A stretch of 64,000 bases of DNA from Acidimicrobiia bacterium (GTDB lineage: Bacteria > Actinomycetota > Acidimicrobiia > Spongiisociales > UBA11373). Positions within the stretch are counted from its first letter, which is position 1, and the number at the start of each line of letters is the position of its first letter. The stretch lies in NCBI GenBank assembly GCA_016932695.1, contig JAFGCH010000071.1, positions 4,099 to 68,098 of the forward strand, read 5' to 3'. Both the position numbers and the translations under genes were made by a program. Below, piece after piece: positions 1 to 64,000 of this stretch. Below the pieces are notes generated by a model. The model did not search any database, had not been told where the DNA came from, and saw only the letters and a program-made list of their open reading frames with translations.

Positions 1-577
1 GGATGACCACCAGGGTCAGCGAGAGGCGGCGGTTCACCCGCAGGGCCATGAAGATGCCCCCCACCGACATGATCGGGGCCATCACCATCATCGTCAGGGC
101 CAGCAGCACCAGCATCTGCACCTGCTGCACATCGTTGGTGGCCCGGGTGATCAGCGAGTGCGTGCCGAAGCGGTTGAGCTCCATTTGGGAGAAGCTCTCT
201 ACCCGGCGGAACAGGGCCGCCCGCAGGTCTCGCCCGAAGGCCATTGAACTGCGGGATCCGACGTAGACACCCACGACCGCCGCCAGCCCGACGGCGAGGG
301 TTACCCCGAGCATGATGCCGCCGATCACCAGGATGTGGTGGGTGTCGCCCTTCACCACCCCGTTGTCGATGATGTCGGCGTTGAGAGTGGGCAGCCAGAG
401 GTTGGCGATGGCCTGGGCGGCGAGCAGGGTCACCACCAGCGCGATCGGCGCGCGGTAGGGGCGCAGGAAGGTGACGAAGACGCGGCGCAGCCCCCCGCCG
501 CCGGCCCGGATAGCCGTAGCGGCGCGGGGTGCGGTCGAGGGCGGCGATGGGGGAGAGGGAGCACCTGCAGGCGCCAC
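1..577 (-). CDS. ABC transporter permease/ATP-binding protein, exporter type (N-terminal transmembrane domain only; the 3' end runs off the window)
   Basis: I translated the minus strand by hand in frame with the 242-244 codon. It gives ...LRRVFVTFLRPYRAPIALVVTLLAAQAIANLWLPTLNADIIDNG...MAFGRDLRAALFRRVESFSQMELNRFGTHSLITRATNDVQQVQMLVLLALTMMVMAPIMSVGG..., a typical ABC exporter TMD N-terminus. The frame is open to a stop near 662. The ORF track does not list it because it is incomplete. The start is uncertain; GTG at 577 is one candidate. Confidence 0.6.
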   Translation of the reverse strand, partial: MAPAGAPSPPSPPSTAPRAATAIRAGGGGLRRVFVTFLRPYRAPIALVVTLLAAQAIANLWLPTLNADIIDNGVVKGDTHHILVIGGIMLGVTLAVGLAAVVGVYVGSRSSMAFGRDLRAALFRRVESFSQMELNRFGTHSLITRATNDVQQVQMLVLLALTMMVMAPIMSVGGIFMALRVNRRLSLTLVVI

Positions 578-701
578 GCCGCCATTCTGGCCGTTCGAGA
601 AGTGAGGGCAGCCGGGCGTGCTCGATATCTCATGGGGGAGGCTGTCCGGCGCCGGCAGCAATCACGGCGTAGGCTGCCCCCACATCTGTGGGGAGGTTGG
701 G

Positions 702-2195
702 ATGGAGCCTTTCGGCGACTATGAGCGTCACGACGCTACGGGCTTGGCCGACCTGGTCCGGCGCCGGGAAGTGCACCCGTTGGAGCTGTTCGAGGCGGCG
801 GCGCGGCGCATCGAGGAGCGAAACCCGGGGTTGAATGCCGTCGTCTACCCGGACTTGGAGCGCGCTCGCGCGGCGGCCGCCGCCGAGCCGCGGGAGGGAG
901 CCTTTGCCGGGGTGCCGTTCCTGGTCAAGGACATCGGCGCGGCAGTGGCCGGCCTCCCCTACACCGAGTCGTCCCATTCGCGCGTCGGCTACGTGGCTCC
1001 TGCCGACAACGAGATCGTCTCCCGCCATCGCCGGGCAGGGTTGGTCATTCTGGGCAAGACCAATACTCCCGAGATGGGCCTGGCGGTGATCACCGAGCCG
1101 GCATTGCACGGCCCGACCCGCAACCCCTGGGACCCGGACCGGACCCCGGGAGGATCCTCTGGGGGGTCGGCGGCGGCAGTGGCGGCGGGCATGGTTCCCT
1201 TGGCCCACGGCACCGATGGTGGCGGCTCCATCCGCATTCCCGCTTCCCATTGCGGCCTGTTCGGCCTCAAGCCGACGCGGGGACGGAGTACCTGGGGGCC
1301 GGAGCGAGTCGAGGACTGGCTGGGGCTCACCGAGCAGCACGGCCTCAGCCGGAGTGTGCGGGACTCGGCGCGCCTGCTCGACGCCACCTGCGGCGCTGCG
1401 CCCGGCATCCCGTACCGCTTGGCTTCTCCCTCACGTCCCTACGCCGACGAGGTGGGCGCTCCGCCGGGGAAGCTGCGCATTGGCTTCACAAGGCGAGCCC
1501 TGCTGGATGAGCGGCCGCAAGACCCCGAATGCGTTGCCGCCGTCGAGGAGGCAGCCCGCCTCTGCGCCGAGTTAGGCCACGAGGTCGCGGAGGTGCAGCT
1601 CCCCCTCGACATCCCCGTCATCGTTGATGCCTTCGTGACTCTGGCCGGGGTTCAGGCCGCCTTGGAGCTTGGGGTGAGTGAGCAACTCACCGGCCGCCGG
1701 GTTCGGCCCGGCGACGTCGAGCCGGTGACCTGGACTGCCCGGCTCATCGGAGACAAGCGAAGCGCCGCCGACCTTGGTCGGGCCCTCGGGATCATGCGGG
1801 ATCTCGGCCTGGCGATGGCGGCCTTCATGGAGGCCTACGACGTGGTCCTCACCGCGACCACCGCCCAGCCGCCGTGGCCCATCGGCCAGTACGACTTGAC
1901 GGGCGGACAACGCGCCATGCTCGGCGTCGTAGGGCGGGCGCCGGTGGGGCCCCTGCTGGGGGCGGTGGTGAAGCAGCTGTCGGGGGAGATCCTGGCCCAG
2001 ATGCCCAACACGCCGCTCTGCAACCTCACCGGGCAGCCGGCGATGTCGGTGCCGCTGCACTGGACCCCGGCCGGCTTGCCGGTGGGGGTCCAGTTCATCG
2101 GCCGGCTCGAGGAGGAGGGTCTGCTGTTCCGTCTGGCCTCGCAGCTGGAGGCGGCCCGCCCCTGGTGGGACCGCCGTCCGGCCTTGGCGGGCTGA
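702..2195 (+). CDS. amidase (amidase-signature family)
   Basis: ORF 618..2195 carries the GGSSGGSAAAVAAG amidase signature and a Ser-cisSer-Lys context. The start is probably ATG at 702 (MEPFGDY), preceded by GGGAGG. Confidence 0.85.
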   Translation: MEPFGDYERHDATGLADLVRRREVHPLELFEAAARRIEERNPGLNAVVYPDLERARAAAAAEPREGAFAGVPFLVKDIGAAVAGLPYTESSHSRVGYVAPADNEIVSRHRRAGLVILGKTNTPEMGLAVITEPALHGPTRNPWDPDRTPGGSSGGSAAAVAAGMVPLAHGTDGGGSIRIPASHCGLFGLKPTRGRSTWGPERVEDWLGLTEQHGLSRSVRDSARLLDATCGAAPGIPYRLASPSRPYADEVGAPPGKLRIGFTRRALLDERPQDPECVAAVEEAARLCAELGHEVAEVQLPLDIPVIVDAFVTLAGVQAALELGVSEQLTGRRVRPGDVEPVTWTARLIGDKRSAADLGRALGIMRDLGLAMAAFMEAYDVVLTATTAQPPWPIGQYDLTGGQRAMLGVVGRAPVGPLLGAVVKQLSGEILAQMPNTPLCNLTGQPAMSVPLHWTPAGLPVGVQFIGRLEEEGLLFRLASQLEAARPWWDRRPALAG

Positions 2196-2201
2196 GGCGG
2201 G

Positions 2202-4628
2202 CTACACCTCCACCTGCACGGCCACCACGGCTCCCGCCGGGGCGTAGGGCACCAGGGTGCCTTCGAGGTGGCGCCCATCCACGGTGACCCGCGGCGCGAC
2301 CCCGGTGCCGTGATTGGAGATTCCGATCCGGTAGGTGGCGCCTCGGCAGGAGCGCTCGACTTCGATTTCCGCGAGGTGGGCGGGGAGGCAGGGGGCGACG
2401 CGCAGCCCCTCCCACTCGGGCCGGACGCCCAGGAGGTGCTGGGTGATCGCCACCAGGTTCCAGGCCGCCGACCCGGTGAGCCAGGAGTTCTTGGCCTCGC
2501 CGTGCCGCGGGGCGTCCCGCCCGGCGATCATCTGGGCGTAGACGTAGGGCTCCAGGCGGTGGACCTCGGAGATCTCCTCGCGGAAGGCGGGGGCGATCTT
2601 GCTCCAGTACTCGAAGGCCCGCTCCCCGCGTCCCAGCCGGGTCTCGGCGATCACCAACCATGGGTTGGTGTGGCAGAAGACGCCGGCGTTCTCCTTGTAG
2701 CCGGGGGGATAGCTGGTGATCTCGCCCAGTTCGGGGTGATAGCGGGTGTAGGCGGGTTGGTGGAGCACCAGGCCGTGGGGGGTGTCGAGGCGGGCCCGCA
2801 CCGCGTCGAGGGCCCGGGCGGCCCGGCCGTCGGCCAAGCCCATGCCGGCCATCACACACATCCCCTGGGGCTCGATGTAGATCTGGCCTTCGGCGCACTC
2901 CCGCGAGCCCACCTTCTCCCCGAAGTAGTCGTAGGCCCGCAGGAACCACTCGCCGTCCCAGCCGTGGTCGGCCACCGCGGCGGTCATGCGAGCGGCCTCG
3001 GTGGTGGCGAGAGCGGCTTCTTCCGGCCTTCCGGCTGCTTGGGCCAGGCCGGCGTAGTCGGCAGCGGCATGGACGAACAGGCCGGCGATGAAGACCGACT
3101 CCGCGGTGCGCCCCGCCCGGTTCTGGGTGGTCTGGAAGGACTCGCCCGGCGCGCTGGAGAAACAGTTGAGGTTGAGGCAGTCGTTCCAGTCGGCCCGGCC
3201 GATGAGGGGGAGCCCGTGCGGCCCCAGGTTCTCCAGGGTGAAGTGGAAGGAGCGGCGCAGGTGCTCGAACAGGGTCGCGGCGTTCGCCGGGTCGTTGTCG
3301 AAGGGTACGGCCTCTTCGAGGATGGAGGGGTCGCCGGTCTCGCGCACGTAGGCCCCGGCGGCCTCGATCAGCCAGAGCGGGTCGTCGTTGAACCCGGAGC
3401 CGACGTCGTGGTTGCCCCGTTTGGTGAGGGGCTGGTACTGGTGGTAGGCGCTGCCGTCGGGGAACTGGGTGGCGGCGATGTCGAGGATCCGCTCCCGGGC
3501 CCGCTCCGGGACCAGGTGCACGAAACCCAGCAGGTCCTGGCAGGAATCGCGGAAGCCCATGCCCCGGCCGATGCCCGACTCGAAGTAGGAGGCACTGCGG
3601 GAGAGGTTGAAGGTGACCATGCACTGGTACGGATTCCAGGTGTTGACGATGCGGTCCACCCGGGGATCGTCGGAGCGCACCCGGCAGATGCCGAGCAGGC
3701 CCTCCCAGTAGGCCTTCAGGTCGGCGCGGGCTTCGTCTACGGCGACGGCGTCGGCGAAGCGGGCGAGGACGGCCCGTGCCGGGGCTTTGTTCGCCACGCC
3801 GGGGGCTTCCCACTTGTCCTCCGGAGGGACCTCGGCGTAACCCAGGACGAAGACCAGGTCGGCCTCTTGCCCCGGCGCCAGGCTCACCTCGACCTGATGG
3901 GAGGCGATGGGGAACCAGCCGCTGGCCCGGGAGTTGCAGGCCGCTCCGGCGAAGGGCACCTCGGGATGGTCCCAGCCGCGGCCCGGGCCGAAGAAGGCAT
4001 CCCGGTCGGTTTCGAAGCCGGCGAGGGGGGCATTCACCCCGTAGAAGGCGTAGTGGTTGCGGCGCTCCCGGTACTCGGTGACGTGGTAGATGGTGCTGCC
4101 TTCGACCTCGATCTCACCCAGGGAGAGGTTGCGCTGGAAGTTGGTCTGGTCGTCCAGGGCATCCCAGAGGCAGAACTCGATCAGGGAGAAGACCTGGATC
4201 TCCCGGCGCCGGCCGCTCCGGTTGCGCAGGCGCAGGCGATGCACCTCGGCGTTGGTCCCCATCGGCACGAAGTACAGGATTTCGGCCGCCAGGCCGTCGC
4301 GTTCGGCGGCTATCGAGGTGTAGCCGAGTCCGTGGCGGCACTCGTAGCGGTCCAGGGGGGCGCGCACCGGCGCCCAGGTGGGGCACCAGACCTCGCCGCC
4401 GTCGTTGAGGTAGAAGTAGCGGCCGCCGGTGTCGGCGGGGAGATTGTTGTAGCGGTAGCGGGTGAGGCGGCGCAGGCGGGCATCGCGGTAGAAGCAGTAG
4501 CCGCCTCCGGTGGAGGAGATCAGGCCGAAGAACTCCTCGGCACCCAGGTAGTTGATCCACGGGTGGGGCGTCTCGGGAGTGGTGATGACGTACTCCCGGG
4601 CGGCATCGTCGAAGTGCCCGAACCGCAT
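2202..4628 (-). CDS. GH94 glycoside phosphorylase (cellobiose/chitobiose phosphorylase-like)
   Basis: ORF 2202..4868 contains MRFGHFDD...[43 protein letters not shown]...GRYFYL, the conserved GH94 N-terminus, and is about 809 aa from the internal ATG at 4628. The upstream part of the listed ORF is GC-driven read-through. Confidence 0.85.
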
Positions 4629-4773
4629 CCCGTCCTCCCAGATTCGCCGGGGCCGCGCCGCCGAGCGGCGGTCGTGGGCCTGCGGCCAGGGTAGCCGGAC
4701 CGCCCCACCCCCAAAGGGCGCGGGAGGGGGAGAGGAACGGACTGCGGCGGCGGTCTGCCGCCCCGCAGCGAGG

Positions 4774-5469
4774 TCAGTCGTGCAGGCCGAAGCGATCGGC
4801 GATGGCCGCCGCCTCCTGTTCCCACAGCAAGCCGGGGTCGGGGTAAGCCCACTGGAGATGGCCGGCAACTTCGAGGGCGGCCAGGCCGTGCCAGTGCGCC
4901 CAGGCCCCCAGCATCACCGGCACGGCCGCTTCGGGGAAGCCGGGAGCGTGCCGGGTGATCTCGGCGGCTATCTCGGACTCCTCGGGGGTGGGGGGGCGCG
5001 CCGCGGGTGCTACCTGCAGCGCCCCACGGTTCCAGGCGTAGGCGGCGGTGCCGAAGAAGGCGTCGCCCATGCGGCGCACCGCGGCCACGGTGGGGCCATC
5101 TTCGGGGGCGGCGTACCCGGGGATGGGGGTGCCGAAGATGAGGTGGAAGCGGTTGGGGTGTCCCACCGCCCAATCGCGGTAGGCGAGAATGCCGGAGACG
5201 AGGCGCTTGCGGGGAGAGGGCCCGGCAACGCCGATGGCCTCCTCCACCGCGATGGCCAGGTCCAGGTAGGCGTCCGCCACCAGCGCAGTGAGCAGGGCGT
5301 CGCGGCCGTCGAAGTAGCGGTATAGGCCGGCCGGGCTCATCCCGATGGCGGCGGCCAGGCTACGGAGCGAGAGGTTGGGAGCGCCGCGGGCGGCGATCTG
5401 GGCCAGGGCCGCCTCTTTGATCTCGGCGAGAGTGGCTGCCCGATGCTGGGCACGTCGTCCGACCGGCAT
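4774..5469 (-). CDS. TetR family transcriptional regulator
   Basis: The C-terminal 231 aa of ORF 4774..6330 read [60 protein letters not shown], an N-terminal TetR HTH. ATG is at 5469. The rest of the listed ORF is artefactual. Confidence 0.85.
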
Positions 5470-5499
5470 GGCCCCAGCATAGCAGGCACCGTTTGCTCT

Positions 5500-5535
5500 G
5501 CGAACATGTATCGCTAATATGCGAGTAGCGTTCGC
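5500..5535. promoter_or_regulatory. imperfect palindrome GCGAAC-N5-TCGC-TAATAT-GCGA-N5-GTTCGC in the divergent TetR/oxidoreductase intergenic region; candidate TetR operator
   Basis: I read the nested inverted repeat directly: 6-bp outer arms and 4-bp inner arms, centred on an AT-rich core. It lies just upstream of the GGAGGAGAGAG RBS of the 5554 gene. Confidence 0.35.
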
Positions 5536-5553
5536 ATATCTAGGAGGAGAGAG

Positions 5554-6492
5554 ATGAGCGGTCTCCATGTGGTGTTGGGAGCGGGGGGCGGACTGGGTCG
5601 GGCCATCGCCGCCGAAGCAGCCTCCCGGGGTCTCCCGGTGCGGGCGGTCAACCGCGGGGGGGATGTCGACCTGCCCGGTGTGGCCGCGGTGGCCGCCGAT
5701 GTGGAAACGGCCGACGGAGCCGCCCGAGCCGTCAACGATGCCGGGGTGGTCTACATGGCCGCTCAACCCCCGTATCACGAGTGGCCGGGGAGGTTCCCCG
5801 GCATGCTGCGCACGGTCGTCGACGCCACGGCCGCCGCCGGTGCCCGGCTGGTGATGGTGGACAACCTCTACGGCTACGGACCGGACGCGGGACCGATGAG
5901 TGAGGCCGGTCCCGAGCGGGCGACCGATGCCAAGGGCCGGACGCGACGCGAGATGACCGGCTTGCTGCTCGCCGCCGACCGGGAGGGCCGGCTGCCGGTG
6001 CTCATCGGGCGCCTGTCGGACTACTTCGGTCCGCACGGCGACAACAGCACGGTTTCCGCCCTGGCGGTGATTCCGGGGGCCGCCGGCAAGCCCATCCGCT
6101 GGCCGGGCAGCCTGGACGCTCCCCACTCCGTGGCCTATCTGCCCGATGCCGCCCGGGCCTTCGTCACCCTCGCCGCCACCCCGTCGGCCTGGCGCCGTAT
6201 CTGGGTTCTGCCCCATGCCCCCGCCGTCACCGGCGGCGAGATTCTCGGCATGGTGAACCGGGCCTTGCCCCGGCCGGTGAAGACCGCCCGCCTGGGGATG
6301 GGCCTGCTCCGCCTGGCTGCCCCCTTCCACAGGCCTTCGCGGGAGATCCTGGGCATCGGCTACCAGTTCACCGCGCCGTTCGTGGCCGACGACGCGGCCT
6401 TCCGGCAGGCCTTCCCCGAGTTCGCCGTCACTCCGCTGGATCGGGCGATGGCCGAGACCGTCGCTTGGTACCGCAGCCGCCTCGCCGCCTAG
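5554..6492 (+). CDS. NAD(P)-binding oxidoreductase (NmrA-like / atypical SDR epimerase-dehydratase fold)
   Basis: It begins with the Rossmann motif VVLGAGGGLGRAIA and is 312 aa. It is divergent from the TetR gene, the classic regulator-target arrangement. Confidence 0.7.
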   Translation: MSGLHVVLGAGGGLGRAIAAEAASRGLPVRAVNRGGDVDLPGVAAVAADVETADGAARAVNDAGVVYMAAQPPYHEWPGRFPGMLRTVVDATAAAGARLVMVDNLYGYGPDAGPMSEAGPERATDAKGRTRREMTGLLLAADREGRLPVLIGRLSDYFGPHGDNSTVSALAVIPGAAGKPIRWPGSLDAPHSVAYLPDAARAFVTLAATPSAWRRIWVLPHAPAVTGGEILGMVNRALPRPVKTARLGMGLLRLAAPFHRPSREILGIGYQFTAPFVADDAAFRQAFPEFAVTPLDRAMAETVAWYRSRLAA

Positions 6493-6507
6493 ATGGGCGC
6501 CCCGGCC

Positions 6508-7281
6508 TCACTGCTCCAGCGCCAGTAGGGCCGCCCCGTAGGCGCCCATCAGCTGCGGATGCGGGGGCAGGACGACGGCCATCCCGGCGGCCTCCTCCAT
6601 CATCACCCGCACTCCGGCATTGAGGGCTACCCCGCCCGACAGGATCAGCGGCGGCTCCAGGCCCACGGTGCGGGCCATGGCCACGATGCGCCCCACCAGG
6701 GAGCGGTGCAGGCCCCGGATGATGGCGTCGAGGTCGGCGCCCCGGCCGATCAAGGAGATGATCTCCGACTCGGCGAAGACGGTGCAGGTCGAGGAGATGG
6801 GCTCCTCCTCTCGGGCCGCCAGCGCCCGGGTCCCGAGTTCGGCCACCGGGACCCCGAGGCGGCCGGCGGTGTGCTCCAGGAAGCGCCCCGTGCCGGCGGC
6901 GCACTTGTCGTTCATGGCAAAGTCCACCGGCCGGCCGCCCTCCCCGATGCGGATGGCCTTGGCGTCCTGGCCCCCGATGTCCACCAGGGTGCCGCCGTGG
7001 CCCAGGGCTCGGAACACGCCCCGGGAGTGGCAAGTGATCTCGGTGACGCAGCGCACCGCCACCCGGACGAGTTGGCGCCCGTAGCCGGTGGCCACCACGG
7101 GAGGCGGCTCTGCCGTCCCGAGGTCCGCGGCCAAGGCGGCCACCATCGCCGCCGCCTGCTCCTCCAGGCGGGGTCGGGTCGCCTCGAGGCGGGAAGCCAC
7201 CAACGTGCCGGTGGCGTCCACCGCCACCGCCTTGCAGGTGGTGGACCCGGCATCGACCCCGAAAGCCAGCACTCGACTCAT
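6508..7281 (-). CDS. CoA-substrate-specific enzyme activase (BadF/BadG/BcrA/BcrD / HgdC-like ATPase)
   Basis: MSRVLAFGVDAGSTTCKAVAVDATG... is the acetate/sugar-kinase-fold N-terminus typical of HgdC activators. ATG is at 7281 and the gene is about 257 aa. Its start overlaps the stop of the upstream gene (ATGA). Confidence 0.8.
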   Translation of the reverse strand: MSRVLAFGVDAGSTTCKAVAVDATGTLVASRLEATRPRLEEQAAAMVAALAADLGTAEPPPVVATGYGRQLVRVAVRCVTEITCHSRGVFRALGHGGTLVDIGGQDAKAIRIGEGGRPVDFAMNDKCAAGTGRFLEHTAGRLGVPVAELGTRALAAREEEPISSTCTVFAESEIISLIGRGADLDAIIRGLHRSLVGRIVAMARTVGLEPPLILSGGVALNAGVRVMMEEAAGMAVVLPPHPQLMGAYGAALLALEQ

Positions 7282-8597
7282 CCCCCCATCATTTCCACGA
7301 AGGCCTCCAGCCGCCCGGCGGCCTGCTCGGCGGCGAAGGCACGGGGGTCGTTGTGGTCGGCGTCGAGGAGCAACGCCGGCACCCCGACCTGGTTGACCAG
7401 CCCGTCGCGCTGGTCGATTTGGCCCAGCGAGTAGGGCTTGCAGGAGCGGTCGGAATGCAGGATGACGCCGTCGGCGGAGAAGTTGCGCACCATGGCGCGC
7501 ATCGCCTCGAGCTTCTGCCCGGCGGAGCGGTTGAGGATGGGGTGCAGGTAGACCCGGGCCATGGATGCGAAGGGGTTCGCCGGGTCCATCAGCGGGGCCA
7601 GTTCCCCCCAGGCGTGAGCGTAGGTGGAGGCCACGACGTTCACCCCGCGCTGCGCCAGCCACTGCGACAGTGGGCCGAGCCGGTACCAGATGGGCAGGTT
7701 GTCCCACAGCACCCGGTAGCGCTCCTCCCGAACGGCACCCACCCCGGAGGCGATGCGCCGGTCCACTTCGGCGAGCAGCATCCGGTAGTAGTCGGTGGTG
7801 GCCTGCTCCCCGCGCAGGTCCACGATGGGCCCCAGGTGGGTGAAGGCATCGAAGGCGGTAAGGGGGGAGGGGCGGTGGCGGGCCCGCTCCAGGATCTCCA
7901 GCCAGGTCTCGCTGGCCTCCTTGGCCCGGGCTACCACCCTGATGAACTCCTGTTCCGAGAAGGGCCGGCGGGCCGCTCGCTCGGCGACGGGCACGATGTC
8001 CTCCAGTTGACGGCGGACGTAGGCCACCTCGTGGGGCTGTGGCTGCGGCCCGTACTGGAAGGGAGTGTCCACCAGCAGCAGCGGGCAGCCGAAGTGGTCC
8101 GCCAGCACGCGGTACCAGTAGAGCACCGTCTGGCAGATGTTGGTGCAGCAAAGGAGCAGGTCGGGGCGGGGTAGGCGGCCGACCGGGGTCTCCCCGGAGA
8201 GGAGGGAGCCGATGTCGGTGCGGGCGTAGGAGCATATGTCGCGCGAGTAACCGGCGTCCTCGGCCACCTCGCACAGGTGCTGGGCCCGGCGGCGGGCGCC
8301 GCACAGGGCGGCATGGTTCTCCGGGTAGATAACGAAGAACCCCAGGGTGAGCAGGATCTCGGTGGGGGCGCCGCTGGTTACCCAGGCCACGGGACGCACC
8401 CCGGAGGCGTGGCGTCCCTCCAGGTAGTGGCCCGACATCATCTCCTTCATGCGGGTGATGCTGCGCAGCGGGGGGGCCAGCGGCCGCTCCGGGTCGCCGA
8501 AGCGGCGGTTCAGGCGCCGCTCATCCCGATAGCGCTGCAGGCGCAGTAGCGGTCGGCCGGCCAGCCGGTAGCCCAGCAGATGCCCCAGGCGGCTCAT
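7278..8597 (-). CDS. 2-hydroxyacyl-CoA dehydratase family protein (HgdA/BcrB-like subunit)
   Basis: The product from MSRLGHLLGYRLAG..., about 439 aa, carries conserved Cys-containing segments (ICSYARTDIG, LLLCCTNICQT). Its stop overlaps the downstream activase start and its start overlaps the upstream gene. Confidence 0.8.
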   Translation of the reverse strand: MSRLGHLLGYRLAGRPLLRLQRYRDERRLNRRFGDPERPLAPPLRSITRMKEMMSGHYLEGRHASGVRPVAWVTSGAPTEILLTLGFFVIYPENHAALCGARRRAQHLCEVAEDAGYSRDICSYARTDIGSLLSGETPVGRLPRPDLLLCCTNICQTVLYWYRVLADHFGCPLLLVDTPFQYGPQPQPHEVAYVRRQLEDIVPVAERAARRPFSEQEFIRVVARAKEASETWLEILERARHRPSPLTAFDAFTHLGPIVDLRGEQATTDYYRMLLAEVDRRIASGVGAVREERYRVLWDNLPIWYRLGPLSQWLAQRGVNVVASTYAHAWGELAPLMDPANPFASMARVYLHPILNRSAGQKLEAMRAMVRNFSADGVILHSDRSCKPYSLGQIDQRDGLVNQVGVPALLLDADHNDPRAFAAEQAAGRLEAFVEMMGG

Positions 8598-9673
8598 TGC
8601 AGCGTCTCCATGAACGCCTCCAAGCGGGTGAGGGTCTGCTGGCTGAGGCCCCCGCCCAGTTCGACCTCCAGGTGGAGCAGGGGGTAGCCGGCGGCGCCCA
8701 GATGGGCCCGCAAGCGGGGGATGTCGAACAGCTCCGGCTCGCAGAACTTGGGGTCGTAGATCACCAGGCCGCGGGCGCCGGTGGCCCGCAGCCGGGTCAG
8801 CAACTCCTGTGCTCGGGCGGCGATGGGGTCCCCGCGGGTCGGGTCGGGGGGGCCGCCGAGCAGCCGGGCGGCGAGGCGCTCGTACGGGTCGCCCCCGTCC
8901 TCGAGCGGGTAGACACGCCGCCACCCGCTCGCCAGGTCGTCGGCCACCACCCGGGCTCCCATGGCGGCGAGGTGTTCGAAGAGGTCGAGGGGCTCGGCCA
9001 CGATGCCCGACAGCATGAGGGGTAGGCCCCCGGGTGGGTCCCCGGCAGGGAGAGACCCGGCGACGGCGGTGAAGTCCTCGGCGGCAAGGAACTCCCGGGA
9101 GCGCACCACCGCGTAGAAGTCACGGTCGGTGACGGCCAGGCCCGCCCGGCGGGCAAAGAGGGAGGCCAGCGCCCGGTCGGCGGCGCCCTCGGCGGCGAAG
9201 GCTTCTTCCCAGGCGTCGTCGTCGGGGACCTTTCCGGAGATCCCCGCCAGGGACTCGGCCAGCCGATGCAGCTCGGCCGCCAGGAACTCCCCATCGACCG
9301 GCCGGCGGCCGCGGGGCAGGTAGAGGGTGAGGACCGGCGGGGTGGGCCGCACGAAGTCGCCGAGCACCGACCCCATCCCCTGGAGGGCGTCGCAGGTGTG
9401 GGGGATGAGTAGGGCATCCACCGTGTCGAGCCCGCCCTGCAGCAGGAAGGAGGTGGCGCGCACCACGATGTCGCAGGTGTAGGCCTGGAAGTGGCGGCTG
9501 CCTTCGTCGCGGGACACCCCCGGCGGGCCCCAGAGCTCGACGGGGTGGAAGCCGTGGGCGCGCAGCAGCGGGCGGGGGTAGTGGTAGGGAAGGACTCCGG
9601 CGACTCGGAGCCCGGTGGCGTGGGCGCGGGCCACGACCTCGCGACGGGTGGGCAGGACGGGCCTGGCGGTCAT
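8594..9673 (-). CDS. 2-hydroxyacyl-CoA dehydratase family protein (HgdB/BcrC-like subunit)
   Basis: This 359-aa product contains HFQAYTCDIVVRATSFLL...IPHTCDALQG, the Cys motifs of the family. It is translationally coupled to the next gene. Confidence 0.75.
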   Translation of the reverse strand: MTARPVLPTRREVVARAHATGLRVAGVLPYHYPRPLLRAHGFHPVELWGPPGVSRDEGSRHFQAYTCDIVVRATSFLLQGGLDTVDALLIPHTCDALQGMGSVLGDFVRPTPPVLTLYLPRGRRPVDGEFLAAELHRLAESLAGISGKVPDDDAWEEAFAAEGAADRALASLFARRAGLAVTDRDFYAVVRSREFLAAEDFTAVAGSLPAGDPPGGLPLMLSGIVAEPLDLFEHLAAMGARVVADDLASGWRRVYPLEDGGDPYERLAARLLGGPPDPTRGDPIAARAQELLTRLRATGARGLVIYDPKFCEPELFDIPRLRAHLGAAGYPLLHLEVELGGGLSQQTLTRLEAFMETLQ

Positions 9674-9752
9674 GCCGGGCCCATTCTGGTCCTTCGGTTC
9701 CGGGCGACGGAGGGAGTTTCCGCCCGGCGCAGCCTACGGCCCGGGCCGGGGC

Positions 9753-11198
9753 CTACTTCTCGCAGTCCTGCTCGTTCTCCGCCTTGCAGGTGTCGGTCCC
9801 CGCTCCTCCCTTGGTGGTGTCGATCTGCTGGCCGCCGATGAGGGTGTCGTTCCCGGTGCCCCCGATGAGCACGTCGTTGGCCCGCCCGCCGCAGACGAAG
9901 TCGCCGCCGCCCTTGCCTTCGTAGCGGTCCCGGCGGCCGAAGAGGTATACCACGTCGCTCCCCGCCGTCCCGGTGAGCCGGTCGGGGCCGTCGGTGCCGC
10001 GAACATTGATCGTTCGCCCGGCGCACATCTGATAGACGTAGAGGCGGGCCGGGATGCCGAACGCGCCGAACTTGAGCGGGGCCCCGGCCACCGCCCGTTC
10101 CTCGGCGAGAGCCACCGCTCCGCCGAAGTACTCGGTGTCGTCGCCGATGAGGTCGGTGCCCACGATGCGCTCCCAGCGCCACTTGCCGGCGGCCCGCTCA
10201 CCCAGATACACGGCCCCCGGCGGATCGGCGATCAGCACCCGCCCCCCAGCCGCCGCCAGATCGCTGCCGAAGGCCCCGGTCGGCGCGGGGGAGGGCGTTT
10301 TCCTCTCGAGGTACGCCCAGGTGGACCCGGACTTCCTCAGCACGAACAAGTCGTCTCCCGACGCTCCCACATAGATGAGGTCGCGGTCTATGGCCACCGC
10401 CCGGCCGAATACCTGTAAGGGGCTGTATCCGTCGGGGGAGAGGATCTTCTTGGAGGCCCAGGTGGTGCTGCCCTTGGTGAAGATCACCACCGCATTCGCC
10501 CCGGTGGCGCCGGCGACCACGGTGTCCCCCTGCACGGCGACGTCGGCTCCGAGGAACCCGTTGAGGGTCGGCTCGGCGTGGGTCAGGGTGGCGGTGTGGG
10601 ACCACACGCCGCCGGCGCGCTCGAATACGTACACCGCTCCGTCGAGGCTCCCGGCCTCATCGTCGGCGACCACCAGACGGTCGCCGTCTATGTCGACCCG
10701 GTAGCCGAAGTGGCTGGTGGCCCCGGCGGGGGCAGCCAGGATGGTCTCCTGCCACACCGCCCCGGCTTTGGTGTAGACGTACGCCTTCCCCCGGTTCCAG
10801 GTGCCCACCACCACCGTGGTGCCCGAGACCGCCACGCTTGTGCCGAAGAAGAGGAGCGGCGAGCCGTCGGAGGGGCTGAGGGTCGCCTCGGGCAGGCACC
10901 CCGCCGCCCGGCCGCAGCGGAACAGGTAGACCCGGCCGATCTTGTCCGTGTTGGTGCCCAGGCCCGGCTGGGGACCGTAACCGGGGGCTCCGGCTGCAAC
11001 CAAGATGCCGTCGGCGTCCACGGTGGCCAGGTCACCGAAGTCGGCGTAGTAGTCACCGTGGACCGTGTCGGCTTCGGGATTGTCGATACGGTCCTCCGCC
11101 GCAGCGGACACCGCCCGCCCGGGTGGGGCTCCCGCCGCCGGGGCTCCGGCCAGAGCCAGGAGAGCAAACAGGACCGCGACGGTTACGGCGCGCCGCAT
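9753..11198 (-). CDS. secreted FG-GAP (integrin-alpha-like beta-propeller) repeat protein with C-terminal RTX-type Ca-binding GGxGxD repeats
   Basis: It has a signal peptide (MRRAVTVAVLFALLALAGAPAAGA) and repeated FGxxVAxxGDxxVVGA / YVF motifs. The C-terminus carries GGTGNDTLIGG and GGAGTD. It is 481 aa. Confidence 0.7.
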   Translation of the reverse strand: MRRAVTVAVLFALLALAGAPAAGAPPGRAVSAAAEDRIDNPEADTVHGDYYADFGDLATVDADGILVAAGAPGYGPQPGLGTNTDKIGRVYLFRCGRAAGCLPEATLSPSDGSPLLFFGTSVAVSGTTVVVGTWNRGKAYVYTKAGAVWQETILAAPAGATSHFGYRVDIDGDRLVVADDEAGSLDGAVYVFERAGGVWSHTATLTHAEPTLNGFLGADVAVQGDTVVAGATGANAVVIFTKGSTTWASKKILSPDGYSPLQVFGRAVAIDRDLIYVGASGDDLFVLRKSGSTWAYLERKTPSPAPTGAFGSDLAAAGGRVLIADPPGAVYLGERAAGKWRWERIVGTDLIGDDTEYFGGAVALAEERAVAGAPLKFGAFGIPARLYVYQMCAGRTINVRGTDGPDRLTGTAGSDVVYLFGRRDRYEGKGGGDFVCGGRANDVLIGGTGNDTLIGGQQIDTTKGGAGTDTCKAENEQDCEK

Positions 11199-11230
11199 AG
11201 GCGTCTCCTTGGTGAGCGTGGCTGCAGAGG

Positions 11231-12217
11231 CTAGTCGCCGCTCTCGGTCGCCCGGTGCGGGGCGCCGGCGGGGTTTCGGCGTCGGGGCCGGCAGGTGTAG
11301 AAGGTGTGGCCTTCGTGCTGCTTCGCTACCAGCAGGCCGCCGGCCAGGAGGTTCTCCACGACCTCCCAGGTGGCGCCTTTGCGCTGCAGGAGGTCGCGAA
11401 CCGCTTCCTCACGCATGGGGTGCACGGCGCAGATACCGACCAAATCCCGGCCCACATCGCCGGAGGAGGCAAAGGCTCCTTCCTCGGGAGTGAACAGGTA
11501 GAAGACCTGGGGGAGCCGCTCCTCGAAGATGCTCCTTGCCTCGGCCACGGCGGCGGCGCCGGGGGCGGTGACCCCGGGCAGGGCGGTGGGGCGCAGGGGC
11601 AGCGCCAGGTGAGCCTCGGCCACCTGCGCTTCCATCAGGAAGTCGGCGGTAGCCTCGATCCGGGCCGGGTCGTCGTTGTACCCGGCGACCAGCATGGTCT
11701 CCGAGGCCAGGGTGCCGCGGAAGCGGGCGGCGAAGCGGCGGATCCCGTCGAGGATCTCGGGGAGGCGCAGAGCGGGGTGGGGACGGTTGAGGCGGCGCCA
11801 GGCGGCCTCGTCCACGGTGTCGACCTTCAGGGAGACCCAGTCGGCCGTCTCCAGGGCGGCGGATACTTCGGGCCGCCACACCAGCGAGGCGTTGCTGATG
11901 ACGGCGATGGGGATACCCAGGGGGCGGAGCCGGGCGATGGCCTCACCGAGGTTGGTGTCCAGCGTCGGCTCGCCGTCGGGAACGAACGTGAGGTAATCGA
12001 TGGCTTCCCCGGCGGCGGTGATCGCCGCCACCCTCTCGGCCACTCGCTCCACCACCTCAGTGGCCGGATAGAAGGCCCGGGGCTCCAGGGAGCGGTCCGT
12101 GGTGGCCCCCACTTGGCAGTAGACGCAGGCGTAGGTGCACACCTTGGGGGGGATGTTGTTGATCCCCAGGCTGCGCCCCAGCCGGCGGGAGGGCACCGGG
12201 CCGAAAGCGATCTCCAT
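11231..12217 (-). CDS. radical SAM domain protein
   Basis: MEIAFGPVPSRRLGRSLGINNIPPKVCTYACVYCQ contains the CxxxCxxC motif 27 aa from the ATG at 12217. The protein is about 328 aa with no C-terminal SPASM Cys cluster. The N-terminal 71 aa of the listed ORF are probably not translated. Confidence 0.8.
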   Translation of the reverse strand: MEIAFGPVPSRRLGRSLGINNIPPKVCTYACVYCQVGATTDRSLEPRAFYPATEVVERVAERVAAITAAGEAIDYLTFVPDGEPTLDTNLGEAIARLRPLGIPIAVISNASLVWRPEVSAALETADWVSLKVDTVDEAAWRRLNRPHPALRLPEILDGIRRFAARFRGTLASETMLVAGYNDDPARIEATADFLMEAQVAEAHLALPLRPTALPGVTAPGAAAVAEARSIFEERLPQVFYLFTPEEGAFASSGDVGRDLVGICAVHPMREEAVRDLLQRKGATWEVVENLLAGGLLVAKQHEGHTFYTCRPRRRNPAGAPHRATESGD

Positions 12218-12253
12218 GTCGTCTCCTCGGTAGCGGGCCGCCGCCCTCAGTAT

Positions 12254-12269
12254 CGTCCCCGGGGGGACG
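12254..12269. promoter_or_regulatory. inverted repeat CGTCCCC-GG-GGGGACG in the divergent promoter region between the radical SAM and NifX-like genes
   Basis: I read this 7-bp perfect inverted repeat with a 2-bp spacer directly. It is the only obvious symmetric element in the 175-bp intergenic region. Confidence 0.25.
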
Positions 12270-12392
12270 AGCGGCGGCGGCTTCCCGCCGTTGCCCGGAC
12301 GCGGGGGACGAGTTGAGGCCCGGGCGCCCGGCGCTACCCTCCCGCCCGGGCCGCCCGGCGCGGCCCGCCGACCCCTAAAAGGAGACCTCCGG

Positions 12393-12797
12393 ATGAAGAT
12401 CGCCGCCGTGTCGGAAAACGGCCGCACCATCGCCCAGCACTTCGGCCGGGCTCCCTACTACGTGGTGGTCACGGTAGAGGAGGGTGTGATCGTCCTGCAG
12501 GAGACGCGGGCCAAGGTCGGCCACAACGATTTCGCCGGGGGCACCGATCCCGGCCCGGGGGCCAAGCACCGCGCCATGGCAGACACCATCGGAGACTGTG
12601 CCGCCCTGCTCGCCGGCGGCATGGGGAGCGGAGCCTTCGCCGCCCTGCAGGCAGCCGGCATCGAACCGGTTCTCACCGACGAACGCGACATCGAGGCGGC
12701 CGCGGTGCGCTACGCCCGGGGCGAGCTGCCGAACCTGGCGGCCCGCCTCCATCAAGGCCGGGGGGAGCGCCACCACCGGCACGAGCATGACGACTGA
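12393..12797 (+). CDS. dinitrogenase FeMo-cofactor-binding domain protein (NifX/NafY/NifB-C-terminal-like, PF02579-type)
   Basis: MKIAAVSENGRTIAQHFGRAPYYVVVTVEEG...CAALLAGGMGSGAFAALQAAGIEPV is the typical fold signature. ATG at 12393 is preceded by AAAAGGAGA. Confidence 0.75.
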   Translation: MKIAAVSENGRTIAQHFGRAPYYVVVTVEEGVIVLQETRAKVGHNDFAGGTDPGPGAKHRAMADTIGDCAALLAGGMGSGAFAALQAAGIEPVLTDERDIEAAAVRYARGELPNLAARLHQGRGERHHRHEHDD

Positions 12798-13308
12798 GGT
12801 CCCCCGAGGCTCTGCGGGAGTCCCTCCGCGTCCGTTCTGCTTCATCGGGGTGGTCCACAGCCCCTTCCTCACCCCTAGTGGGACTCCGGCGCAGCCCGCG
12901 TATGCGGGGCCCGATGCCGTCGGCACCGTGGAGGTCTTCGAGGAGTACGCCGCCGGCTTGGAAGACCTCGACGGCTTTGAGCGCATCTGGGTGGTGTCTT
13001 GGTTCCATCGGGCGGGGGCGGCCCGCCTGCGGGTGATCCCTTACCTGGATTACGAGGAGCGGGGCCTGTTCTCCACGCGGGCACCGGCTCGCCCCAATCC
13101 GATCGGCATCTCCGCGGTGCGGCTGCTGCGACGCGAGGGGCGGCGGCTGCATGTGGCCGACCTCGACCTCATCGACGGCACCCCCGTCCTCGATCTGAAA
13201 CCCTATGCCGCCGCCTTCGACTCGTACCCGGGGAGCGGCGAGGGTTGGCTCCGAGGCCGCAAAGACGCCGATGGCCGAGGTGACGATCGATTCACCGCCG
13301 GCCCGTGA
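12787..13308 (+). CDS. TsaA/YaeB-like SAM-binding protein (tRNA m6t6A37 methyltransferase family)
   Basis: FCFIGVVHSPF...ERIWVVSWFH...FSTRAPARPNPIGISAVRLL...LDLIDGTPVLDLKPY are the family motifs. The ATG at 12787 overlaps the 3' end of the NifX-like gene by 11 nt. Confidence 0.8.
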   Translation: MTTEVPRGSAGVPPRPFCFIGVVHSPFLTPSGTPAQPAYAGPDAVGTVEVFEEYAAGLEDLDGFERIWVVSWFHRAGAARLRVIPYLDYEERGLFSTRAPARPNPIGISAVRLLRREGRRLHVADLDLIDGTPVLDLKPYAAAFDSYPGSGEGWLRGRKDADGRGDDRFTAGP

Positions 13309-13376
13309 GCGCCCCCGGCTTCCTTGGGGCCGACTGATCGGCCAGAATCACGGCCAGCAACTCCGGAGGTAGCAGC

Positions 13377-13877
13377 ATGCGGGTGTTGGTCGTCGCGGCG
13401 AGCAAGCACGGGTCTACTGCCGAGATCGCTACGGCCCTGGGAGAGGCCCTGGCGCGGCGGGGGCTCAGTACCACCGTGGCCGACGCGCGGGACGTAGCGG
13501 ATATCGAGGAGTACGACGCCGTCGTGCTGGGGAGCGCCGTCTATGCCGGCCGGTGGCAGAAGGCTGCGCGGGAATTGGCCGAGACCCACGGCGAGTTCCT
13601 TCGGTCCCGGCCGGTGTGGCTCTTCTCCAGCGGGCCGGTGGGCGATCCGCCCAAGCCCGAGGAAGACCCTGTAGACGTGGCGCAGATCACCACCATCGTC
13701 GGTTCCCGCGGCCACCGGGTGTTCGCCGGGAGGCTCGACAAGAGTCGGCTGAGCCTGGCAGAGCGGGCGATCGTGCGCTCTCTCAAGGTTCCCGAGGGGG
13801 ACTGGCGCAACTGGGATGAGATCGCCGCCTGGGCGGGGGAGATCGCCGACGCGTTGGCAGGAGGCGCCGCCGGCTGA
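13377..13877 (+). CDS. flavodoxin-like protein
   Basis: MRVLVVAASKHGSTAEIATALGEAL...YDAVVLGSAVYAGRW is the flavodoxin / HemG-like FMN-binding fold. It is 166 aa. Confidence 0.75.
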   Translation: MRVLVVAASKHGSTAEIATALGEALARRGLSTTVADARDVADIEEYDAVVLGSAVYAGRWQKAARELAETHGEFLRSRPVWLFSSGPVGDPPKPEEDPVDVAQITTIVGSRGHRVFAGRLDKSRLSLAERAIVRSLKVPEGDWRNWDEIAAWAGEIADALAGGAAG

Positions 13878-13901
13878 CTCGGGGCTCGCTCTACCCCGGG
13901 C

Positions 13902-14018
13902 TCAGCGGCCCCGGCGACGCTGCACGGCCCGCCCCGCGCCGGTACCGGCGGCCAGGACGCCCAGGCCCAGGGAGAGGAAGAGGGTCAGGCTGATCAGGAT
14001 GCTGGTGAGGGTGGTCAC
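13902..14018 (-). CDS. candidate small membrane protein (38 aa, GTG start)
   Basis: (GTG)TTLTSILISLTLFLSLGLGVLAAGTGAGRAVQRRRGR is a single hydrophobic helix with a basic tail. The third-codon positions are G/C in 35 of 37 codons, a strong coding signature in this genome. The SD spacing is poor. Confidence 0.3.
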   Translation of the reverse strand: MTTLTSILISLTLFLSLGLGVLAAGTGAGRAVQRRRGR

Positions 14019-14160
14019 GCCCCTGTGACGCCCCGCTGCCTTCGGCCGGTTCCCCGCGCCGGCTGGTGCCCCGCCGGGTAGCCTCCCCCAACTTGGTCGG
14101 GGAGCCGGTAATCGGCTGCCGGCGGTGGAGCGAACCTGAGGAGCAGCCCTCAGACGGCAC

Positions 14161-14579
14161 ATGCTGGGCGCGAGAGAAGGGGTCGAAGCGGCCCCGGGCG
14201 AGGCCGGCGACTTGGCCGAGGCGACGGCCGACTACGTGCGCCGCCTGCGGGCGGAGACCTTCGGGCCCGCCATCGACAGCATGGGCCACCGCACTTTCGA
14301 CGAGGCCATCGCGTTGGCTGGCGCCACCGCATGCGGCCTGGGGCGTTGCTGCGCACCGACGCTGCCCGGCCGGCCGGGCGGCTCTTCGAGGCGGTGCGGG
14401 CGGGGACCGTGTGGGGCAACGGCCCCCTTACCGACAACTTCGCTGGTCCCTTCGGCGGCCTGAAGGCCGGCGGGAACGCCCGGGAACTGGGGGAAAGGAA
14501 CCGGGAGGGCTTCCTCGAATCCGAACACGTCCGTTGGGACTTCGAGGATGCCCCTAACGGCTGGTGGCACCCGTGCTGA
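14161..14579 (+). pseudogene. 3' remnant of an aldehyde dehydrogenase gene (frameshifted, lacking the first ~350 codons)
   Basis: Two overlapping frames carry the ALDH C-terminus. ORF 14161.. holds ETFGPAIDSMGHRTFDEAIALAG. ORF 14331..14579 holds RAGTVWGNGPLTDNFAGPFGGLKAGGNARELGERNREGFLE. A frame switch near 14340 joins them. No upstream ALDH sequence exists, because the flavodoxin gene ends at 13877. Confidence 0.6.
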
Positions 14580-15705
14580 GCCGGGCGCGGCCCGCGCGGC
14601 GGCGGGCGCCTTCGAGCATCAGGGCTCCGGCGAGCACAGCCGCGACGATCGCCAGGAAGGTCGGGGCCGCCACCCGAGCGCCGATGCCCCAGGCCAGGCC
14701 GGCAACCACTCCTGCAGCCACCGCCCTCTCGGCCGGCAGGTGCCGGGTGGGGCGCCTATGGGCGATGGAGAAGGCGATGAGGACTGCTCCGATGCCCCCG
14801 GCCACGGCGGTGAGGCCGAAAGGCTCCAGATGCTCCGCAGGATGCTGGACGGCCTCTTCGAGTCCGGCGGCAAAGGTCACGATGCCTGCGACCAGCGGGA
14901 AGTGGGCGAAGGTGAAGAGGTCCCGGGCGACATGCCCCAGGTCGTGCAGATCGCGAGCGGCACCCAGCGCCCCTTCGGCAACTGCCTGGAACCAGTCGAA
15001 GTAGGCCCACCACAGCGCGGCGATGAGGGCGACGGCCAGGCCCACAGTCAAGGCCTGGGTGCCGGCTAGGCCTATCCGTGCCGCAGTGACTCCGACCGCG
15101 ATGATCGACTTCCCCAGGGCGATGATCACGATGAGCCCGTGGCGCTCCGCAAAGTGATCCGGGGCCACCCGGAATTCACCCCGCCCGGCTGCCAGAGCAC
15201 TGGCCACGTCTATCGCGGCAGCCGTCAGCTAGATCCAGGGACGGGCTTGCGGCGCGGCGAAACCCCCGGCGAGCACCACCGCCGGCGGCACGACTGCCAC
15301 CGGCAAGTAGGCGCGCAAGCCGGTGCAGTGATCGGGGTCGTGGCGCGGACCCAGACCGTACAGAGCTAGGCAGGCCAGGCGGACCAGGGCGTAGGGAACG
15401 GCGAACCAGGCTCCGGTGGCCCCGTAGGCCTCCGGGATGGCGGTTGCCACCAGGAGCGTCGCCGCGGTCGCCGCCAGGATCGCGGCTCGCCCACCGCGGC
15501 GGTTCAGGTCGATGGCGTTGCCGGCCCAGGTGTACTGGGACCAGGCCCACCAGACCAGCCACGCCATGAGCCCCGCCCGGCCCCAGCCTCCCAGGGTGTG
15601 ATCGGCCCGCAGCATGGCCGCCAGCTGGGTCACGGCGAATACGAAGACGAGGTCGAAGAAGAGCTCCAGGAAGGAGGCCCGCTTGGGGATTCCGCTCCCG
15701 CTCAC
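14554..15705 (-). pseudogene. LtrA (low temperature requirement A) family membrane protein interrupted by a single in-frame TAG at 15229..15231
   Basis: ORFs 15229..15705 (SFLELFFDLVFVFA, an LtrA signature) and 14554..15207 (FAERHGLIVIIALGKSI) are in the same frame. I translated the junction as ...QARPWI*LTAAAIDVASALAAG. Together they make about 383 aa, the normal LtrA length. Confidence 0.65.
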
Positions 15706-16331
15706 CGCCGGATCACCGCGAAGGCGAAGTCACGTCCCCAGCCCCGGCGGAAGGCGAGCCAGATCCACAGCGAGGCGAAGTTCTCGACGATGGCGACGGC
15801 TTCCGATCCCCCGAGGTCCGCTACTTCGAAGCCGAGGTCCGCGGCTAGGGCGGCTACCACCGACCGGCCCGCGTCGTCCCCGGCGATGGGGAGCACCGGA
15901 CGGGCGCTGCCGAAGCTGCCTCCTTCCAGGTGCTCGGCCCCGATGGTGTTGAACGCTTTGACCACTGCCGCGTCGGGGAACAGCGAAGCTACGAAGGCCC
16001 CTTGGGTGGTGAACGGGGCCGGCGGCGCGGTCGCCACTGCGTTGGTGGCGTCGACCACTACCACGCCGGGAAGAGGGCCGATTTCGGCGGCGGTGGCGGC
16101 GACGGCGGCAGCAGGAACGGCCAGCACGACCACGTGGGCGTCGCGACTCGCCCGGGCGCGAGAGGCCAGCGTGATGGCCGGCTGGGCGGCAACCGCAGCA
16201 CGGGCCGACTCGCCGTCGGGGCGGGCCGTCCCCAGACTGACTTCATGCCCCGCAGCGGCCAGGCCCCGCGCCAGAGCGGTGCCGACCCTCCCGGCTCCGA
16301 TGATTCCGATTCGCTTGACCGTAGCTGCCAT
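15702..16331 (-). CDS. npdG: NADPH-dependent F420 reductase
   Basis: MAATVKRIGIIGAGRVGTALARGLAAAGHEVSLGTARPD is the NpdG/Fno Rossmann N-terminus. It is 209 aa. Its stop overlaps the ltrA start (ATGA). Confidence 0.75.
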   Translation of the reverse strand: MAATVKRIGIIGAGRVGTALARGLAAAGHEVSLGTARPDGESARAAVAAQPAITLASRARASRDAHVVVLAVPAAAVAATAAEIGPLPGVVVVDATNAVATAPPAPFTTQGAFVASLFPDAAVVKAFNTIGAEHLEGGSFGSARPVLPIAGDDAGRSVVAALAADLGFEVADLGGSEAVAIVENFASLWIWLAFRRGWGRDFAFAVIRR

Positions 16332-16362
16332 GCGCTACCTCTTCGTCTGGTACCCCGAAGGG

Positions 16363-17127
16363 TCAGTCTGCCGTTACCAGCCCGTAGCCGGAGCCGAAGG
16401 TGGCCCGGATCACCCGGGCGCCCTCCGGGGAGTCGAGAGTGAGGGAGCGGGCGACTGCCGCCGGGGGGATCAGGGCGGTCCACTTGAGGTCCAACTCCAC
16501 GCCGTCTAGGTGCAGCGACCCGGCGCGGACCGACAGGATCCCGCCCTCGCCCTCCCCGAGCTCCCAGGAGAAGACCGCCCCCGCGTCCAGCGTGGTGTCG
16601 GTGAAGCGGCGGACGTCGCAGTGGACGGGGAGGGGAGAGCGGGGGCCGACCATCTCGCGGGTTGCCACGCCCGGGCCTTCCGGGTAGACGGGCATGTCCT
16701 CACGGCGCAGCACCTCGAAGCTGGTCTCTTCGGGTATGGGGTCGGTGGCGGCTACCAGGATGTAGATCTCGGCATCCACCTCCCCGTGGTTCCACTCCTG
16801 GTGGACCATGCCCCGCATGCCCTCGGTGAAGCGGGCCAAGGCGCCCTCGGGCACGTGCCCGGAGATGCCGTTGCGGGCATCGTCGTGGTCGAAGGTGCCG
16901 CGCTCGAGGTAGAAGAGGCGCTCGTGGTACCGGTGGGGGTGGTGGCCGATGCCGAGGCCGGCGGCGATGACCGAGTCGTGCACGGTGACCAGGGGGCCGC
17001 AGGCGCGGACGCGGGTGAACGGGCCGATCGATTCCACGGCGGCCAGGCCGGGTACGCCGAAGTCCTCGGGCCCGAGGATGGCGTGGTCCTCGGGGGCCAG
17101 CGCCACGACAGGGGGGTGGGGTTCCAT
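16363..17127 (-). CDS. pirin family protein (bicupin)
   Basis: HPHRYHERLFYLERGTFDHDDARNG is a cupin His motif. ATG at 17127 (MEPHPPVV) gives about 254 aa. Confidence 0.8.
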   Translation of the reverse strand: MEPHPPVVALAPEDHAILGPEDFGVPGLAAVESIGPFTRVRACGPLVTVHDSVIAAGLGIGHHPHRYHERLFYLERGTFDHDDARNGISGHVPEGALARFTEGMRGMVHQEWNHGEVDAEIYILVAATDPIPEETSFEVLRREDMPVYPEGPGVATREMVGPRSPLPVHCDVRRFTDTTLDAGAVFSWELGEGEGGILSVRAGSLHLDGVELDLKWTALIPPAAVARSLTLDSPEGARVIRATFGSGYGLVTAD

Positions 17128-17287
17128 CGCAGGGCGGCACCGTAGGCCGTCCCGTGGCCTACCCAAGGGGCCTCCCGGCAGAAACAAGTGTTACCGCCGC
17201 GGAAAAGGGAGGGAAACGCCCCGGGGCGTACGTTCGCAGTTGCCCCGGGGGATTCCCGGGGGCCGACTGTGAGAGTGGAGGCACACG

Positions 17288-18988
17288 TTGAGAGCTAACG
17301 CCTTGCGGCGACTGCTCGTCCTGGCGGTGCTCCTCGCCTTCGTCGTCGCGGCCTGCGGTGACGACGAAGGGGGCGAGACCACCACGACGACCGCCGCGAC
17401 CACCACTACGGGTGGCGCCGCCAGCACGACGACGACGTCGTCCGGCGAGACCACCACCACCACGGAACCCTTCGTGATCGAACCCGGGCTCAGCGGGCTA
17501 CAGGTCGTCGACGATCTCACCTTCACGGTGACCATGGCCGGGGCCGATCCTGAGTTCCCCCTGAAGCTGGCGTACGCGGCCTACTTCCCCTTGCCCAAGG
17601 TCGCCTTCGACGATCCGGCAGCCTTTGAGGAGAGCCCCATCGGCAACGGCCCCTTCATGATGGACGGGCCGTGGGAGCACGATGTGGTCATCCCTATGAA
17701 GCGTTTCGAGGCCTATGCCGGGCCCGATCCGGCCCAGATCGAACGCCTCGAGTGGACCATCATCGACGACCTGAACACGGCTTATAACGAAGTCCGGGCG
17801 GGCAACCTGGACATCCTGGGGCCGGCCCTGCCTACCGATCAGATCGCCACCGCGGCTGCCGAGTTCGGCGACCGCTACGGCATGTCGTCGTCGACTTCGT
17901 TCACCTACATGGGATTCCCGCTGTACCTGCCCGAGTACCAGGACCCGGATGTGCGGCGGGCCCTGTCGATGGCCATCGACCGAGACCTGATCGTCGAGCA
18001 GATCTACGCCAACACCCGGGTGGCGGCGTTCTCGACCATCCCGCCGATCTTCCAGGGAGCCCGAGAGCACGTCTGCGACAACTGGGACTACAACCCCGAC
18101 GAGGCCAGGGCGCTCTGGGACTCCATCGACCACCCCGATTCGCTGATCGTCTGGTTCAACACCGGCGGCGGTCATGAGGAGTGGGTCGAGGCCGTGGCCA
18201 ACATGTGGCGCAACAACCTGGGAATCGAGGACATCACCTTCGAGAGCCTGGAGTTCTCGGAGTACAACCCGCTCCTCGACGCGCAGGGCGCCACCGGCCC
18301 GTTCCGTCTCGGCTGGGGTCAGGATTACCCCTCCCCGCTGAACTTCCTGGAGCCGCTGTACGCCTCGTACAACTTGCCCCCGATCGCCTCGAACAACACC
18401 TGGTACAACAGCCTGGCGTTCGACGACCTGATCGCCCAGGGCAAGGCGGCCGTGGCCGCTACCGGCAACCTGGCCGACGGCATCCCCTTCTACCAGCAGG
18501 CCGAAGACATCCTGTGCCAGGACGTCCCCGTGGCCCCGGTGTGGTTCCGGACCAACCAGTTCGTCTTCGCCGAGGGCATCGGCGACGTCCACTACGACTC
18601 GTACAGCGACCTCGGGGTGACCAAGGTCACCAGCGATGACGGCTTGGTGTCGGTCCAGCTGTCCGAGCCGGAGCACCTGTTCCCGACCACCTCGAACGAG
18701 TCGAACGGGATCCAGGCGCTGCGGGCGCTCTTCACCGGCCTCGTCCAGTACGACGCGGCGACGAACGAGATGTTCTTCGCCAACGCCGAGTCCATCACGT
18801 CCGAGGACGGCGGCCTCACCTGGACCGTCACTTTGAAGCCGGGGTGGACCTTCCACAACGGTGAGCCGGTGACCGCCTGGTCCTACGTGAATGCCTGGAA
18901 CTACGGCGCCGACCAGGCCAACGCCCAGCAGAACAACTCGTTCTACGCCGGGATCGCCGGCTACGACGAGCTGAACCCTGCCGGCTGA
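17288..18988 (+). CDS. ABC transporter substrate-binding lipoprotein, family 5 (Opp/Dpp-type), with an apparently circularly permuted domain order
   Basis: It has a signal peptide and lipobox (LAFVVAAC) followed by a Thr/Gly-rich linker. The N-terminal region matches the middle of OppA (FTVTMAGADPEFPLKLAYAAYFPLPK ~ TLEVTLSEPVPYFYKLLVHPSTSPVPK). The usual N-terminal signature (LFTGLVQYD...LTWTVTLKPGWTFHNGEPVTAWSYVNAW...YAGIAGYDEL) sits at the extreme C-terminus. Confidence 0.85.
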   Translation: MRANALRRLLVLAVLLAFVVAACGDDEGGETTTTTAATTTTGGAASTTTTSSGETTTTTEPFVIEPGLSGLQVVDDLTFTVTMAGADPEFPLKLAYAAYFPLPKVAFDDPAAFEESPIGNGPFMMDGPWEHDVVIPMKRFEAYAGPDPAQIERLEWTIIDDLNTAYNEVRAGNLDILGPALPTDQIATAAAEFGDRYGMSSSTSFTYMGFPLYLPEYQDPDVRRALSMAIDRDLIVEQIYANTRVAAFSTIPPIFQGAREHVCDNWDYNPDEARALWDSIDHPDSLIVWFNTGGGHEEWVEAVANMWRNNLGIEDITFESLEFSEYNPLLDAQGATGPFRLGWGQDYPSPLNFLEPLYASYNLPPIASNNTWYNSLAFDDLIAQGKAAVAATGNLADGIPFYQQAEDILCQDVPVAPVWFRTNQFVFAEGIGDVHYDSYSDLGVTKVTSDDGLVSVQLSEPEHLFPTTSNESNGIQALRALFTGLVQYDAATNEMFFANAESITSEDGGLTWTVTLKPGWTFHNGEPVTAWSYVNAWNYGADQANAQQNNSFYAGIAGYDELNPAG

Positions 18989-19105
18989 CCCATCCACCGG
19001 AGGAGTGGGGCGGCCCCTCCCGCCGCCCCACTCCCCAGACCGAAGCCGTGCTCTTGGAGAAGGTAGGGATCGTGTCCACCCAGCGAGGAAGACGGTAGGA
19101 AGGCC

Positions 19106-20029
19106 ATGGGCCGCTACCTGATTCGCCGCCTGCTGCAGTTCATCCCGGTCTTCTTCGGGGCGACCCTCCTGATCTTCATCATGGTGTGGGCCATCCCCGG
19201 GGATCCCATCGCCGCGCTGGCCGGGGACCGGGTGTTGCCCGAGCAGGTGGTCCAGCAGATCCGGGATCGGTACAACCTGGACGACCCCCTCATCGTGCAG
19301 TACGGCAAGTACATGGGCGGGGTCTTCCAGGGTGACTTCGGCGAGGACTTCCGGGGCCGGCCGGTCACCGATCTGCTCGGCCAGCGGCTCCCCATCACCG
19401 TGCGCCTGGCCTTGCTCGCCTTCGGCTTCGAAGTGGTGCTGGGAATCATCGCCGGCATCCTGGCCGGGGTGCGCAAGGGGGGCTTCGTCGACAACCTCGT
19501 CCTGATCTCCACCCTGGTGGTCATTGCCATACCGATATTCGTGCTGGGCTTCCTCGCCCAGCTATTACTGGGAGTGAGGTTCGGCTGGTTCCCGGTGTCG
19601 GGGGTGCAGCACGGCCTGTACAGCTACCTCCTCCCCGCCATGGTGCTGGGGTCGGTGTCGCTGGCCTACATCGCTCGGCTGACCCGCACCAGCCTCATCG
19701 AGAACCTGCGCGCCGACTACGTGCGCACCGCCACCGCCAAGGGCCTGTCGCGCCGGCGGGTGGTGGGCATCCACACCTTCCGTAACTCGATGATCCCGGT
19801 GGTCACTTTCCTGGCCATCGACCTGGGATCGCTGATGGGCGGGGCCATCATCACCGAGACCATCTTCAACATCCCCGGCCTGGGCCGGGCCGTCTTCGAG
19901 GGGGTGCAGCGGCAGGAGGGCACCGTGGTGGTGGGCATCGTCACCTTCCTGGTCCTGGTGTACATGATGGCCAACCTGCTCGTCGATGTTCTGTACGCCG
20001 TGCTCGACCCGAGGATCCGCTATGAGTGA
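19106..20029 (+). CDS. ABC transporter permease (OppB/DppB-like)
   Basis: MGRYLIRRLLQFIPVFFGATLLIFIMVWAIPGDP is the canonical OppB N-terminus. It is 307 aa. Confidence 0.9.
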   Translation: MGRYLIRRLLQFIPVFFGATLLIFIMVWAIPGDPIAALAGDRVLPEQVVQQIRDRYNLDDPLIVQYGKYMGGVFQGDFGEDFRGRPVTDLLGQRLPITVRLALLAFGFEVVLGIIAGILAGVRKGGFVDNLVLISTLVVIAIPIFVLGFLAQLLLGVRFGWFPVSGVQHGLYSYLLPAMVLGSVSLAYIARLTRTSLIENLRADYVRTATAKGLSRRRVVGIHTFRNSMIPVVTFLAIDLGSLMGGAIITETIFNIPGLGRAVFEGVQRQEGTVVVGIVTFLVLVYMMANLLVDVLYAVLDPRIRYE

Positions 20030-20963
20030 CCGCGACCGCGAGCGCTTGTTCACCAGTTCGCCGGCCCCCGTGGTCGCCTCCTTCGAGGAGCTCGAAGCCG
20101 AGCCGATCATCCGGCGAGAGGGCAGCCTGTACGCCGATGCCTGGCGCCAGTTGCGCCGGCGGCCCATGTTCATCATCTCCGGAGTCCTGATCGTCATCCT
20201 GGCGGTGATGGCCATCTGGCCGGGCCTGTTCACCCGGGCCGACCCCCGGGCCTGCAACCTGGCCGATTCCCTCCTGAGGCCGAGCAGCGAGCACTGGTTT
20301 GGCACCGATGTGCAGGGCTGCGACTACTACGCCCGCACCATCTGGGGGGCCCGGGTTTCGATCACCATCGGAGTGTTGGTCACCGCCTGCTCCACCTTGA
20401 TCGCTGTGCTGCTGGGCTCCATGGCCGGGTACTACGGAGGCTGGGTGGACACGGTGATCGCCCGCCTCACCGACATCTGGTTCGCCATCCCCACCATCCT
20501 CGGCGGCATCGTGATCCTGCGGTCGGTCTTCTCCACCCGGGGCCTGCTGCAGGTGAGTCTGGTGCTCATCGTGCTCGGCTGGCCCACCATGCTGCGCCTG
20601 GTGCGCTCGGCGGTGATGGCCACCAAGGAGATGGACTACGTCGATGCCGCCCGGGCGCTGGGGGTGCGCAACTTCCGCATCATCCGACGCCACATCCTGC
20701 CCAATGCGGTGGCGCCGGTCATCGTATACGCCACCATCACGGTGGGGGTGATCATCTCGGCCGAGGCGGCGCTCTCCTTCCTCGGTGTGGGCCTGCAGCT
20801 CCCGGCCATCTCCTGGGGCCTGATGATCAGCGTGGCTCAGAACCGCATCCTCACCGCCCCCCACCTGCTGCTCTTCCCGGGAGCCTTCCTCTCGGTGACC
20901 GTGTTCTCCTTCATCCTGATGGGCGACGCCCTGCGGGACGCCCTCGACCCGAGGTTGCGCTGA
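20022..20963 (+). CDS. ABC transporter permease (OppC/DppC-like)
   Basis: The product from MSDRDRERLF is a typical OppC TMD. ATG at 20022 overlaps the previous stop by 8 nt. The 5' extension of the listed ORF is unlikely. Confidence 0.9.
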   Translation: MSDRDRERLFTSSPAPVVASFEELEAEPIIRREGSLYADAWRQLRRRPMFIISGVLIVILAVMAIWPGLFTRADPRACNLADSLLRPSSEHWFGTDVQGCDYYARTIWGARVSITIGVLVTACSTLIAVLLGSMAGYYGGWVDTVIARLTDIWFAIPTILGGIVILRSVFSTRGLLQVSLVLIVLGWPTMLRLVRSAVMATKEMDYVDAARALGVRNFRIIRRHILPNAVAPVIVYATITVGVIISAEAALSFLGVGLQLPAISWGLMISVAQNRILTAPHLLLFPGAFLSVTVFSFILMGDALRDALDPRLR

Positions 20964-22006
20964 TGGCCACCACCCTGAGCCGAGATGCCGTCGCCGGCCG
21001 GCCCGTCGACCCGGCGGCCCCCCTGCTGGTGGTCGAAGACCTGCACGTCGAGTTCCGCATCGAAGCTGGCACGGTGCGGGCCGTCAATGGCCTCTCTTAC
21101 ACCCTGCGGCGAGGGGAGACCGTGGCCATCCTGGGGGAGTCGGGGAGCGGCAAGAGCGTGAGCGCCCAGGCGGTGATGGGCATCATCGACAGCCCGCCCG
21201 GTTTCGTGACCGGGGGCTCGGTGCGTTTTCGCGGGGTGGAGTTGCTCGACCTGTCCGAGGCGGACCGACGCCGGGTACGGGGCGACCGGATCGCCATGAT
21301 CTTCCAGGACGCCCTGACCGCCCTGAACCCGGTGTTCCCGGTCGGATGGCAGATAGCCGAGATGTTCCGCATGCACCGCGGAGTGCCCCGCAAGGAAGCC
21401 CGGGAGAAGGCCATCGAGTTGATGGAGAGGGTCAAGATCCCCTCGGCGCGCACCCGGGCCGGGTCTTACCCCCACGAGTTCTCCGGCGGCATGCGCCAGC
21501 GGGTGATGATCGCCATGGCGCTCTCTCTCGACCCCGAGATCCTCATCGCCGACGAGCCCACCACGGCCCTCGACGTCACGGTACAGGCGCAGATCATGGC
21601 CCTGCTGGCCGAATTGCAGCAGCAGACGGGCATGGGCCTCATCCTCATCACCCACGACCTGGGGGTGGTGGCCGAGGTGGCCGATCAGGTGGTGGTGATG
21701 TACGCCGGGCGGGAGGTGGAGAAGGGGCCCAGCCTGCCCGTGTACCACCGGCCGGCGCACCCCTACACCCTGGGCCTCATGGACTCTCTGCCCCGCCGCG
21801 ACGTGCATACCGAGCGGCTGCGTCCCATCAAGGGCTCGCCTCCCGACCTGCTGGCCATCCCGCCGGGCTGCCCCTTCCGGCCCCGTTGCCCGTACGCGCG
21901 CGACATCTGCGCCGCCGAGGAGCCGCCGCTGGCCGCGGTGACCTCCGAGCACGTTTCCGCTTGCCATTTCTGGGAGGAGGTGTCCCGTGAGCGCGCCGGC
22001 GCCTGA
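20963..22006 (+). CDS. ABC transporter ATP-binding protein (OppD-like)
   Basis: It carries Walker A (GESGSGKS), the LSGGMRQR signature and a C-terminal oligopeptide-ABC extension with Cys. Confidence 0.9.
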
Positions 22007-23018
22007 TCCCATTCGCCACGGCGAGGTGGTGCTCCGGGTGGAGCACCTGGTCAAGTACTTCCCTATCACCCGGGGCATCGTCTTCAAGCGCCAGATTGGC
22101 ACGGTCAAGGCGGTCGACGACGTCAGCTTCGAGTTGCACGAGGGCGAGACCCTGGGCCTGGTGGGGGAGTCGGGCTGCGGCAAGACGACCACCGCCCGCA
22201 CCATCCTCCGCCTCGAGAAGGCCACCAGCGGGCACGCCTGGTATCGGGGGCGGGACATCTTCACCCTCTCCGGGAAGGAGATGCGCGAGTTGCGGCGCGA
22301 GATCCAGGTGATCTTCCAGGACCCCTACGCCTCGCTGAACCCCCGCATGACGGTGGGTGACATCATCGGAGAGGGATGGCGGGTGCACCCAGGAGTGATG
22401 CCCAAGAACCGCCGCCGGGCTCGCATCCACGAGCTGCTGGAGCTGGTGGGCCTCAACCCGGACCACATCAACCGCTACCCCCATCAGTTCTCCGGGGGCC
22501 AGCGCCAGCGCATCGGGGTGGCCCGGGCACTGGCCCTGGAGCCCAAGATCGTCATCTGCGATGAGCCCGTGTCGGCGCTCGACGTGTCGGTGCAGGCCCA
22601 GGTGGTGAACCTGCTCGAAGACCTGCAGGATGAGCTCGGCCTGTCGTACCTGTTCATCGCCCACGACCTCTCGGTGGTGCGCCACATCTGTGATCGCATC
22701 GCGGTGATGTACCTGGGCAAGATCGCGGAGACCGGGGACGAGTATCAGGTGTACGACAACACCGCTCACCCCTACACCACGGCCCTCCTGTCGGCGGTGC
22801 CCATTCCCGACCCGGCGGCGCGCCACCTGGGCAGGCGGATCCTGCTCGAAGGCGATGTGCCCAGCCCGGCCGATCCGCTCAGCGGCTGCCGCTTCCGTAC
22901 CCGCTGCTGGAAGGCGCAAGGGGTCTGCGCGCAGACGGAGCCGGAACTGATCGACCGGGGCCAGGGCCACCCGGTGGCTTGCCACTTCGCCCAGGTGGAG
23001 TTCGACCCGGCGCGCTAG
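21987..23018 (+). CDS. ABC transporter ATP-binding protein (OppF-like)
   Basis: It carries Walker A (GESGCGKTT) and FSGGQRQR, and overlaps the upstream ATPase gene. Confidence 0.9.
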   Translation: MSAPAPDPIRHGEVVLRVEHLVKYFPITRGIVFKRQIGTVKAVDDVSFELHEGETLGLVGESGCGKTTTARTILRLEKATSGHAWYRGRDIFTLSGKEMRELRREIQVIFQDPYASLNPRMTVGDIIGEGWRVHPGVMPKNRRRARIHELLELVGLNPDHINRYPHQFSGGQRQRIGVARALALEPKIVICDEPVSALDVSVQAQVVNLLEDLQDELGLSYLFIAHDLSVVRHICDRIAVMYLGKIAETGDEYQVYDNTAHPYTTALLSAVPIPDPAARHLGRRILLEGDVPSPADPLSGCRFRTRCWKAQGVCAQTEPELIDRGQGHPVACHFAQVEFDPAR

Positions 23019-23029
23019 GCGGGGGGCCT

Positions 23030-23521
23030 TCACCCGTGCCGGGTCATCCACAGGGCGGTGGGCCGGGACTCGGGCTCGCCCACCCGCCGCAGGTAGGCCT
23101 CCGAAAGCAGGGGCGAGGAGATCATGAAGTCGGCGGACGCCCGGTTGCAGGCCACCGGGATGTTGTAGACCACGGCGATGCGCAGCAGGGCCTTCACGTC
23201 GACATCGTGGGGATGAGGCTCGAGTGGGTCCCAGAAGAAGATGAGCAGATCGAGGTCGCCTTCGGCGATCTTCGCTCCCACCTGCTGGTCTCCTCCGAGG
23301 GGCCCGCTGCGGAACCGCGTGATCTCCAGCCCGAGCACTTCGGCGAGGAGGGCTCCGGTGGTCCCGGTGGCGCTCAGGTTGTGGCCGGCGAGGAGGTCGC
23401 GGTTGAATCTCGCCCATTCGACCAGGTCGCGCTTGCGGTTGTCGTGGGCGATCAGGGCGATGTGCTTGCAGGGGCCCATGGGCAGCCCGGTGGTGTCGGT
23501 GGTGGTGGTCTCGGTGAGCAT
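23030..23521 (-). CDS. mgsA: methylglyoxal synthase
   Basis: [12 protein letters not shown]...TGTTG...[53 protein letters not shown] aligns closely with E. coli MgsA. Confidence 0.85.
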
Positions 23522-23675
23522 GGATTGCCTCCCGGACGCGTGGGATCCCCAAATGGATCTGGGGGGATGGGGGGAGGCTACGCCCGGCCCGGAGGCACTG
23601 TGGCCGCCTCATGAGAAGCGTCCTCAGGGTGGGGTGGGAGCTGCCACGGCGCCGGGTCGGTAGGCTCGGGCCGCT

Positions 23676-24677
23676 ATGACTGGCGACTGGGCCTTCCTGG
23701 CCGAACCGCCCGCCATCCCGGGTCTCGTGCTGCGTCCCTTCCGCGGCGAGGAGGACTTCCCGGCGATGCGCCGGGTGAAGCTCGCCGCCGAGTCCGCCGA
23801 CGGGGTGGATCAGCCGGTCACCCTGGAGGACTTTGCCCACGTGTACCGGCACTTGGAGAACTGCGACCCGGCCACCGACATGGTCATGGCCGAGATCGAC
23901 GGGGAGTTGGTGGCCTACGGGCGGGTGTTCTGGTGGGAGGAGTACGCCGGTGCCCGACGCTACGCCCCCTTCTGCTTCGTGGCCCCCGAAGGGCGCGACC
24001 GGGGCTTGGGCTCGGCTCTCTTGGCTCACAACGAGGGCCGGCTGCGGGCGATCGCCGTCGGGCATCCGGCGGGGGAGAAGACCCTCGAGGTAGCCCAGAA
24101 CGATGCCGAGGAGGGGGCGGCGGCCCTGTACGCCGCCGCCGGGTACCGGGCGGTGCTCCATGGGGCCGACATGGTGCGGCCCGACCTGGAAGACATCCCG
24201 GAGGCCCCGCTCCCGGCCGGCCTGGTGGTGCGCCCTCCACGGGCCGACGAACTCCGCAAGGTGTGGGAGGCGGACCAGGAGGCCTTTCGCGATCACCTGG
24301 GGGCGGCCCCGCAGGGCGAGGAGGCCTTCGCTGCCTTCCTCGACTTCCCTTACCACGATCCCTCGCTGTGGCGGGTGGCCTGGGACGGGGACGAGGTGGC
24401 CGGCCAGGTGCGCAGCTACATCAACAGAGCGGAGAACGAGGCCACCGGCCGCAAGCGGGGCTACACGGAGAACATCTCGGTTCGGCGTCCCTATCGGCGC
24501 CGCGGCCTGGCCCGGGCGCTGCTGGTGCAGAGCCTGCAGGCGGTCGAAGAGCGCGGCATGGCGGAGGCGGCCCTGGGGGTGCAGACTGAGAACGTGCACG
24601 GCGCCTTCCGCCTGTACGAGAGCGTGGGCTTCCGGGTGGTGCGCTCCTGGACCATTCGGCGCAAGCCGCTGGGGTGA
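23676..24677 (+). CDS. tandem-GNAT N-acetyltransferase (MshD/mycothiol synthase-like architecture)
   Basis: The protein is 333 aa with two acetyltransferase-like halves. The second carries RRRGLARALLVQSLQAVEERG. Confidence 0.65.
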   Translation: MTGDWAFLAEPPAIPGLVLRPFRGEEDFPAMRRVKLAAESADGVDQPVTLEDFAHVYRHLENCDPATDMVMAEIDGELVAYGRVFWWEEYAGARRYAPFCFVAPEGRDRGLGSALLAHNEGRLRAIAVGHPAGEKTLEVAQNDAEEGAAALYAAAGYRAVLHGADMVRPDLEDIPEAPLPAGLVVRPPRADELRKVWEADQEAFRDHLGAAPQGEEAFAAFLDFPYHDPSLWRVAWDGDEVAGQVRSYINRAENEATGRKRGYTENISVRRPYRRRGLARALLVQSLQAVEERGMAEAALGVQTENVHGAFRLYESVGFRVVRSWTIRRKPLG

Positions 24678-24726
24678 GCCGCCTCGGGCCGGGAAGCGAG
24701 TCGGTGCCTTCGGCTACGCTGCCGGG

Positions 24727-25128
24727 ATGGCGACCACTGCTCGTACCCCCAACCCGGCCGATCGGTTCCATGAGGTGCTCGAGGCTTGCGCTCCGTACGT
24801 CGCCGGGGCCTTCGACCTCTCCGACCGGGGCGGGCCCGAGTACACCGTGGTGGTCCGGGGGCGTTCGGCCACCCACGTGCGCAAGCTGGCGCGCCGGGTG
24901 GGCGAGTTGATCGGGGTGCGTCCCGAGGGTGAGGCTCCCGACGGCAGCGAGCCCTGGCTGGTAGTCGACGGGGGCGACGTGGTGGCCCACCTGTTGACCG
25001 ACGCTTCTCTGCAGCGCTACGGCCTGGTGGAGTGGTTCGGGTCGGGGGCCGAGGCGCCGGCCGACGTGTTCGTCACGGCGATGATCGAGCGGGCGCACCT
25101 CTTGCAGCAGGGGCGCCGCTCCGCCTGA
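24727..25128 (+). CDS. rsfS: ribosome silencing factor RsfS (Iojap)
   Basis: The last 133 aa of ORF 24103..25128 read ...EYTVVVRGRSATHVRKLARRV...EPWLVVDGGDVVAHLLTDASLQRYGLVEWFG. ATG is at 24727. Confidence 0.8.
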   Translation: MATTARTPNPADRFHEVLEACAPYVAGAFDLSDRGGPEYTVVVRGRSATHVRKLARRVGELIGVRPEGEAPDGSEPWLVVDGGDVVAHLLTDASLQRYGLVEWFGSGAEAPADVFVTAMIERAHLLQQGRRSA

Positions 25129-25149
25129 GCCCCGGGTCGCCGGCCCGGC

Positions 25150-26166
25150 TCAGGCGTGAAGCTCGAGGACGTCGCCGTCCTCCAGCAAGTGATCGCGTCC
25201 CACTTGCACCCCCTCCGTGCCGCGGCGGTTCCATAACCGGGCATGCTTCAAGCCGCCGGCCACCTCCTTGTGAACCATGGCCGCCACGTCGTGCACCGTC
25301 TGCCCGCGGCGCACGGTGTAAGGCCGGCTGAGGTCGGCCGGGTGGTGGGGAACCTTGGTGTAGACCCGCACCACCCCCAGCTCTCGGAAGAGCCAGGGGC
25401 CTATTTCGCCCAGTCCGGCTCCGGTGGTCGCCGAGACCGCCAGCACCGGGTAGTGCAAGCCGGTCAGCTCGGTGAAGACGGCGAGTTCGCCCTCCAGGTC
25501 GGTGAGCAGGTCCGCCTTGGCAGCGATGAGAGCGGTGGGGAGGCGGATGGCGAAGGGGTCCTCGTCGTCGTGCAGGTCTGGGGGCATACCGCGGGGCCAC
25601 GAGGGCAGTAGGTGCACCCGGCGGCCCTGAAGCAGTCCGCGCAGGTGGGCGACCTGATCCACACAGGACGGGTCGGAGAGATCCACCACCAGAAAGGCCC
25701 CGTCGGCCGGCTGTAGGGCGTTGGCCATCCAGGGCACCGGATGCTCGGCGGTCACCGGGGGTAGGTCGACCAGCTGGAAGGCGACGTCCTCGAAGGGCAG
25801 CATCCCCGGCTGGGGGTACTGGGTGGTGAAAGGGTAGGGACCGACCGGGGCATGGGAGCCGGTCAGGGCATGGTGCAGGCTCGACTTGCCCGAGTTGGGG
25901 GGGCCCAGCAGAGCGATCTGCGCCGTGCCCTCCGGACGGATCACCGTCGGCGGGCCGGTGCGGGCCGCTCCCCGTCGGGCCGCCGTCAGCTCGTCGGTCA
26001 GCTCGGCGATGCGGCTCTTGATGTCGGCCTGGAGGTGATCGGTCCCCTTGTGCTTGGGGATGGTGCGCAGCATCTCCCGCAGGCACTCCAGTTTCTCCCG
26101 CGGCTCCCGGGCGGCGCGGTAGGCCGCCTCGGCGGCCTTGTACTCGGGGCTCAGGTTGGCCGGCAT
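25150..26166 (-). CDS. Obg-like GTPase of the DRG/Rbg type with C-terminal TGS domain
   Basis: It has a coiled N-terminus, the G1 motif (LLGPPNSGKSSL), an FTT G2 motif and a DLPP G3 motif. The C-terminal VRVYTKVPHHPADLSRPYTVRRGQTVHDVAAMVHKEV...DGDVLELH is TGS-like. Confidence 0.75.
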   Translation of the reverse strand: MPANLSPEYKAAEAAYRAAREPREKLECLREMLRTIPKHKGTDHLQADIKSRIAELTDELTAARRGAARTGPPTVIRPEGTAQIALLGPPNSGKSSLHHALTGSHAPVGPYPFTTQYPQPGMLPFEDVAFQLVDLPPVTAEHPVPWMANALQPADGAFLVVDLSDPSCVDQVAHLRGLLQGRRVHLLPSWPRGMPPDLHDDEDPFAIRLPTALIAAKADLLTDLEGELAVFTELTGLHYPVLAVSATTGAGLGEIGPWLFRELGVVRVYTKVPHHPADLSRPYTVRRGQTVHDVAAMVHKEVAGGLKHARLWNRRGTEGVQVGRDHLLEDGDVLELHA

Positions 26167-26232
26167 CGCCTTGGGGTCGGGGGCGCGGCACCCATGTTGG
26201 TCGATTCGGGCCGAGGCGGCGACACGGCGGGA

Positions 26233-26257
26233 GGAAAACGGGCCGGGGCGGCCCGGC
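26233..26257 (-). terminator. intrinsic terminator-like hairpin (CGGGCCG-CCC-CGGCCCG followed by UUUUCC) immediately downstream of the HD-GYP gene
   Basis: I read this 7-bp GC stem with a 3-nt loop and a T tract on the minus strand, 2 nt after the TGA at 26258. Confidence 0.45.
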
Positions 26258-27628
26258 TCAGTCGTCCGGCGAGGCGCCCACCTGCTCCAGGATCAAAGCG
26301 GGGTCGACCCCCGCCCGGTCCGGGGTGAGGTACCCGGCCACCTCGCCGGGGAGGAAGGAGCGGGGCTCGGGCCGGGCCAGCTTGCGCCCGGCAGCGTCGA
26401 CCACCAGTAGGGCAGGCACGGGGCCGTCGGCGTCGGGGGCCGGCTGGTCGACGAGCACCACCTCGCCCCGCTGCAAGCGCAGCACGGACCCCGGGGGGAA
26501 CTCCCCCATGATGTCGATGAACGCATGCACCACATCGGGGTCGTAGACGGTCCCGGCATCGGACAGCAGCACTCGCAACGCCCGAGCCGGCGACTCGGCG
26601 CGTCGATAGGACCGGCGGCTGGTGAGGGCGTCGTAGCCGTCGGCCACCGCGGTCAGACGGCTGAACAGGTGCAGGGGGTGTTGACGGCTGTACCCGTCGG
26701 TGTGCTCTGGGGGCTCCTCGAAGTACAGGAGGTTGGGATAGCCGGAACCGTCGTAGCGGGCGTGGTGCTCCAGGGCCACCACGGCTACCACCTCCTGCCC
26801 CGGCTCGGAGGCCGTCAGGATGGACTCGGCACCCACCTGAGGGTGGATCCTGATCTCGGCCCACTGCTCGGGGCTGAGCCGGCCCGGGTGCTGCAGTACC
26901 GCGGGGGAGACGCCCACTTTGCCGATGTCGTGCAGCAGCGCCCCCATGCCCAGCAGGAGCTGGTCGGCCCGGTCCAAACCGGTCATCCGCCCGATCATGA
27001 GGGTCAGGATGCAGGTGTTGACCGAATGGAAGAAGGTGTACTCGTGGTGGCTCTTCATGGTGGAGAGCAGGAGAGCGGCCGACGGGTCGTCCAGGCACAG
27101 GTCCACCAGAGAGCGCACCGCCGCCGCCGTGTCCAAGAGCGAGACCCGCTCGCGCTCCGACACCGCCAGGCTGACCGCGCGCAGCAGATCGAGGGTGGCC
27201 GTGTAGGCGACGCGGCGGCCATCCCCCGACTCCTCCAGGTCGTCGGCGGCCAGGTTGTCCTGGTTGAGGCGGACCGAACCGGCGCCGGCGGGCTCGAGAG
27301 CCTCCCCGGCCAGGGCGGCGGTGAGCCGGGAGAGGTCCGCCATAGCGACCGGGGGGAGGAAGGTCACCGACCGGAGTCCCCGATCGTGCATGGTGCGCAG
27401 GAAGCCCCCGTGGGTGAGGGACGCCATCGGCAGCAGGGTGCGGTCCAGGTAGATCGATTCGTCCAGGACGGTGAGTTGCACCGGCTGTCCTTCCGCCAGG
27501 ACGTCGGCTTCGCGGGCGGCGTCGGCGAGGGCCACGCCGGTGAGGGGGTGAGAAGACCCGTAGAGCCGGTGAAGGGTGGCGGCCCGGCGCAGGGCGGCCA
27601 GCAGGCTCCCGGTTTCGCGTTCCTTCAT
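26258..27628 (-). CDS. HD-GYP domain phosphodiesterase with an uncharacterised N-terminal domain
   Basis: It contains HHEYTFFHSVN...LLHDIGK...EHHARYDGSGYP. ATG at 27628 (MKERETG) is preceded by GGAGGAGAGAG. The stop of the upstream HEAT gene overlaps this start. Confidence 0.85.
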   Translation of the reverse strand: MKERETGSLLAALRRAATLHRLYGSSHPLTGVALADAAREADVLAEGQPVQLTVLDESIYLDRTLLPMASLTHGGFLRTMHDRGLRSVTFLPPVAMADLSRLTAALAGEALEPAGAGSVRLNQDNLAADDLEESGDGRRVAYTATLDLLRAVSLAVSERERVSLLDTAAAVRSLVDLCLDDPSAALLLSTMKSHHEYTFFHSVNTCILTLMIGRMTGLDRADQLLLGMGALLHDIGKVGVSPAVLQHPGRLSPEQWAEIRIHPQVGAESILTASEPGQEVVAVVALEHHARYDGSGYPNLLYFEEPPEHTDGYSRQHPLHLFSRLTAVADGYDALTSRRSYRRAESPARALRVLLSDAGTVYDPDVVHAFIDIMGEFPPGSVLRLQRGEVVLVDQPAPDADGPVPALLVVDAAGRKLARPEPRSFLPGEVAGYLTPDRAGVDPALILEQVGASPDD

Positions 27629-29529
27629 CTCTCTCCTCCGTTCAGGGCGCACCGCGCCGCCCGGCACGTTTCCCGGACGGCGGCCGAAGCCCAAGGCCGC
27701 CGTCGCGCCAGACGACGCAGAGTGGCGTGAGCGGTGTCGCTACGAGACCGGGCCAGCACCTCGATGGCTGCCAGCCGCTGCGCCAACGGGGGGCGCGAGT
27801 CGAGGAAAGCAGCCAGCCCGGCGTCGGCCTCTCGACTCGAGGTGCGCCGCAGAATCCCGAGGGCCTGCAGGCGTAAGGCCGGCTCGGGATCTCTCAGGGC
27901 CCGCACGGCGATCGAGGCCGCCTCGTCGGGGCGGAGGGTTTCCAGGACACGTAGCGCCTCGCGCCGCACGCGCGAGTCGGAGTGGGCGCAGGCCCGGCCC
28001 AGCCCAGCCACCGCCTCGAACCGCCCCGTACCCGCCAGGATCTCGATAAGCCGAAGGACCAGCGGCCCGCGCGGGTCCCCCAGCCGACGCACCAGCGGGC
28101 CGGGCCGGAGGCGGGCGGCGGTGGTGAGGAACGCCAAGAATGCGTCGCGCCGAACCGGGTCGGCTTCGACGGTGAGACGCTCCAGCGCCTGGTCGAGAGC
28201 GAACAGAGCAACCAGGGCCACGACGGTGGCCGGCGGTTCTTCGCCCTCGGCGAGTGCCCCCAGGAGCCCGTCGAGCACATCGGGCCGCAGCGCCGCTTCC
28301 ATCTCGCGGCGAACTGCCTCCTTGCGCGGACGGGTGGAAGCGGCGGCAAGGAGCGTGCCTCCCCAGGCGCCGGCACGAGCCAGGTTGCCTTCCTCGCAGG
28401 CCCCGGCGGCCTTGAACGCCACGGTGTGGGCCAGGCGGGCGAAGCCGGCGTCGTCGGCAAGGTCCATGAGGGCGGAGGCGGCCCGTACTCCGGCGGCGAA
28501 GTTCTCCCGCGGCCCGGGTATCTGGGCCCGCAGCGCCTCGCCCACCTGGCGTCGCAGGCCGGCGCGCCCGGAACGGAGCATCTGGGAGATGCGGTCCGAG
28601 ACCAGTTGCTCCGCCGGGAGCATCTCTCCGCCGACGGCGGTCTGCCCCTCCTGTTCTGCAGCGATGCGGGCGTACTCGCGCAGCAGGGGGTGCGTACCCG
28701 GGGAGAGAAGGTGAGCTAGTTCGGCGAGGTCGTCCTGGGAGAACTGATCGAGCAGCAGGCGGAAGGGCTCTTCCTCGTGCCGGGTGAGGAACTGCTCGAA
28801 AAGACGGGTCTGCTGCTCCCGGGGCAGGGTGAAGAACGAGTCGGTGAAGCCGTGCACCAACTCCTGGAGGCCCTGGAAGTCGCCCGCCTCCAGTTTCTCG
28901 TACAGCAGGCGATACTCGTCGAGGTAACGGTGTGAGGGGTCCTGGTGGCGCGGCTCGCCGGGATCCGGGTCGCTGGAGGGGGGGACCAGCTCCTCGGTAT
29001 CGGTCAGGCCTTCCGGCGTGTCCGTGAGGCGACTGTGCTCGACGACGATGAGCCGGGTGGCGCCGGCGGCGTGAAGCTCCTCGGCCACTTCCGGAGAGTC
29101 GGCGGGAGGGCTTCCCTGGAAGGAGACGGCTTCGAACAGGCGCAAGAGGTCATCGCCGGTGGGGGGAGCAGAGAAGCCCAGCACGGCAAGGCCGCGGGCG
29201 AAGATCGCCCGGGCCAGGGCGGCGGCGCCCTGGCGGCGGGTGGCGACGGGGAGGCCGCCGTGGCGGAAGCCTCCGCTGTGTACCTCCAGCGTCCAGGGAT
29301 ATGAGGGCAAGGCGCCGAGGGTGGTCACGGCGCGGCGGAAGGCATCCTGAGTCCGGGGATCCTGGTAGACCCGGAACATAGTCCAGGCGACCGCCAGGGC
29401 ATCAACTGCCGCCGTCGCCAGGCTCTCGGCTGCTTCCGCCGGCGCGGGAGGGCCTCCCTCAGCCTCGCCGAGCTCGGGCGGGACGGGAATCGCCGGACGG
29501 CGCGTGGTGGTACCGGTGGTGTCGGGCAT
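27625..29529 (-). CDS. HEAT/PBS-lyase-like repeat protein of unknown function
   Basis: The 634-aa product has C-terminal repeats (VRREALRVLETLRPDEAASIAVRALRDPEPALRLQALGIL). It is translationally coupled (ATGA) to the HD-GYP gene. Confidence 0.6.
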   Translation of the reverse strand: MPDTTGTTTRRPAIPVPPELGEAEGGPPAPAEAAESLATAAVDALAVAWTMFRVYQDPRTQDAFRRAVTTLGALPSYPWTLEVHSGGFRHGGLPVATRRQGAAALARAIFARGLAVLGFSAPPTGDDLLRLFEAVSFQGSPPADSPEVAEELHAAGATRLIVVEHSRLTDTPEGLTDTEELVPPSSDPDPGEPRHQDPSHRYLDEYRLLYEKLEAGDFQGLQELVHGFTDSFFTLPREQQTRLFEQFLTRHEEEPFRLLLDQFSQDDLAELAHLLSPGTHPLLREYARIAAEQEGQTAVGGEMLPAEQLVSDRISQMLRSGRAGLRRQVGEALRAQIPGPRENFAAGVRAASALMDLADDAGFARLAHTVAFKAAGACEEGNLARAGAWGGTLLAAASTRPRKEAVRREMEAALRPDVLDGLLGALAEGEEPPATVVALVALFALDQALERLTVEADPVRRDAFLAFLTTAARLRPGPLVRRLGDPRGPLVLRLIEILAGTGRFEAVAGLGRACAHSDSRVRREALRVLETLRPDEAASIAVRALRDPEPALRLQALGILRRTSSREADAGLAAFLDSRPPLAQRLAAIEVLARSRSDTAHATLRRLARRRPWASAAVRETCRAARCALNGGER

Positions 29530-29647
29530 GCCTTCGCGGGGGTGGACTGGATATCTGCATCGGCGCCACGGCGGCCTAGGTTGAGCGCGGCCCGCCCTGC
29601 TCCGTGGTGGCCCCGGCCGGGCCGGTCCGTGGCGGGTTGCGGCGCCC

Positions 29648-30475
29648 TCAGGTGGAGGGCGGCAGCCGGCGGCGCCGGGCGCGCCGCGTAGCCTGGTTCA
29701 TGTAGAAGCGGGTGAAGCCGGGAGCGGTGCCGGCCAGGCGGGCCAGCCAGCGCGTCTTGGGATCCGGGTAGACGATGGGCCGGCGCCGCACGACCCCGCG
29801 CAGGATGGCGTCGGCCACCTGTTCGGGGGGGATGGGCTTCACCGTGCCGGCGATGCGGCGAGTCTCCTCGGGCTTGAAGGGCTCCTCTCCGGCCAATTGG
29901 GGGGTGTCGACGTCGGAGGGGTAGACGCACGCCACGTGGATGCCGTGAGGGCGGAGTTCCACGCGCAGGATGTCGGTGAGGCCCCGCACCGCGTATTTCG
30001 AGGGCCCGTAGGCGCTGTAGCCGAACACGGGGAGGAGGCCGGCGGTCGAGGAGATGGCGACGATGGTCCCCTTGCGACGGGCCAGCATGGCGGGCACCAC
30101 CGCCCGTATGCACCACAGGGTGCCCAGGTAGTTGACCTCCATGTGGCGGGAGAACACGTCGCCGGGCAGCTCCTGGAAGTAGCCGGGCCGGGCAATGCCC
30201 GCCGAAGTGATGAGCAGGTCACACGGGCCGAGGGCGGCGACGCAGCGGGCCACCGCCGCTTCGGCCTCGTCGCGTCGTGAGACGTCGGCCGTCTCCAGGT
30301 GGAGGATGGCGCGCGGCGGCGGGTCGGCGCGCAGCGCCGCCAGGTAGGGGTCGTCGAGGGCGATGACGGAGACCCGGGCCCCACGAGCGGCGAGGCGGCG
30401 CACCGTGGCCAGGCCGATACCGCTCGAGCCGCCGGTGATCAGGGCGTGGATGTCGCGGAAGGGCTCCATGCTCAC
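29648..30475 (-). CDS. SDR family oxidoreductase
   Basis: It carries the TGGSSGIG cofactor motif and the catalytic YGPSK. Confidence 0.8.
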   Translation of the reverse strand: MSMEPFRDIHALITGGSSGIGLATVRRLAARGARVSVIALDDPYLAALRADPPPRAILHLETADVSRRDEAEAAVARCVAALGPCDLLITSAGIARPGYFQELPGDVFSRHMEVNYLGTLWCIRAVVPAMLARRKGTIVAISSTAGLLPVFGYSAYGPSKYAVRGLTDILRVELRPHGIHVACVYPSDVDTPQLAGEEPFKPEETRRIAGTVKPIPPEQVADAILRGVVRRRPIVYPDPKTRWLARLAGTAPGFTRFYMNQATRRARRRRLPPST

Positions 30476-30476
30476 C

Positions 30477-30869
30477 TCAGGCGTAGCGCACGATCAGGAA
30501 CATGCCCCCGGCGAGGACGGCGAGGACGATGGCCAGGTTGGCCACCCCCTCGCGCTCGGGGGCAAACAACCCGGTGCGCCAGAAGTAGGCTGCGTCGAGG
30601 ATCCCCAGGAAGAGGAGCATGCCCCCGGCCACGAGGCTCAGGGACTCGCCGAGGGGCTCCTCCAGGATCAGGAGCAGGGCGGCAACCACCAACAGGAGAG
30701 CCAGCGCCGTGTCGCTGAACACGAAGGGCGTCTCGTGCTCCCGATAGCCGGGAGGTAGCCAGGGCTGCTCGTGGGACTGGCGGAACCAGGTGACCCAGAA
30801 GGCGGCGAACACCAGGGCACCCATGAACATGAGGCCGGCCGTCACCCAGGTAGCGGCGTTGTCGGTCAC
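30477..30869 (-). CDS. small integral membrane protein (about 4 TM, about 130 aa)
   Basis: It is hydrophobic (WVTAGLMFMGALVFAAFWVTWF...LALLLVVAALLLIL...GMLLFLGILDAAYFW...LAIVLAVLAGGMFLIV). GTG at 30869 forms a GTGA overlap with the decarboxylase stop, and its own stop abuts the SDR start. Confidence 0.55.
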   Translation of the reverse strand: MTDNAATWVTAGLMFMGALVFAAFWVTWFRQSHEQPWLPPGYREHETPFVFSDTALALLLVVAALLLILEEPLGESLSLVAGGMLLFLGILDAAYFWRTGLFAPEREGVANLAIVLAVLAGGMFLIVRYA

Positions 30870-32389
30870 GGCCGGCCCTTCCCGGCGGGGACCCGCAACC
30901 ACTCGGGCACGATGTCCCGGCCGAAGATGTCCTCCATCGACTCGGTCCGCTTGATCAGCTCCGCCCGATCACCGCGGACAAGTACCGTCGCCGGCCGGGG
31001 CAGGGCATTGAAGTTGGAGGCGCTGCTCTCCTGGTAGGCACCGGCTTCGAGGATTGCCACCACGTCGCCCATCTCCACCTCCGGCATATGCGCCCCGAGG
31101 ATGATCTGGTCGGCGTAGCAGGAGTGCCCCACGATGTCGGCCTTCATGGTGTCCGGCCGGTCGGCCTTGTTGGCCACCACGAAGGGGTGCCGGTTGTGCT
31201 CCAGCACCCCGCCGGCGAGGAAGAAGTAGCTGGTGTCGAGCAGCACCCAGGTGTAGGGGATGGGTTGGGTCTGGCGCTTAACCACCTTGACCCGGGAGAG
31301 GTGCACCGCGGTGTCGCCGTAAAGAGCACGCCCCGGCTCGGTCTGGAGCCGCACCCCGTCGAGATCCACCCCCTGGCGGGCCAGCTCCCGGCTGAGGGTG
31401 CGGGTGATGGTGGCGGCGTAGTCCTCGATGGTGGGCACTTCCTTGGGCTTGGGGTGCTCGGTGAGCACATCGAGGATCATGCCGAGCAGTCGGTGGTACA
31501 GCTGCTCGCCGAGCCCGCGCAGCCCCACCAGGAACGGATAGCCCAGGCAGGTAGTGAGGAACTCCCAGCGGCTGAACTCCTTGTTGTGCGGGTCGCGTCG
31601 GCTGGCCATGCCCCCGCCGATATCGATCTCCTGGGGCTTCCAGCCGTCCCAGGCCCGGCACAACTCACCCACCAGGCGAGCGAAGCGCACCATCATCCCC
31701 TGCCAGAACCACAGGCTGGGGTGATGACGCCCGGCGTGGAAGTGCAGGCCGACCAGCTCCACATTGGGGGCGGCGAAGGCCTTGCGGCCCAGCTCCACCA
31801 GGTACTCGGGCGGGATGCCCGACTTGTACACCTGCACTCCCAGGTCGATGGGAATCCAGAGCTGGGTGAAGTCGGTGCGCCGCCAGAGGTTGGGCATGGT
31901 GGGCTTCACCCGCAGGCGGATCTTGGCCACTACCCCCAGTTCGGCGGCGATGTCCTGGATCCAGTCGATCTCGTGGATGTCTTCCACGGTGATGCGCACT
32001 CCCGCCTGCAGGCAGCGGCGCAAGTGGGCCCGGCTCTTACCGCCGCCGTTGGCCGAGGTCCGCTCGGGGTCGACGCCGGTGCGCAAGGCGCCTTCCAGCT
32101 CCTCGGGGGAGTAGAGGTCGGCCCCCGCCCCCTCGTTGGTGAGCAGCTGCCGGACGGCGAGGAGCGTGTTGGCCTTCATAGCCGGCATCACGTCCACCGG
32201 CCCGTGGGGCCAGCCGCGAGCGAAAGCATCGCGGAAGCGGCGGTAGTTCTCCCGGATTTGCCGCTCGGAGAAGGCGAAGATCGGGGAGCCGAAGTGCTCG
32301 ACCAGGGCGGTGGTGTCGGCCTCCTCGATGTACAGGCGCCCGTCGCGCACTGAGAGGCAGTCGGGGGGATGATGACCGGGAGCGTGCAT
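30866..32389 (-). CDS. PLP-dependent decarboxylase, Orn/DAP/Arg decarboxylase (alanine-racemase-fold) family
   Basis: The PLP-Lys context (MPAMKANTLLAV), the GGG motif and the C-terminal beta-barrel region (EAGAYQESSASNFNALPRPATVLV) are present. It is 507 aa, with an atypical insertion of about 60 aa. Confidence 0.75.
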   Translation of the reverse strand: MHAPGHHPPDCLSVRDGRLYIEEADTTALVEHFGSPIFAFSERQIRENYRRFRDAFARGWPHGPVDVMPAMKANTLLAVRQLLTNEGAGADLYSPEELEGALRTGVDPERTSANGGGKSRAHLRRCLQAGVRITVEDIHEIDWIQDIAAELGVVAKIRLRVKPTMPNLWRRTDFTQLWIPIDLGVQVYKSGIPPEYLVELGRKAFAAPNVELVGLHFHAGRHHPSLWFWQGMMVRFARLVGELCRAWDGWKPQEIDIGGGMASRRDPHNKEFSRWEFLTTCLGYPFLVGLRGLGEQLYHRLLGMILDVLTEHPKPKEVPTIEDYAATITRTLSRELARQGVDLDGVRLQTEPGRALYGDTAVHLSRVKVVKRQTQPIPYTWVLLDTSYFFLAGGVLEHNRHPFVVANKADRPDTMKADIVGHSCYADQIILGAHMPEVEMGDVVAILEAGAYQESSASNFNALPRPATVLVRGDRAELIKRTESMEDIFGRDIVPEWLRVPAGKGRP

Positions 32390-32487
32390 GACGAAGCTCC
32401 TTGTGGGTGTGAGGCCGGGTGCTCGGCCTGCTTCCTCATCCTATCCCCAGAGACGCCGCCCGGTCTGACGGAGCAAGGGTCTGCCTC

Positions 32488-34887
32488 TCAGCGGGCTGCC
32501 GCCGCCTCGGGTTTCTCGTCCAGCGCCCACGGCACCGAGGTGACGACGATGCGGGTGTCGGCATAGAGGGCGCTGCGGATCCACAGGGCCGACTGATTGT
32601 GGAGCAGCCTTCCGGCGGCGGAGGCCACCACGAACTCGGGGATGACCACGTTCAGCACGGCTCCCTCCCCGGCGCGCTGCGCCGCGTCTTCCAGGTATTC
32701 GATCACGGTGCTGGTCAGGTCGCGAAACGGGCTGGGCACGACTTCGAGGGGCACCTTGACCCCGTACTGGTCCCAGGCCGCCTCGACCCGCGCCCGCTGC
32801 TCCGGCTCGATCTCCACGTGCAGGGCGCGCACGGCCGCAGGGGAGACGCTGCAGGCATACTGCACCGCCCGTAGGGTGGGAGCGGTGACTTCGGAGACCA
32901 GCACGACCGTCTCGACGCGCTGCAGCGGCCCGGCGCGACTGTGGCCGAAGTCCAACGCCGTGCCGGCCATGCGCACCAGCCGCTTGCTGACCAGGGTGAC
33001 ACGGGAATCGGAGCGGGGGCGACGGGGCCGCCTGCCGGCGGGCTGGTAGTTGACGTCGGCCACCGCCACCCCCGACTCCCGGCGCAGCGCCCAGAGGATG
33101 CCGGGAGCGCCGGAGCGGTGGGACCAGGCATGGCGCCAGCGGTGGGTACCCACCTCCTCGGCCACCACCACGGTCAGCAGCGAGTCGGGGTCGGCGGCGG
33201 TGACTCGCCGCACCTGATCGCGCAACGCCGCCGCCACCCCGTCGGGCCCGGCCTCCAGGAGGGTGAGAGGGATGTCGGCATGGCGCTCCTGCCAGTGCAC
33301 CCGGAGGCGGCGATCGCCGGTTTCGCGTACGTGCCACGTCTCCAGCCGGTCCGAGCGCAGCAGCCGGCCGAACCGGAGCGCCCGCTCGAGGTGCCGTCCC
33401 GAGCGGGAAGCCAGCACCGCTACCCGATGAGGCCGCACCTGCCCGCAGTCCACTGGGTGCACCTGGCGCAGCCGGGAGGCCACCCACATGTAGTGGCGGC
33501 GCATGGCGGCCATGCCCGCCACGAACAGGGGCACGGCCACCATGACGATCCAGGCACCGTGGGTGAACTTGGCAATCACCACCACCACCAGCACCACCCC
33601 GGTGGCCGCGGCTCCGATGGTGTTGAACACCACCGATCGCCTCCAGCCCCTCTCCCGGCTGCGGAGCCAGTGGCGCACCATGCCGCTCTGGCTCAGGGTG
33701 AACGAGGTGAACACGCCGACCACGTACAGCTGGATCAGGCGGCTGACTTCGGCGCCGAAGGCGGCGATGAGCAGCCCGGAGAGGAGCGAGATGGCCAGGA
33801 TCCCGTTGGAGAAGACGAGGCGGTCCCCCCGGTTGCGGAACTGACGGGGCATGAGGCGGTGCCCGGCCAGAATGGCGGAGAGGCGCGGGAAGTCCTGATA
33901 GGCAGTGTTGGCGGCAAGCACCAGGATGGCCGCGGTGGCGATCTGCAGGACGACGAAGCCGGCCCCGCTGCCGAACACCGCCCGGCCGATCTGGGAGAGC
34001 ACGGTCCCGTAGCGGTCCACCGACTCGGCGGTGACCCTCACGTCCAGGAGGCGGGAGAGGGCGCTGATCCCTAGGAACATGCTGATGGCGATCACGCCCA
34101 TGGCCGCCAGCGTGGCGGCGGCATTGCGGGCCTTGGGCGGGCGGAAAGCCTGGACGCCGTCGGCAATGGCCTCGGTCCCGGTCAGGGCGCTGGCTCCGGA
34201 AGCGAAGGCTCGCAGGATGAGGAGCAGCGTGACCCCGGCGACCTCGGGGGCCAGTGGGGTGCCGGCCGACACCGCCTGCGGGCAGGATCCCGCCAGGCAG
34301 CGGACGAAGCCGGTGCCCAGCGTCACCAGCACGATGGCGACGAAGGCGTAGGTCGGGGCGGCAAAGAGGCTGCCGGCCTCGCGAGCCCCGCGCAGGTTGG
34401 CCACGGTGACCAGAAGGAGGAAGGCCAGGGCGAGGGGCACCCGGTAGCCGAGGGAGGAGGGGGCGGCGGAGGTGATGGCGGCCACCCCCGCCGAAACCGA
34501 GACGGCCACAGTGAGCACGTAGTCCGTGAGGAGGGCGGCGGCGGCCACCATCGCCGGGCGAAGGCCCAGGTTGTCGTGGGTCACCAGGAAGGCCCCGCCT
34601 CCCTCGGGGTACGCCCGCACCGTCTGGCGATAGGAGGTGACCACGACCGCCATGAGGGCGGCAATGGCGAGAGCGATGGGCAGGACGAAGTCGAGGCCGG
34701 CGGCGCCGGCCAGGGCCAGTACCAGCACGACCTCTTCGGTGGCGTAGGCCACGGAAGAGAGGGCGTCGGAGGCGAAGATCGGCAGGGCGAGGAACTTGGG
34801 GAGCAGTTGGTGCTCGTGTTCCGCCGACGCGAGGGGCGCGCCGATCAGCCAGTGCTTGGCCCGGGTCCACGCATGCATCGCAGGCAC
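32488..34887 (-). CDS. APC-superfamily amino acid/polyamine permease fused to a C-terminal cytoplasmic region with two USP-like domains
   Basis: The first 450 aa or so form a 12-TM APC core (LPKFLALPIFASDALSSVAYATEE). The C-terminal 340 aa or so have repeated RVAVLASRSG...VLVSEVTAPTL...VLNVVIPEFVV blocks consistent with tandem universal-stress-protein folds. Confidence 0.75.
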   Translation of the reverse strand: MPAMHAWTRAKHWLIGAPLASAEHEHQLLPKFLALPIFASDALSSVAYATEEVVLVLALAGAAGLDFVLPIALAIAALMAVVVTSYRQTVRAYPEGGGAFLVTHDNLGLRPAMVAAAALLTDYVLTVAVSVSAGVAAITSAAPSSLGYRVPLALAFLLLVTVANLRGAREAGSLFAAPTYAFVAIVLVTLGTGFVRCLAGSCPQAVSAGTPLAPEVAGVTLLLILRAFASGASALTGTEAIADGVQAFRPPKARNAAATLAAMGVIAISMFLGISALSRLLDVRVTAESVDRYGTVLSQIGRAVFGSGAGFVVLQIATAAILVLAANTAYQDFPRLSAILAGHRLMPRQFRNRGDRLVFSNGILAISLLSGLLIAAFGAEVSRLIQLYVVGVFTSFTLSQSGMVRHWLRSRERGWRRSVVFNTIGAAATGVVLVVVVIAKFTHGAWIVMVAVPLFVAGMAAMRRHYMWVASRLRQVHPVDCGQVRPHRVAVLASRSGRHLERALRFGRLLRSDRLETWHVRETGDRRLRVHWQERHADIPLTLLEAGPDGVAAALRDQVRRVTAADPDSLLTVVVAEEVGTHRWRHAWSHRSGAPGILWALRRESGVAVADVNYQPAGRRPRRPRSDSRVTLVSKRLVRMAGTALDFGHSRAGPLQRVETVVLVSEVTAPTLRAVQYACSVSPAAVRALHVEIEPEQRARVEAAWDQYGVKVPLEVVPSPFRDLTSTVIEYLEDAAQRAGEGAVLNVVIPEFVVASAAGRLLHNQSALWIRSALYADTRIVVTSVPWALDEKPEAAAAR

Positions 34888-34985
34888 TCCGGAGGTGTGA
34901 TGCTAGGCGGGGCGGAGGGGCTTCCCTCCGGGAACCGGGCGTTGGGGCAGGAGCGTCGCAGGGGCATGCGCAGAAAGAAGGCAGG

Positions 34986-35780
34986 ATGAGCAACGGGACG
35001 GCTGGAGCCCTGCTGGCGTTGGTGCTGGCGTTGACGGCATGCGCCGAGGAGGAGGTGCTGGTGAGCCCCCCTGCCGATTCGTCCTTGCCGGGTACCCACT
35101 GGGTGGTGGCCGGGCTCACCGTCGACGGTGATGTGCCGGCGCTGCCCACGGATTCCCGGCCGACCCTGGACTTCGACGAGGCCGGAGGGGTGAGCGGCCA
35201 CGCCGGCTGCAACTCTTACTTCGGCACGGTGGCCTTCACCGGCGGGGGGGTTGCCGTCACCGACATCGGCTCGACCTTGATGGCCTGCGAGCCGGAGGTC
35301 ATGGAACGGGAGGCGCGCTTCCTTGCCGCGCTAAGCCGGGTGGACACCGTCTCTTTGGACACCGGCCGCCTCACCCTGATAGGGGAAGGTGGCGCGGTGC
35401 GGATCGATCTGGATCCCTTCGTGCCCGAACCCGATCGCCCGCTGGCCGGGACGGTCTGGCACCTGACCACCCTCGTCGACGGCGAGGTGGCTTCCTCGAT
35501 CATCGCCGGCACCACCCCGACATTGTTGGTGGACGACACCGCCGCCCGCATCTCGGGGAGCACCGGGTGCAACAACTACTTCGGGCCGGCTTCCTTCGCC
35601 GAAGAACAGGTGACGGTGGGTGCCCTGGCCTCCACCAAGATGGCTTGCGCCCCCGAGGTGATGCAGCAGGAGGCGTTCGTCCTGGCGGTGCTCGGCGGCG
35701 CGGCCACCTGGGAGATCGAGGGAAGCGCCCTGCGGATCACCGCCGCCGACGGGCGGGCCCTGGAGTTCGCCGCCGGCTAA
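34986..35780 (+). CDS. META-domain (HslJ-like/DUF306) lipoprotein, duplicated domain
   Basis: The lipobox (LALTAC) and two repeats of GCNSYFG...LMACEPEVM / GCNNYFG...KMACAPEVM are present. Confidence 0.7.
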
Positions 35781-37300
35781 GCGCCCGGCGCGGCCTCTTG
35801 GGGATTCCCTTCACCCCGAGCGGGGGAAGTCGCGCCGATGTGGGCCGTCTCGCGCAGCGGGTGCTCCGGGAGGGCGACGGCCAGCAGGAACGACACCACG
35901 GCAAAGGGAATGGCCCAGCGGAACACCGTGCTGATGGAGCGGGACACCGCCTCGGCCACCGCCGCCTGCACGTCGGGCGGCAAGGCGCGGATGACGGCCG
36001 GGCTCCCGGTGAGCAGCGCCGGATCGATGGCCTCGGCCCCCGGCGGCAGCAGCCGAGGCAGGTAGTAGGCGAGGCGGCCCGAGAGGATCGCTCCGAACAG
36101 GGCCGCTCCGAACGCTCCTCCCAGGGAGCGGAAGAAGGTGTTGGTGGAGGTGGCGATGCCCAGGTCGCGGTGCTCCACCGAGTTTTGCAGGGCGATGACC
36201 AGCACCTGCATGATCAGGCCGAGGCCCAGGCCCAGCACCACCATGAACAGGGACGACTGCAGCCGGGAGCTGGAGACGTCCATGAGGGAGAGCAGGGCGA
36301 GGCCCAGGCCCACCAGCGCGCTGCCCACCACGGGATAGCGCTTGTAGCGGCCGGTGCGGGTGATCAGCTGGCCCGTGGTAATCGACATGGTGACCACCCC
36401 CGCCGTCAGCGGCAGGAGCAGCAGGCCGGAGTTGGTGGCGCTGGCACCGGTGGCCACCTGCAAGAAGACGGGCAGGAAGATGGTGGCCCCCACCATGGTG
36501 AGGCCGAGGATGAAACCGGCCGCCCCGGTGAGGCTGAAGACCCGATTGCGGAAGAGGCGCAGCGGCAGGATGGGCTCGGCGGCGTGCTGCTCTCGCACCA
36601 CGAAGAGGCCGAGGAGTAGCACCCCGGCCAACCCCAGCGAGACGATGGTGGCCGATGCCCAGGGGTACTGGGTGCCGCCCCAGACCGTCACCAGCAGCAG
36701 GCAGGACACTGCCGCCACCAGCAGGGCCGCCCCCTCGTAGTCGATGCGGTGGGGCCGGCGGACGAAGGGCAGGTTCAGGGCGTAGGAGGTGACCACCAGG
36801 GCGGCGGCGCCGATGGGGAGGTTGATGTAGAAGATCCAGCGCCAGGAGAGGTGGTCGGTGAACAGGCCCCCGAGCAGCGGGCCGGCCACGCTGGCGAAGG
36901 CGAAGACCGCCCCGATGTAGCCCTGGTAGCGGCCCCGTTCACGCGGGGAGAGGATGTCCCCGATGATCGTCAGGGAGAGGGCCATCAGGCCGCCGGCGCC
37001 GAGGCCCTGCACGGCGCGGAAGGCGATCAGTTGCGGCATGTTGCGGGAGAAGCCCGCCAGGGCCGAGCCGATGAGGAAGACGACGATGGCGAACTGGAAC
37101 ACCTGCCGGCGGCCGAGGAGGTCGCTGATCTTGCCGTAGAGCGGGCTGGAGGCAGTGGAGGTGAGCAGGTAGGCGGTGACCACCCAGGAGAGATGGTCCA
37201 GGCCGCCCAGTTCGCCGACGATCGTGGGCAGGGCGGTGGCCACGATCGTCTGGTCGAGGGCGGCCAGGAGGACGCCGGCCATCAGGCCGGAGAACACCAC
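35777..37300 (-). CDS. MFS transporter, DHA2 (14-TMS drug:H+ antiporter) family
   Basis: [19 protein letters not shown]...[22 protein letters not shown] is the DHA2 signature. The only canonical start is GTG at 37300, although the upstream in-frame residues (SHRQVLVV) still look like part of the conserved N-terminus. Confidence 0.8.
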
Positions 37301-37469
37301 CAGGACCTGGCGGTGGCTGAGCTTGGCGGGGGCGCTGGTTTCGCTCGTGAGGTACTCCGGGAGCGGACGCGACGCTAGCCGCCGGTGCGGAATCCCCGGC
37401 CGCGACGGCCGCCCCGAGCCGGACGGCCGGGTAACGTGCCCCCGCTAGCGCGACGGAGGCGTGAGGGGA

Positions 37470-38543
37470 ATGCGCATCAACTTCGCAATGTGGGGCAAAG
37501 CCTCGTGGCAGCTGATCAAGATGGAGGACAAGAGGGAGTGGGAGGCCCTCGACGTCGTCTCCAAGTGGCTCATCGCCACCCGGTCTGCCGTCACCCTGGT
37601 GACGGTGTACACCTGTGTGATTGCCGGCCTTCTCGCCTGGCGCGACGACGTCTTCTCCTGGGTGCCGTTCGTCGTCCTGACGTTGGGGCTCTTCATCGCC
37701 CACGGCACGAACAACCTGTTGAACGACTACACCGATTACCGGCGCGGGGTCGACAAGGACAACTACTTCCGCACCCAGTACGGAGTCCATCCCCTGGTGC
37801 AGGGATTCTGGACCCCCCGAACCCAGCTGAAGTGGTTCGCCGCCAGCGGGGTGCTGGCCGCCGGGGCCGGGGTCTACGCGCTCTTCGCCTCTGACTTCGA
37901 TCCCTGGGTCATCGGCCTGTTCGCCTTCGGGGCGGTGACACTCCTGGCCTACACCTTCCCCTTCAAGTACTGGGGGGTGGGCGAACTGGCCATCTTCCTC
38001 ATCTGGGGCCCGATCCTGGTGGGCGGCGTGTATCTCACTATGGCCCGCGTGGTCGACGGTGATCTGGGCAACTTCTGGTGGGTGGTGCTCGCCGGGGTGC
38101 CCTACGGCCTCGGGGTAGCCAGCATCAACGTCGCCAAGCACATCGACAAACACGACGACGACAAGGCCCGGGGGGTAGGCACCTTCCCGGTTCGGGTGGG
38201 GCCTGCGGTGGCCCGCCGCGTGGATCAGGCGGCCATCGTGCTCGTCTACGCCGTCATCGTGTTCCTGGTGTTCGTGCCTCGCTACTTCACCCCGGTCATG
38301 CTCCTCGTCGCCCTGGCGCTCCCCGACGCCCTGCGGTTCTTCAAGCTGCTGAACCGGCCTCGTCCGGCTGAGCCCCCGGAGGAGTACCCCGCCTGGCCGA
38401 TCTGGTACTCGGGGGCGGCCTTCGTGCACAACCGCCGCTTCGGGGGCTGGCTGATCATCGGCCTGCTGGTGGACACCGTGCTGCAGGTCATCCCGACCAC
38501 CGGCGACTTCATCAGCCGCAACTGGTCCGGATTCTGGGGCTGA
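37470..38543 (+). CDS. UbiA-family prenyltransferase (MenA-like)
   Basis: The Asp-rich motif HGTNNLLNDYTDYRRGVD sits in a membrane protein with many TM segments. It is divergent from the MFS gene. Confidence 0.7.
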   Translation: MRINFAMWGKASWQLIKMEDKREWEALDVVSKWLIATRSAVTLVTVYTCVIAGLLAWRDDVFSWVPFVVLTLGLFIAHGTNNLLNDYTDYRRGVDKDNYFRTQYGVHPLVQGFWTPRTQLKWFAASGVLAAGAGVYALFASDFDPWVIGLFAFGAVTLLAYTFPFKYWGVGELAIFLIWGPILVGGVYLTMARVVDGDLGNFWWVVLAGVPYGLGVASINVAKHIDKHDDDKARGVGTFPVRVGPAVARRVDQAAIVLVYAVIVFLVFVPRYFTPVMLLVALALPDALRFFKLLNRPRPAEPPEEYPAWPIWYSGAAFVHNRRFGGWLIIGLLVDTVLQVIPTTGDFISRNWSGFWG

Positions 38544-38558
38544 GGCTCCGGCCGGCGC

Positions 38559-39740
38559 TCAGAGGCTGAGGCCGGCCCGCCGGTCTCGCTTCGCCCAGTA
38601 TCGGCGCACGAAGGCGGGGCGGCGGTCCTGCAGGACGGGGAGGCGGGCCTCCCAACGGGTGAGGGCCTCGTCTGCTTCCCGGAAAGCCGCCTCCGGCTCG
38701 GGAGGTGAGGCCAGCCAGCGGGCCTCGATCCCGTCCCGCTCGGCGATGAAGGTGGGGAAGGAGGCGGCCGGGTCTTGCATGACCCGGCGGTGGAACCGTT
38801 CGTGCCGCCACCACAGGGTGGCCGGGTCGTACCGGTCGCTCGGCGCCGGACCCAAGTCGAGCGGCGTGGTCACCGACACCGGCTTGAAGGTCCCGGTGCA
38901 GGGAGCCGCGGTGCCCGTCACCCAGTGGCGGGCCCCGGTTGGGGTGAGTTCCGCCACCCAGGAGGCGGTCGTCTGGGAGCCGGTGGCCACGCCCCCGGCG
39001 TGCATGCAGGGGGCGGCCATGGCACCGTTCAGCAGCCGGTAGGTGAGGCCGCCCGGGCCGTGGTCGCGCAGGATCGCCATGAGGTCGGCCGGGCCGGCGG
39101 CGCTGCCGGCTCGGGCCTGAGTCAGGGTTTGGCGGGCCCGGCACGCCGAGACGCGAGTCTTGAGGAAGTCGGAGTGCGCTCCGGCGAAGCCGGGGATGGT
39201 GAGGCCGTTGGAGATGCTGCGGGCTCCGGTGGTGACCCGCTCCACCTCCCAGAGCCTGCCGGCGGTCTCCAAGACGAAAGCCTCCCGCGGGTCGGCCGCC
39301 AGGAAGGAGTTGTGGTAGGTGAAACTGCGCTTCTCGTGACCGCAGCCCCCTCCCTGGCCGTGGCGCTCCAGCAGGTGGGTGACGACCTCGACCGCCTCGG
39401 TGGCGGTGGCGGCACGCTCCAGGGCGAGGCGCAGCAGGTCCATGCCGGTGAGCCCGATGCGGGCGTAGGGCTGATTGGTGAACACCGCCTCGTTCCCGAT
39501 CACCACCCCGTGCTCGTTGGCGCCCATTTCGGCGCCCCACATCCAGAAGGGGCGCGAGAGGAGCACGGCCCAGGTCTCGGGTGCCTGGGGGATCTCGATC
39601 CAGGTGCAGCGCAGGGTGGCTCCGGAGGGGTGGGAGCGGCGCGGATGCCACTCGAGCAGTTGCGCCTCGTTGGGGTCCCGGTCGGAGTTCTTGGCGAAGA
39701 GCACCCGGCCGGGGCTCACCGTCACCATGGTGTCGCACAT
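38559..39740 (-). CDS. Ntn-hydrolase, peptidase C69-like (Cys2 nucleophile)
   Basis: MCDTMVTVSPGRVLFAKNSDRDPNEAQ is an N-terminal Met-Cys nucleophile pattern. It is about 393 aa from the ATG at 39740. The long 5' extension of the listed ORF is spurious. Confidence 0.65.
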   Translation of the reverse strand: MCDTMVTVSPGRVLFAKNSDRDPNEAQLLEWHPRRSHPSGATLRCTWIEIPQAPETWAVLLSRPFWMWGAEMGANEHGVVIGNEAVFTNQPYARIGLTGMDLLRLALERAATATEAVEVVTHLLERHGQGGGCGHEKRSFTYHNSFLAADPREAFVLETAGRLWEVERVTTGARSISNGLTIPGFAGAHSDFLKTRVSACRARQTLTQARAGSAAGPADLMAILRDHGPGGLTYRLLNGAMAAPCMHAGGVATGSQTTASWVAELTPTGARHWVTGTAAPCTGTFKPVSVTTPLDLGPAPSDRYDPATLWWRHERFHRRVMQDPAASFPTFIAERDGIEARWLASPPEPEAAFREADEALTRWEARLPVLQDRRPAFVRRYWAKRDRRAGLSL

Positions 39741-39827
39741 GTGCCGGAGGTTACGCCCGGAGCGGGAAGCGGGCACGAGGAGAGGAGGTGTGGCAGTCTG
39801 GGGAAGTCCCGCCCGAGGAGGAGACCA

Positions 39828-40559
39828 ATGACCCGCCTGCCGGCGCTGGTGGTCGGCCTTGCGTTGCTGTTCGTCACCGGCTGTGGAGATGACGACGGCG
39901 GCCTCGCGACGGTTGGACCCACCTCGACTCTCCCCGACCTGGAGTGCCCCGAGGCGAGACCGGTAATCGATTCCCAGGACCTGATCGACGAACTCGCTCT
40001 CCTCACTTGGGAGGGGTGGGGTCCCTACTCCTCGGGGGTGAAGCCGGTCACCGCCGACCTGGTGATCACAGGGACCGTGGCGTTGAACGCCTCGGCTTTG
40101 CCCGTGCCCGAGAACTGCCTGAGCCGCCCCGACTGCTCGCCCCAGGCCGGGCTGGTCCTGCATCCGGGGGTCGCGGGGGCGGTGGGGGAAGGCGACGCCT
40201 ATATCGAGTGCGCCGATTCCTACGCTCGCATCGTCCTCACCGACACCACGGTGCGGCTCCGGCCCTACCTGCGCGACACCCATCCTTGCGCTTTCAACTA
40301 CGTGCCCATGGTGGAGGTATTGCCTCCCTGCGGCACCCCCTGCAGCGAAGGGCAGGGCCTCTGCCCCGTGGACGGCGTGTGCTACTCGCTGGGGGATGCC
40401 TTCTGCCGTTTGTGTGAGGGAGGCACCAAGGAGGAGTGCGCTTGCCGCGGGCCGGAGGGGCCTTTGGAGGAGGGCGCTCCCTGTTCCTACTGGCAGTCGG
40501 GCGATATGAAGTGCGAGGGTCGCTGCCGCTCCGGGGCCTGCGACACGCCCTGCGAATGA
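39828..40559 (+). CDS. cysteine-rich secreted lipoprotein of unknown function
   Basis: MTRLPALVVGLALLFVTGC is a lipobox. The protein is 243 aa with about 22 Cys, concentrated in the C-terminal 90 aa (CGTPCSEGQGLCPVDGVCYSLGDAFCRLCEGGTKEECACRGP...CEGRCRSGACDTPCE). It ends 43 bp upstream of the GH13 gene. Confidence 0.6.
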   Translation: MTRLPALVVGLALLFVTGCGDDDGGLATVGPTSTLPDLECPEARPVIDSQDLIDELALLTWEGWGPYSSGVKPVTADLVITGTVALNASALPVPENCLSRPDCSPQAGLVLHPGVAGAVGEGDAYIECADSYARIVLTDTTVRLRPYLRDTHPCAFNYVPMVEVLPPCGTPCSEGQGLCPVDGVCYSLGDAFCRLCEGGTKEECACRGPEGPLEEGAPCSYWQSGDMKCEGRCRSGACDTPCE

Positions 40560-40602
40560 CCGTTCGCGCCCCGGTACCATCTGCCGCCCGAACCGAGAGG
40601 CC

Positions 40603-42489
40603 ATGGCCCGCCCCTACTTCCCCGACGGCCGTTACTTCGGCGAGGAAGCCTGCCTGTTCCCCGCCGACCTGCACTACGACCCGAACGACCGGGCCTGCTG
40701 TGACCCGCAGTCCGACGGCAGCGTCCTGTTCCGCCTGCGCGCCGAAGTCGGCTTCGCGGAGGCGGTGCTCGTCCTCGACGACGGCACCGGGATCCCCATG
40801 GATCGCTGGGCTTGCACAGCCCGCTTCGACTTTTTCCGGGGCATCGTGCCGGCGGGCCGGCGCCGCTTCTCCTATACGTTCGCCCTGAGGCGCCCCGACG
40901 GGAGGGCCGTCTACCTGGTGCCCGCCGGCGTCGGCAACGCCGTGGAGCGCCTCGACCGCTGGGCGCTCGACCTGGACGATGTGGCGCCTCTCGCGGTGCC
41001 CGATTGGGCCCGAGGGGCAGTTATCTACCAGATATTCCCTGAGCGCTTTCGCAACGGCGACCCGGCTCTCACGCCGCCGGGAGCCGACCCCTGGGGTAGC
41101 GAGCCGCACTGGCTGCGCTTCCAAGGCGGCGACCTCGCCGGCATCGCCGAACAGGCCGACTACTTGGCGGACCTGGGGGTGGACGTCGTGTACCTGAACC
41201 CGGTGTTCGCCTCACCCTCCACTCATCGCTACGACGTCGCGGACTTCTACTCAGTCGATCCGGCGCTGGGGGGCAACGCCGCTCTGGGGCGCCTGGTGGC
41301 CGCGTTGCACGACAGGGGGATGCGCCTGATCCTGGACGCCTCGTTCAACCACTGCCACCCGCGCTTCTTCGCCTTTGCCGATGTGCTGGCTCGGGGGCTT
41401 GACTCGCCCTATGCCGGCTGGTTCGCCCTGAACGGAGAACGGCCCCGGGTCAAGGTGCGGCCCCACCTGCTGACCCCCGAACTGGAGCCGGCCTGGGGGG
41501 CTTACCTGCGTCGGGTGCTGGAGGGCTTGGAGGCGGAGTCGGGGGTGGCGGTCGAGGTGGCGGGCGGCGCCGGCATGCTCGTAGAACCCACCTACGAGGC
41601 TTGGTACGGGGTGCCCACCATGCCGCGGATCGACCTGACTCACCCCGAGGCGCGCCGCTACTTCCTGGAAGTCGGCGCCTTCTGGCTGCGCGAGTACGGT
41701 ATCGATGGGTGGCGCATGGATGTGGCCCGCTATGTGGACCCGGGCTTCTGGCCGGACTTCCGCCGATCCTGCCGGCGGGCGAACCCCGACTGCTACCTGC
41801 TCGCCGAGATAATGGGGGATGCGACCCCCTGGCTCCAAGGGGATCGCTTCGATGCCACGATGAACTACACGTTCCGGGACCTTTGCGCGAGCTACTTCGC
41901 CGCTCACGGGTTGGGGACGGCCGAGTTCTTGGACGGGTTCACCCGGATGCTGGCGCAGTACGCCCCAGCGGTCACCGAAGCCAATCAGAACCTGCTGTCC
42001 AGCCACGACACGGAGCGCTTCCTGCACGTGGCCGGGGGGGACCGGCGCCGGGTGGTGCCGGCGTTCCTGTTTCAACTAACCGCCCCGGGCGCCCCGGGGA
42101 TCTACTACGGGGATGAGGTGGGGATGAGCGGGGGCAAGGAGCCGGCCTCGCGCGGCGCTTTCCCCTGGCACGAGCCGGGTGCCTGGGACCTCGGCCTCCA
42201 GCAGATGGTGCGGTCCCTGGCCGGCTTGCGGCGGGCGCATCCGGCACTGCGGCGGGGCGATTGGCGGCTGCGCTGGCAGGGCGAGGAGACCTTCGCCTTC
42301 TCCCGGGTGCTCGGCGAGGAAGAGGTCGTGGTGCTGGTCAACCGCGGGCCGGCACTGGCTCGGGTGGCGGTCCCGGTGGCGGGGGGGAACGCCCGGCTGT
42401 TGTGGGGCGAAGGGCGAGCCCGCCTCGAGGGGGCAAGCCTGGTGCTCGAGGAGGTGCCGGCCGGGAGCGGGATGGTGGTGGCGCTGTAG
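40603..42489 (+). CDS. GH13 alpha-amylase family enzyme (neopullulanase/cyclomaltodextrinase-like)
   Basis: The GH13 regions are present: DVVYLNPVF, GMRLILDASFNH, GIDGWRMDVA, LAEIMG and LLSSHDTERF. There is an N-terminal accessory domain. Confidence 0.85.
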   Translation: MARPYFPDGRYFGEEACLFPADLHYDPNDRACCDPQSDGSVLFRLRAEVGFAEAVLVLDDGTGIPMDRWACTARFDFFRGIVPAGRRRFSYTFALRRPDGRAVYLVPAGVGNAVERLDRWALDLDDVAPLAVPDWARGAVIYQIFPERFRNGDPALTPPGADPWGSEPHWLRFQGGDLAGIAEQADYLADLGVDVVYLNPVFASPSTHRYDVADFYSVDPALGGNAALGRLVAALHDRGMRLILDASFNHCHPRFFAFADVLARGLDSPYAGWFALNGERPRVKVRPHLLTPELEPAWGAYLRRVLEGLEAESGVAVEVAGGAGMLVEPTYEAWYGVPTMPRIDLTHPEARRYFLEVGAFWLREYGIDGWRMDVARYVDPGFWPDFRRSCRRANPDCYLLAEIMGDATPWLQGDRFDATMNYTFRDLCASYFAAHGLGTAEFLDGFTRMLAQYAPAVTEANQNLLSSHDTERFLHVAGGDRRRVVPAFLFQLTAPGAPGIYYGDEVGMSGGKEPASRGAFPWHEPGAWDLGLQQMVRSLAGLRRAHPALRRGDWRLRWQGEETFAFSRVLGEEEVVVLVNRGPALARVAVPVAGGNARLLWGEGRARLEGASLVLEEVPAGSGMVVAL

Positions 42490-42547
42490 CCGGGCAACCG
42501 GCTCGGCCGGTCGGAAGTAGTCTCGGGCGGGCCGCCGAGGAGGGGCC

Positions 42548-45260
42548 TTGGGATCCAGCACACGCGGGCGGGGGAAGGCTGCCGGCTCGAACCGGAGCGC
42601 AGGCGCCACCGACGGCGCCGGATCGCCGCTGATCGCCACGAAGTACCGGGTGCCGGTGCGCCGGCCGGCCGCAGTGGAGCGAGAGAGGCTTCTGGACGCT
42701 TTGGACGAGGCCGCCTGCCTTCCGCTCACTCTGGTGTGCGCTCCGCCGGGCTTCGGGAAGAGCACCCTGCTGAGCGAGTGGGCGGGAAGGCGCGGGGCGA
42801 CCGTCGCCTGGGTGTCCCTGGATACCGGTGACTCCGACGTGGCGCGCTTCGCCGCCTATCTGATGGCGGCTCTGGCGGAGGTCCTGCCCGGCGGCTGCCC
42901 CGTCGACGGCGCCCTTCGTGGGGGCGCTTCCTCAAGGTGGAATCGAGGCGCTTCTCACCTCGGTGGTCAACGAAGCCGCGGCTGCCGAATCGAGCATCTT
43001 CATCGTGCTCGACGACTATCACCTGATCGAGTCTCCCCAGGTGCATCGGGCGATGGAATTCCTGGTAGAGCACCTCCCGGCGACGCTGCACCTTGTCCTC
43101 TCCTCGCGGTCGGATCCCCCGCTTCCTCTGGCGCGCTGGCGAGCCCGGAGCCGGCTGGCCGAGTTGGGCCCGGCGGCCCTGCGGTTCACCACCGGCGAAG
43201 GAGCGGAGTTCCTCCGCCGCACTATGGGGCTGGTGGTGAGGGATGAAACGGCGGCAGCCCTGACCGAGACCACCGAAGGTTGGGCGGCAGGTCTGCAGAT
43301 GGCAGCCCTGGCTCTGCGGGGGCGCGCCGACCCGGATGGATTTATCCGGGAGTTCACCGGCAGCCACCGCTACGTCGTCGACTACCTCGTCGAGGAGGTG
43401 CTCGCCGGACAACCGCCACCGATGCGCCAATTCCTCCTGCAGACTTCGATTCTTGAGCGGCTGTGCGGCCCGCTTTGTGATGCGGTCACGGGAGGTAGCG
43501 ATGGCGCAGCCGCTCTCGCTGCTCTGAACCGGGGGGCGGTGTTCCTCGAGGCATTGGATGAAGGCGGGCAGTGGTACCGGTACCACCGGCTGTTCGCCGA
43601 CCTGCTCAGGCACTTCCTGGCGGCGGAACACCCCGGCATGGAGGTTGAGTTGCACCGGCGGGCCGGCGTCTGGTGTCGAGAGCACGGGCTTTCCCAAGCG
43701 GCAGTGGGGCACTTCATGGCTGCGGGCGATTGGCGAGTCGCCGCCGATCTGGTCGACGCGATGGCCGAAGCCGTCCTGTCGGATGGTGAGTTTGCCTCGC
43801 TGGCCGCTTGGGTGGAAGCACTCCCTTGTGAAGAAGTGGAAGCCCGGCCGGGGCTGCGCGCGCTCTACGCCGCGGCGCTCTTCTACACCGGTCGCCCCGT
43901 CGAGCAGGTGGAGGGGGTGCTCGCCGAGGTCGAGGCGTCCGGGGTCGCACCGGAGGCGCAGGGCACGGCCGCCGCCCTGCGAGCCGTCATGGCGGTGCTA
44001 CGCGGCCAGGGGGAGCGCAGCCGGGAGTATGCCCAACGGGCCTTGGATCTCCTGCCTCCCGAGCGTTCCCTGCTGCGGGTGCTGGCCGGAGCCAGTCTGG
44101 GCTTGGCCGCTCTCCACGACGGTGACCCCAGTCTCGCCGAGGGCGCTTTCGGCGAGATGCGGCGCGCCGCCGAGGCGGCCGGCAGCCTGGTGTTTTGGGC
44201 CATGGCGGTGCGGCGGCTCGGTGGCGTCGCAGCCTTGCGCGGCGACCTCACCGAAGCCGAAGTCCTCTTCCGGCAGATCGTGGAGTTCGCCGGGGAGAGG
44301 GCGGGGCGCCGGCATCCCCTGGCGGGTCTCGGCTTGACCGGCCTCGGCCAGGTGTTGTGGGAGCGGAATGAGCTGGCCGAGGCGGAGGCCTGTCTGCGCG
44401 AAGGCATCACCCTCTCTCGCCGGTTGGGGCCGCCTTTCGTTCTCGACGGGCTCGTCGTTCTGAGCAGAGTGCTGGCGGCGCAGGGGGACTTTCGCGCCGC
44501 TGCCGCCACTCTGGGAGAAGCGGCCATGATGGCGGAGGAGTTCGACGTCACCGACACCGACGACGCTTACGTGGCCACCCTGACAGCGCGCCTGCACTTG
44601 GCGGAGGGGGATCTGGTCGGAGCGGGCCGCTGGGCTCAGGGGCAGGGCATCGACTCGGCTGAACCGGGGTCCCTGAGCAAGGGCTTCTACCCGGGCGAGG
44701 CCGAGATGACCACGCTGGCGCGTCTGTTCCTCCGCACCCATCGGCCCGAGAGAGCCTTGGTGTTGCTGGAACGGCTCCTGCCCCGGGCGGAGGAGCAGGG
44801 CCGGCTGGGGAGCATCATCGAGTTGGAGATGCTGCGCTCTCTGGCCCTCGATGGGGGCGGAGCCCCCCGGCCCGCTATGGCGGCTCTCGCGCGGGCCGTC
44901 GCCTTGGCGGCGGTCCATGGTCATCTCCGGGTCTTCCTCGATGAGGGTGAGCCGCTGACTGCACTGCTGAGGCGAGGAGTGGGGGAAGGGGTTCTGCCTT
45001 CATACGCCAAGACGGTGCTGGCCGCCTCCGGCTCCTCTCCCCCCCGGCGCGTGGTCCCTGGGTTGAGCGACCCCCTTACCGAGCGGGAGCGCCGTGTGCT
45101 CCGGTTCCTCGCCGGCACACTCACCGTGCCGGAGATGGCCCGGGAGCTGTATGTGGCGCCGAGCACGGTGCGGTCCCATCTCAAGTCGATCTATCGCAAG
45201 CTGGGCGTCCACAGGCGCGCCGCAGCGGTGGAGCGATCCCGGGATTTGGGCCTGCTCTGA
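42548..45260 (+). CDS. LAL-type (MalT-like) LuxR family regulator, apparently frameshifted near 42900
   Basis: ORF 42548.. has the N-terminal Walker A (LVCAPPGFGKSTLLSEW...VAWVSLD). ORF 42918..45260, in the +2 frame, continues with PFVGALPQGGIEALLTSVVN...IFIVLDDYHLI, TPR-like repeats and a C-terminal LuxR HTH (LTERERRVLRFLAGTLTVPEMARELYVAPSTVRSHLKSIYRKLGV). Confidence 0.7.
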
Positions 45261-45379
45261 GCTGGGCCAACGGGCCGCAAATCCCCCGACTGGGGGAGGC
45301 GGCCTCCCCCAATCCGGTGGTCTCTTCGGGGGGTTGTGGGCCGCCGCGAAGGGCGGGTCCCCGATCTCGGGAGACTGCA

Positions 45380-46954
45380 ATGACCGTGGAGAGCTGTGCC
45401 GGAACCTACCAGCGGCGCTGGTGGACGCTGGGGGTGCTGTCGCTGGCCCTGATCGCCGTGAGCCTGGACAACATGGTCCTGAATGTGGCCCTGCCCACCA
45501 TCCAGGCAGAACTGGGAGCCTCAGCATCCGAGCTCATCTGGATGGTGGACGCCTACATCGTGGTCTTTGCCAGCCTCCTCCTCGTCATGGGCTTTCTGGG
45601 GGATCGCTTCGGCAGGGCTCTCGCCATGCGGGTAGGCCTGGTGATCTTCGGAGGGGCCAGCCTGGCGGCGGCCTATGCCGGTACCGCGACCGAGTTGATC
45701 GCCTGGCGGGCGTTGATGGGCGTTGGCTCGGCGTTGATCGCCACCGCCTCGTTGTCCATGGTCACCGCCATCTTCCCGCGCGAGGAGCGGGGCCGGGCCA
45801 TCGGTATCTGGGCGGGGGTCAACGCCCTGGGTATCGGGGCAGGTCCCGTGATAGGTGGGGTGATGCTGGAGCACTTCTGGTGGGGTTCGGTCTTCCTCCT
45901 CAACGTGCCGGTCGTCCTGGTAGCTCTCGCCGTGGGGATCCTGCTGCTCCCCGAGAGCCGGGACCCCGAGCGTCGCCCTCTGGACCTCCCCGGGTTCGTC
46001 CTGTCCACCGCCGTGGTATCGACCCTGGTGTATGCCCTGATCGAGGCTCCCAACCGAGGTTGGGGGAATCCCCTGGTATTGGGGGCCTTCGCCGCCGCGC
46101 TCGTGCTGGGTGGCGGGTTTGCCTGGTGGGAGCGGCGCATCCCTCACCCCCTGGTCGAATTCGGGTTCTTCCGTCGGCGCCGGTTCAGCATCGGGGTGAC
46201 TGCGGTGGGACTGGCGTCCTTTGCCCTGTTCGGAACCCTCTTCGCCTTCACCCAGTTCCTGCAGTTCGTGCAGGGCTACGGCCCGTTGGAGGCCGGGGTG
46301 CGCCTCATCCCCATCTCCCTGGGTGTGATGGTCGGCGCCGGGGGGGCGGACCGTCTCGCCAGGCGGTACGGCACCCAGCGTGTCGTCGCCGCCGGGTTGG
46401 CGCTGCTCGGGGTGCTGTTGGCCTCCTTCCTCGCCTGGGGTCCGAGCACCGACTACTGGGTGGTGGGAGCGACCTTCTTCGCCATGGCTTACGCCATGGG
46501 ATGCGTGATGGCCCCGGCAACAGATGCGGTCATGGGGGCGGTTCCTCAGGAGCGGGCCGGGGTCGCTACCGCCATGAACACGGTGAGTCGTATGGTGGCA
46601 GGTGCCCTGGGAGCCGCGGTTACCGGGTCGGTGCTGTTCACCATCTACGGCAGCAGGGTGGCCGCAGCGACGGTCGGCCTTCCGGCCGACCTGGCGGCCG
46701 CGGCCCGCGATTCCGTGGGTGCGGCGATGCAGGTAGCCGCCGCGCTCCCCCCCGAAGCGGGCCGGGTTTTGGGCATTGCCGCCGGTGAGGCCTTTGTCGA
46801 CGCCGTCGGGCTGGCTTCTCTGGTGGGCAGCGCCATCGCCCTGCTCGGGTCGGCTCTGGTGGGGCGCCTGATGCCCGCCCGACACCAGGTGCTGGAAGAG
46901 GGAACGGGGTCGGAGCCCGCGGTGCTCGGGGGCGGGGCAGCCCGCGACGGCTGA
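45380..46954 (+). CDS. MFS transporter, DHA2 family
   Basis: WWTLGVLSLALIAVSLDNMVLNVALPTIQAELGAS is the DHA2 motif A region. It has 14 predicted TMS. Confidence 0.85.
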   Translation: MTVESCAGTYQRRWWTLGVLSLALIAVSLDNMVLNVALPTIQAELGASASELIWMVDAYIVVFASLLLVMGFLGDRFGRALAMRVGLVIFGGASLAAAYAGTATELIAWRALMGVGSALIATASLSMVTAIFPREERGRAIGIWAGVNALGIGAGPVIGGVMLEHFWWGSVFLLNVPVVLVALAVGILLLPESRDPERRPLDLPGFVLSTAVVSTLVYALIEAPNRGWGNPLVLGAFAAALVLGGGFAWWERRIPHPLVEFGFFRRRRFSIGVTAVGLASFALFGTLFAFTQFLQFVQGYGPLEAGVRLIPISLGVMVGAGGADRLARRYGTQRVVAAGLALLGVLLASFLAWGPSTDYWVVGATFFAMAYAMGCVMAPATDAVMGAVPQERAGVATAMNTVSRMVAGALGAAVTGSVLFTIYGSRVAAATVGLPADLAAAARDSVGAAMQVAAALPPEAGRVLGIAAGEAFVDAVGLASLVGSAIALLGSALVGRLMPARHQVLEEGTGSEPAVLGGGAARDG

Positions 46955-47025
46955 CGGGTCACCGGGCGGGGGTAGGCCCGGAACAAACTCGGCGTCGGCC
47001 TCCGCGATGCGCCATCCTTAGGGGC

Positions 47026-48081
47026 ATGACCGAAGCCGATCCCGCCGCACCCGAGCCGCGCCGGCCGCCTCCCAGGAAACGGCGACGCTGGTTGTGGCCG
47101 CTGGTGGGCCGCCTGGTGCTGCTGGTGGCCGGAGGGGTAGCCCTCTACTACCTGGCTCCCCAACTGGTCTCGGTCTTCGCCAGCGCTCCCCAGCTGAGCC
47201 GGGTGCAGTGGCCGTGGCTCGTAGTGATGCTGGGCCTGGAGATCAGCAGCTTCGTCGCCGCCTGGGGACTGGCCCGCGTGGCGGTCCCGGGGCTCCGCTG
47301 GCCGGTGGCCGCCACCGCGCAACTGGCGGCCAACGCCGCCAGCCGGGCGGTGCCCGGCGGGGTGGTGGTAGGCGGAGCCGTCTACTTTCGTCTGCTGCAC
47401 CGCTCCGGGGTGGACCCGGCCGGTGCCGCCGCGGCCCTCACCGCCAACTCCCTGATCAGCAACATGGTGCTGTTCGCCCTGCCCGCCGCCGGGGCCATTT
47501 CGGCGGCGGCGGCGGCCGCGGTGCCCCGCGGCCTGCTCCCGGTGGCGCTGGCCGGGCTGGGGTTGTTTGCCCTCACCCTCGGCATTGGGGGGGCTTTGGT
47601 CCGCTTCGACCGGCCCCTCCTCCTGATCGGGGTCCTGGCGGAGCGGCTGAGCCGTCTGCTGCCGCACCACCTGACCCGGGGAAGGAGGGTGCGCCGCGAT
47701 GCGCTGCTGCGCACGCGTAACGAGCTGGTGGCGGCCATGGGAGGCCGCTGGTGGCAGGCGGTGGGCTTCGCCGCCGCCAACTGGATCCTCGACTACCTGG
47801 TGCTGGTGGCCGCCCTGCGAGCCATAGGGGCCGAGCCGCGCCTCAGCCTGGTGCTGTTGGCCTACGGGGCGGCCTCGGTGCTCGGCATGATCCCCATAAC
47901 GCCGGGAGGCCTGGGCTTTGTGGAGGCCGGCCTGGCCGCCACCCTGGCGGTGTCGGGCATCGCCGCCGGCGACGCCCTGCTGGCCACCCTCGCCTACCGG
48001 CTCTTCTCCTTCTGGCTGCCCATACCTGCGGGGGCGATCGCCTACCTGGTGCATCGCCTCCACCACCGGGCGCCGGCCTGA
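47026..48081 (+). CDS. lysylphosphatidylglycerol-synthase-TM-like (UPF0104/flippase-like) membrane protein
   Basis: The basic N-terminus, multiple TM helices and the C-terminal motif VLGMIPITPGGLGFVEAGLAATLA are present. Confidence 0.65.
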   Translation: MTEADPAAPEPRRPPPRKRRRWLWPLVGRLVLLVAGGVALYYLAPQLVSVFASAPQLSRVQWPWLVVMLGLEISSFVAAWGLARVAVPGLRWPVAATAQLAANAASRAVPGGVVVGGAVYFRLLHRSGVDPAGAAAALTANSLISNMVLFALPAAGAISAAAAAAVPRGLLPVALAGLGLFALTLGIGGALVRFDRPLLLIGVLAERLSRLLPHHLTRGRRVRRDALLRTRNELVAAMGGRWWQAVGFAAANWILDYLVLVAALRAIGAEPRLSLVLLAYGAASVLGMIPITPGGLGFVEAGLAATLAVSGIAAGDALLATLAYRLFSFWLPIPAGAIAYLVHRLHHRAPA

Positions 48082-48093
48082 GGCCCGGCGCGC

Positions 48094-48528
48094 TCAGCGG
48101 CGCGAGTAGCGGCCCATGAGAGAAGCCTCGGCGAGAACCCGGCCCCGCAGCGCCTCGAGAACCTGCTTCTTGGAGGCGCCGGCCGGCAGGCCGAGCGCAC
48201 GGTCGAGGGCATAGACCTTGAAGAAGTAGCGGTGCTCGCCGAAGGGCGGGCAGGGCCCTCCATAGCCGGTCTTGCGCCAGGAGTTGCGGCCGGGGGTGCC
48301 GAGGGCCTTCACCCCCTCGGGGATGGTGCCGGCCACCGGGATGTCGTAGGCCACCCAGTGGTCCCAGGTGCCCATGCGAGCATCGGGATCATCCATGACC
48401 AGCGCCAGGCAGGTGGCGTCCTCGGGGATGTCGGCGATGTCGAGAGCGGGTGAGACGTCGGCGCCATCGCAGGTGAAGCGGGAGGGGATGGCCTCGCCGT
48501 TGCCGAAAGCGGGTGATGAGAGCCTCAT
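48094..48528 (-). CDS. YbhB/YbcL family phosphatidylethanolamine-binding protein (PEBP)
   Basis: It contains WDHWVAYDIP...GYGGPCPPFGEHRYFFKVYALD. ATG is at 48528 (MRLSSPAFG). Confidence 0.8.
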   Translation of the reverse strand: MRLSSPAFGNGEAIPSRFTCDGADVSPALDIADIPEDATCLALVMDDPDARMGTWDHWVAYDIPVAGTIPEGVKALGTPGRNSWRKTGYGGPCPPFGEHRYFFKVYALDRALGLPAGASKKQVLEALRGRVLAEASLMGRYSRR

Positions 48529-48634
48529 AGGGGAAAGGTAGTCGCGCGTCCGAGGAGAAAGTGGCGCGTTGGGGCGTCGTTGTGCCGCGAGATCGGGCAT
48601 CCTTGAGGGTGACGGCGGCAGAGAGGGGACGGCG

Positions 48635-48856
48635 ATGGCCGACAGCGTGTACAAGGTGGTCGAGCTCATCGGGAGCAGCAGCGAGTCGTGGGAGAAGGCG
48701 GCCAGGGCTGCCGTGGCTCAGGCAGCCAAGAGCCTCCGGGATCTGCGCATTGCCGAGATCAAGGAGCTCGACCTGCAGCTCGACGACGACGGGGCCGTGG
48801 TCGCCTACCGGGCGAAGGTTCGCGTCTCGTTCCGCTATCACGGGGACGAAGACTGA
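48635..48856 (+). CDS. dodecin family flavin-binding protein
   Basis: MADSVYKVVELIGSSSESWEKAAR...YRAKVRVSFR, 73 aa, matches the dodecin family. Confidence 0.8.
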   Translation: MADSVYKVVELIGSSSESWEKAARAAVAQAAKSLRDLRIAEIKELDLQLDDDGAVVAYRAKVRVSFRYHGDED

Positions 48857-48919
48857 GCCGAAGTCGGCTACGGCCGCAGATACTCAACCCGGCGAAGTGC
48901 CGGGACCACGGCCGCCGGT

Positions 48920-49855
48920 TCACCACGCCTGTTCGAGCAGCATGGCCAGCTGCCGGGCGCCCTTGACCCCGTAGTCGGCGTAGCAGTTGTTCATCAGCAC
49001 GTGCACTCGGCCGGCCTGGTCGGCCAGGGCTTTGACGCGCGGCACCCACTCTTGTAGCTCGCCGGGGGCGTAGTCGTAGCGGAACCTCTCGGCGGCGCCG
49101 ATCCCCGGCGCCTCCCAGGTGTCGGCGTTCCGCCCGTGGAAGCGCACTTCGGCCAGGGGCGCCGTGGCCGCCGCCACCGGTGGCATCGAACTGCGGAACC
49201 CCTGCGGCGCGTCGACGCAGACGTACGACAGGTGGTGCTCCTCCAAGAAGGCCAGGGTGGATTCCCGGTGGGCTTCGTCCATCCAGCGCTCCTGGCGGAA
49301 CTCGACCGCCACCCGGTAGTCGGCGAGGCGCTCCGCCGCCCAGGAGAGATAGCCGTAGGCGCCGCGCGACGGGACCACGTAAGGGGGCAACTGGAAGAGG
49401 ATCACCCCCAGCTTTCCCGCCGAGTGGAGGGGTAGGAGGGCCGAGACGAAGCGCTCGAAGGCTTCCTGCATGAGCTCCCGGGGAAGGTCGCGGGCGTACA
49501 GGTTGCGTTTGGCCCGCAGGTCGTCGGGCAGGGAGGCGGCGAGATCCTTCCACAACGACCGGGGCGGGGTGGGGTGCTGGGTGAGCAGACGGAAGGCCTT
49601 GACGTCGAAGGTGAAGTCGGGCGGGGTGCGCTCCACCCACAGCCCGGAGGTGCGCTGGGCCGGAGGGGCGTAGTAGGTGGCGTCCACCTCGACAATGGGG
49701 AACTGCGCGGCGTAGTAGGCCAGGCGGTTGGCCGGGGTCATCTCCCGGCTCGGGTAGAAGGTGCCGGCGTCGACCAGCGTGGGGTCGGTCCACGAGCAGG
49801 TGCCCACGAACACCCCGCGCTGCGCCAGACGGGCGAGGGCGGTCTCGGCGGTCAT
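48920..49855 (-). CDS. DUF72 (YecE/UPF0759) family protein
   Basis: It contains VFVGTCSWTDP...FYP...YAAQFPIVEVDATYY. ATG is at 49855. Confidence 0.8.
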   Translation of the reverse strand: MTAETALARLAQRGVFVGTCSWTDPTLVDAGTFYPSREMTPANRLAYYAAQFPIVEVDATYYAPPAQRTSGLWVERTPPDFTFDVKAFRLLTQHPTPPRSLWKDLAASLPDDLRAKRNLYARDLPRELMQEAFERFVSALLPLHSAGKLGVILFQLPPYVVPSRGAYGYLSWAAERLADYRVAVEFRQERWMDEAHRESTLAFLEEHHLSYVCVDAPQGFRSSMPPVAAATAPLAEVRFHGRNADTWEAPGIGAAERFRYDYAPGELQEWVPRVKALADQAGRVHVLMNNCYADYGVKGARQLAMLLEQAW

Positions 49856-49968
49856 CGCGACCCCGAGTCTCGCGCGCCGGCGGCGGTTGAGAGACGCCTT
49901 GGGGGCCACCTGTTCCCGCATATCGCGAGCCGGCCTATCGTGGCCGCGATGACCACACAAGTGGCGCG

Positions 49969-51660
49969 GTGATCAACCTAGGCCTACCCGAAGCAGGTCG
50001 GCGCGGCCGGCCCGCCCTGGCTGCCTTCCTGTCGACGGTGCTCCCGGGCGCCGGGCAATGGTATGCGGGGCGGCGGCGCCGGTCGTTGCTGCTCCTGGCC
50101 GTAGCCGGGGCCGGCCTGGGCGCCACCATCTGGTTCGCCGCTCGGGGGGCGGTCTACCTGCTGCGCACCTTCGTCCAGCCCCGCTGGCTGTGGGCCCTGC
50201 TGGCGGTCAACCTGGTCGTCCTGGCGGTGCGGGTCTTCGCGGTGGCCGATGCCTACGCCCTGGAACGTCGCCTCTACCCCGGTGCACAGCCGGGCAGAGG
50301 GTGGCCGGCCCGGGCCTTCCTCGTGCTGTTGCTCGCCGCCGTCGTCGTTCCCCACGCCGTGCTGTTCGACTACGGGCTGGAAGCCATCGACACCATCGAG
50401 GCCCTGACGGTCTCCGGCGAGTTGCCTCCGCTGGAGGAGCGGGAGCAGGCCCTGCTCGACCAGGGGTTCACCGAAGGGGACCTGGGCCCGACGACCACCA
50501 CCGCCCCCCCGACCACCACCACCATTCCCCTCATCACCCCGTCCACCCTGCCTCCCAACGCCTCGCAATGGGCTAAGGAGAGGTGGCTTCCCGAGGACGA
50601 CCTGCACCCGGTGCGCCCCGTCATCGTCCCGGCCGAGCCGGCCTTCTACAACGCCCCCTTCGTTCCTCTCCATGAGCGGCTGGACAGGGACCGGCTGACG
50701 ATCCTGCTGGCGGGCGGGGATGCCGGGCCCGGGCGCTGGAGCCTGCGCACCGACGTGATGATCGTGGCCACCATCAACCTGGATACCGGCAAGGCAGTGC
50801 TGTTCAGCATCTCGCGCGACATGGTCTATGCGCCCCTGCCCGAGGACTGGGATGACGCCTTCCTGCAGGAGGAGTACGAGGAGGCGGTGGCGGCGGCCGA
50901 GAAGGAGGGGGTGGAGCCGCCCGCCTGGGAGGGCTTCAAGGAGCTGTCCTGCAAGTGCTTCCCCGACCGGATGAACGCCATCTGGACCTACACCCAGGCC
51001 TGGGTGCGGACCTTCCCCGAGGCGGTGGACCCGGGAATGGAGGCGTTGCGCCAGGCGCTGAGCCTGCTGCTCGGCCTGCGTATCGACTACTACGTCCTGG
51101 TCGACATGGCCGGGTTCGTGGACCTGGTGGATGCTCTAGGCGGGCTGGACATCTACATCACCGAGACCATGGACGTCGGCTTCTCCCCGGCGCGGGAGGG
51201 TGAAGACCCGGTGCGGGTGACCATCGCCGAGCCGGGCACCTACCACCTCGACGGGCATCAGGCCCTGGCCTTCGTGCGCAACCGCACCGGCACCAGCGAT
51301 TCCTACCGCATGCAGCGGCAGCGCTGCACGCTGCGCGCCCTGGCCGCCCAGATCGACGCGGTAACGGTGGCTTTGCGGTTCCCCCAGATTGCCCGGGCGG
51401 TCCGGGAGAGTGCCATCAGCAACATCCCTCTCTCCTTCCTGCCCGATCTGGTGGAGTACGCCACCACCCTGGATCTCAACGACATCGCCACCGTGGCCTT
51501 CGGCTACCCCTACTACGCCCACGACCTCAACTTCCGCAACCTGCCGATAGTGGACCCCGAGCGGATCCGGCTGAAGGTGCGGTCGGCCCTGGAGGCGGTG
51601 GAGACGGTCGCCGGCACCGCCGATCTCACTGAGGAGTGCAACGTCCTCCCGGCGCGCTGA
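49969..51660 (+). CDS. LCP (LytR-CpsA-Psr) family cell-envelope protein
   Basis: The N-terminal TM segment and a Thr/Pro linker precede TDVMIVATINLDTGKAVLFSISRD...DGHQALAFVRNR. It uses a GTG start. Confidence 0.8.
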   Translation: MINLGLPEAGRRGRPALAAFLSTVLPGAGQWYAGRRRRSLLLLAVAGAGLGATIWFAARGAVYLLRTFVQPRWLWALLAVNLVVLAVRVFAVADAYALERRLYPGAQPGRGWPARAFLVLLLAAVVVPHAVLFDYGLEAIDTIEALTVSGELPPLEEREQALLDQGFTEGDLGPTTTTAPPTTTTIPLITPSTLPPNASQWAKERWLPEDDLHPVRPVIVPAEPAFYNAPFVPLHERLDRDRLTILLAGGDAGPGRWSLRTDVMIVATINLDTGKAVLFSISRDMVYAPLPEDWDDAFLQEEYEEAVAAAEKEGVEPPAWEGFKELSCKCFPDRMNAIWTYTQAWVRTFPEAVDPGMEALRQALSLLLGLRIDYYVLVDMAGFVDLVDALGGLDIYITETMDVGFSPAREGEDPVRVTIAEPGTYHLDGHQALAFVRNRTGTSDSYRMQRQRCTLRALAAQIDAVTVALRFPQIARAVRESAISNIPLSFLPDLVEYATTLDLNDIATVAFGYPYYAHDLNFRNLPIVDPERIRLKVRSALEAVETVAGTADLTEECNVLPAR

Positions 51661-51668
51661 GATCCGGC

Positions 51669-52085
51669 TCAACTTCTGCTACGAGCCAGGCGCCGTAGCA
51701 CCCGTACCCGGAGTGACCACGGTCGCGCCGGGACGGGCACCCCGGTGAGCCTGCCTTCCGCCTTGTCGAGGGCGTCTTCGATGAGGGCGTCGTGCAACGG
51801 GCGGAAGAGGAAGGGCCAGGCGAGGCGCATGGCGCCGGAGGTGCGGCCGTCGATGCTGTGCCGGATCCGGCAGCCGTCTCCGGCCGGTGCGACGCGCCAC
51901 TCGTGAGTTCCGTTCAAGCCCGGGGGGCCGGTGAAGCGGAAAAGGACCCGGCGCCCCGGTTCGTACTGCTCCACGCGATAGCGAATCGGCCCGTGCCCCC
52001 CGACGGCACCCACCTCGAGTGACCGGTCGAAGCGCATCGCCGGCCACCGCCCGTCGGGCCAGAGAGGGTCGGGGCGGCTGCTCAA
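51669..52085 (-). CDS. SRPBCC (START/Bet v1-like, polyketide-cyclase-type) family protein
   Basis: At 138 aa, its size and the YRVEQYEPGRRVLFRF pattern fit this fold. Confidence 0.55.
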   Translation of the reverse strand: MSSRPDPLWPDGRWPAMRFDRSLEVGAVGGHGPIRYRVEQYEPGRRVLFRFTGPPGLNGTHEWRVAPAGDGCRIRHSIDGRTSGAMRLAWPFLFRPLHDALIEDALDKAEGRLTGVPVPARPWSLRVRVLRRLARSRS

Positions 52086-52182
52086 AGCGTCGAGGAGGCG
52101 CCCGGCCGCCTCGGCCGGGGCCGGCAGGTCACGCTCGTGGACGTTGCGGATGCGCGTGGGGGAACCCTACTCCTGCCGGCTC

Positions 52183-52974
52183 TCAGCAGCCGAGATGGTG
52201 CCCGGTGGCGACCAGGCCGACGACCAGGAACCCGACGGCCATCTGCGTCCAGCCCAGGGTGCGGGCCGGCACCGGGGGGCGGGCCAGGGCCCACATTGCG
52301 AAGGCCCACAGGAAGGCGGCGGCGGCAGCAGCGGTCCAGGGGAGGAGATCCGCCGCGGCCAGGGCGGCCAAGCCGGCCAGCGCAATGCCGTGGGCGAAGT
52401 GAGCGACGGCCGGCGCGGCCGGCTCACCCCGGGCCCGCCGGAACTGCGCTCGCACGAAGAGGATGGAGGGCAGCGCCCGGCCGGCGATCACCGCCCACAG
52501 GGCGAAGGCGGGGCCTGCTTCCCAGCCGCCGGCCAGGGCCAGGGCCGGCGCGGCGGCGCCCATGGCCACGGCGCCGGCGGCCTCGGCCCAGAAGCTGCGG
52601 CTGCGGTGCGTTAGGTCGGCGGCCACGTGCGCGCCGGCGGCGGGGAGGGCGGCCGCCACCGCCCACCAGAGCCGCCCACCGGCCCGGCAGGAGGCGAAGG
52701 CCAGTCCGGCGATGGCGATCGCCGCGCCGGCGGCCACCACGCCGGCCGCCATCGCGGTGCGGGGGAGGCGCCGCCCCCGGCGGAGATCCTCCGCCAGGAG
52801 CCGCAGCGGGCGGCGGGCCAGGAAGACGGCTACCGCAGCCGCAGCCACTCCTCCTCCGGCCAGGCCGGGAGCGACCAGCAGCCCGAGCAGCACCGGCTCC
52901 AGGGTGAACCCCCAGCCGCCGTGCTCGGTAGGGAGGGCCACCGCCCGCAGGCTCCCCGGCTCACCGCGCCGCAC
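52183..52974 (-). CDS. YwiC-like polytopic membrane protein
   Basis: TEHGGWGFTLEPVLLGLLVAPGLAGG is followed by about 8 Ala-rich helices. The region is extremely GC-rich with all six frames open, so the frame choice rests on hydrophobicity periodicity. Confidence 0.5.
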   Translation of the reverse strand: MRRGEPGSLRAVALPTEHGGWGFTLEPVLLGLLVAPGLAGGGVAAAAVAVFLARRPLRLLAEDLRRGRRLPRTAMAAGVVAAGAAIAIAGLAFASCRAGGRLWWAVAAALPAAGAHVAADLTHRSRSFWAEAAGAVAMGAAAPALALAGGWEAGPAFALWAVIAGRALPSILFVRAQFRRARGEPAAPAVAHFAHGIALAGLAALAAADLLPWTAAAAAAFLWAFAMWALARPPVPARTLGWTQMAVGFLVVGLVATGHHLGC

Positions 52975-53010
52975 TTGCCCCTCTCCGGTTGGTCTGTTCC
53001 GGCGACGCAG

Positions 53011-53045
53011 AAGCCCCCGGTGACGGGTCTCGCCGCCGGGGGCTT
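53011..53045 (-). terminator. GC-rich hairpin (AAGCCCCCGG-N15-CCGGGGGCTT) downstream of the malic enzyme gene; no U tract
   Basis: I read this perfect 10-bp inverted repeat directly, about 90 bp after the malic enzyme stop. Confidence 0.3.
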
Positions 53046-53134
53046 ACTGCTGCAAGGTCTCCCCTTGCGGGGGCCCCTTACTCCGCTGAGATCAGATTAC
53101 CCCTCTCGTCCGGCGCTTGCCGGGGCCGAGGCAC

Positions 53135-54835
53135 CTAGGCGGGCCGGTAGGGGAGGTAGGCGGGATACCACATGACCTGGTTGATGACCGCCTCGACATC
53201 CACGACCGGATCGGCCACCCCATCGGCCACCGCCTGCTCGGCCACGGCGTGAGCCACCCGCCGCGAGACGTCGCGCACCTCGGCGATCGGAGGGAAGAGG
53301 GCCCCCTGGGCCAGCATGTCCTCGTCCACGAAGCAGGCCTGGGCCCGGGAGGCGACGCTGAACATGTTGCGGGTCACCTGTCGTGCCTTGGAGACCAGCA
53401 CACCCAGTCCCATGCCGGGGAAGATGAAGACGTTGTTCGCCTGGCCGATGCGGTGACGGCGCCCGTTGTGGGTCACGTCGCCGAAGGGGCTCCCGGTGGC
53501 CACCAAGGCCTTCCCGTCGGACCAGGCGATGAGGTCGCTGGGCACCGCCTCGGCATTGGCCGAGGGGTTGGAGAGCGGCATGATGATGGGGTTCTCGGTG
53601 TAGGAGGCCATCTGGCGCACCACCGCTTCGGTGAACTGGCCGGGCCGGGCGGAGACGCCGATGAGCACCGTGGGCCGGGCGTGCTCCACGACGTGCTCCA
53701 GGCCGATGCGGTCGCCTCGGATGTGCCAACCCTTCACCACATCACGCTTGGTGGCCAGGGTGCGCCACCGCTCGTCGAGGCCCTTGTCCCCTTCCACCAG
53801 CAGCCCGGGCTGGTCGAGGACGAAGATGCGGCCGGCCGCCTCGTCGGCACCGAGACCCTCGCGCTGCATCTCGAAGACGAGTTGCCGGTAGATGCCGGTA
53901 CCGGCAGACCCCCCGCCGAACATGGCATAGGTCTGGTCGGATAGGCGCCCTCCGATGCGGCGCAGTCCGGCGAGGAGGCCGCCGACCACCATGGCTGCCG
54001 TGCCTTCGATGTCATCGTTGAACGAAGGGACCGCCTCGCGGTAGGTCTCCAGAGCGCGGAAGGAGGTGATGTTGGCAAAGTCCTCCCATTGCAGCAGGGC
54101 CTGGGGGAAGACCTCCTTGACTGCCATCACGAACTCTTCGACCAGCGACCAGTACTCCTCGCCGCGCAGGCGGTGGGCACGCCATCCCAGATAGAGAGGG
54201 TCCCGCAGCAACTCCTCGTTGTTGGTCCCGACGTCGAGCGAGACGGGGACGCAGAGGGAGGGGTGGATGCCGGCAGCCACGCTGTAGAGGGCCAGCTTCC
54301 CGATGGGGATGCCCATGCCGCCGCAGCCCTGGTCGCCGATGCCCAGGATCCGCTCGTTATCCGTCACCACCACCACGGCCGCCTCGCGGATGCCTCGGCA
54401 GCGCAGTACGCGGGCGATCTGCCCGCGGTCTCCGGGGGTGACGTAGATGCCGCGGGCGGCCCGGAACATGCGGCTCCAGTGCCGGCACGCCTCGGCCACC
54501 GTCGGGGTGTAGACGATGGGCACCACTTCGTGGAGGTTCTCGAGGATGAAACGATGGAAGAGGGTTTCGTTGCGGTCGTGTAGGCCGGCGATATAGACGT
54601 GCTTCTCGAGGGCGCTGGGCTTGGCGTCCCACTGCGAGCGCACCCGGGCGAGTTGCTCATCCATGGTCGCGGTGTGGGCGGGGAGCAGCCCCCGCAGGCC
54701 CAGGGCCTCGCGTTCCTCCGCAGTGAAGGCAGCCCCCTTGTTGAGCAGCGGCTCTTCGAGAAGCTGGCGTCCCCGCTCCTCCACCGGCAGGTAGAGCTCT
54801 CCGGTGGTGGCATCCATGGCCGGACGGAACCGCAT
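53135..54835 (-). CDS. NAD-dependent malic enzyme
   Basis: The malic-enzyme signature regions are present (FNDDIEGTAAMVVGGLLAGLR, GGGSAGTGI). It is about 566 aa. Confidence 0.85.
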   Translation of the reverse strand: MRFRPAMDATTGELYLPVEERGRQLLEEPLLNKGAAFTAEEREALGLRGLLPAHTATMDEQLARVRSQWDAKPSALEKHVYIAGLHDRNETLFHRFILENLHEVVPIVYTPTVAEACRHWSRMFRAARGIYVTPGDRGQIARVLRCRGIREAAVVVVTDNERILGIGDQGCGGMGIPIGKLALYSVAAGIHPSLCVPVSLDVGTNNEELLRDPLYLGWRAHRLRGEEYWSLVEEFVMAVKEVFPQALLQWEDFANITSFRALETYREAVPSFNDDIEGTAAMVVGGLLAGLRRIGGRLSDQTYAMFGGGSAGTGIYRQLVFEMQREGLGADEAAGRIFVLDQPGLLVEGDKGLDERWRTLATKRDVVKGWHIRGDRIGLEHVVEHARPTVLIGVSARPGQFTEAVVRQMASYTENPIIMPLSNPSANAEAVPSDLIAWSDGKALVATGSPFGDVTHNGRRHRIGQANNVFIFPGMGLGVLVSKARQVTRNMFSVASRAQACFVDEDMLAQGALFPPIAEVRDVSRRVAHAVAEQAVADGVADPVVDVEAVINQVMWYPAYLPYRPA

Positions 54836-54936
54836 TACTGGCCGCCTTTCTGCTGGGCTGTTCGTTCCCACGCTACGCCCGCGCTAGAGGTGGCGGCTAG
54901 GGGCGATGGCCCCGGCAAGGGCGGGGACCGGCCCGT

Positions 54937-55563
54937 TCAGTCCCGGGTAGTGGCGCCTACAGAACTGAGGAACTCGGCACGGGTGTCGGGGTGGGTCAGG
55001 AAGGCGCCGGTGAGATAGGTGGTCCGCATGTGGGCGTTGGCCTTCATGGCCCCCCGCATCGACATGCACAGGTGGGTGGCGCGGATGACCACGCCCACCC
55101 CCAGCGGGTTGATCAGTTCCTGGAGCAACTCGGCGATCTGGCGGGTCATGCGCTCCTGGACTTGCAGACGCCGGGCGAAGGCGTCCACGACCCGGGGGAT
55201 CTTGGAGAGGCCGACCACCTTGTCTCGTGGGATGTAGCCCACGTCGGCCTTGCCGAAGATGGGCAGGAGGTGATGCTCGCACATGCTCCAGAAGTCGATA
55301 CCGCCGACGATCACCATCTCGGGGTAGTCCACATCGAAGAGGGCGTTGTTCAGCAGGGCTACGGGGTCGACTGCATAGCCGGCGAGGATCTCGTCGTACA
55401 TGCGGGCCACCCGTGCCGGGGTGTCGCGGAGACCCTCCCGCAGCGGGTCCTCTCCCACGGCACGCAGGATGTGGGCTACGGCGTTGGCCACCACGACCTT
55501 GCAGTCCCGAGCCAGCACCGGCCCGTCCTTGAAGCCCGCGGCCATCTCATCGGTGATCAGCAT
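54937..55563 (-). CDS. folE: GTP cyclohydrolase I
   Basis: ATG at 55563 ([11 protein letters not shown]) gives about 208 aa. The 5' part of the listed ORF is spurious. Confidence 0.85.
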
Positions 55564-55660
55564 GTTCTCCACGGCTGGGCTCCTCGTTGGGGTGCGGCCT
55601 ATAGCCTGGCAGATCCGACGGGCTGCCGGGGGCGGATGCCGGCAGACGGGTCGGCGAGGC

Positions 55661-57076
55661 TCAGCCGGTGAAGACCACCCCGGTGACCAAGTCCCGGGTG
55701 TTGTCGTGCAGGTCGTTGTCGACCAGTCGGGGGTCCGCCTCGGACCCGACCACAATGCCCCGGTCGTTGTCGTAGGCCTCGTTCTCTTTGGCGATGCCGC
55801 CGGCGGTGCCGGCGTAGACGAACCCCGACCCTCTGCCGTCGGCTTTGCGGTGGCCGGAAGACTGGTTGCGCACCAGGGTGGGGGTGGCCCCATCGGCGAC
55901 CCAGAAGCCGTCTTCCCCGTTGCCGTCGGCTTGGTTGCGCCGCGCCGTTCCGGCCGCTTCGTCGAACCAGATGAACCCCGTGTCATCGTTGTCCTGGGCG
56001 GTGTTCGCCGTCAGGCTGGGGGCCGCCTGATTACGGATGACAAAGCCGAACAGGCCGTTTCCCGCGGCGGTGTTGCTCTCGGCGGTGCCGGCAGCCGAGT
56101 CGATCCAGCGGAACCCGACCTCGATGTTCTCGCGGGCGGTGTTGGTGGTGAGTGTGGGGGTGGCTTCTCCGCCCACCTCGAAGCCGTGCAGGCCGTTCTG
56201 CACCGCCTGGTTGCCGTCGGCGGTGCCGGCAGCCGAGCCGGCCCACCGGTATCCGAGCTCAGTGTTCTCCCGGGCGGTGTTGCCGGTGAGGGTGGGGGTG
56301 GCCTCTTCTCCCACCACGAACCCGTGCAGGCCGTTCTGCGCCGCCAGGTTGCCGTCGGCAGTGCCGGCGGCGGCGTCGCTCCAGCGGAACCCGGCCCGGC
56401 CGTTGTCTCGGGCGGTGGACCGGGTGACGGTGACGTCTGCGGCGTCGTCGAAGTGGAAGCCGTACAACTGATTGTCATGGCCGGTGCAGTCGTCGATGGT
56501 GCCGGTGGTGGTCCCCTGGAGCCAGAAGCCGGAGCCATGTTCGTCCTCGACGCGTCTGGCGCCGGTGGCCACTACATCGACGAAAGCGATGACGGCGTCC
56601 TCGGCAACCAAAGCGTTGCCGGCTTCGGTGCCGGTGTAGGCCACGGCGAGGCCCTCCAGGGCGAAGGGGCCCGGCCCGCTGAGGCGAAGCACTGCATCGG
56701 GTTGCCCGCCGGCGACGGTGGTGCGGTCGCTTCCGGCGCCGCGCAGGGTGAGGGGCTTCTCCAGCGTCAGCGGGGCGGCGAGGCGGTGCTCTCCGGCGTC
56801 GAGGAGGATGATGCCTCCCGGTGGGGTGAGATCCACCGCGGTGGCCAGGTCGGGGGCGTCGCCGGAGCCGTCCGGGGCTACTCGCAGGGTGGTGGGGAGA
56901 GTGGTGGTCGGCGCCGCGGTGGTCGTAGGGACGGTGGTGGTAGCCGGTGCCGCGGTGGTTTGAGTCGGTGCCGCGGTGGTGGAGAGGAACGGGCTTCCTT
57001 CGCCGCCGCCGCACGCGGCCGCCAGCAGGACCAGCCCCACCACGGCGAGCGCCACCCGCGGGAGGGTGCGATGCAT
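55661..57076 (-). CDS. secreted right-handed beta-helix repeat lipoprotein
   Basis: ATG at 57076 ([22 protein letters not shown]) is followed by a lipobox and a Thr/Pro/Ala linker. The protein has repeated NGxxGF and NTAxxN motifs typical of parallel beta-helix (pectate-lyase fold) proteins. Confidence 0.7.
55905..56460. repeat. about four tandem copies of a 138-bp unit (46-aa repeat) inside the beta-helix gene
   Basis: The protein repeats are RxNxxxGFRWxDxAAGTAxxNxAxxNGLxGFxVxxxATPTLTxNTA. The same periodicity shows in the antisense ORF 56037..56471 (RPFxxAxLxSAVPAAExxxRxPxSxFSRAVLxVxVGVASxPTxxPC x3). Confidence 0.55.
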
Positions 57077-57224
57077 GAGGCATGGTACCCAGCGGGAGGC
57101 TGCTCCCGGTTCGGCGCGTTGAGGGGGCGGGCCTGGGCGCCGGCCGGGCGCGTCGGCGGTGCCGCTACTGGTCCCGGGCAAGGTGGGGACGCCGCGGTAG
57201 TCTCGGGCCGCTCTGAAGGGAGGG

Positions 57225-57671
57225 TTGGTGGCCGCGGTCACCTTGCGCGAAGTCACCCGGGACACGGTGCGGGCGGTCTGCCGGCTCCAGGTGGCGGCGG
57301 GCCAGGAGGGGTTCGTGGCGCCGAACGCGGTCTCCATCGCCGAGGCGCACTTCCAGCCCAAGGCCTGGTTCCGGGCCATCTACGCCGATGAGGAGATGGT
57401 CGGCTTCGTGATGCTGTACGAGGACCCCGACCAGGCGGAGTACTACCTGTGGCGGCTCATGGTCTCCGGAGAGCACCAGCGTCGCGGCTACGGGCAGCAG
57501 GCGCTCGGCCTGGTGGTCGACCGGCTGCGCACCCTGCCCGGGGCCCGCGAGTTGTTGACCTCCTGCGTGCCCGGCGAGGGCGGCCCAAGGCCCTTCTACG
57601 AGAGGCTGGGCTTCACCGCCACCGGGGAAGTCGACGACGGCGAGGAAGTGCTCCGCCTGCCTCTCGACTGA
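57225..57671 (+). CDS. GNAT family N-acetyltransferase
   Basis: It contains the acetyl-CoA motif QRRGYGQQALGLVV. A TTG/GTG start is preceded by GGGAGGG. Confidence 0.7.
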   Translation: MVAAVTLREVTRDTVRAVCRLQVAAGQEGFVAPNAVSIAEAHFQPKAWFRAIYADEEMVGFVMLYEDPDQAEYYLWRLMVSGEHQRRGYGQQALGLVVDRLRTLPGARELLTSCVPGEGGPRPFYERLGFTATGEVDDGEEVLRLPLD

Positions 57672-57691
57672 GGGGCCCCTAACCTCCGGCC

Positions 57692-58867
57692 GTGGCTCGG
57701 CGCTTGCTGCTGCACGTGACTCTCCTCGCTCTCGGCTTCGCCGGGCTCCGCCTGGCCGTGGTGCCGGCGGAGGTATGCCCGGTGGTCACCGCCGCTCAGG
57801 TGTCTCATGCTGCCGATGAAGCCGCCGCCTGGATCGTTCGCAACATGCGCGACGACGGCCGCTACCTGTACGGCTACGACCGGGACGGCGACGAGATCAG
57901 CGCTCAGTACAACGGCACCCGCCACGCCGGGGTGACCATGTCGTTGTACCAGTACGCCGCCGCCGCGGGCCGCCCCGAGGTGGTGGCCCACGCCGACCGC
58001 GGCCTGGCGTTCATGCTGGAGCGGTTGACGATGGGGGCGGGCTGGGAGGCCTGGCGCCCGCCGGGGGAGGACGTGCAGCTCGGCGCCAATGCCCTCCTTG
58101 TGGCAGCGCTGGTGATGCGCCGCAACGCCACCAGCGACCCGGCCTACGACGAGGCCATGCGATCCGTCGGGCGTTTCCTGCTGGCCCAGCAGCAGCCCGA
58201 CGGCCGGATGTACGCCCTATGGGACGAGGACACCGGGGAGGCGGTACCTGTTTCGGGCAAGTTCGCTACCGGGGAGGCGGCCTGGGCCCTGGCGCTGCTC
58301 GAGGGGGAGTTCCCCGGTGAGGGCTGGGGCGAGGCGGCCCTGCCTACCCTCGATTACCTCGCTCTGCACCGCGACCGGGACGAAGGCAACCTGACCCGCA
58401 TGCCCGATCACTGGGCAGCCTACGCCCTGGCCGAGGTCGGCCCTGCCGGCCTCGACGGCGTGCGGCGGGCCTACGCGCGGCAACTCGCCGGCTACTTCGG
58501 CATCCGCCTGCGCTTCGAGGCGCAGCGGCGGGGGACCGGCATCAACCTCTGGCTGCGCTGGGTGCCCGGCACCCCGGCGGGAGTGGGTACTGCCGGCGAG
58601 GGGATAGCCGCCCTGTGGCGCCTGGCTCGGGCCGAGCCCGGCCTGGCCGACCTCCTGCCCAATGTAGAGGAGCGCCTCGCCTGCTTCGCCGGGATGATGG
58701 TTTCCCGCCAGGCCACGGCGGCCGACGCGGCCGGGTACCCGCGGCCGGGCTTGGTACAGGGGGCCTGGTTCTACCGGGGCTACGTGCAGATGGATGACGT
58801 GCAGCACGTGCTGTCGGGCCTGCTGGCGGCGCGGCCCATGCTGGAGCAACGGGAGGTGGCGGGATGA
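57692..58867 (+). CDS. secreted protein with prenyltransferase/terpene-cyclase-like QW (QxxxDGxW) repeats
   Basis: It has a signal peptide (LLLHVTLLALGFAGLRLAVVPA). QQQPDGRMYALW and GKFATGEAAWALALL suggest an alpha/alpha-toroid fold. The functional call is tentative. Confidence 0.45.
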   Translation: MARRLLLHVTLLALGFAGLRLAVVPAEVCPVVTAAQVSHAADEAAAWIVRNMRDDGRYLYGYDRDGDEISAQYNGTRHAGVTMSLYQYAAAAGRPEVVAHADRGLAFMLERLTMGAGWEAWRPPGEDVQLGANALLVAALVMRRNATSDPAYDEAMRSVGRFLLAQQQPDGRMYALWDEDTGEAVPVSGKFATGEAAWALALLEGEFPGEGWGEAALPTLDYLALHRDRDEGNLTRMPDHWAAYALAEVGPAGLDGVRRAYARQLAGYFGIRLRFEAQRRGTGINLWLRWVPGTPAGVGTAGEGIAALWRLARAEPGLADLLPNVEERLACFAGMMVSRQATAADAAGYPRPGLVQGAWFYRGYVQMDDVQHVLSGLLAARPMLEQREVAG

Positions 58868-59418
58868 CCGCGGGGCTGCTGGCGGCCGCCTACGTAGCGG
58901 CTTTCAACGTGGCGCGCACCCGGCTCGGGGTGCCCGAAGACGAGGGCGGCCGGGCACGCCCGGGCGTCCTGGCAGGCGGCGCCCTTCTGGTGTTGGGCGT
59001 GGTGGCCGCCCTGGCGGCAGCCTCCGGCCCGCTGCTGCGGGTGCTGGAGATCACTCCGGAGACCTTCCGCATCGCCGCCGGGTTCGCCGGCGTCATCGCC
59101 GCCGCCGTGGTCTTAGTTATGCCCCGGCCGGCTGCGGAACCGCTGCCGCGACGCTGGCGGGCCGCGGTGTGGCCGGTGGCTTTCCCCCTGCTGCTGGGGC
59201 CCGAAGTCCTGGCCCTCGCTGTAGCCACCGGATCCCAGGAGGGGGTGGCGGCCACGGTCGCCGCCGCCGCCGGGGCTCTGGTCGCTCTCTTCGTCCTCGG
59301 CTTCCTGCCCCGGCGCCCCCTGCCCGACCGGGTACTCGTCTGGGCCTCCCGGGTACTCGGCGCGGTCCTACTCTTGGTGGCGCTATGGCTGGCGGTGGAT
59401 GGGATTCGGGACGTCTGA
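58864..59418 (+). CDS. small polytopic membrane protein (MarC/UPF0056-like?)
   Basis: The 184-aa product has about 6 hydrophobic helices and an ATGA overlap with the upstream gene. Confidence 0.45.
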   Translation: MTAGLLAAAYVAAFNVARTRLGVPEDEGGRARPGVLAGGALLVLGVVAALAAASGPLLRVLEITPETFRIAAGFAGVIAAAVVLVMPRPAAEPLPRRWRAAVWPVAFPLLLGPEVLALAVATGSQEGVAATVAAAAGALVALFVLGFLPRRPLPDRVLVWASRVLGAVLLLVALWLAVDGIRDV

Positions 59419-60851
59419 ACGGGGGTGAGACCCAGGCGACTCCTGAGCGCACCGCGGCGGGGGCGGTAGCCGACGCGGTTGCTGCCTCCCGGGCGGCCCA
59501 GGGAGTGTGGGCCTCGCTCACCGTGTGGGAGCGTCGCGACGGCCTGCGGGCGCTGCAGCGTGCTCTGGTGGCTCAGGCATCGCGCCTCGTGGAGACGATC
59601 GCCGCGGAAACGGGGAAGCTGCCGGTAGACGCCCTGGAGGCCGAGGTGCTCCCGGCCGCGATCCACACTCGCTATCTGGCGCGCACTGCCCATCTCCACC
59701 TGGCGCCGCGCCGGGTAGCGCCCCAACCCATCCTCCACAAGCGGGCCTGGGTGGAGTACCGCCCCCGGGGGGTGGCCGGGGTCATCTCTCCCTGGAACTT
59801 CCCCTTCTTCCTCTCCTTTCAGCCCACCGTGACCGCCCTGGCGGCGGGCTGCGGGGTGGTGCTCAAGCCCTCCAGTGCCGCCCCCCGCTCGGGAGCCCTG
59901 GTGGGCGAGTTGGCGGCTGCGGCCGGCCTGCCCGACGGGCTGGTGCAGGTGCTCCACGGCGGGGCCGACACCGGCAGGGCCCTGGTGGCCGGAGGCGTGG
60001 ATGTGGTGTCCTTCACCGGATCCTCGGCCGTCGGGCGCGAGGTGGCTGCCCTGGCGGCCCGGCATCTGGTGCCTACCGTGCTGGAGTTGGGGGGGAAGCA
60101 CCCGATGGTGGTGCTGGGCGATGCCGACCCGGTGCGGGCCGCCCGCGGGGCGGTCTGGGGCGGGTGCCTCAACGCCGGGCAAGCCTGCGTCGGGGTGGAG
60201 CGGGTCTTTGTGGTGGCCGAGGCCTATGAGGCCTTCCTCGCTGCCCTGAGTGAGGCCATCGCCCAAGTGGAGGCCTCCGACCATCCGGCGCGCGGGATCG
60301 GCCCGGTGTTCGGGCCCGGGCAGATCGAGGTAGTGGAAGCGCAGGTGGCCGCCGCCATCGCTGCCGGGGCGACTCTGCTGGCCGGGGGGCACCGGGTGGG
60401 AGAGAAGTACTTCGCGCCCACCGTGCTGCTCGACGTCACGCCGTCTATGGAGATAATGCGCGAGGAGACCTTCGGTCCGATTCTCCCCGTGATGCGGGTA
60501 GCCGATGAGGAAGAGGCGATAGCCCGGGCGAACGACTCCGCCTACGGCCTGCATGCCTCGGTGTGGACCGCCAGCACCGCGGCCGGGCGGCGAGTGGCCT
60601 CCCGCCTCCGTGCGGGGACGGTGGCGATCAACGACGCGCTGGTGAATTACGGCGTGCCCGCCTTGCCGTTCGGGGGGGTGGGAGCCTCCGGTTGGGGGCG
60701 GACCGCGGGCGCTGAGGGGGTGCGGGCCTTCTGCTACCCGGTGGCGGTGACCGAATCCCGGTGGCGGCGCCACCGGGAGCCCTATTGGTTCCCGCGCAAA
60801 GGCGGCATGCGCCTACGCCTGCGCCTGCTGCGCCTGCTGGCGGGTCGCTGA
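59385..60851 (+). CDS. aldehyde dehydrogenase family protein
   Basis: The ALDH segments are present (VISPWNFPF, ELGGKHP, the catalytic Cys context GQACVGVERVFV, EETFGPILPV). ATG at 59385 is a plausible start inside the long listed ORF. Confidence 0.8.
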   Translation: MAGGGWDSGRLNGGETQATPERTAAGAVADAVAASRAAQGVWASLTVWERRDGLRALQRALVAQASRLVETIAAETGKLPVDALEAEVLPAAIHTRYLARTAHLHLAPRRVAPQPILHKRAWVEYRPRGVAGVISPWNFPFFLSFQPTVTALAAGCGVVLKPSSAAPRSGALVGELAAAAGLPDGLVQVLHGGADTGRALVAGGVDVVSFTGSSAVGREVAALAARHLVPTVLELGGKHPMVVLGDADPVRAARGAVWGGCLNAGQACVGVERVFVVAEAYEAFLAALSEAIAQVEASDHPARGIGPVFGPGQIEVVEAQVAAAIAAGATLLAGGHRVGEKYFAPTVLLDVTPSMEIMREETFGPILPVMRVADEEEAIARANDSAYGLHASVWTASTAAGRRVASRLRAGTVAINDALVNYGVPALPFGGVGASGWGRTAGAEGVRAFCYPVAVTESRWRRHREPYWFPRKGGMRLRLRLLRLLAGR

Positions 60852-60861
60852 GCCGCCCGGC

Positions 60862-61854
60862 TCAGCTGGCCAGGGCGGCGCGTACCCGCCGCTCGGCTTC
60901 GGTCATCAGGCTCCCCGCCGCCTTCACCGCGTTGATGGCTTCCAGGGTCGGGTGGCCGGCGGCGTGCTCCTCCTGGAAGCGGCGGGCGAAGCCCCCGCTG
61001 CGGAGGTCCTCCAGCACGGCGGTGAACATGCGGTGCATGGCCTCCCGGTCCACCTCCAGGGTGCGGATGAACCCGCCGTACTGGGCCACGGCGCCGTGCC
61101 AGCCGACCGATTCCATGAACCCCACTTCGGCGAATGCCTGGAAGGTGCGGGCCATCTCTCCGGACATGTACATCTCGAGGACCATGGCCTCGGCGGGCAG
61201 TCCGGCGCCCACTCCCAGCATGAAGGCCATCTGGATGGCGGTGCCCAGGTAGGGGCCCACCGTCTGCTCGATCAGCAAGTCGAGCAGGGCTTCGTTGCGA
61301 GCGCTGAGAGGCATGGCCCCCTTGCGCAGGCAGCCGGCGCCGTGGGCCAGGGCGAGGACCCGCCTGGTGGCCTCGCCCGAGGCGTCCTGCTCCACGGACA
61401 CGTAGCCGAAGAAACCGCTGCCGTCGAGGTAGGAGCGGCGCACCTCTTCTCCGAGCATGCGGGGGGCCAGCATCATGACGTCGATGAAGTCGGGGATCTC
61501 GATGAGGCCGTAGGCCAGAACGTACCCCGAGGCGACCACCACTGCCGCCCCCGGCCGCAGGTGGGGCCGGATGTCGGCAGCGAAGCACGCCGGCACGGCC
61601 TCGTCGGGGATGAGCAGGTAGATCAGGCAGGGGGCGGTCACGGCATCGGCGATGTCGAGCACTTCGAAGCCGTCGTCGACGGCGCGGCGGCGGTAATCGT
61701 CGTCGATGTTGCCGACCACGACCTCGACCCCGCTGTCGCGCAGGTTGAGGGCCATGGAGCGGCCCAGGTTCCCGTACCCGACGACTGCTACGCAGGTCCC
61801 ACGCAAGGCCGCCGGGTCGGCGTCCTGCTCGCGGTAGAAGGTGACCCCGCTCAT
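60862..61854 (-). CDS. ilvC: ketol-acid reductoisomerase (class I KARI)-like
   Basis: It contains VAVVGYGNLGRSMALNLRDSGVEVVVG and is 330 aa. No ilvBN genes are adjacent. Confidence 0.75.
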   Translation of the reverse strand: MSGVTFYREQDADPAALRGTCVAVVGYGNLGRSMALNLRDSGVEVVVGNIDDDYRRRAVDDGFEVLDIADAVTAPCLIYLLIPDEAVPACFAADIRPHLRPGAAVVVASGYVLAYGLIEIPDFIDVMMLAPRMLGEEVRRSYLDGSGFFGYVSVEQDASGEATRRVLALAHGAGCLRKGAMPLSARNEALLDLLIEQTVGPYLGTAIQMAFMLGVGAGLPAEAMVLEMYMSGEMARTFQAFAEVGFMESVGWHGAVAQYGGFIRTLEVDREAMHRMFTAVLEDLRSGGFARRFQEEHAAGHPTLEAINAVKAAGSLMTEAERRVRAALAS

Positions 61855-61959
61855 GCTGCCTCCTGGTTGCGCCGGGCGATGCTACCCCTGGGGCCTGCCT
61901 CGGCCCCACAGCCGGGGCACCCCGGCTACCCTCCCGGCGTCGCCGACGGGGAGGGCTTC

Positions 61960-62961
61960 TTGATCAGGGCGCGCATCACCGGGGTGGGTTCCTGCCTGCC
62001 GCCGCGAGTGGTCACCAACGACGACCTGGCGGCTCTCATCGACACCTCCGACGAGTGGATCGTCCAACGGACCGGCATACGGGAGCGCCGCTGGGTGGAG
62101 CCCGAGGTGACCACCTCCGACCTCGCCCTGGCCGCGGCCTCAGAAGCGCTGGAGGCCGCCGGGATCGGCGCCTCGGATCTGGACATGATCATCCTGGCCA
62201 CCCTGAGCCCCGACCACGAGTTCCCCGGCACCGCCTGCTTTCTACAGGCGAAGCTGGGAGTAGCCGGCTGCGCCGCCCTCGATGTGCGTCAGCAGTGCAC
62301 CGGCTTCATCTACGCGGTGTCCGTCGCCGACCAGTTCTTGCGCACCGGCTTTTGCCGGAGAGCCCTGGTGGTAGGGGCCGAGGTGCACTCCAAGGGCTTG
62401 GACGTCTCCACTCCGGGACGGGATCTGGCGGTGCTCTTCGGCGACGGCGCCGGGGCGGTAGTCCTCGAGGCGGGCGAAACGGCTGCCGACGGCCCGGGCA
62501 TTCTGAGCACTCATCTGCACGCCGATGGGTCCGGGGCTACCGACCTGTGGCTGCCCGCCCCCGGAATGGCCTACGAGCGCTTCATGTCGGCGGACCTCCT
62601 CGAGCGCAGGCTGCAGTTCCCCCAGATGAACGGGCGGGCGGTGTACGTCAACGCGGTGAAGCGCATGGCCGAAGCCGTGGTCGAGGCGGTGGCCGCCAAC
62701 GGGATGAAGGTCGAGGACGTGGACCTGTTCCTGTTCCATCAGGCCAATCTGCGTATCAACGAGGCGGTAACCGAACGCCTCGGCCTTCTCCCCGAGCGGG
62801 TGTTCAATACCATCGACCGCTTCGCCAACACCACGGCGGCCACGATCCCACTGGGCATGCACGAGGCGCTGCGGACCGGCCGGCTCGAGAAGGGGATGGT
62901 GGTCTGTGGCGCCGCGTTCGGCAGCGGCTTCACCTGGGGGTCGATGCTGCTGCGCTGGTGA
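61960..62961 (+). CDS. fabH: 3-oxoacyl-ACP synthase III
   Basis: It contains ITGVGSCLPPRVVTNDDLAALIDTSDEWIVQRTGIRERR. The catalytic C/H/N contexts are present (QQCTGF..., HQAN, GSGFTWG). A TTG start is preceded by GGGGAGGG. Confidence 0.8.
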   Translation: MIRARITGVGSCLPPRVVTNDDLAALIDTSDEWIVQRTGIRERRWVEPEVTTSDLALAAASEALEAAGIGASDLDMIILATLSPDHEFPGTACFLQAKLGVAGCAALDVRQQCTGFIYAVSVADQFLRTGFCRRALVVGAEVHSKGLDVSTPGRDLAVLFGDGAGAVVLEAGETAADGPGILSTHLHADGSGATDLWLPAPGMAYERFMSADLLERRLQFPQMNGRAVYVNAVKRMAEAVVEAVAANGMKVEDVDLFLFHQANLRINEAVTERLGLLPERVFNTIDRFANTTAATIPLGMHEALRTGRLEKGMVVCGAAFGSGFTWGSMLLRW

Positions 62962-62973
62962 GGTGGTGGCGAG

Positions 62974-64000
62974 CTAGGGGGTAGGCTCCGGCGGCGGGCA
63001 CTCGGGGCCGCGCTCGATGATCTTGTACAGCCCGGTGTAGTGCCAGACCCACTTCTCGGTGGTTTGCTCGCCGTTGGGGTAGGTGATGTAGCGGTAGATG
63101 TCCACCGACCATCCCCCCGAGCCGTTGGCGGTCACTTCTTCGGTGCCGCACTCCAGGTCGGGGTTGTCCTTGTAGCGGGTGATGGGTGTGGTGAAGTTGT
63201 AGCGGCCGGAGAGGCCGGCCTCCACGTTCAGGCCGCCGTTGTCCCCGTAGATCTTGGCGGTGAGGGAGGTGTCGGTGTAGACGGCCCGGATGATCAGGGC
63301 GTGCCCCGTGTTGTTGCGGAACTTGAGGTCGGGGGCGGGCCAGCCCAGCGTCGCCTCGCGGCCCTCGGGATAGCGTGAGATCCACTCCGAGTGCGGGGTG
63401 TGGTCCACGTCCTCCAGGCCGGCGAAGAAGGCGGCGTTGTACAGAGTGGTGGTCCATTGACTGGTGCCCCCGCCGATGTTGATCGGGCTGTCGCAGCAGT
63501 CCAGTTCACCCATGATGATCGCCGGGGCGGGCACGTAGCCCTTCTCGCGGGTGCGCTGGCCGACGTGGGCATTGAGGGAGAAGACCTCGCCGGGCATGAC
63601 CAGGGCACCGTTGGTGGCGTCGGCGATGAGGTGGATGTTGGTCACCCGGGGCTCGCAGCACCGATGAGGGGTGGTGAACTCCCCGATGAGGCCGGTGATG
63701 CCCAGGGCCTCGATGTCGGCGGTGGTCACCTCGGGCTCGGCTCCCTCCCGATAAGGAAGGTCGGCGGTGCGCCCGGCCGACCGGGCCGCTTCGTCCACCG
63801 CTCCGACCAGGGCGGCGGGGTCGGGCTCCTGGGTGGCGATGCTCGGATTGATGGTGACCTCGTCGGTCTCCACGTCGATCAGCAGTTCGGCATCGACCGG
63901 CTCGGTGGAGAGCCGGGCCATCTGGGGCTCGAGGAACTCCTGCAGGGGGGCGGGGTCCCAGGAGAGGGTGAAGGCCGGAGGCACGACCGAGTCGTCGCGG
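62974..64000 (-). CDS. VanW family protein (5' end beyond the window)
   Basis: It contains the VanW core (GALVMPGEVFSLNAHVGQRTREKGY...IIMGELDCCDSPINIGGGTSQ). The frame stays open to the window edge. Confidence 0.7.
   Translation of the reverse strand, partial: RDDSVVPPAFTLSWDPAPLQEFLEPQMARLSTEPVDAELLIDVETDEVTINPSIATQEPDPAALVGAVDEAARSAGRTADLPYREGAEPEVTTADIEALGITGLIGEFTTPHRCCEPRVTNIHLIADATNGALVMPGEVFSLNAHVGQRTREKGYVPAPAIIMGELDCCDSPINIGGGTSQWTTTLYNAAFFAGLEDVDHTPHSEWISRYPEGREATLGWPAPDLKFRNNTGHALIIRAVYTDTSLTAKIYGDNGGLNVEAGLSGRYNFTTPITRYKDNPDLECGTEEVTANGSGGWSVDIYRYITYPNGEQTTEKWVWHYTGLYKIIERGPECPPPEPTP

Follow-up and report, generated by a model that had tools for sequence, protein, structure and literature searches.

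The gene cluster described here probably represents two independent modules lying side by side, together with one unrelated insert, rather than a single pathway. Module A is the HgdB-HgdA-HgdC trio (HgdBAC), and module B consists of a radical SAM protein (rSAM), a NifX-like protein and a TrmO_N protein. The cluster was found in a window (the whole stretch of DNA analysed) of 64,000 nucleotides from an Acidimicrobiia metagenome-assembled genome (MAG), whose nearest relatives were recovered from metagenomes of mud, sediment and deep lakes. The comparison covered about 170 related loci (denoted by L numbers), including an HGD set of 80 genome loci, 63 of them at least 6 kb long, and an rSAM set of 80 loci, with 44 distant ones of at least 6 kb. 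Co-occurrence was judged within ±8-10 kb of the anchor gene. Gene calls in the compared loci are crude, being the longest ORFs ranked by cross-locus BLAST.

Gene organisation

The original prediction had given coordinates, families and tight junctions for all eight genes, and these were confirmed. The gene models (Table 1) are backed by GC3 phase and by Pfam/NCBIfam profile matches, and in the HMM searches that it proposed PF06050 (twice), PF01869/TIGR00241, PF04055, PF02579 and TIGR00104 all matched.

Table 1. Genes of the cluster and the divergent intergenic region, with window coordinates.
Feature	Position	Strand	Profile match or motif
Activase (HgdC/HadI-like ASKHA ATPase), single gene	6508-7281	minus	PF01869 178 bits
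Alpha subunit (HadB/HgdA-like, HGD-D), catalytic	7278-8597	minus	PF06050 234 bits
Beta subunit (HadC/HgdB-like, HGD-D)	8594-9673	minus	PF06050 162 bits
Secreted FG-GAP/RTX protein	9753-11198	minus	FG-GAP_2 91 bits; HemolysinCabind 37 bits
Radical SAM	11231-12217	minus	PF04055, motif CTYACVYC; JGI label COG0731
rSAM/NifX intergenic region, divergent	12218-12392		carries motif GCTACCCTC
NifX-like/ORP-like carrier (Nitro_FeMo-Co)	12393-12797	plus	PF02579 66 bits
TrmO_N (TsaA/YaeB-like), stand-alone	12787-13308	plus	PF01980 122 bits; TIGR00104 126 bits
Flavodoxin_5 protein (Fld5)	13377-13877	plus	PF12724 84 bits

The five co-directional minus-strand genes are as predicted. The rSAM gene is followed after 32 nt, in which AAGGAG can be read, by the FG-GAP/RTX gene, whose product has an N-terminus resembling a signal peptide, and HgdB follows after another 79 nt. 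The HgdB/HgdA and HgdA/HgdC junctions are both ATGA overlaps, the activase start lying on the HgdA stop. The five genes rSAM-FG-GAP-HgdBAC may be co-transcribed: the two gaps measure 32 and 79 nt, and the sequence shows no canonical terminator. The divergent, coupled NifX-like/TsaA-like pair with its flavodoxin was likewise confirmed: 175 bp separates rSAM from NifX, NifX and TrmO_N overlap by 11 nt, and the flavodoxin follows after 68 nt. The conserved intergenic motif GCTACCCTC lies at 12333-12341, roughly 52 nt ahead of the ATG that starts NifX, and includes a TANNNT-type hexamer, TACCCT. It is common to L084, L086 and L007, and in L084 it is also present upstream of the DUF364-TrmO operon. 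We infer that it is a candidate element.

The dehydratase-type trio

HgdB-HgdA-HgdC (6508-9673, minus strand) is, as judged from sequence, a complete ATP-activated system of the 2-hydroxyacyl-CoA dehydratase type, and the predicted dehydratase and activase are in this respect a genuine unit. The trio is intact in 80/80 genome loci, with HgdA identities of 56-91%, from at least seven phyla (the hosts being Acidimicrobiia, Myxococcota, Binatia, Anaerolineae/Thermoflexia, WOR-3, Hippea and Aquificales), and the beta gene is always directly upstream of the alpha gene. The activase passes TIGR00241 (225 bits, cut-off 125), and its best PDB matches are MbdQ, HadI (4eht) and HgdC (1hux). The alpha subunit matches PDB 3o3m_A at 1e-67 and the beta subunit 3o3m_B at 1.5e-25, although both fall far under the equivalog cut-offs (268 bits against 750 for the HadB model, 92 against 700 for HadC).

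The cluster-ligating cysteines, whose conservation had been proposed as a check, are conserved with respect to HadB/HadC and HgdC/HadI/MbdQ and invariant across the clade. In alpha, Cys121, Cys150, Cys154 and Cys385 are invariant or nearly so (80-81 of 81 clade members), with Cys98 as a further, clade-specific invariant; in beta, Cys67, Cys94 and Cys311 are invariant in 65/65 sequences. Each subunit retains a 3-Cys [4Fe-4S] motif, and the activase retains both of its cluster cysteines (contexts KCAAGTGRF and STCTVFAESE). HadB and HadC each hold one [4Fe4S] cluster through three cysteines (PMC7317905).

The architecture is common to HadBC/HadI of Clostridioides difficile (3O3M, 4EHT), HgdAB/HgdC, FldBC/FldI and LcdAB/LcdC: two paralogous PF06050 subunits with three conserved cysteines each, and one ASKHA activase gene with two cluster cysteines. 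Alpha aligns with HadB over nearly its full length (232 bits). Unlike in those systems, genes of fermentation (CoA-transferase, 2-hydroxyacid dehydrogenase, ETF/acyl-CoA dehydrogenase) are absent around the trio in the window. Its clade, which occurs in Acidimicrobiia, Myxococcota, Anaerolineae and WOR-3, is paired with a FadD-like ligase and has the extra Cys98.

By analogy with HadBC/HadI, the products of the three translationally coupled genes would act as follows. At the expense of ATP, a single electron would pass from a homodimeric ASKHA activase, whose bridging [4Fe-4S] cluster would be reduced by a low-potential donor, to the alpha/beta heterodimer with its two 3-Cys [4Fe-4S] clusters, one in each subunit. 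The substrate would bind through its thioester carbonyl to the unique Fe of the alpha cluster, and a ketyl radical would then lead to loss of the 2-hydroxyl group or, in the reverse direction, its addition.

The radical SAM neighbourhood

On its sequence the rSAM belongs to an uncharacterised family whose minimal core resembles that of PFL-AE, and the expectation that it has no characterised orthologue holds. The proposed NifB-like split architecture does not. NifB is a radical SAM domain fused to a NifX-like domain. The window rSAM has no auxiliary-cluster cysteines and no ligands for auxiliary K-clusters, and nif genes are absent. It matches no NifB model, and PFL-AE, RlmN and viperin score equally; TYW1 was also rejected as an identity. 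The NifX-like protein has a His-rich C-terminal tail and shows weak matches to NifX, to MrpORP and to the C-terminal domain of NifB; its gene adjoins rSAM in the window, L084, L085 and L086. As for the predicted TsaA-like protein, the N-terminal TrmO domain is present (TIGR00104 cut-off 93 bits) but the TrmO C-terminal domain is absent. It shares the N-terminal β-barrel SAM-binding domain with the tRNA m6t6A methyltransferase TrmO/YaeB, but its nearest PDB match is AF_0241 (2NV4), an archaeal, stand-alone, uncharacterised protein, and its operonic partners are NifX-like and DUF364 genes rather than tRNA-related ones. It is translationally coupled to NifX in the window and to DUF364 in L084 and L165-167, and elsewhere shares operons with DUF364, NifX and rSAM.

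The predicted association of these three genes recurs across distant taxa. Operons in other phyla combine the rSAM family with genes for NifX-like and TrmO_N-like proteins and for Mrp and MinD-ferredoxin ATPases, and also with CooT, FeoB and ZIP; Pfam matches bear out the partner families. Of the 44 distant rSAM loci that reach 6 kb, 21 carry NifX-like genes and 11 carry TrmO_N, compared to 3/63 and 1/63 in control HGD loci of the same minimum length, where every case belongs to the clade of the window itself. De-replicating at 75% rSAM identity leaves 22 lineages with loci of at least 6 kb (NifX-like in 12, TrmO_N in five, either in 14).

This setting is, from its gene content, an orange-protein (ORP)-type neighbourhood. 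The ORP complex of Desulfovibrio vulgaris consists of Orp3, Orp4, Orp5, Orp8 and Orp9/MrpORP (PMC6345978). PF02579 (NifX/ORP-like) proteins are central both to it and to module B, and rSAM-family operons in other taxa contain further ORP-complex parts, namely MinD-type ATPases with two ferredoxin motifs, Mrp/NBP35 and DUF134 (PMC6345978). The window differs in having no MinD-Fd or Mrp ATPases, and the described complex in having no radical SAM, TrmO_N or Flavodoxin_5, all three of which are present in the window. The rSAM may modify a ligand or cluster on the NifX-like carrier, and the flavodoxin could plausibly serve as reductant.

Relationship between the two modules

Among the compared loci, a single narrow Acidimicrobiia clade has modules A and B next to each other, and what lies between them varies. 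The slot between NifX and HgdB holds rSAM and FG-GAP in the window, an epimerase in L001 and rSAM/TrmO/DUF364 in L084, and is empty in L007 and L008. The FG-GAP/RTX gene, predicted as a cluster member, was found in 0/80 HGD loci and outside the window only in L085, a metagenome contig from a close relative with the order NifX-rSAM-FG-GAP. It is a lineage-specific insert, belonging to neither module, in this variable slot. The prediction of a flavodoxin stands, but its family had to be corrected to the HemG-related Flavodoxin_5; HemG itself is ruled out (NF008316, 38 bits against a cut-off of 142).

Could the genes nevertheless form one integrated system of seven or eight genes, in which rSAM and the NifX-like protein build or deliver a metallocofactor for HgdAB, helped by the TrmO-like protein and the flavodoxin? 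The tight adjacency, the same parts in another order in L084, and the unusual clusters in double-cubane relatives of the HgdAB family would fit this. The neighbourhood data largely refute it, and it is very improbable: a family-specific rSAM HMM, with the limit set at E≤10, matched nothing in the 80 HGD loci, NifX and TrmO_N are also missing from these loci outside the one Acidimicrobiia clade, and HGD genes occur in none of the 80 rSAM loci. The predicted co-travel of seven genes also fails in the sister MAG GCA_964548475.1, where HgdBAC, NifX and Fld5 are on contig 9 (L007) and a full module B, with rSAM, TrmO_N, DUF364 and two NifX genes, is on contig 11 (L165, in the order DUF364-TrmO_N-NifX-NifX-NifU-MinDFd-MinDFd-DUF134-rSAM). 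The ordinary 3-Cys motifs of alpha and beta, and the rSAM's lack of auxiliary-cluster cysteines or specific NifB similarity, argue in the same direction. However, because NifX and Fld5 stay by HgdBAC despite the full module B elsewhere, they may have a functional connection with it at this locus, for example by supplying the activase with electrons. On this reading Fld5 is the low-potential donor in the Acidimicrobiia clade only, possibly with the His-tailed NifX-like protein, and rSAM and TrmO_N are passengers. Fld5 and NifX flank HgdBAC in all five or six sampled clade members (the window, L001, L007, L008, L084 and L168; HgdA 76-91% identical), and the full module-B clusters L165-L167, the distant rSAM loci and the remaining HGD loci all lack Fld5. 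Activators of the HadI/HgdC-type family take electrons from flavodoxin or ferredoxin (PMC7317905). Fld5, which we assign to neither module in particular, is a possible donor. We nevertheless consider this link doubtful: the synteny is limited to close relatives and could be simple inheritance, three of the five layouts have extra genes between the two blocks, the trio occurs in other Acidimicrobiia and other phyla with no flavodoxin nearby, and Flavodoxin_5 is HemG-related and not a classical low-potential flavodoxin. Flavodoxin is, moreover, equally a standard reductant of radical SAM enzymes.

The modules themselves can also be questioned. Module B might be no module, TrmO_N being a housekeeping tRNA m6t6A methyltransferase, rSAM an unrelated housekeeping enzyme and NifX a chance neighbour. 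The TIGR00104 score would agree with this, as would rSAM homologues beside ferritin, catalase, SufBD or cytochrome bd, but it is improbable given the strong enrichment of both partners, at least seven different co-directional rSAM architectures, the missing TrmO C-terminal domain and the translational coupling. We think it equally improbable that HgdBAC is not a dehydratase but an ATP-dependent reductase, of benzoyl-CoA-reductase or double-cubane type, with either a CoA ester or a small molecule as its substrate. Class I benzoyl-CoA reductases (BcrABCD, BzdNOPQ, MbdNOPQ; 8S02, 9G87) share the superfamily of catalytic and ATPase subunits and the ATP-driven injection of low-potential electrons; the activase is marginally closer to MbdQ, a 3-methylbenzoyl-CoA reductase subunit, than to HadI (187 against 180 bits), alpha has two extra invariant cysteines (C98 and C150), and CoA-transferase and 2-hydroxyacid dehydrogenase genes are not adjacent. 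Yet alpha is much nearer HadB (232-268 bits) than MbdO/BzdO/BcrB (110-178, the BcrB model giving 178) or DCCP (23-54), there is a single ATPase gene instead of two distinct ones, and aromatic-ring pathway genes, including dienoyl-CoA hydratase and ring-cleavage genes, are absent nearby, the neighbours being of fatty-acyl type. DCCP/DCCP-R (CHY_0487/0488; E. coli YjiM/YjiL; 6ENO, 7YYL) has the same fold family and activase type, but DCCP forms a homodimer that has a 7-Cys motif and carries an [8Fe-9S] cluster (PMC7317905), whereas the window encodes a heterodimer with no 7-Cys motif, scoring 54 bits against a cut-off of 350 for NF040772.

Two independent modules remain the preferred reading. 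At other loci the recurrent partners of HgdBAC are a FadD-like acyl-CoA ligase (an AMP-ligase, in 21 loci), SDR, AKR, an epimerase, a HACL-like TPP enzyme (best PDB matches including 2-hydroxyacyl-CoA lyase/synthase and oxalyl-CoA decarboxylase), ECH and ACAD, MMPL and DegV/FakA. Because the neighbours in other phyla include the ligase, the TPP enzyme, ECH/ACAD, MMPL and DegV/FakA, a fatty-acid-like acyl-CoA is suggested as the substrate of module A. Module B would be a reduced form of an ORP-type neighbourhood for handling metal or FeS clusters that is widespread in anaerobes.

Gene organisation and local signals

Genes were delimited by third-position GC phase and then confirmed with Pfam and NCBIfam, raw ORF lists being rich in antisense artefacts because the window is about 71% G+C. 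The genes, families and tight junctions described in the original prediction were borne out by GC phase, by the Pfam and NCBIfam matches and by the junction sequences, so that domain architecture and gene coupling are direct observations. On the minus strand, gaps of 32 nt and 79 nt separate the radical SAM (rSAM) gene from the FG-GAP gene and the latter from the beta subunit gene, and ATGA overlaps occur at the beta/alpha and alpha/activase junctions. The NifX-like and TrmO_N genes overlap by 11 nt. The exact rSAM and alpha subunit proteins are already present in NCBI, under the generic names 'radical SAM protein' and '2-hydroxyacyl-CoA dehydratase'. The beta, alpha and activase genes (HgdB-HgdA-HgdC, or HgdBAC) are referred to below as module A, and the rSAM, NifX-like and TrmO_N genes as module B.

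Features of the region, in window coordinates
Feature	Position	Strand	Remarks
Four genes downstream of the activase	744-2195, 2202-4628, 4774-5340, 5554-6492		
BcrAD_BadFG activase	6508-7281	-	
PF06050 alpha subunit	7278-8597	-	
PF06050 beta subunit	8594-9673	-	
Sequence directly 5' of the HgdB start	9674-9690		
Secreted FG-GAP/RTX repeat protein	9753-11198	-	
rSAM	11231-12217	-	Motif CTYACVYC
Motif GCTACCCTC	12333-12341	+	
Nitro_FeMo-Co (NifX-like) protein	12393-12797	+	Diverges from the rSAM gene across 175 bp
C-terminus of NifX-like protein	12760-12797		His-rich tail
TrmO_N protein	12787-13308	+	
Flavodoxin_5 protein	13377-13877	+	
Decayed or rearranged patch	14205-16376		Right beside the flavodoxin gene
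Aldehyde dehydrogenase remnant	14236-14573		Frame-broken
Truncated LtrA gene	15229-15705		

An Rfam scan covering 5-18 kb, aimed at elements such as a Moco riboswitch, returned a single sub-threshold chance match only. A sigma-70 promoter scan found none, and terminator-like sites occur at chance level. The motif GCTACCCTC, which holds a TANNNT-type hexamer (TACCCT), is located some 52 nt 5' of the NifX-like start; the window has two copies, where chance predicts 0.46. It is conserved in three relative loci (L084, L086 and L007), and in L084 is also found 5' of a DUF364-TrmO_N operon. The module B genes may share it as a promoter or operator. Directly 5' of the HgdB start, the relatives L007, L008 and L084 conserve ACAATGGCCnCCGCATG. 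The window version, AGAATGGGCCCGGCATGA, is a mini-ORF of four codons whose stop overlaps the HgdB ATG, and it is retained despite the FG-GAP gene lying only 79 nt upstream. Its retention suggests a translation or regulatory signal of HgdBAC's own.

Downstream of the activase lie, in no particular order, an amidase gene, a GH94 cellobiose/chitobiose-phosphorylase-type gene, a TetR regulator and a convergent NAD-epimerase-family gene. The amidase, together with an AKR gene in relatives, is syntenic with HgdBAC inside the clade (L007, L039), with no obvious functional link. On the other side of the region, the patch beside the flavodoxin gene is decayed or rearranged relative to the close relative L168, to which its flanks are 87-91% identical in nucleotide sequence on both sides. 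The aldehyde dehydrogenase gene of L168 is mostly lost, with about 110 C-terminal codons left, and about 1.8 kb of DNA differs, including the truncated LtrA gene (158 aa against a 356-position profile).

The HgdBAC trio as a three-cysteine dehydratase type

Enzymes of the HgdAB/HadBC type catalyse the ATP- and reductant-activated syn-elimination of water from (R)-2-hydroxyacyl-CoA. As in these enzymes, the window has two adjacent paralogous PF06050 subunits, alpha of about 440 aa and beta of about 360 aa, and a single ASKHA activase gene (TIGR00241, 225 bits against a cut-off of 125). The alpha subunit matches HadB of (R)-2-hydroxyisocaproyl-CoA dehydratase over nearly its full length (3o3m_A, 1e-67) and the beta subunit matches HadC (3o3m_B, 1.5e-25). 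The activase is matched about equally by MbdQ, HadI and HgdC, and keeps both cysteines of the inter-subunit [4Fe-4S] cluster.

HadB and HadC carry one [4Fe4S] cluster each, on three Cys (PMC7317905). The cluster-ligating cysteines, which the original prediction had singled out for checking, are present and conserved on alignment: those aligned with HadB and HadC are invariant across the clade, at C121, C150, C154 and C385 of alpha (n=81) and at C67, C94 and C311 of beta (n=65). Each subunit thus has the three conserved cysteines for one [4Fe-4S] cluster, those of alpha being among four candidates. A further cysteine of alpha, Cys98, near the cluster-binding segment, is invariant in 81/81 clade members and is Val in HadB, and is therefore clade-specific.

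Related enzyme classes fit less well. Benzoyl-CoA reductase subunits and double-cubane proteins score far lower than HadB and HadC. Class I benzoyl-CoA reductase has four subunits, including two different ATPase subunits, whereas the window has one ATPase gene, and the class models score well under their cut-offs (TIGR02260, 178 bits against 487; TIGR02263, 66 bits against 421). Double-cubane proteins require a 7-Cys motif (PMC7317905), CX19CX18-19CX29CX166-170CX32-34CX32C, which is absent both from alpha (Cys98, 121, 150, 154, 385) and from beta (67, 94, 311), and NF040772 gives 54 bits against a cut-off of 350. Judged by sequence, the alpha/beta pair is of the three-cysteine type, and like dehydratase systems it is accompanied by only one ATPase gene. 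The scores stay below the equivalog level that would tie it to a characterised dehydratase with a defined substrate (HadB, 268 bits against 750; HadC, 92 bits against 700). An intein, considered for the long HgdA matches of some loci, was dismissed, since the added length is the paralogous HgdB gene.

By analogy with the biochemistry of HadBC/HadI and HgdC (PMC7317905), the activase dimer would inject single electrons into the alpha/beta [4Fe-4S] pair in an ATP-driven step, a ketyl radical would form on a thioester ligated to the alpha cluster's unique Fe, and the 2-hydroxyl group would leave by beta-elimination.

A scan with the alpha subunit, taking one genome per species, gave 512 relatives. 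The best 80 of the 512 (56-91% identical), a sample that leans towards the closest relatives, as does the best-80 rSAM sample described below, come from Acidimicrobiia, Myxococcota/'delta proteobacteria', Binatia, Anaerolineae/Thermoflexia, WOR-3, Hippea, Aquificales and others. Their loci (HGD loci) were analysed over +/-8-10 kb, with heuristic gene calls in the fetched sequences, and partners were found by de novo clustering of flanking ORFs. Beta and alpha are adjacent in every HGD locus with enough sequence, and the activase is next in nearly all. An AMP-dependent FadD-like acyl-CoA ligase is found in 21/80 loci, often directly upstream of beta, and also in the relative locus L170. Other recurrent partners are short-chain dehydrogenases (SDR), an aldo-keto reductase (AKR), an NAD-epimerase-family protein, a DegV/FakA-like protein, and a ThDP enzyme with 2-hydroxyacyl-CoA lyase/synthase and oxalyl-CoA decarboxylase among its best solved relatives. 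Three more Pfam-annotated contigs show, respectively, an enoyl-CoA hydratase with an acyl-CoA dehydrogenase, the order ligase-trio-MMPL-MMPL, and the trio alone.

In the Myxococcota loci (L014-L031), about 5-9 kb upstream of HgdB, at least 11 MAGs have a ligase/SDR/AKR/SDR/NAD-epimerase/HACL-like ThDP block, which is a candidate 2-hydroxyacyl-CoA (alpha-oxidation-like) gene set. The whole 64-kb window holds no CoA ligase or transferase, ETF, acyl-CoA dehydrogenase or Mo/W enzyme, and the cluster has within it no CoA-transferase or ligase gene that would supply a CoA ester. Gene context across the related loci agrees in suggesting, though it does not prove, a CoA ester as the substrate of module A, probably one of a fatty-acid-like kind. 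A literature search on this clade in Acidimicrobiia or Myxococcota found nothing relevant.

The radical SAM family and its partners

The rSAM is a member of a large family: its matches in Gammaproteobacteria and Chloroflexi, at 55-60% identity, number more than 8000. JGI's COG-based label for it is 'wyosine synthetase', and the NCBI name is simply 'radical SAM protein'. No NCBIfam model reaches its cut-off, and a sequence search of the PDB gave nothing significant and no solved structure as a relative. The profile matches form a generic series, and the CX3CX2C cysteines are the only ones conserved. The 'split NifB' that the original prediction saw in the rSAM and NifX-domain pair is therefore unsupported, as is the TYW1 label: the auxiliary [4Fe-4S] K-cluster ligands of a NifB-type core are missing from the window rSAM, and so are the TYW1-specific fold, second cluster and Wyosine_form domain behind the JGI assignment (COG0731).

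The TrmO_N protein (173 aa) passes its family cut-off (TIGR00104, 126 bits against 93; PF01980, 122 bits). It aligns with residues ~14-150 of the 237-247-aa TrmO enzymes, its best match being the single-domain AF_0241; the C-terminal TrmO domain of the E. coli, P. aeruginosa and H. influenzae enzymes was not found in it. Fusions of PF01980 with FmdE domains are known (PMC2954224). At its C-terminus the NifX-like protein has a His-rich tail (…GERHHRHEHDD), seen also in L001 and L084, which resembles the tails of Ni/Co/Zn metallochaperones.

In a metagenome scan with the rSAM as query, the best 80 loci were mostly 50-58% identical, and carry no taxonomy. Pfam-confirmed clusters of neighbours place the rSAM gene co-directionally in predicted operons with NifX-like genes, Mrp/ParA-type ATPases and MinD-type ATPases with two ferredoxin motifs; further partners are TrmO_N, a SAM methyltransferase, CooT, FeS_assembly_P, CGGC, an IscU-like protein, ZIP and FeoB. 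Family HMMs were counted in the 44 rSAM loci of at least 6 kb, with 63 HGD loci as control. NifX-like genes are present in 21/44 against 3/63, TrmO_N in 11/44 against 1/63 and Mrp in 22/44 against 0/63, the NifX-like and TrmO_N matches in the control all coming from the window's own clade. After de-replication at 75% rSAM identity, 14 of the 22 lineages have NifX-like or TrmO_N genes.

This gene content matches the neighbourhood of the Desulfovibrio orange-protein (ORP) complex, in which two ATPases with ferredoxin motifs, Orp3 and Orp4, are joined by MrpORP and PF02579 proteins (PMC6345978). The window has only the PF02579 gene of these parts. MinD-type and Mrp ATPases occur in rSAM loci elsewhere, and ATPases also in the Acidimicrobiia sister MAG locus L165 (CAZJRF010000011.1, 4705-16255), where the order is DUF364-TrmO_N-NifX-NifX-NifU_N-MinDFd-MinDFd-DUF134-rSAM. 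Directly beside this cluster are a tungsten-type aldehyde:ferredoxin oxidoreductase (AFOR) and a C_GCAxxG_C_C protein, and after it come FeoAB and an iron-dependent repressor, surroundings that hint at a link between module B and Mo/W or Fe. The loci L166 and L167 are similar. By tblastn, the window lacks DUF364, which is next to TrmO_N in L084 and L165-167. The single characterised case of this family is a SAM-cyclising enzyme (PMC12930334), and the family is genomically linked to Mo/W transport (PMC2954201; bioRxiv 2024.03.05.583561). A literature search for this rSAM in ORP clusters found nothing relevant.

Two modules and their possible roles

The original prediction took the region as possibly one system and asked whether its seven genes are conserved as a set. 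The gene cluster is real as an observation; the unifying interpretation is mostly unsupported by the neighbourhoods, where the modules are conserved separately. A family-specific HMM of the rSAM, run at a threshold as loose as E<=10, gave zero matches across the HGD loci, 1.1 Mb in total, and HGD genes were never seen in the best 80 rSAM loci. Modules A and B do not occur together as a general rule, and within +/-8-10 kb two independent conservation patterns are observed. The two modules are adjacent only in a single Acidimicrobiia clade, made up of the window, L001, L007, L008, L084 and two near-identical metagenome contigs, L085 and L168. Inside that clade the NifX/Flavodoxin_5 block neighbours the HgdBAC block, and the slot between them varies: it holds rSAM and FG-GAP in the window and L085, an NAD-epimerase in L001, rSAM, TrmO_N and DUF364 in L084, and nothing in L007 and L008. 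The MAG GCA_964548475.1 has HgdBAC, NifX and Flavodoxin_5 on contig 9 (L007) and a full module B on contig 11 (L165).

The Flavodoxin_5 gene alone follows HgdBAC rather than module B, being absent from L165-167 and from distant rSAM loci. Its product could be the reductant of the activase in the window's clade; it could equally be the reductant of the rSAM, or a case of mere inherited synteny. Identity with HemG, the menaquinone-dependent protoporphyrinogen oxidase, was rejected (NF008316, 38 bits against 142, residues 1-89 only).

From its context, module B would handle or modify a metal, an FeS cluster or a SAM-derived ligand. We hypothesise that the rSAM family, the stand-alone TrmO_N, the NifX-like carriers and, in sister loci, DUF364 form a conserved accessory branch of ORP clusters, in which three SAM-using enzymes lie beside metal or cluster carriers and genes linked to Fe, Zn, Ni and Mo/W. 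The proposed role of such a branch is to build or insert a SAM-derived ligand or an altered (hetero)metal-sulfur cluster, through a metallocofactor pathway so far undescribed, and the window would carry its minimal, ATPase-less form, in an actinobacterium. Separately, and speculatively, the HgdBAC clade with the FadD-like ligase and the HACL-like TPP enzyme may interconvert 2-enoyl-CoA and 2-hydroxyacyl-CoA independently of oxygen, which, if true, would amount to anaerobic fatty-acid alpha-oxidation or 2-hydroxy-fatty-acid metabolism. Judged jointly, these two proposals are rather unlikely to be right. The region itself is probably best read as a new, uncharacterised enzyme of the 2-hydroxyacyl-CoA dehydratase kind beside what looks like a reduced ORP-type rSAM/NifX/TrmO_N module.

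In annotation, the labels 'wyosine synthetase' (JGI) and 'TrmO' (NCBI), with any 'NifB-like' inference, are to be distrusted. If modules A and B are indeed independent, the region presents two well-conserved, uncharacterised enzyme sets and no new seven-gene pathway. One set, found in more than 500 species-level genomes of non-fermentative phyla and coupled to fatty-acyl-type genes, is a clade of predicted acyl-CoA dehydratases of the radical, ATP-activated kind; its substrate would take ketyl-radical dehydration beyond amino-acid fermentation. The other is an rSAM family with no solved or studied member, repeatedly tied to NifX/ORP-type carriers, which would give concrete access to what ORP-type clusters do in anaerobes.

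Follow-up and report, generated by a model that had tools for sequence, protein, structure and literature searches.

A Probable 2-Hydroxyacyl-CoA Dehydratase Gene Triad from an Acidimicrobiia MAG and Its Orthologous Clade

Described systems and architecture of the triad

2-Hydroxyacyl-CoA dehydratases (HADs) are a textbook case of radical enzymes in the amino-acid fermentation of clostridia. The closest solved relative of the locus described here, in both sequence and fold, is HadBC/HadI of Clostridioides difficile (PDB 3O3M/3O3N, 4EHT), while HgdAB/HgdC of Acidaminococcus fermentans (HgdC, PDB 1HUX) consists of the same three components. The benzoyl-CoA reductases (BCRs) BzdNOPQ/MbdNOPQ (PDB 8S02, 9G87, 9GAI) share superfamily and fold with the locus, and DCCP/DCCP-R of Carboxydothermus hydrogenoformans (PDB 6ENO, 7YYL) shares the superfamily and an ATP-dependent ASKHA partner. 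The anaerobic plasmalogen synthase PlsA/PlsR also belongs to the HAD/BCR radical-enzyme family and, like our locus, combines activase and reductase/dehydratase domains. PlsA acts on lipid esters, its two activation domains and two reductase domains are either fused or divided between two genes, and PlsA/PlsR shows that the HAD/BCR family functions outside strict anaerobes (PMC12838417).

The locus is a triad of genes in the window (the whole 64-kb stretch of DNA that was analysed), which comes from an Acidimicrobiia MAG. Its features are as follows:

8594..9673, minus strand: beta-subunit gene, 359 aa; HadC/HgdB-like, dehydratase component D
7278..8597, minus strand: alpha-subunit gene, 439 aa; HadB/HgdA-like, catalytic, component D
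6508..7281, minus strand: activase gene, 257 aa; component A, HgdC/HadI-like “archerase”
8594..8597, minus strand: ATGA overlap of beta stop and alpha start, read from the sequence
7278..7281, minus strand: ATGA overlap of alpha stop and activase start, read from the sequence
9674..9752, minus strand: 79-nt intergenic region 5′ of the beta gene, possible site of an operon promoter/RBS

The three genes are translationally coupled. The ATG of the alpha gene (8597-8595) overlaps the TGA of the beta gene (8596-8594), and the ATG of the activase gene (7281-7279) overlaps the TGA of the alpha gene (7280-7278); the genes and both overlaps that an earlier note on this DNA had located are thus present. 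The order of transcription is, however, beta-alpha-activase (B-A-C in Hgd nomenclature) and not C-A-B as in HgdCAB, to which the earlier note had likened the triad (of the Hgd proteins, only HgdC was compared by sequence). Gene order also sets the triad apart from HadBC/HadI. The high-GC actinobacterial context that had been described is borne out by the source of the window and by a GC content of 72%. Since long ORFs occur in every frame of such DNA (16 kb contain 80 ORFs with a length of 80 aa or more), ORF length by itself is little evidence. The third-position GC of the three triad ORFs is 0.92-0.93, and the encoded proteins are 100% identical to GenBank entries MBN2113603, MBN2113602 and MBN2113601; in GenBank, the genes are already annotated as 2-hydroxyacyl-CoA dehydratase.

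No σ70-like site was retrieved by a promoter scan of positions 6300-10000, an Rfam scan of the window gave 0 matches, and tRNA and promoter/terminator scans found nothing. The gene upstream of beta (9753-11198) lies on the same strand, and read-through from it into the triad is possible.

Subunits, predicted clusters and family assignment

Both larger proteins match Pfam HGD-D (PF06050) end to end (E = 5.3e-69 for alpha and 4.7e-47 for beta) and, as in HadBC, these two paralogous subunits would make up an alpha-beta component D. The third protein matches BcrAD_BadFG (PF01869, E = 3.6e-52) and passes the cut-off of TIGR00241, “acyl-CoA dehydratase activase” (225 bits, cut-off 125). These matches support the previously proposed combination of a two-subunit dehydratase with an ATP-dependent electron-injecting activase. 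Among solved structures, alpha matched HadB (3o3m_A) with E = 1.1e-67 and 33.5% identity, and beta matched 3o3m_B with E = 1.5e-25. A Foldseek search with the AF2 model of alpha (pLDDT 88) returned TM-scores of 0.90 for HadB, 0.80 for BzdO/MbdO and 0.73 for DCCP. Unlike HadB, alpha has an N-terminus longer by ~40 residues, with a long helix (2-31) predicted.

Alpha residues C122, C155 and C386 align with the HadB cysteines, are the counterparts of BzdO C95/C128/C380 (numbering from PMC11971306) and are invariant in 77 members of the orthologous clade described below. They are predicted to be ligands of the active-site [4Fe-4S] cluster, with one iron open for substrate. The conserved YPE93N motif of alpha contains a Glu that is found in HadBC and also aligns to BzdO/MbdO, and the third residue past C155 is a clade-invariant V158; HadB likewise has Val at this position, whereas BzdO has His131. 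Another invariant residue, alpha C99, was considered as a clade-specific ligand and rejected, since it is shared by 60 of 124 family representatives.

Beta contains exactly three cysteines, C67, C94 and C311, each aligned to a HadC cysteine and 100% conserved across the clade (73-78 members). By analogy with HadBC, where each subunit has a three-Cys [4Fe-4S] site at the aligned positions, they are the putative ligands of a single electron-relay [4Fe-4S] cluster. The activase carries the ASKHA ATPase motifs GVDAGST, DIGGQD and SGGVA, and its C84, C127 and C166 are invariant in 56 clade members. C127 and C166 would hold a [4Fe-4S] cluster bridging two monomers, as do the two cluster cysteines of HadI, which is likewise a single homodimer-type activase. 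The best structural matches of the activase were MbdQ (4e-54), HadI (4eht, 6.7e-52), HgdC (1hux, 6.2e-49) and 7yyl_E (6.8e-43). There is one activase gene only in the triad, and an activase gene adjoins the subunit genes in 59 of 80 relatives, with the beta-alpha-activase order kept and one activase-like match per locus.

Two coupled PF06050 subunits, a three-Cys site in each and a single activase were thus observed, and the cysteines, motifs and gene set match the defining features of HADs (PMC11574389). We therefore consider it probable that the triad is a complete ATP-activated ketyl-radical HAD system belonging to an uncharacterised orthologous clade. The NCBIfam scores of alpha and beta were all under the cut-offs. 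Alpha scored 268 bits with HadB (cut-off 750), 178 with BcrB, 116 with BzdO and 54 with DCCP (NF040772, cut-off 350); for beta, the top model was HadC with 92 bits (cut-off 700), and BcrC and BzdN gave 66 and 46 (cut-offs of BCR subunit models, 422-487). Since all equivalog scores are this far below the cut-offs, the clade is not orthologous to any characterised HAD. In an NJ tree without support values, which did not include HgdA, FldB and LcdA, the clade branches apart from HadB.

Could the triad instead encode a class I BCR-like enzyme, i.e., an ATP-dependent reductase of aryl- or enoyl-CoA (dearomatising or other) that consumes ATP stoichiometrically? JGI names many clade members “bcr-type benzoyl-CoA reductase subunit B/C”, a MAG study interprets bcrBC of sediment Acidimicrobiia as benzoyl-CoA reductase (PMC12008989), the top structural match of the activase is MbdQ, marginally above HadI, and AMP-forming ligases, which accompany some clade members (see below), are typical of BCR pathways. 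However, BCRs need two different ATPases (A/D or P/Q) and the triad has one BcrAD_BadFG gene. The three cysteines of beta are too few for the six-Cys [8Fe-9S] cluster, whose ligands in BzdN are C36/73/100/263/293/327 (PMC11971306). The single activase gene and the beta subunit with three cysteines only thus follow the HAD pattern and not that of BCRs. In addition, V158 replaces the acid/base residue His131 of BzdO, as it does in HadB, the BcrB/BcrC and BzdO/BzdN scores lie far under their cut-offs, the ligases associated with the clade are FadD-like and not benzoate-CoA ligase-like, and families of the dienoyl-CoA pathway are not recurrent beside the triad. We consider a BCR-like function improbable.

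About equally improbable is that the ketyl-radical machinery acts on a carbonyl other than that of a CoA thioester (for example, a lipid ester, cf. PlsA/PlsR) or carries out another transformation. PlsA/PlsR shows that the family reaches beyond CoA substrates (PMC12838417; PMC9702350), most triad loci have no conserved metabolic neighbours, a basic N-terminal helix, absent from HadB, is conserved in the clade, and the clade's lineages are distant from classical amino-acid fermenters. Yet the described architecture of PlsA, with two activation and two reductase domains, sets it apart from the triad, which has one activase domain and consists of three small one-domain proteins. Alpha is also much nearer to HadB than to any other solved structure, and the orthologous acyl-CoA ligase found in the operon at 10-12 loci of relatives favours a CoA thioester.

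The reading as a DCCP-type small-molecule reductase with its own reductase partner is highly unlikely and is, in effect, refuted by cysteine count and subunit composition: beyond the shared superfamily and weak matches to NF040772 and PDB 6eno/7yyl, DCCP is a homodimer of one type of subunit with six cluster cysteines, whereas the triad is heteromeric, with a three-Cys site in alpha, three cysteines in beta and single cubanes predicted, and DCCP is the weakest match among the solved relatives (NF040772 far under its cut-off; 6eno, limited to the C-terminal half, E = 2.5e-4, versus 1.1e-67 for HadB; TM-score lowest of the three relatives). The best homologues are thus not of the DCCP type; DCCP-type best homologues were the outcome that the earlier note had named as one that would overturn its assignment.

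We infer the reaction and electron path of the HAD system proposed here from the HAD family, step by step. Cellular ferredoxin or flavodoxin would reduce the [4Fe-4S] cluster held between the monomers of the homodimeric activase by C127/C166. Upon ATP hydrolysis, the activase would pass one low-potential electron into the beta cluster (C67/C94/C311), from which it would move to the alpha cluster (C122/C155/C386), where the acyl-CoA substrate may be bound at the open iron. Reduction of the thioester carbonyl would yield a ketyl radical, leading to expulsion of the 2-hydroxyl; the now-acidic beta-proton would be taken by a base, probably E93. The electron would then return to the cluster with release of (E)-2-enoyl-CoA and, because it is returned, the need for ATP would be merely catalytic. 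An electron-recycling dehydratase and an electron-consuming reductase cannot be told apart by sequence.

Distribution of the clade

Members of the orthologous clade of the triad occur in no fewer than 572 species-level genomes. More than 10 phyla are represented, Actinomycetota, Myxococcota, Chloroflexota, WOR-3, Calditrichota and Aquificota among them. The alpha subunit is 50-87% identical across these phyla, which indicates strong purifying selection. Several Acidimicrobiia/Actinomycetota MAGs carry the clade triad at 68-87% identity. MAGs and metagenome contigs were the source of all clade members examined. No cultured host was found among the best 80 genome matches and the 120 best protein matches, nor among four clade representatives and the four nearest out-clade representatives; no member of the clade is characterised, and all of those examined come from uncultured sources. 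The hosts, being of uncultured non-clostridial phyla, thus differ from that of HadBC, and no link of HAD to Acidimicrobiia or Anaerolineae was found in the literature.

The earlier note had regarded such genes as unexpected here. Since the clade is widespread, the triad is syntenic in related Acidimicrobiia contigs (L083-85) and GenBank already carries the annotation, its presence is no surprise: it is ordinary for MAGs of its lineage, and for this window the result is a correct annotation, not a discovery. What the clade would represent is intact HAD machinery conserved in uncultured Acidimicrobiia, Myxococcota, Chloroflexota and other phyla, and a defined, testable target for a new HAD substrate. 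Given the JGI names, environmental surveys may report anaerobic degradation of aromatics too often; the number of cysteines in beta together with the single ATPase gene provides a simple rule for separating HAD from BCR.

Ligase partner, substrate and neighbourhood

In relatives, the triad has one conserved partner only: an orthologous FadD-like AMP-forming acyl-CoA ligase, observed in the operon at 10-12 loci. Its identity across at least six lineages is 52-83%, and the gene overlaps or abuts the start of beta or occupies the activase slot. Among 122 neighbouring ORFs of relatives, AMP-binding was the only recurrent Pfam family (16 matches), and no CoA-transferase family was recurrent. The top NCBIfam models for the clade ligases represent long-chain-fatty-acid-CoA ligases rather than benzoate-CoA ligase. 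Linkage was seen in ~15% of sampled loci and in 0 of the Actinomycetota or Myxococcota loci.

A tblastn search of the window for the orthologous ligase found none, and none of the annotated genes of the window encodes a CoA-ligase, a CoA-transferase or an NAD-dependent D-2-hydroxyacid dehydrogenase; an activating ligase of this host would need a locus outside the 64 kb. The window thus does not show the classical HAD pathway context of an adjacent CoA-transferase and D-2-hydroxyacid dehydrogenase, in which it differs from HadBC, and neither glutaconate CoA-transferase nor glutaconyl-CoA decarboxylase was found in it. The FadD-like ligase in the operons of relatives and the lack of a recurrent CoA-transferase are the grounds on which we infer the substrate class: the most likely substrate would be a ligase-activated aliphatic (R)-2-hydroxy acid. 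The partner in the clade is accordingly an ATP-consuming ligase and not an energy-saving CoA-transferase.

More tentatively, the clade may define an unrecognised cross-phylum module composed of the FadD-like AMP-forming ligase, the HAD alpha-beta component and the activase. Such a module could remove the 2-hydroxyl of aliphatic (possibly medium-/long-chain) 2-hydroxy acids independently of oxygen and feed beta-oxidation in non-fermenting bacteria that live in sediment, groundwater or hot springs. If this is true, the module would be an anaerobic counterpart of alpha-oxidation, and many “bcrBC” calls in metagenome surveys of Acidimicrobiia, Anaerolineae and Myxococcota would be systematic misannotations.

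The region 9753-17190 of the window is missing from the syntenic contigs L083-85. The neighbours of the triad located there are a window-specific insertion:

11231-12430: radical SAM gene
12291-12797: NifX/NifB-C-like gene
13377-13877: flavodoxin gene

These three genes, as well as FG-GAP/RTX and epimerase genes, were considered as partners and rejected, none being found beside the triad in 80 relatives. An amidase and an Opp transporter were likewise rejected: they are syntenic in the closest relatives (L083-85) only, and their absence beside the triad in L081, L086, L088, L091 and L093 indicates lineage synteny. A further hint in favour of the dehydratase reading comes from a 79%-identical relative (L081/L082), in which a gene for a GlcD-like FAD-dependent D-2-hydroxyacid oxidase is located divergent from the triad.

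Genes and cluster ligands of the triad

The three dehydratase genes are read from the minus strand in the order beta, alpha, activase, and each overlaps the next by an ATGA:

9673 to 8594, minus strand: beta (HadC/HgdB-like), 359 aa; Pfam HGD-D, E = 4.7e-47; GenBank MBN2113603
8597 to 7278, minus strand: alpha (HadB/HgdA-like), 439 aa; Pfam HGD-D, E = 5.3e-69; GenBank MBN2113602
7281 to 6508, minus strand: activase (HgdC/HadI-like), 257 aa; Pfam BcrAD_BadFG, E = 3.6e-52; GenBank MBN2113601
8597-8594, minus strand: beta/alpha overlap in the sequence, ATG 8597-8595 on TGA 8596-8594
7281-7278, minus strand: alpha/activase overlap in the sequence, ATG 7281-7279 on TGA 7280-7278

Long ORFs are cheap in DNA of 72% GC (16 kb of the window contain 80 ORFs of 80 aa or more). 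Nevertheless, the three ORFs are genes, since their third-position GC is 0.92-0.93, their Pfam matches run end to end, and their products are identical to MBN2113603, MBN2113602 and MBN2113601 of an Acidimicrobiia MAG, already named 2-hydroxyacyl-CoA or 2-hydroxyglutaryl-CoA dehydratase in GenBank. The three ORFs that the earlier note had seen at 6508-9673 are thus real, and its overlaps at 7278-7281 and 8594-8597 are exact; its HgdCAB (C-A-B) order is not that of transcription.

In 2-hydroxyacyl-CoA dehydratases (HAD), each subunit holds one [4Fe-4S] cluster by three Cys, and the activase dimer holds a bridging cluster by two Cys per monomer (PMC11574389). In benzoyl-CoA reductase (BCR), six Cys of the BzdN subunit hold an [8Fe-9S] double cubane, and BzdO carries a [4Fe-4S]-OH2 cluster on C95/C128/C380, with Glu65 and His131 as acid/base (PMC11971306). 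The beta subunit of the window has exactly three Cys (C67, C94 and C311), all of which align with Cys of HadC. In alpha, C122, C155 and C386 are aligned with the ligand positions of HadB and BzdO, the Glu of the YPE93N motif is retained, and V158 stands at the position of BzdO His131, where HadB likewise has Val. The activase carries C127 and C166 as well as ASKHA ATP motifs. All these cluster Cys are 100% conserved among 56-78 relatives. Because the cluster Cys follow the HAD pattern and there is a single ATPase gene, the triad is assigned by sequence to the HAD architecture, neither BCR nor double-cubane-cluster protein (DCCP).

In 82% of beta subunits of the clade (the orthologous group of window-like triads), a Cys is found at the position of residue 249 (window ~8927-8929), often as Cys-Cys with 250; the window's beta has Ser-Gly there. 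Possibly, this Cys supplies a fourth, variable ligand to the beta cluster.

Placement of the clade and its distribution

Alpha was ranked against NCBIfam models with equivalog cut-offs as thresholds, and none of the four cut-offs was reached:

Scores of alpha against NCBIfam models
HadB: 268 bits, cut-off 750
BcrB: 178 bits, cut-off 487
BzdO: 116 bits, cut-off 449
DCCP: 54 bits, cut-off 350

PDB sequences gave the same ranking (HadB 3o3m_A, 1.1e-67; MbdO, 1.1e-36; BzdO, 1.3e-30; DCCP, 2e-4). A confident AF2 model of alpha (pLDDT 88, pTM 0.89) had TM values of 0.90 to HadB, 0.80 to MbdO/BzdO and 0.73 to DCCP. Among PDB sequences, beta is closest to HadC (E = 1.5e-25), and the activase matches MbdQ, HadI and HgdC at 1e-49 to 1e-54; the latter also passes the curated NCBIfam "acyl-CoA dehydratase activase" model (225 bits, cut-off 125).

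A canonical HAD is the best-supported reading of the triad and a fairly probable one, the whole mechanism being taken from family membership. A BCR-like reductase is improbable, since beta has three Cys versus the six-Cys site of BzdN, V158 replaces His131, and there is a single ATPase gene. We give similarly small weight to the view that the triad acts on a non-CoA or otherwise different substrate. That the best homologues might be of DCCP type, as the earlier note had allowed, is contradicted by the HAD architecture that the cluster Cys and the single ATPase gene indicate, and a DCCP, which ranks lowest in each comparison (54 bits against 350, 2e-4 and TM 0.73), is very improbable.

A word-indexed search retrieved 2607 homologues, the top 120 at 60-100% identity; organism-labelled sequences among these 120 come from MAGs of Acidimicrobiia, Actinobacteria, Acidobacteria, Deltaproteobacteria/Myxococcales, Nitrospirae and Nanopelagicales, the remainder being metagenome sequences. 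When each GTDB species was represented by one genome, at least 572 loci were confirmed. The best 80 of these, with alpha identity of 50-87%, all (80/80) come from MAGs, of Actinomycetota, Myxococcota, Binatia, Chloroflexota (Anaerolineae, Thermoflexales), WOR-3, Calditrichota, Melioribacteraceae, Acidobacteriota, Aquificota, Deferribacteres, Desulfobacterota and Schekmanbacteria; their sample names mostly refer to mud, groundwater, sediment, hot springs and the subsurface. The order beta-alpha-activase is conserved, and in 59/80 loci the activase is adjacent. In four Thermoflexales/Anaerolineae loci (L023, L027, L035 and L042), the activase is not next to beta-alpha, and alpha is followed by a conserved ~220-aa protein and a GT4 glycosyltransferase.

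Among 1.84 billion 50%-identity representatives, the clade accounts for three or four (581, 495, 443 bits), below which there is a gap to 358 bits and then a continuum, with HadB-like proteins at ~232 bits. In an NJ tree, drawn without support values and with HgdA, FldB, LcdA and PlsA sequences left out, the clade forms one branch, apart from HadB and far from MbdO. Given the gap, the separate branch and the low identity of alpha to HadB (33.5%) and MbdO (26.5%), the clade is a discrete, strongly conserved, uncharacterised subfamily of the known HAD kind.

The earlier note had considered such genes typical of strict anaerobes and hence unexpected here. This premise is weak, because aerobically grown E. 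coli formed plasmalogens when given PlsA from Lactococcus (PMC12838417), so that members of the HAD/BCR family do function outside strict anaerobes, and because the clade occupies at least 572 loci in many phyla. Judging by this distribution, the triad is nothing out of the ordinary in such an organism: the dehydratase/activase type proposed earlier is upheld by the Cys pattern and the single ATPase gene, the surprise is not.

In JGI annotation, the clade proteins are named benzoyl-CoA reductase subunits B/C, and in a study of Acidimicrobiia UBA5794, "bcrBC" of sediment MAGs was taken as a sign of aromatic degradation (PMC12008989). If those genes belong to the clade, the three-Cys beta and the single ATPase would argue against aromatic degradation.

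Acyl-CoA ligases beside the triad in relatives

Neighbours were surveyed by clustering ORFs (called heuristically in the relatives' loci) across loci and by matching 122 nearest-neighbour ORFs to Pfam. The sole recurrent family was AMP-binding acyl-CoA synthetases (16 matches); CoA-transferases did not recur among the 122. Ten triad-linked ligases, from WOR-3, Thermoflexales, Anaerolineae, Melioribacteraceae, Desulfurellales, Calditrichaceae and Thermodesulfobacteriota, are mutually 52-83% identical, and their identity tracks that of alpha; two further partial ligases lie at contig edges. In loci with a linked ligase, it either lies upstream in the same orientation and often overlaps the start of beta (L029, L037 and L039, and likewise the non-orthologous ligase of L055), or follows alpha directly in the usual activase slot (L048, L050 and L051), or is downstream and convergent. 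No orthologous ligase was found near the triad in the window or in Actinomycetota and Myxococcota loci. The best NCBIfam models for the linked ligases are long-chain-fatty-acid-CoA ligases, not benzoate-CoA ligase.

This linkage suggests that the substrate is an aliphatic 2-hydroxy acid whose activation consumes ATP, a scheme better suited to respiring or non-fermenting hosts than is the CoA-transferase logic of fermenting clostridia. In a canonical HAD, ATP hydrolysis by the activase would drive one electron through the beta cluster into the alpha cluster, and the thioester carbonyl of the acyl-CoA would be reduced to a ketyl radical. The 2-hydroxyl would then be expelled, the beta-proton taken off, probably by E93, the electron recycled and 2-enoyl-CoA set free. 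A ligase-HAD module shared across phyla, by which aliphatic 2-hydroxy acids would lose their 2-hydroxyl without need of oxygen, is a tentative proposal, with the odds against it.

Weaker hints come from L081/L082, where a GlcD-like FAD D-2-hydroxyacid oxidase is divergent from the triad, and from L093, with an enoyl-CoA hydratase and an acyl-CoA dehydrogenase nearby. In L081 (a 79% identical relative), the genes next to this oxidase (5071-7106 and 4273-5067) encode a Memo protein and two radical SAM proteins, one of them an AmmeMemoRadiSam-system enzyme (TIGR04337, 614 bits).

Surroundings of the triad in the window

The following genes flank the triad:

618-2195, plus strand: amidase
2202-4868, minus strand: GH94 family phosphorylase (cellobiose/chitobiose-phosphorylase-like), Pfam E = 2.7e-161
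within 9753-17190: FG-GAP/RTX repeat protein, the two genes of the next lines (radical SAM; NifX/NifB-C-terminal-like, Nitro_FeMo-Co), Flavodoxin_5, split LtrA, pirin
11231-12430, minus strand: radical SAM gene, 399 aa
12291-12797, plus strand: Nitro_FeMo-Co domain protein, 168 aa
17288-23018, plus strand: Opp/Dpp-type peptide ABC transporter, five genes
23676-24677, plus strand: double-GNAT acetyltransferase

In three related Acidimicrobiia contigs (L083-85), a triad ~82% identical to the window's lies in the same arrangement with the amidase (73%), the Opp-type transporter (87-94%) and the GNAT protein (77%). More distant relatives lack this arrangement and have wholly different flanks. The ~7.4 kb at 9753-17190 are entirely absent from L083-85; there, only ~400 bp separate beta from the Opp substrate-binding gene. 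Since these loci are otherwise syntenic, the block looks like an insertion in the window's genome. The GH94 gene, between triad and amidase in the window, is not at that position in L083-85.

Radical SAM, NifX/NifB-C-like, flavodoxin, FG-GAP/RTX and NAD-epimerase genes were considered as partners and rejected, as none was a repeated neighbour of the triad among 80 relatives. The best NCBIfam match of the radical SAM gene is viperin-like (35 bits, cut-off 180). This gene is divergent from the Nitro_FeMo-Co gene; since the two ORFs as called have 140 nt in common, the start of one or both has probably been misplaced. The LtrA gene (14554-15705, minus strand) is in two frames, 15705 to 15229 matching Pfam profile positions 1-150 and 15207 to 14554 positions 169-353; it is either a frameshifted pseudogene or the product of an assembly error near 15207-15229.

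What the first reader, a model, noticed from the sequence alone, without database searches (positions are those of the whole stretch)
17288..18988. Apparent circular permutation of a family-5 (OppA-like) substrate-binding protein
The mature protein begins at the segment that in canonical OppA follows the N-terminal signature (FTVTMAGADPEFPLKLAYAAYFPLPK ~ OppA TLEVTLSEPVPYFYKLLVHPSTSPVPK). The canonical N-terminal lobe (LFTGLVQYD...TWTVTLKPGWTFHNGEPVTAWSYVNAW...YAGIAGYDEL ~ OppA LFEGLL...WTFHLRK...DGTPVTAQDFVYSW...YGHIAGIDEI) forms the extreme C-terminus. It ends exactly where the N-terminus would resume. This is the signature of a duplication-then-truncation circular permutation. The ORF is continuous, and it sits in an intact opp operon.
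Basis: seen in the sequence. Interest (0 to 1): 0.6.

Follow-up and report, generated by a model that had tools for sequence, protein, structure and literature searches.

The report
Naturally circularly permuted peptide-binding lipoprotein
The peptide-catching receptor of an ordinary bacterial peptide importer is built with its first ~115 folded residues moved to the end of the chain, a real and conserved rewiring that related bacteria appear to have evolved at least four separate times.

Summary
ORF 17288-18988 (+) encodes a 566-aa family-5 (DppA/OppA-like) substrate-binding lipoprotein. Its order is reversed relative to M. tuberculosis DppA: residues 68-421 match DppA 130-488 and residues 457-562 match DppA 14-118. 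The old C-terminus joins the old N-terminus through about 3 residues (SDDG). The chain ends exactly where its own N-terminus resumes.

It is not a misassembly. About 115 collinear homologues exist, and at least 43 species-level genomes carry the gene, always upstream of oppBCDF. Titles that name a class say Acidimicrobiia. AlphaFold gives pLDDT 91. The peptide-binding Trp/Asp pair is invariant.

The permuted family is one clade (97% bootstrap) beside canonical proteins about 55% identical. The cut lies in the most length-variable loop of canonical relatives.

Three further rotations of the same ring turned up in other Actinomycetota. Each heads an opp operon and each groups with different canonical proteins.

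Function is most likely an ordinary tethered peptide receptor. The novelty is topological: no paper or PDB entry found shows this topology for cluster C. The only precedent found is T. pallidum MglB-2 (cluster B). Origin by duplication and truncation is inferred, not shown.

The parts
17288..18988 (+). Whole gene for the circularly permuted family-5 substrate-binding lipoprotein (566 aa plus stop)
   Evidence: ORF list. PF00496 at 205 bits. Identical to NCBI MAG protein P0001, 'hypothetical protein JW785_05740 [Acidimicrobiia bacterium]'.
17288..17356 (+). Lipoprotein signal peptide, residues 1-23, lipobox V-A-A-C with Cys23
   Evidence: Read from the sequence. Cys23 is invariant and Ala22 nearly invariant across 78 family members. 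AF2 predicts a helix at residues 3-23.
17357..17467 (+). Thr-rich disordered tether, residues 24-60
   Evidence: pLDDT below 50 for residues 24-52. The tether is 36% Thr across the family, with a median length of 38 residues against 15 in canonical relatives.
17468..18631 (+). Block B, residues 61-448: the second part of domain II, the domain I core, hinge, domain III, hinge and the last beta-hairpin. It corresponds to canonical residues ~154 to the end in Mtb DppA precursor numbering.
   Evidence: Query 68-421 = DppA chain 130-488. Query 68-448 = residues ~184-562 of the canonical relatives. Foldseek aligns about 400 columns to DppA at rmsd about 3 A.
18314..18325 (+). Codons for W343-G-Q-D346, the conserved peptide-binding Trp and Asp
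   Evidence: They align to GW442RGD445 of Mtb DppA, residues shown to contact the peptide (PMC10954201). W343 and D346 are invariant in the family.
18632..18643 (+). Fusion connector S449-D-D-G452, joining the old C-terminus to the old mature N-terminus
   Evidence: Comparison with canonical termini. The family consensus is 'ITSxDGxVS'. pLDDT is 96-97 across residues 441-460.
18644..18985 (+). Block A, residues 453-566: canonical N-terminal strand 1 of domain I plus the first part of domain II, now at the C-terminus
   Evidence: Query 457-562 = DppA chain 14-118, i-E 3e-21. Query 445-565 = residues ~54-174 of the canonical relatives at 60-67% identity.
19002..19034 (+). G+C-rich 13-bp hairpin just after the stop codon, in the oppA-oppB intergenic region
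   Evidence: MFE -42.2 kcal/mol, z = -3.5. A comparable hairpin sits at the same position in all 15 other loci folded, 11 permuted and 4 canonical.
19106..20029 (+). oppB-like permease
   Evidence: PF00528 plus PF19300. Syntenic in the loci fetched wherever the contig extends far enough.
19986..20963 (+). oppC-like permease
   Evidence: PF12911 plus PF00528. Synteny.
20963..22006 (+). oppD-like ATPase
   Evidence: PF00005 plus PF08352. Synteny.
21987..23018 (+). oppF-like ATPase
   Evidence: PF00005 plus PF08352. Synteny.

Best explanation
The gene encodes the lipid-anchored receptor (cluster C / family-5 substrate-binding protein, DppA/OppA-like) of a five-gene peptide ABC importer. Its chain is a natural circular permutant of the canonical fold.

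Chain path. After the lipobox Cys23 and a disordered Thr-rich tether of about 40 residues, the chain starts in the middle of domain II, at the equivalent of Mtb DppA residue ~154. It runs through the domain I core, the hinge, domain III, the hinge again and the last beta-hairpin. It then passes through about 3 residues (SDDG) straight into what is normally N-terminal strand 1. It ends after the first ~115 canonical residues, at the equivalent of DppA ~142.

Shown: the sequence order, the junctions, conservation, synteny, and a single origin within a lineage whose class-level titles read Acidimicrobiia.

Predicted: the three-dimensional fold is unchanged, and both hinge crossovers and the ligand pocket are intact.

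Inferred function: it works as an ordinary Venus-flytrap peptide receptor that docks on OppBC. The physical consequences of the permutation are only that the membrane tether now attaches to a domain II surface loop instead of strand 1, and that the old termini are closed.

Inferred origin: an in-frame head-to-tail duplication or fusion of the mature coding region, followed by loss of the first A block and the last B block. The new termini settled in the most indel-tolerant loop of the fold.
For: - Swapped, abutting blocks against Mtb DppA, E 3e-21 and 2e-49, and against four canonical relatives 53-67% identical.
- 115 collinear family members among 513 relatives, from NCBI, JGI, ENA and Logan assemblies, including contigs up to 5.9 Mb.
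- At least 43 GTDB species representatives carry the permuted gene. It is directly followed by oppBCDF wherever the contig allows.
- AF2: pLDDT 90.8, pTM 0.83, and 96-97 across the fusion junction.
- Foldseek: Mtb DppA is the best match, about 400 columns at rmsd about 3 A, and no full-length sequential match exists in PDB.
- W343 and D346, equivalent to DppA W442 and D445 that contact the peptide, are invariant.
- The DppA residues that dock on DppB/C (precursor 221-282) map to the unmoved block B.
- On a de-permuted alignment the family is monophyletic (97/100) and groups with the four canonical relatives (91/100).
- Blocks A and B share the same four nearest canonical relatives.
- The cut coincides with the most length-variable loop in 322 canonical proteins.
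Against: - No experimental structure or binding data exist.
- No duplication intermediate or DNA remnant was found, so the origin scenario is a model.
[quoted passage not shown] That contact cannot be the same here, so docking might differ in ways I cannot assess.
- The trees are neighbour-joining on corrected p-distances, not maximum likelihood.
Confidence: 0.88

Rival explanations
1. Assembly or gene-calling artefact: the 5' part of a normal gene was misplaced at its 3' end in this metagenome-assembled contig.
For: The window is a MAG contig. Some relatives clearly carry frameshift or assembly errors (P0033, P0156).
Against: The same order, junction and termini occur in about 115 proteins down to 36-50% identity from four independent data sources. 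They also occur in at least 43 species-level genomes. The lipobox, tether and stop codon are conserved, and oppBCDF follows. No leftover fragment or repeat lies in or near the gene.
Confidence: 0.01
2. Mosaic origin rather than true permutation: the C-terminal block A was captured from a different, paralogous SBP gene. Something similar was suggested for the permuted part of T. pallidum MglB-2.
For: Block A is relatively more conserved than block B against canonical proteins (60-67% against 53-55%). One MAG carries both a permuted and a canonical operon (L037 and L041), so donor paralogues exist.
Against: For five type-1 proteins tested, blocks A and B have the same nearest canonical relatives: the same four for four of them, overlapping sets for the divergent P0150. 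Their similarity profiles across canonical proteins correlate, rho 0.58-0.72. Block A is more conserved than block B in canonical-to-canonical comparisons of this family as well.
Confidence: 0.06
3. The permutation is adaptive rather than neutral. Moving the tether from strand 1, next to the permease in Mtb DppABCD, to a distal domain II loop changes how the receptor is presented to or released from OppBC, or protects the binding site from strain on the tether.
For: Every rotated protein examined keeps a lipobox and a low-complexity tether. The only other natural permuted SBP family found is also made of tethered lipoproteins, and its authors raised the same idea. In M. tuberculosis the N-terminal loop and lipid pack against DppB. 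Permutation arose repeatedly.
Against: Canonical sisters carry the same long tethers of 21-39 residues, so tethering does not require permutation. The permeases next to permuted and canonical receptors are equally similar to the window's permeases. The breakpoints sit in the most indel-tolerant loops, which is what neutral tolerance predicts. The T4 rotation has short tethers.
Confidence: 0.2
4. The gene is a decaying or functionless relic of a rearrangement.
For: NCBI annotates the identical protein only as 'hypothetical protein'.
Against: The reading frame is intact. There are 59 invariant columns across 78 sequences, including ligand-binding residues. The family persists down to 36-50% identity with retained operon context. 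The fold is predicted confidently.
Confidence: 0.02

Closest known systems
Mycobacterium tuberculosis DppA (Rv3666c; PDB 6E3D, 7JLS, 8WD9), a canonical cluster C lipoprotein SBP of the DppABCD importer
   Same: It is the best sequence and structure match (E 1e-72; Foldseek about 400 columns at rmsd about 3 A). Both are lipoproteins. The peptide-binding Trp/Asp pair is the same. Both lie in an SBP-permease-ATPase operon.
   Different: The chain order is rotated: DppA 14-118 lies at the C-terminus here. The tether enters at the equivalent of DppA residue ~154 instead of residue 25. The tether is about 40 Thr-rich residues rather than a short loop that packs on DppB. The ATPases are two proteins (OppD and OppF) rather than a fused DppD.
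Canonical Acidimicrobiia-type relatives P0100, P0108, P0110 and P0114 (uncharacterised)
   Same: They are 53-67% identical per block, with the same lipobox and Thr-rich tether. Canonical-order loci 50-54% identical to the query (for example L041, L044) are followed by the same oppBCDF genes. They form a clade with the permuted family (91/100).
   Different: They have the normal A-B order. The loop that is cut in the query is intact and of variable length.
Treponema pallidum Tp0684 (MglB-2), the 'Type Ic / Cluster Bc' circularly permuted glucose-binding lipoprotein (PMC4990184)
   Same: It is a natural circular permutation of an ABC-importer SBP in which roughly the first 100 residues sit at the C-terminus. 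It is a tethered lipoprotein, it is conserved as a family, and it retains ligand binding.
   Different: It belongs to a different structural class (cluster B, sugar-binding). Its permutation adds a fourth hinge crossover, whereas the query's cut is in domain II and leaves both crossovers untouched. Its permuted part has poor sequence similarity to canonical MglB, whereas here both blocks are 53-67% identical to canonical relatives.
Salmonella / E. coli OppA (PDB 1B05 and others)
   Same: Same Pfam family and the same three-domain architecture.
   Different: Only about 20-24% identical. The NCBIfam OppA equivalog scores 122 bits against a cut-off of 947. It is soluble in the periplasm and has the canonical order.

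Membership tests
Family-5 / cluster C substrate-binding proteins (Pfam PF00496 SBP_bac_5) | Significant match to the family profile above the curated threshold | tested here: met
   205.1 bits against a gathering score of 32.4, in two stretches.
Family-5 / cluster C substrate-binding proteins (Pfam PF00496 SBP_bac_5) | Three-domain, two-lobe fold like OppA/DppA | tested here: met
   AF2 gives pLDDT 90.8 and pTM 0.83. All top Foldseek matches are DppA, OppA or MppA. This is a prediction only. The superposition covers block B, and the placement of block A was not superposed.
Family-5 / cluster C substrate-binding proteins (Pfam PF00496 SBP_bac_5) | Canonical N-to-C order of the structural elements | tested here: not met
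   The blocks are swapped against DppA and against canonical relatives. No PDB chain gives a full-length sequential match; TMq is at most 0.61.
Family-5 / cluster C substrate-binding proteins (Pfam PF00496 SBP_bac_5) | Conserved peptide alpha-amino-binding Asp and neighbouring Trp (Mtb DppA W442 and D445) | tested here: met
   W343 and D346 align to them, are invariant in 78 sequences, and their role is documented in PMC10954201.
Family-5 / cluster C substrate-binding proteins (Pfam PF00496 SBP_bac_5) | Encoded with cognate Opp/Dpp-type permeases and ATPases | tested here: met
   oppB, oppC, oppD and oppF lie immediately downstream. This is conserved in the permuted loci wherever the contig allows.
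Family-5 / cluster C substrate-binding proteins (Pfam PF00496 SBP_bac_5) | Binds peptides and delivers them to the transporter | not testable with these tools
   Needs ITC or DSF with peptides and transport assays.
E. coli-type OppA orthologue (NCBIfam NF011684 equivalog) | Score above the equivalog cut-off | tested here: not met
   122 bits against a cut-off of 947. It is OppA-like, not an OppA orthologue.
Bacterial lipoprotein | Signal peptide ending in a lipobox with an invariant Cys | tested here: met
   The N-terminus reads MRANALRRLLVLAVLLAFVVAAC. Cys23 is invariant. No dedicated predictor was run.
Circular permutant (formal definition) | Two blocks that together cover the whole domain, in swapped order, with neither overlap nor gap at the new termini | tested here: met
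   In canonical HMM coordinates the C-terminus ends at column 155 and the N-terminus starts at column 158 (medians). The junction was also read directly.
Circular permutant (formal definition) | Old termini joined directly or by a short linker | tested here: met
   The connector is SDDG, and it is conserved as TSxDG in the family.
Circular permutant (formal definition) | Same three-dimensional structure under order-independent superposition | tested here: inconclusive
'Cluster Bc / Type Ic' permuted SBPs (TpMglB-2 family) | Cluster B (type I) sugar-binding fold with a fourth hinge crossover | tested here: not met
   The query is cluster C. Its cut lies in domain II, away from the hinge. It is an analogue, not a member.

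The most novel reading that the evidence does not exclude
Family-5 peptide receptors of Actinomycetota are a natural hot-spot of recurrent circular permutation. There are at least four different breakpoints and perhaps six origins. All of them keep the lipid tether and all sit in working operons.

The most novel reading not excluded is that the rewiring is selected rather than neutral. It would reposition the membrane tether relative to the permease. In the hinge-cut rotation (type 2) it would reduce the two covalent hinge crossovers to one, so it would tune docking or open-close kinetics. If so, these families would be a natural experiment on how chain topology shapes SBP dynamics, and a ready-made map of permissive split sites for biosensor design.
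Probability: 0.2. Interest if true: 0.75.

Novelty: new variant of a known kind. Interest (0 to 1): 0.58.

Why it matters
1. **A new topology class for a heavily studied fold.** It adds a natural, well-populated permuted form to cluster C SBPs. No solved structure has it, and I found no paper describing it.
2. **An unusually clean evolutionary case.** The permuted family still has canonical relatives 53-67% identical. Three further rotations of the same ring exist in other lineages. This lets one ask how permutations arise and why they end at particular loops.
3. **Practical consequences.**
   - Annotation pipelines stumble on these proteins: the identical NCBI protein is called 'hypothetical'.
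   - Order-dependent structure searches under-score them.
   - The natural breakpoints mark sites where the fold tolerates new termini, which is useful for engineering SBP-based sensors.
4. **A test of a published claim.** The permuted proteins let one test whether recognition of the SBP's N-terminal loop by the permease is needed for assembly of lipoprotein-dependent importers.

Tried and rejected
- **Remnants of a duplication:** there is no second copy or fragment of the gene in the 64-kb window (tblastn). No meaningful direct repeats flank or lie within the gene, only the low-complexity Thr-codon repeat. Nothing SBP-like is visible in the three forward-frame translations of the flanking intergenic DNA.
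- **Evolutionary intermediates:** I looked for A-B-A, B-A-B or tandem fusions among 513 relatives. The only over-long proteins are a kinase fusion (P0142) and frameshifted calls (P0033, P0156).
- **Doubling every sequence before hmmalign:** this broke the alignment of canonical proteins. It was fixed by doubling only the rotated ones.
- **First version of the rotation caller:** it mislabelled proteins, including the query, because of a weak signal-peptide match. This was fixed.
- **Hypothesis that a long tether permits permutation:** only partly supported. Canonical sisters of types 1-3 already have long tethers, but type 4 has short ones.
- **Shared junction linkers as evidence of common origin:** rejected. 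The 'DG/GG' before strand 1 is inherited from the canonical N-terminus, so similar linkers can arise independently.
- **The 499-aa antisense ORF (17498-18997):** treated as a high-GC artefact.
Full report
**1. The observation**

The ORF is real: 17288..18988 (+), 566 aa, TTG start preceded by GGAGG. It matches Pfam PF00496 at 205 bits against a cut-off of 32.4, in two stretches.

Against PDB sequences, the best relative is M. tuberculosis DppA. The match comes in two pieces in the wrong order:

| Query residues | DppA chain residues | i-E-value |
|---|---|---|
| 457-562 | 14-118 | 3e-21 |
| 68-421 | 130-488 | 2e-49 |

Four uncharacterised canonical-order proteins (P0100, P0108, P0110, P0114) are 53-55% identical to block B and 60-67% identical to block A. 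They let both junctions be read residue by residue.

- **Fusion.** The canonical C-terminus '...INYTEISVNN*' and the canonical mature N-terminus 'GGVFSTYIVEPEHL' appear fused in the query as '...LGVTKVTS-DDG-LVSVQLSEPEHL'.
- **Cut.** The canonical loop '...GYDEMNPAEGE|EPTAEALAGLAVVDDLTF' is cut. The query ends '...GYDELNPAG*', and after its tether it begins 'EPFVIEPGLSGLQVVDDLTF'.

**2. Not an artefact**

- The identical protein is in NCBI as a 'hypothetical protein' of an Acidimicrobiia MAG.
- BLASTP shows that about 110 of the best 120 homologues are collinear with the query over their full length, down to 51% identity. They come from NCBI, JGI, ENA and Logan assemblies, including contigs of 0.7-5.9 Mb.
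- A scan of one genome per GTDB species returned 80 loci. tblastn shows the permuted order in at least 43 of them. Most are titled Acidimicrobiia, Acidimicrobiales or Acidimicrobiaceae, and the rest carry only generic titles such as Actinomycetota or Actinomycetes bacterium. The canonical order is found in Mycobacteriales, Pseudonocardia, Blastococcus, Nocardioides, Catellatospora and Euzebya.
- One MAG has both a permuted and a canonical operon (L037 and L041).
- In both kinds of locus the SBP gene is followed directly by orthologous oppB-C-D-F.
- The window holds no second copy, fragment or flanking repeat.

**3. Structure and function**

- AlphaFold2 with 78 family sequences gives pLDDT 90.8 and pTM 0.83. 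Only the Thr-rich tether (residues 24-52) is disordered. The fusion junction scores 96-97.
- Foldseek aligns in chain order. It finds Mtb DppA first, but over only about 400 columns (rmsd about 3 A, TMq about 0.6). No PDB chain matches over the full length. That is the expected result for a permuted chain, and it means no solved structure has this topology.
- Published OppA domain limits are domain II = 45-188 and domain III = 270-486 (PMC6305025). With query residue 70 aligned to OppA 135, the new termini lie inside domain II and both hinge crossovers are untouched.
- The peptide-contacting W442 and D445 of Mtb DppA (PMC10954201) correspond to W343 and D346. Both are invariant in the family.
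- The DppA residues that dock on DppB/C (precursor 221-282) map to block B, which did not move.

I therefore infer a normal tethered Venus-flytrap peptide receptor.

The one physical change of possible consequence is the tether. In M. tuberculosis the N-terminal loop and lipid run along DppB TMH2, and the authors consider that contact a prerequisite for assembly. Here the chain enters the fold at a domain II loop, through a flexible linker of about 40 residues.

**4. Origin**

I aligned every relative to a canonical-order HMM, using doubled copies for the rotated proteins.

- The 114 type-1 proteins form one clade in 97 of 100 NJ bootstraps, once two long-branch sequences are removed. They group with the four canonical relatives in 91 of 100.
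- Blocks A and B have the same nearest canonical relatives. The permuted gene therefore descends from one canonical gene, not from a graft.
- The junction 'TSxDG' and the termini are conserved across the family, which points to a single event.
- The cut coincides with the single most length-variable loop in 322 canonical proteins: 4-21 residues at the 5th to 95th percentile, and up to 36.

The classical duplication/deletion route fits, but it is not demonstrated. It also needs an in-frame internal deletion, because the signal peptide and tether stayed at the N-terminus. No intermediate was found.

**5. Beyond the finding**

The exhaustive representative search and segment mapping revealed other rotations of the same ring. 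All of them keep the old-C-to-old-N fusion.

| Type | Cut in query coordinates | Location | Examples |
|---|---|---|---|
| 2 | ~q213\|219 | Just after the first hinge crossover | P0141, P0127 |
| 4 | ~q278\|285 | Domain III | P0235, P0240, P0257 |
| 3 | ~q332\|334 | Domain III | P0136 |

- Each has its own lipobox and tether, and each ends where its own N-terminus resumes.
- Each heads an opp operon (L081-L084).
- Type 2 has about 27 clusters at 90% identity, including a Nitriliruptoraceae MAG and contigs up to 2 Mb.
- The P0257-type of type 4 has about 12 clusters from Bifidobacteriaceae and Micrococcales, including a cultured Sanguibacter isolate, P0392.
- Of 513 relatives, 322 are canonical, 115 type 1, 33 type 2, 17 type 4 and 1 type 3. 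The other 25 are partial or odd.
- Each rotation is 47-63% identical to some canonical protein but only 33-41% identical to other proteins with the same rotation.
- No bootstrap replicate joins types 1 and 2, all type-4 clades, or all rotated proteins. The number of all-rotated clades is 5-10 in 100 replicates.
- Junction linkers are clade-specific.
- All four breakpoints fall among the eight most length-variable regions of the canonical fold.
- The type-2 protein is also predicted to fold (pLDDT 85.8). Foldseek again recovers only its largest collinear block, about 290 columns.

At least four permutation events occurred, and possibly six. These trees are NJ only and need maximum-likelihood confirmation.

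**6. What is known**

Full-text searches found no report of a permuted OppA, DppA or cluster C SBP. The library covers only open-access papers and preprints.

The one natural precedent found is T. pallidum MglB-2, a cluster B glucose-binding lipoprotein. Its first ~100 residues sit at the C-terminus, and its authors proposed a 'Cluster Bc' subclass and speculated on a link with tethering (PMC4990184). The present family is an analogue in a different structural class, not a member. Its similarity to canonical relatives is much clearer, and it adds no extra hinge crossover.

**7. Verdict**

Function is most probably ordinary; the chain topology is the new element. I class it as a new variant of a known kind.

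Interest is moderate to high for people who work on SBPs or protein-topology evolution, mainly because the permutation recurs. I leave open whether the rewiring is adaptive (about 20%) or simply tolerated at permissive loops, which I favour.

Noticed in passing
Related proteins P0141, P0127, P0397-P0422 (locus L081); P0257, P0278-P0282, P0392; P0235 (L082); P0240 (L083); P0136 (L084): There are three further circular rotations of the same SBP ring in other Actinomycetota, cut at about q213|219, q278|285 and q332|334 in query coordinates. Each has its own lipobox and tether, heads an opp operon, and is closest to a different canonical protein. This implies several independent permutation events.
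   Followed up: yes
window 19002-19034 (and the same position in L001-L034, L041, L044, L047, L052): A perfect 12-16 bp G+C-rich hairpin directly follows the SBP stop codon, conserved in position but not in sequence in both permuted and canonical loci. Some copies are followed by a U-run; the window's is not. It is probably the usual oppA-oppB attenuator or mRNA-stabilising stem-loop.
   Followed up: partly
P0142 (930 aa): A canonical-order family-5 SBP domain is fused behind what reads, by eye, as an N-terminal Ser/Thr protein kinase domain, a Pro-rich linker and a transmembrane segment. This would be a receptor kinase with an SBP5 sensor. No domain search was run on it.
   Followed up: no
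window 17288-18988; P0001: NCBI names the identical protein only 'hypothetical protein', while relatives are named 'ABC transporter substrate-binding protein'. All NCBIfam equivalogs score far below their cut-offs. The permutation seems to defeat name assignment.
   Followed up: partly
L037 and L041 (both from MAG CAVQVN01, MFD09964.bin.1.364): One genome carries both a permuted (47% identity) and a canonical (54% identity) SBP gene, each followed by its own oppBCDF. The two forms can therefore coexist as paralogous systems.
   Followed up: partly
window 17357-17467; tethers of the whole family: The tether is mucin-like: 36% Thr, median 38 residues against 15 in canonical relatives overall. 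It produces a spurious sub-threshold Pfam hit to 'New_glue'. It may be O-glycosylated, as in other actinobacterial lipoproteins (my own knowledge, untested).
   Followed up: partly
P0141 residues 278-286 and 401-438 (type-2 family): The type-2 fusion linker is a conserved 'DxDGDG' motif that resembles a calcium-binding loop. Type-2 proteins also carry an acidic insertion of about 38 residues with two Cys exactly at the loop where type 1 is cut.
   Followed up: no
P0033 (617 aa), P0156 (642 aa): These are relatives whose C-terminal parts turn into Arg/Pro-rich nonsense. They are evidently frameshifted gene calls from assembly errors, not evolutionary intermediates.
   Followed up: partly
window 17498-18997 (- strand): A 499-aa ORF lies antisense to the SBP gene, and similar long antisense ORFs occur across the operon. 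These look like typical high-GC (about 65-70%) artefacts rather than genes; no homology search was run on them.
   Followed up: no
P0448, P0505 (Knoellia spp.): Canonical family-5 SBPs are labelled '4-phytase' in UniRef/NCBI, which is probably a propagated misannotation.
   Followed up: no
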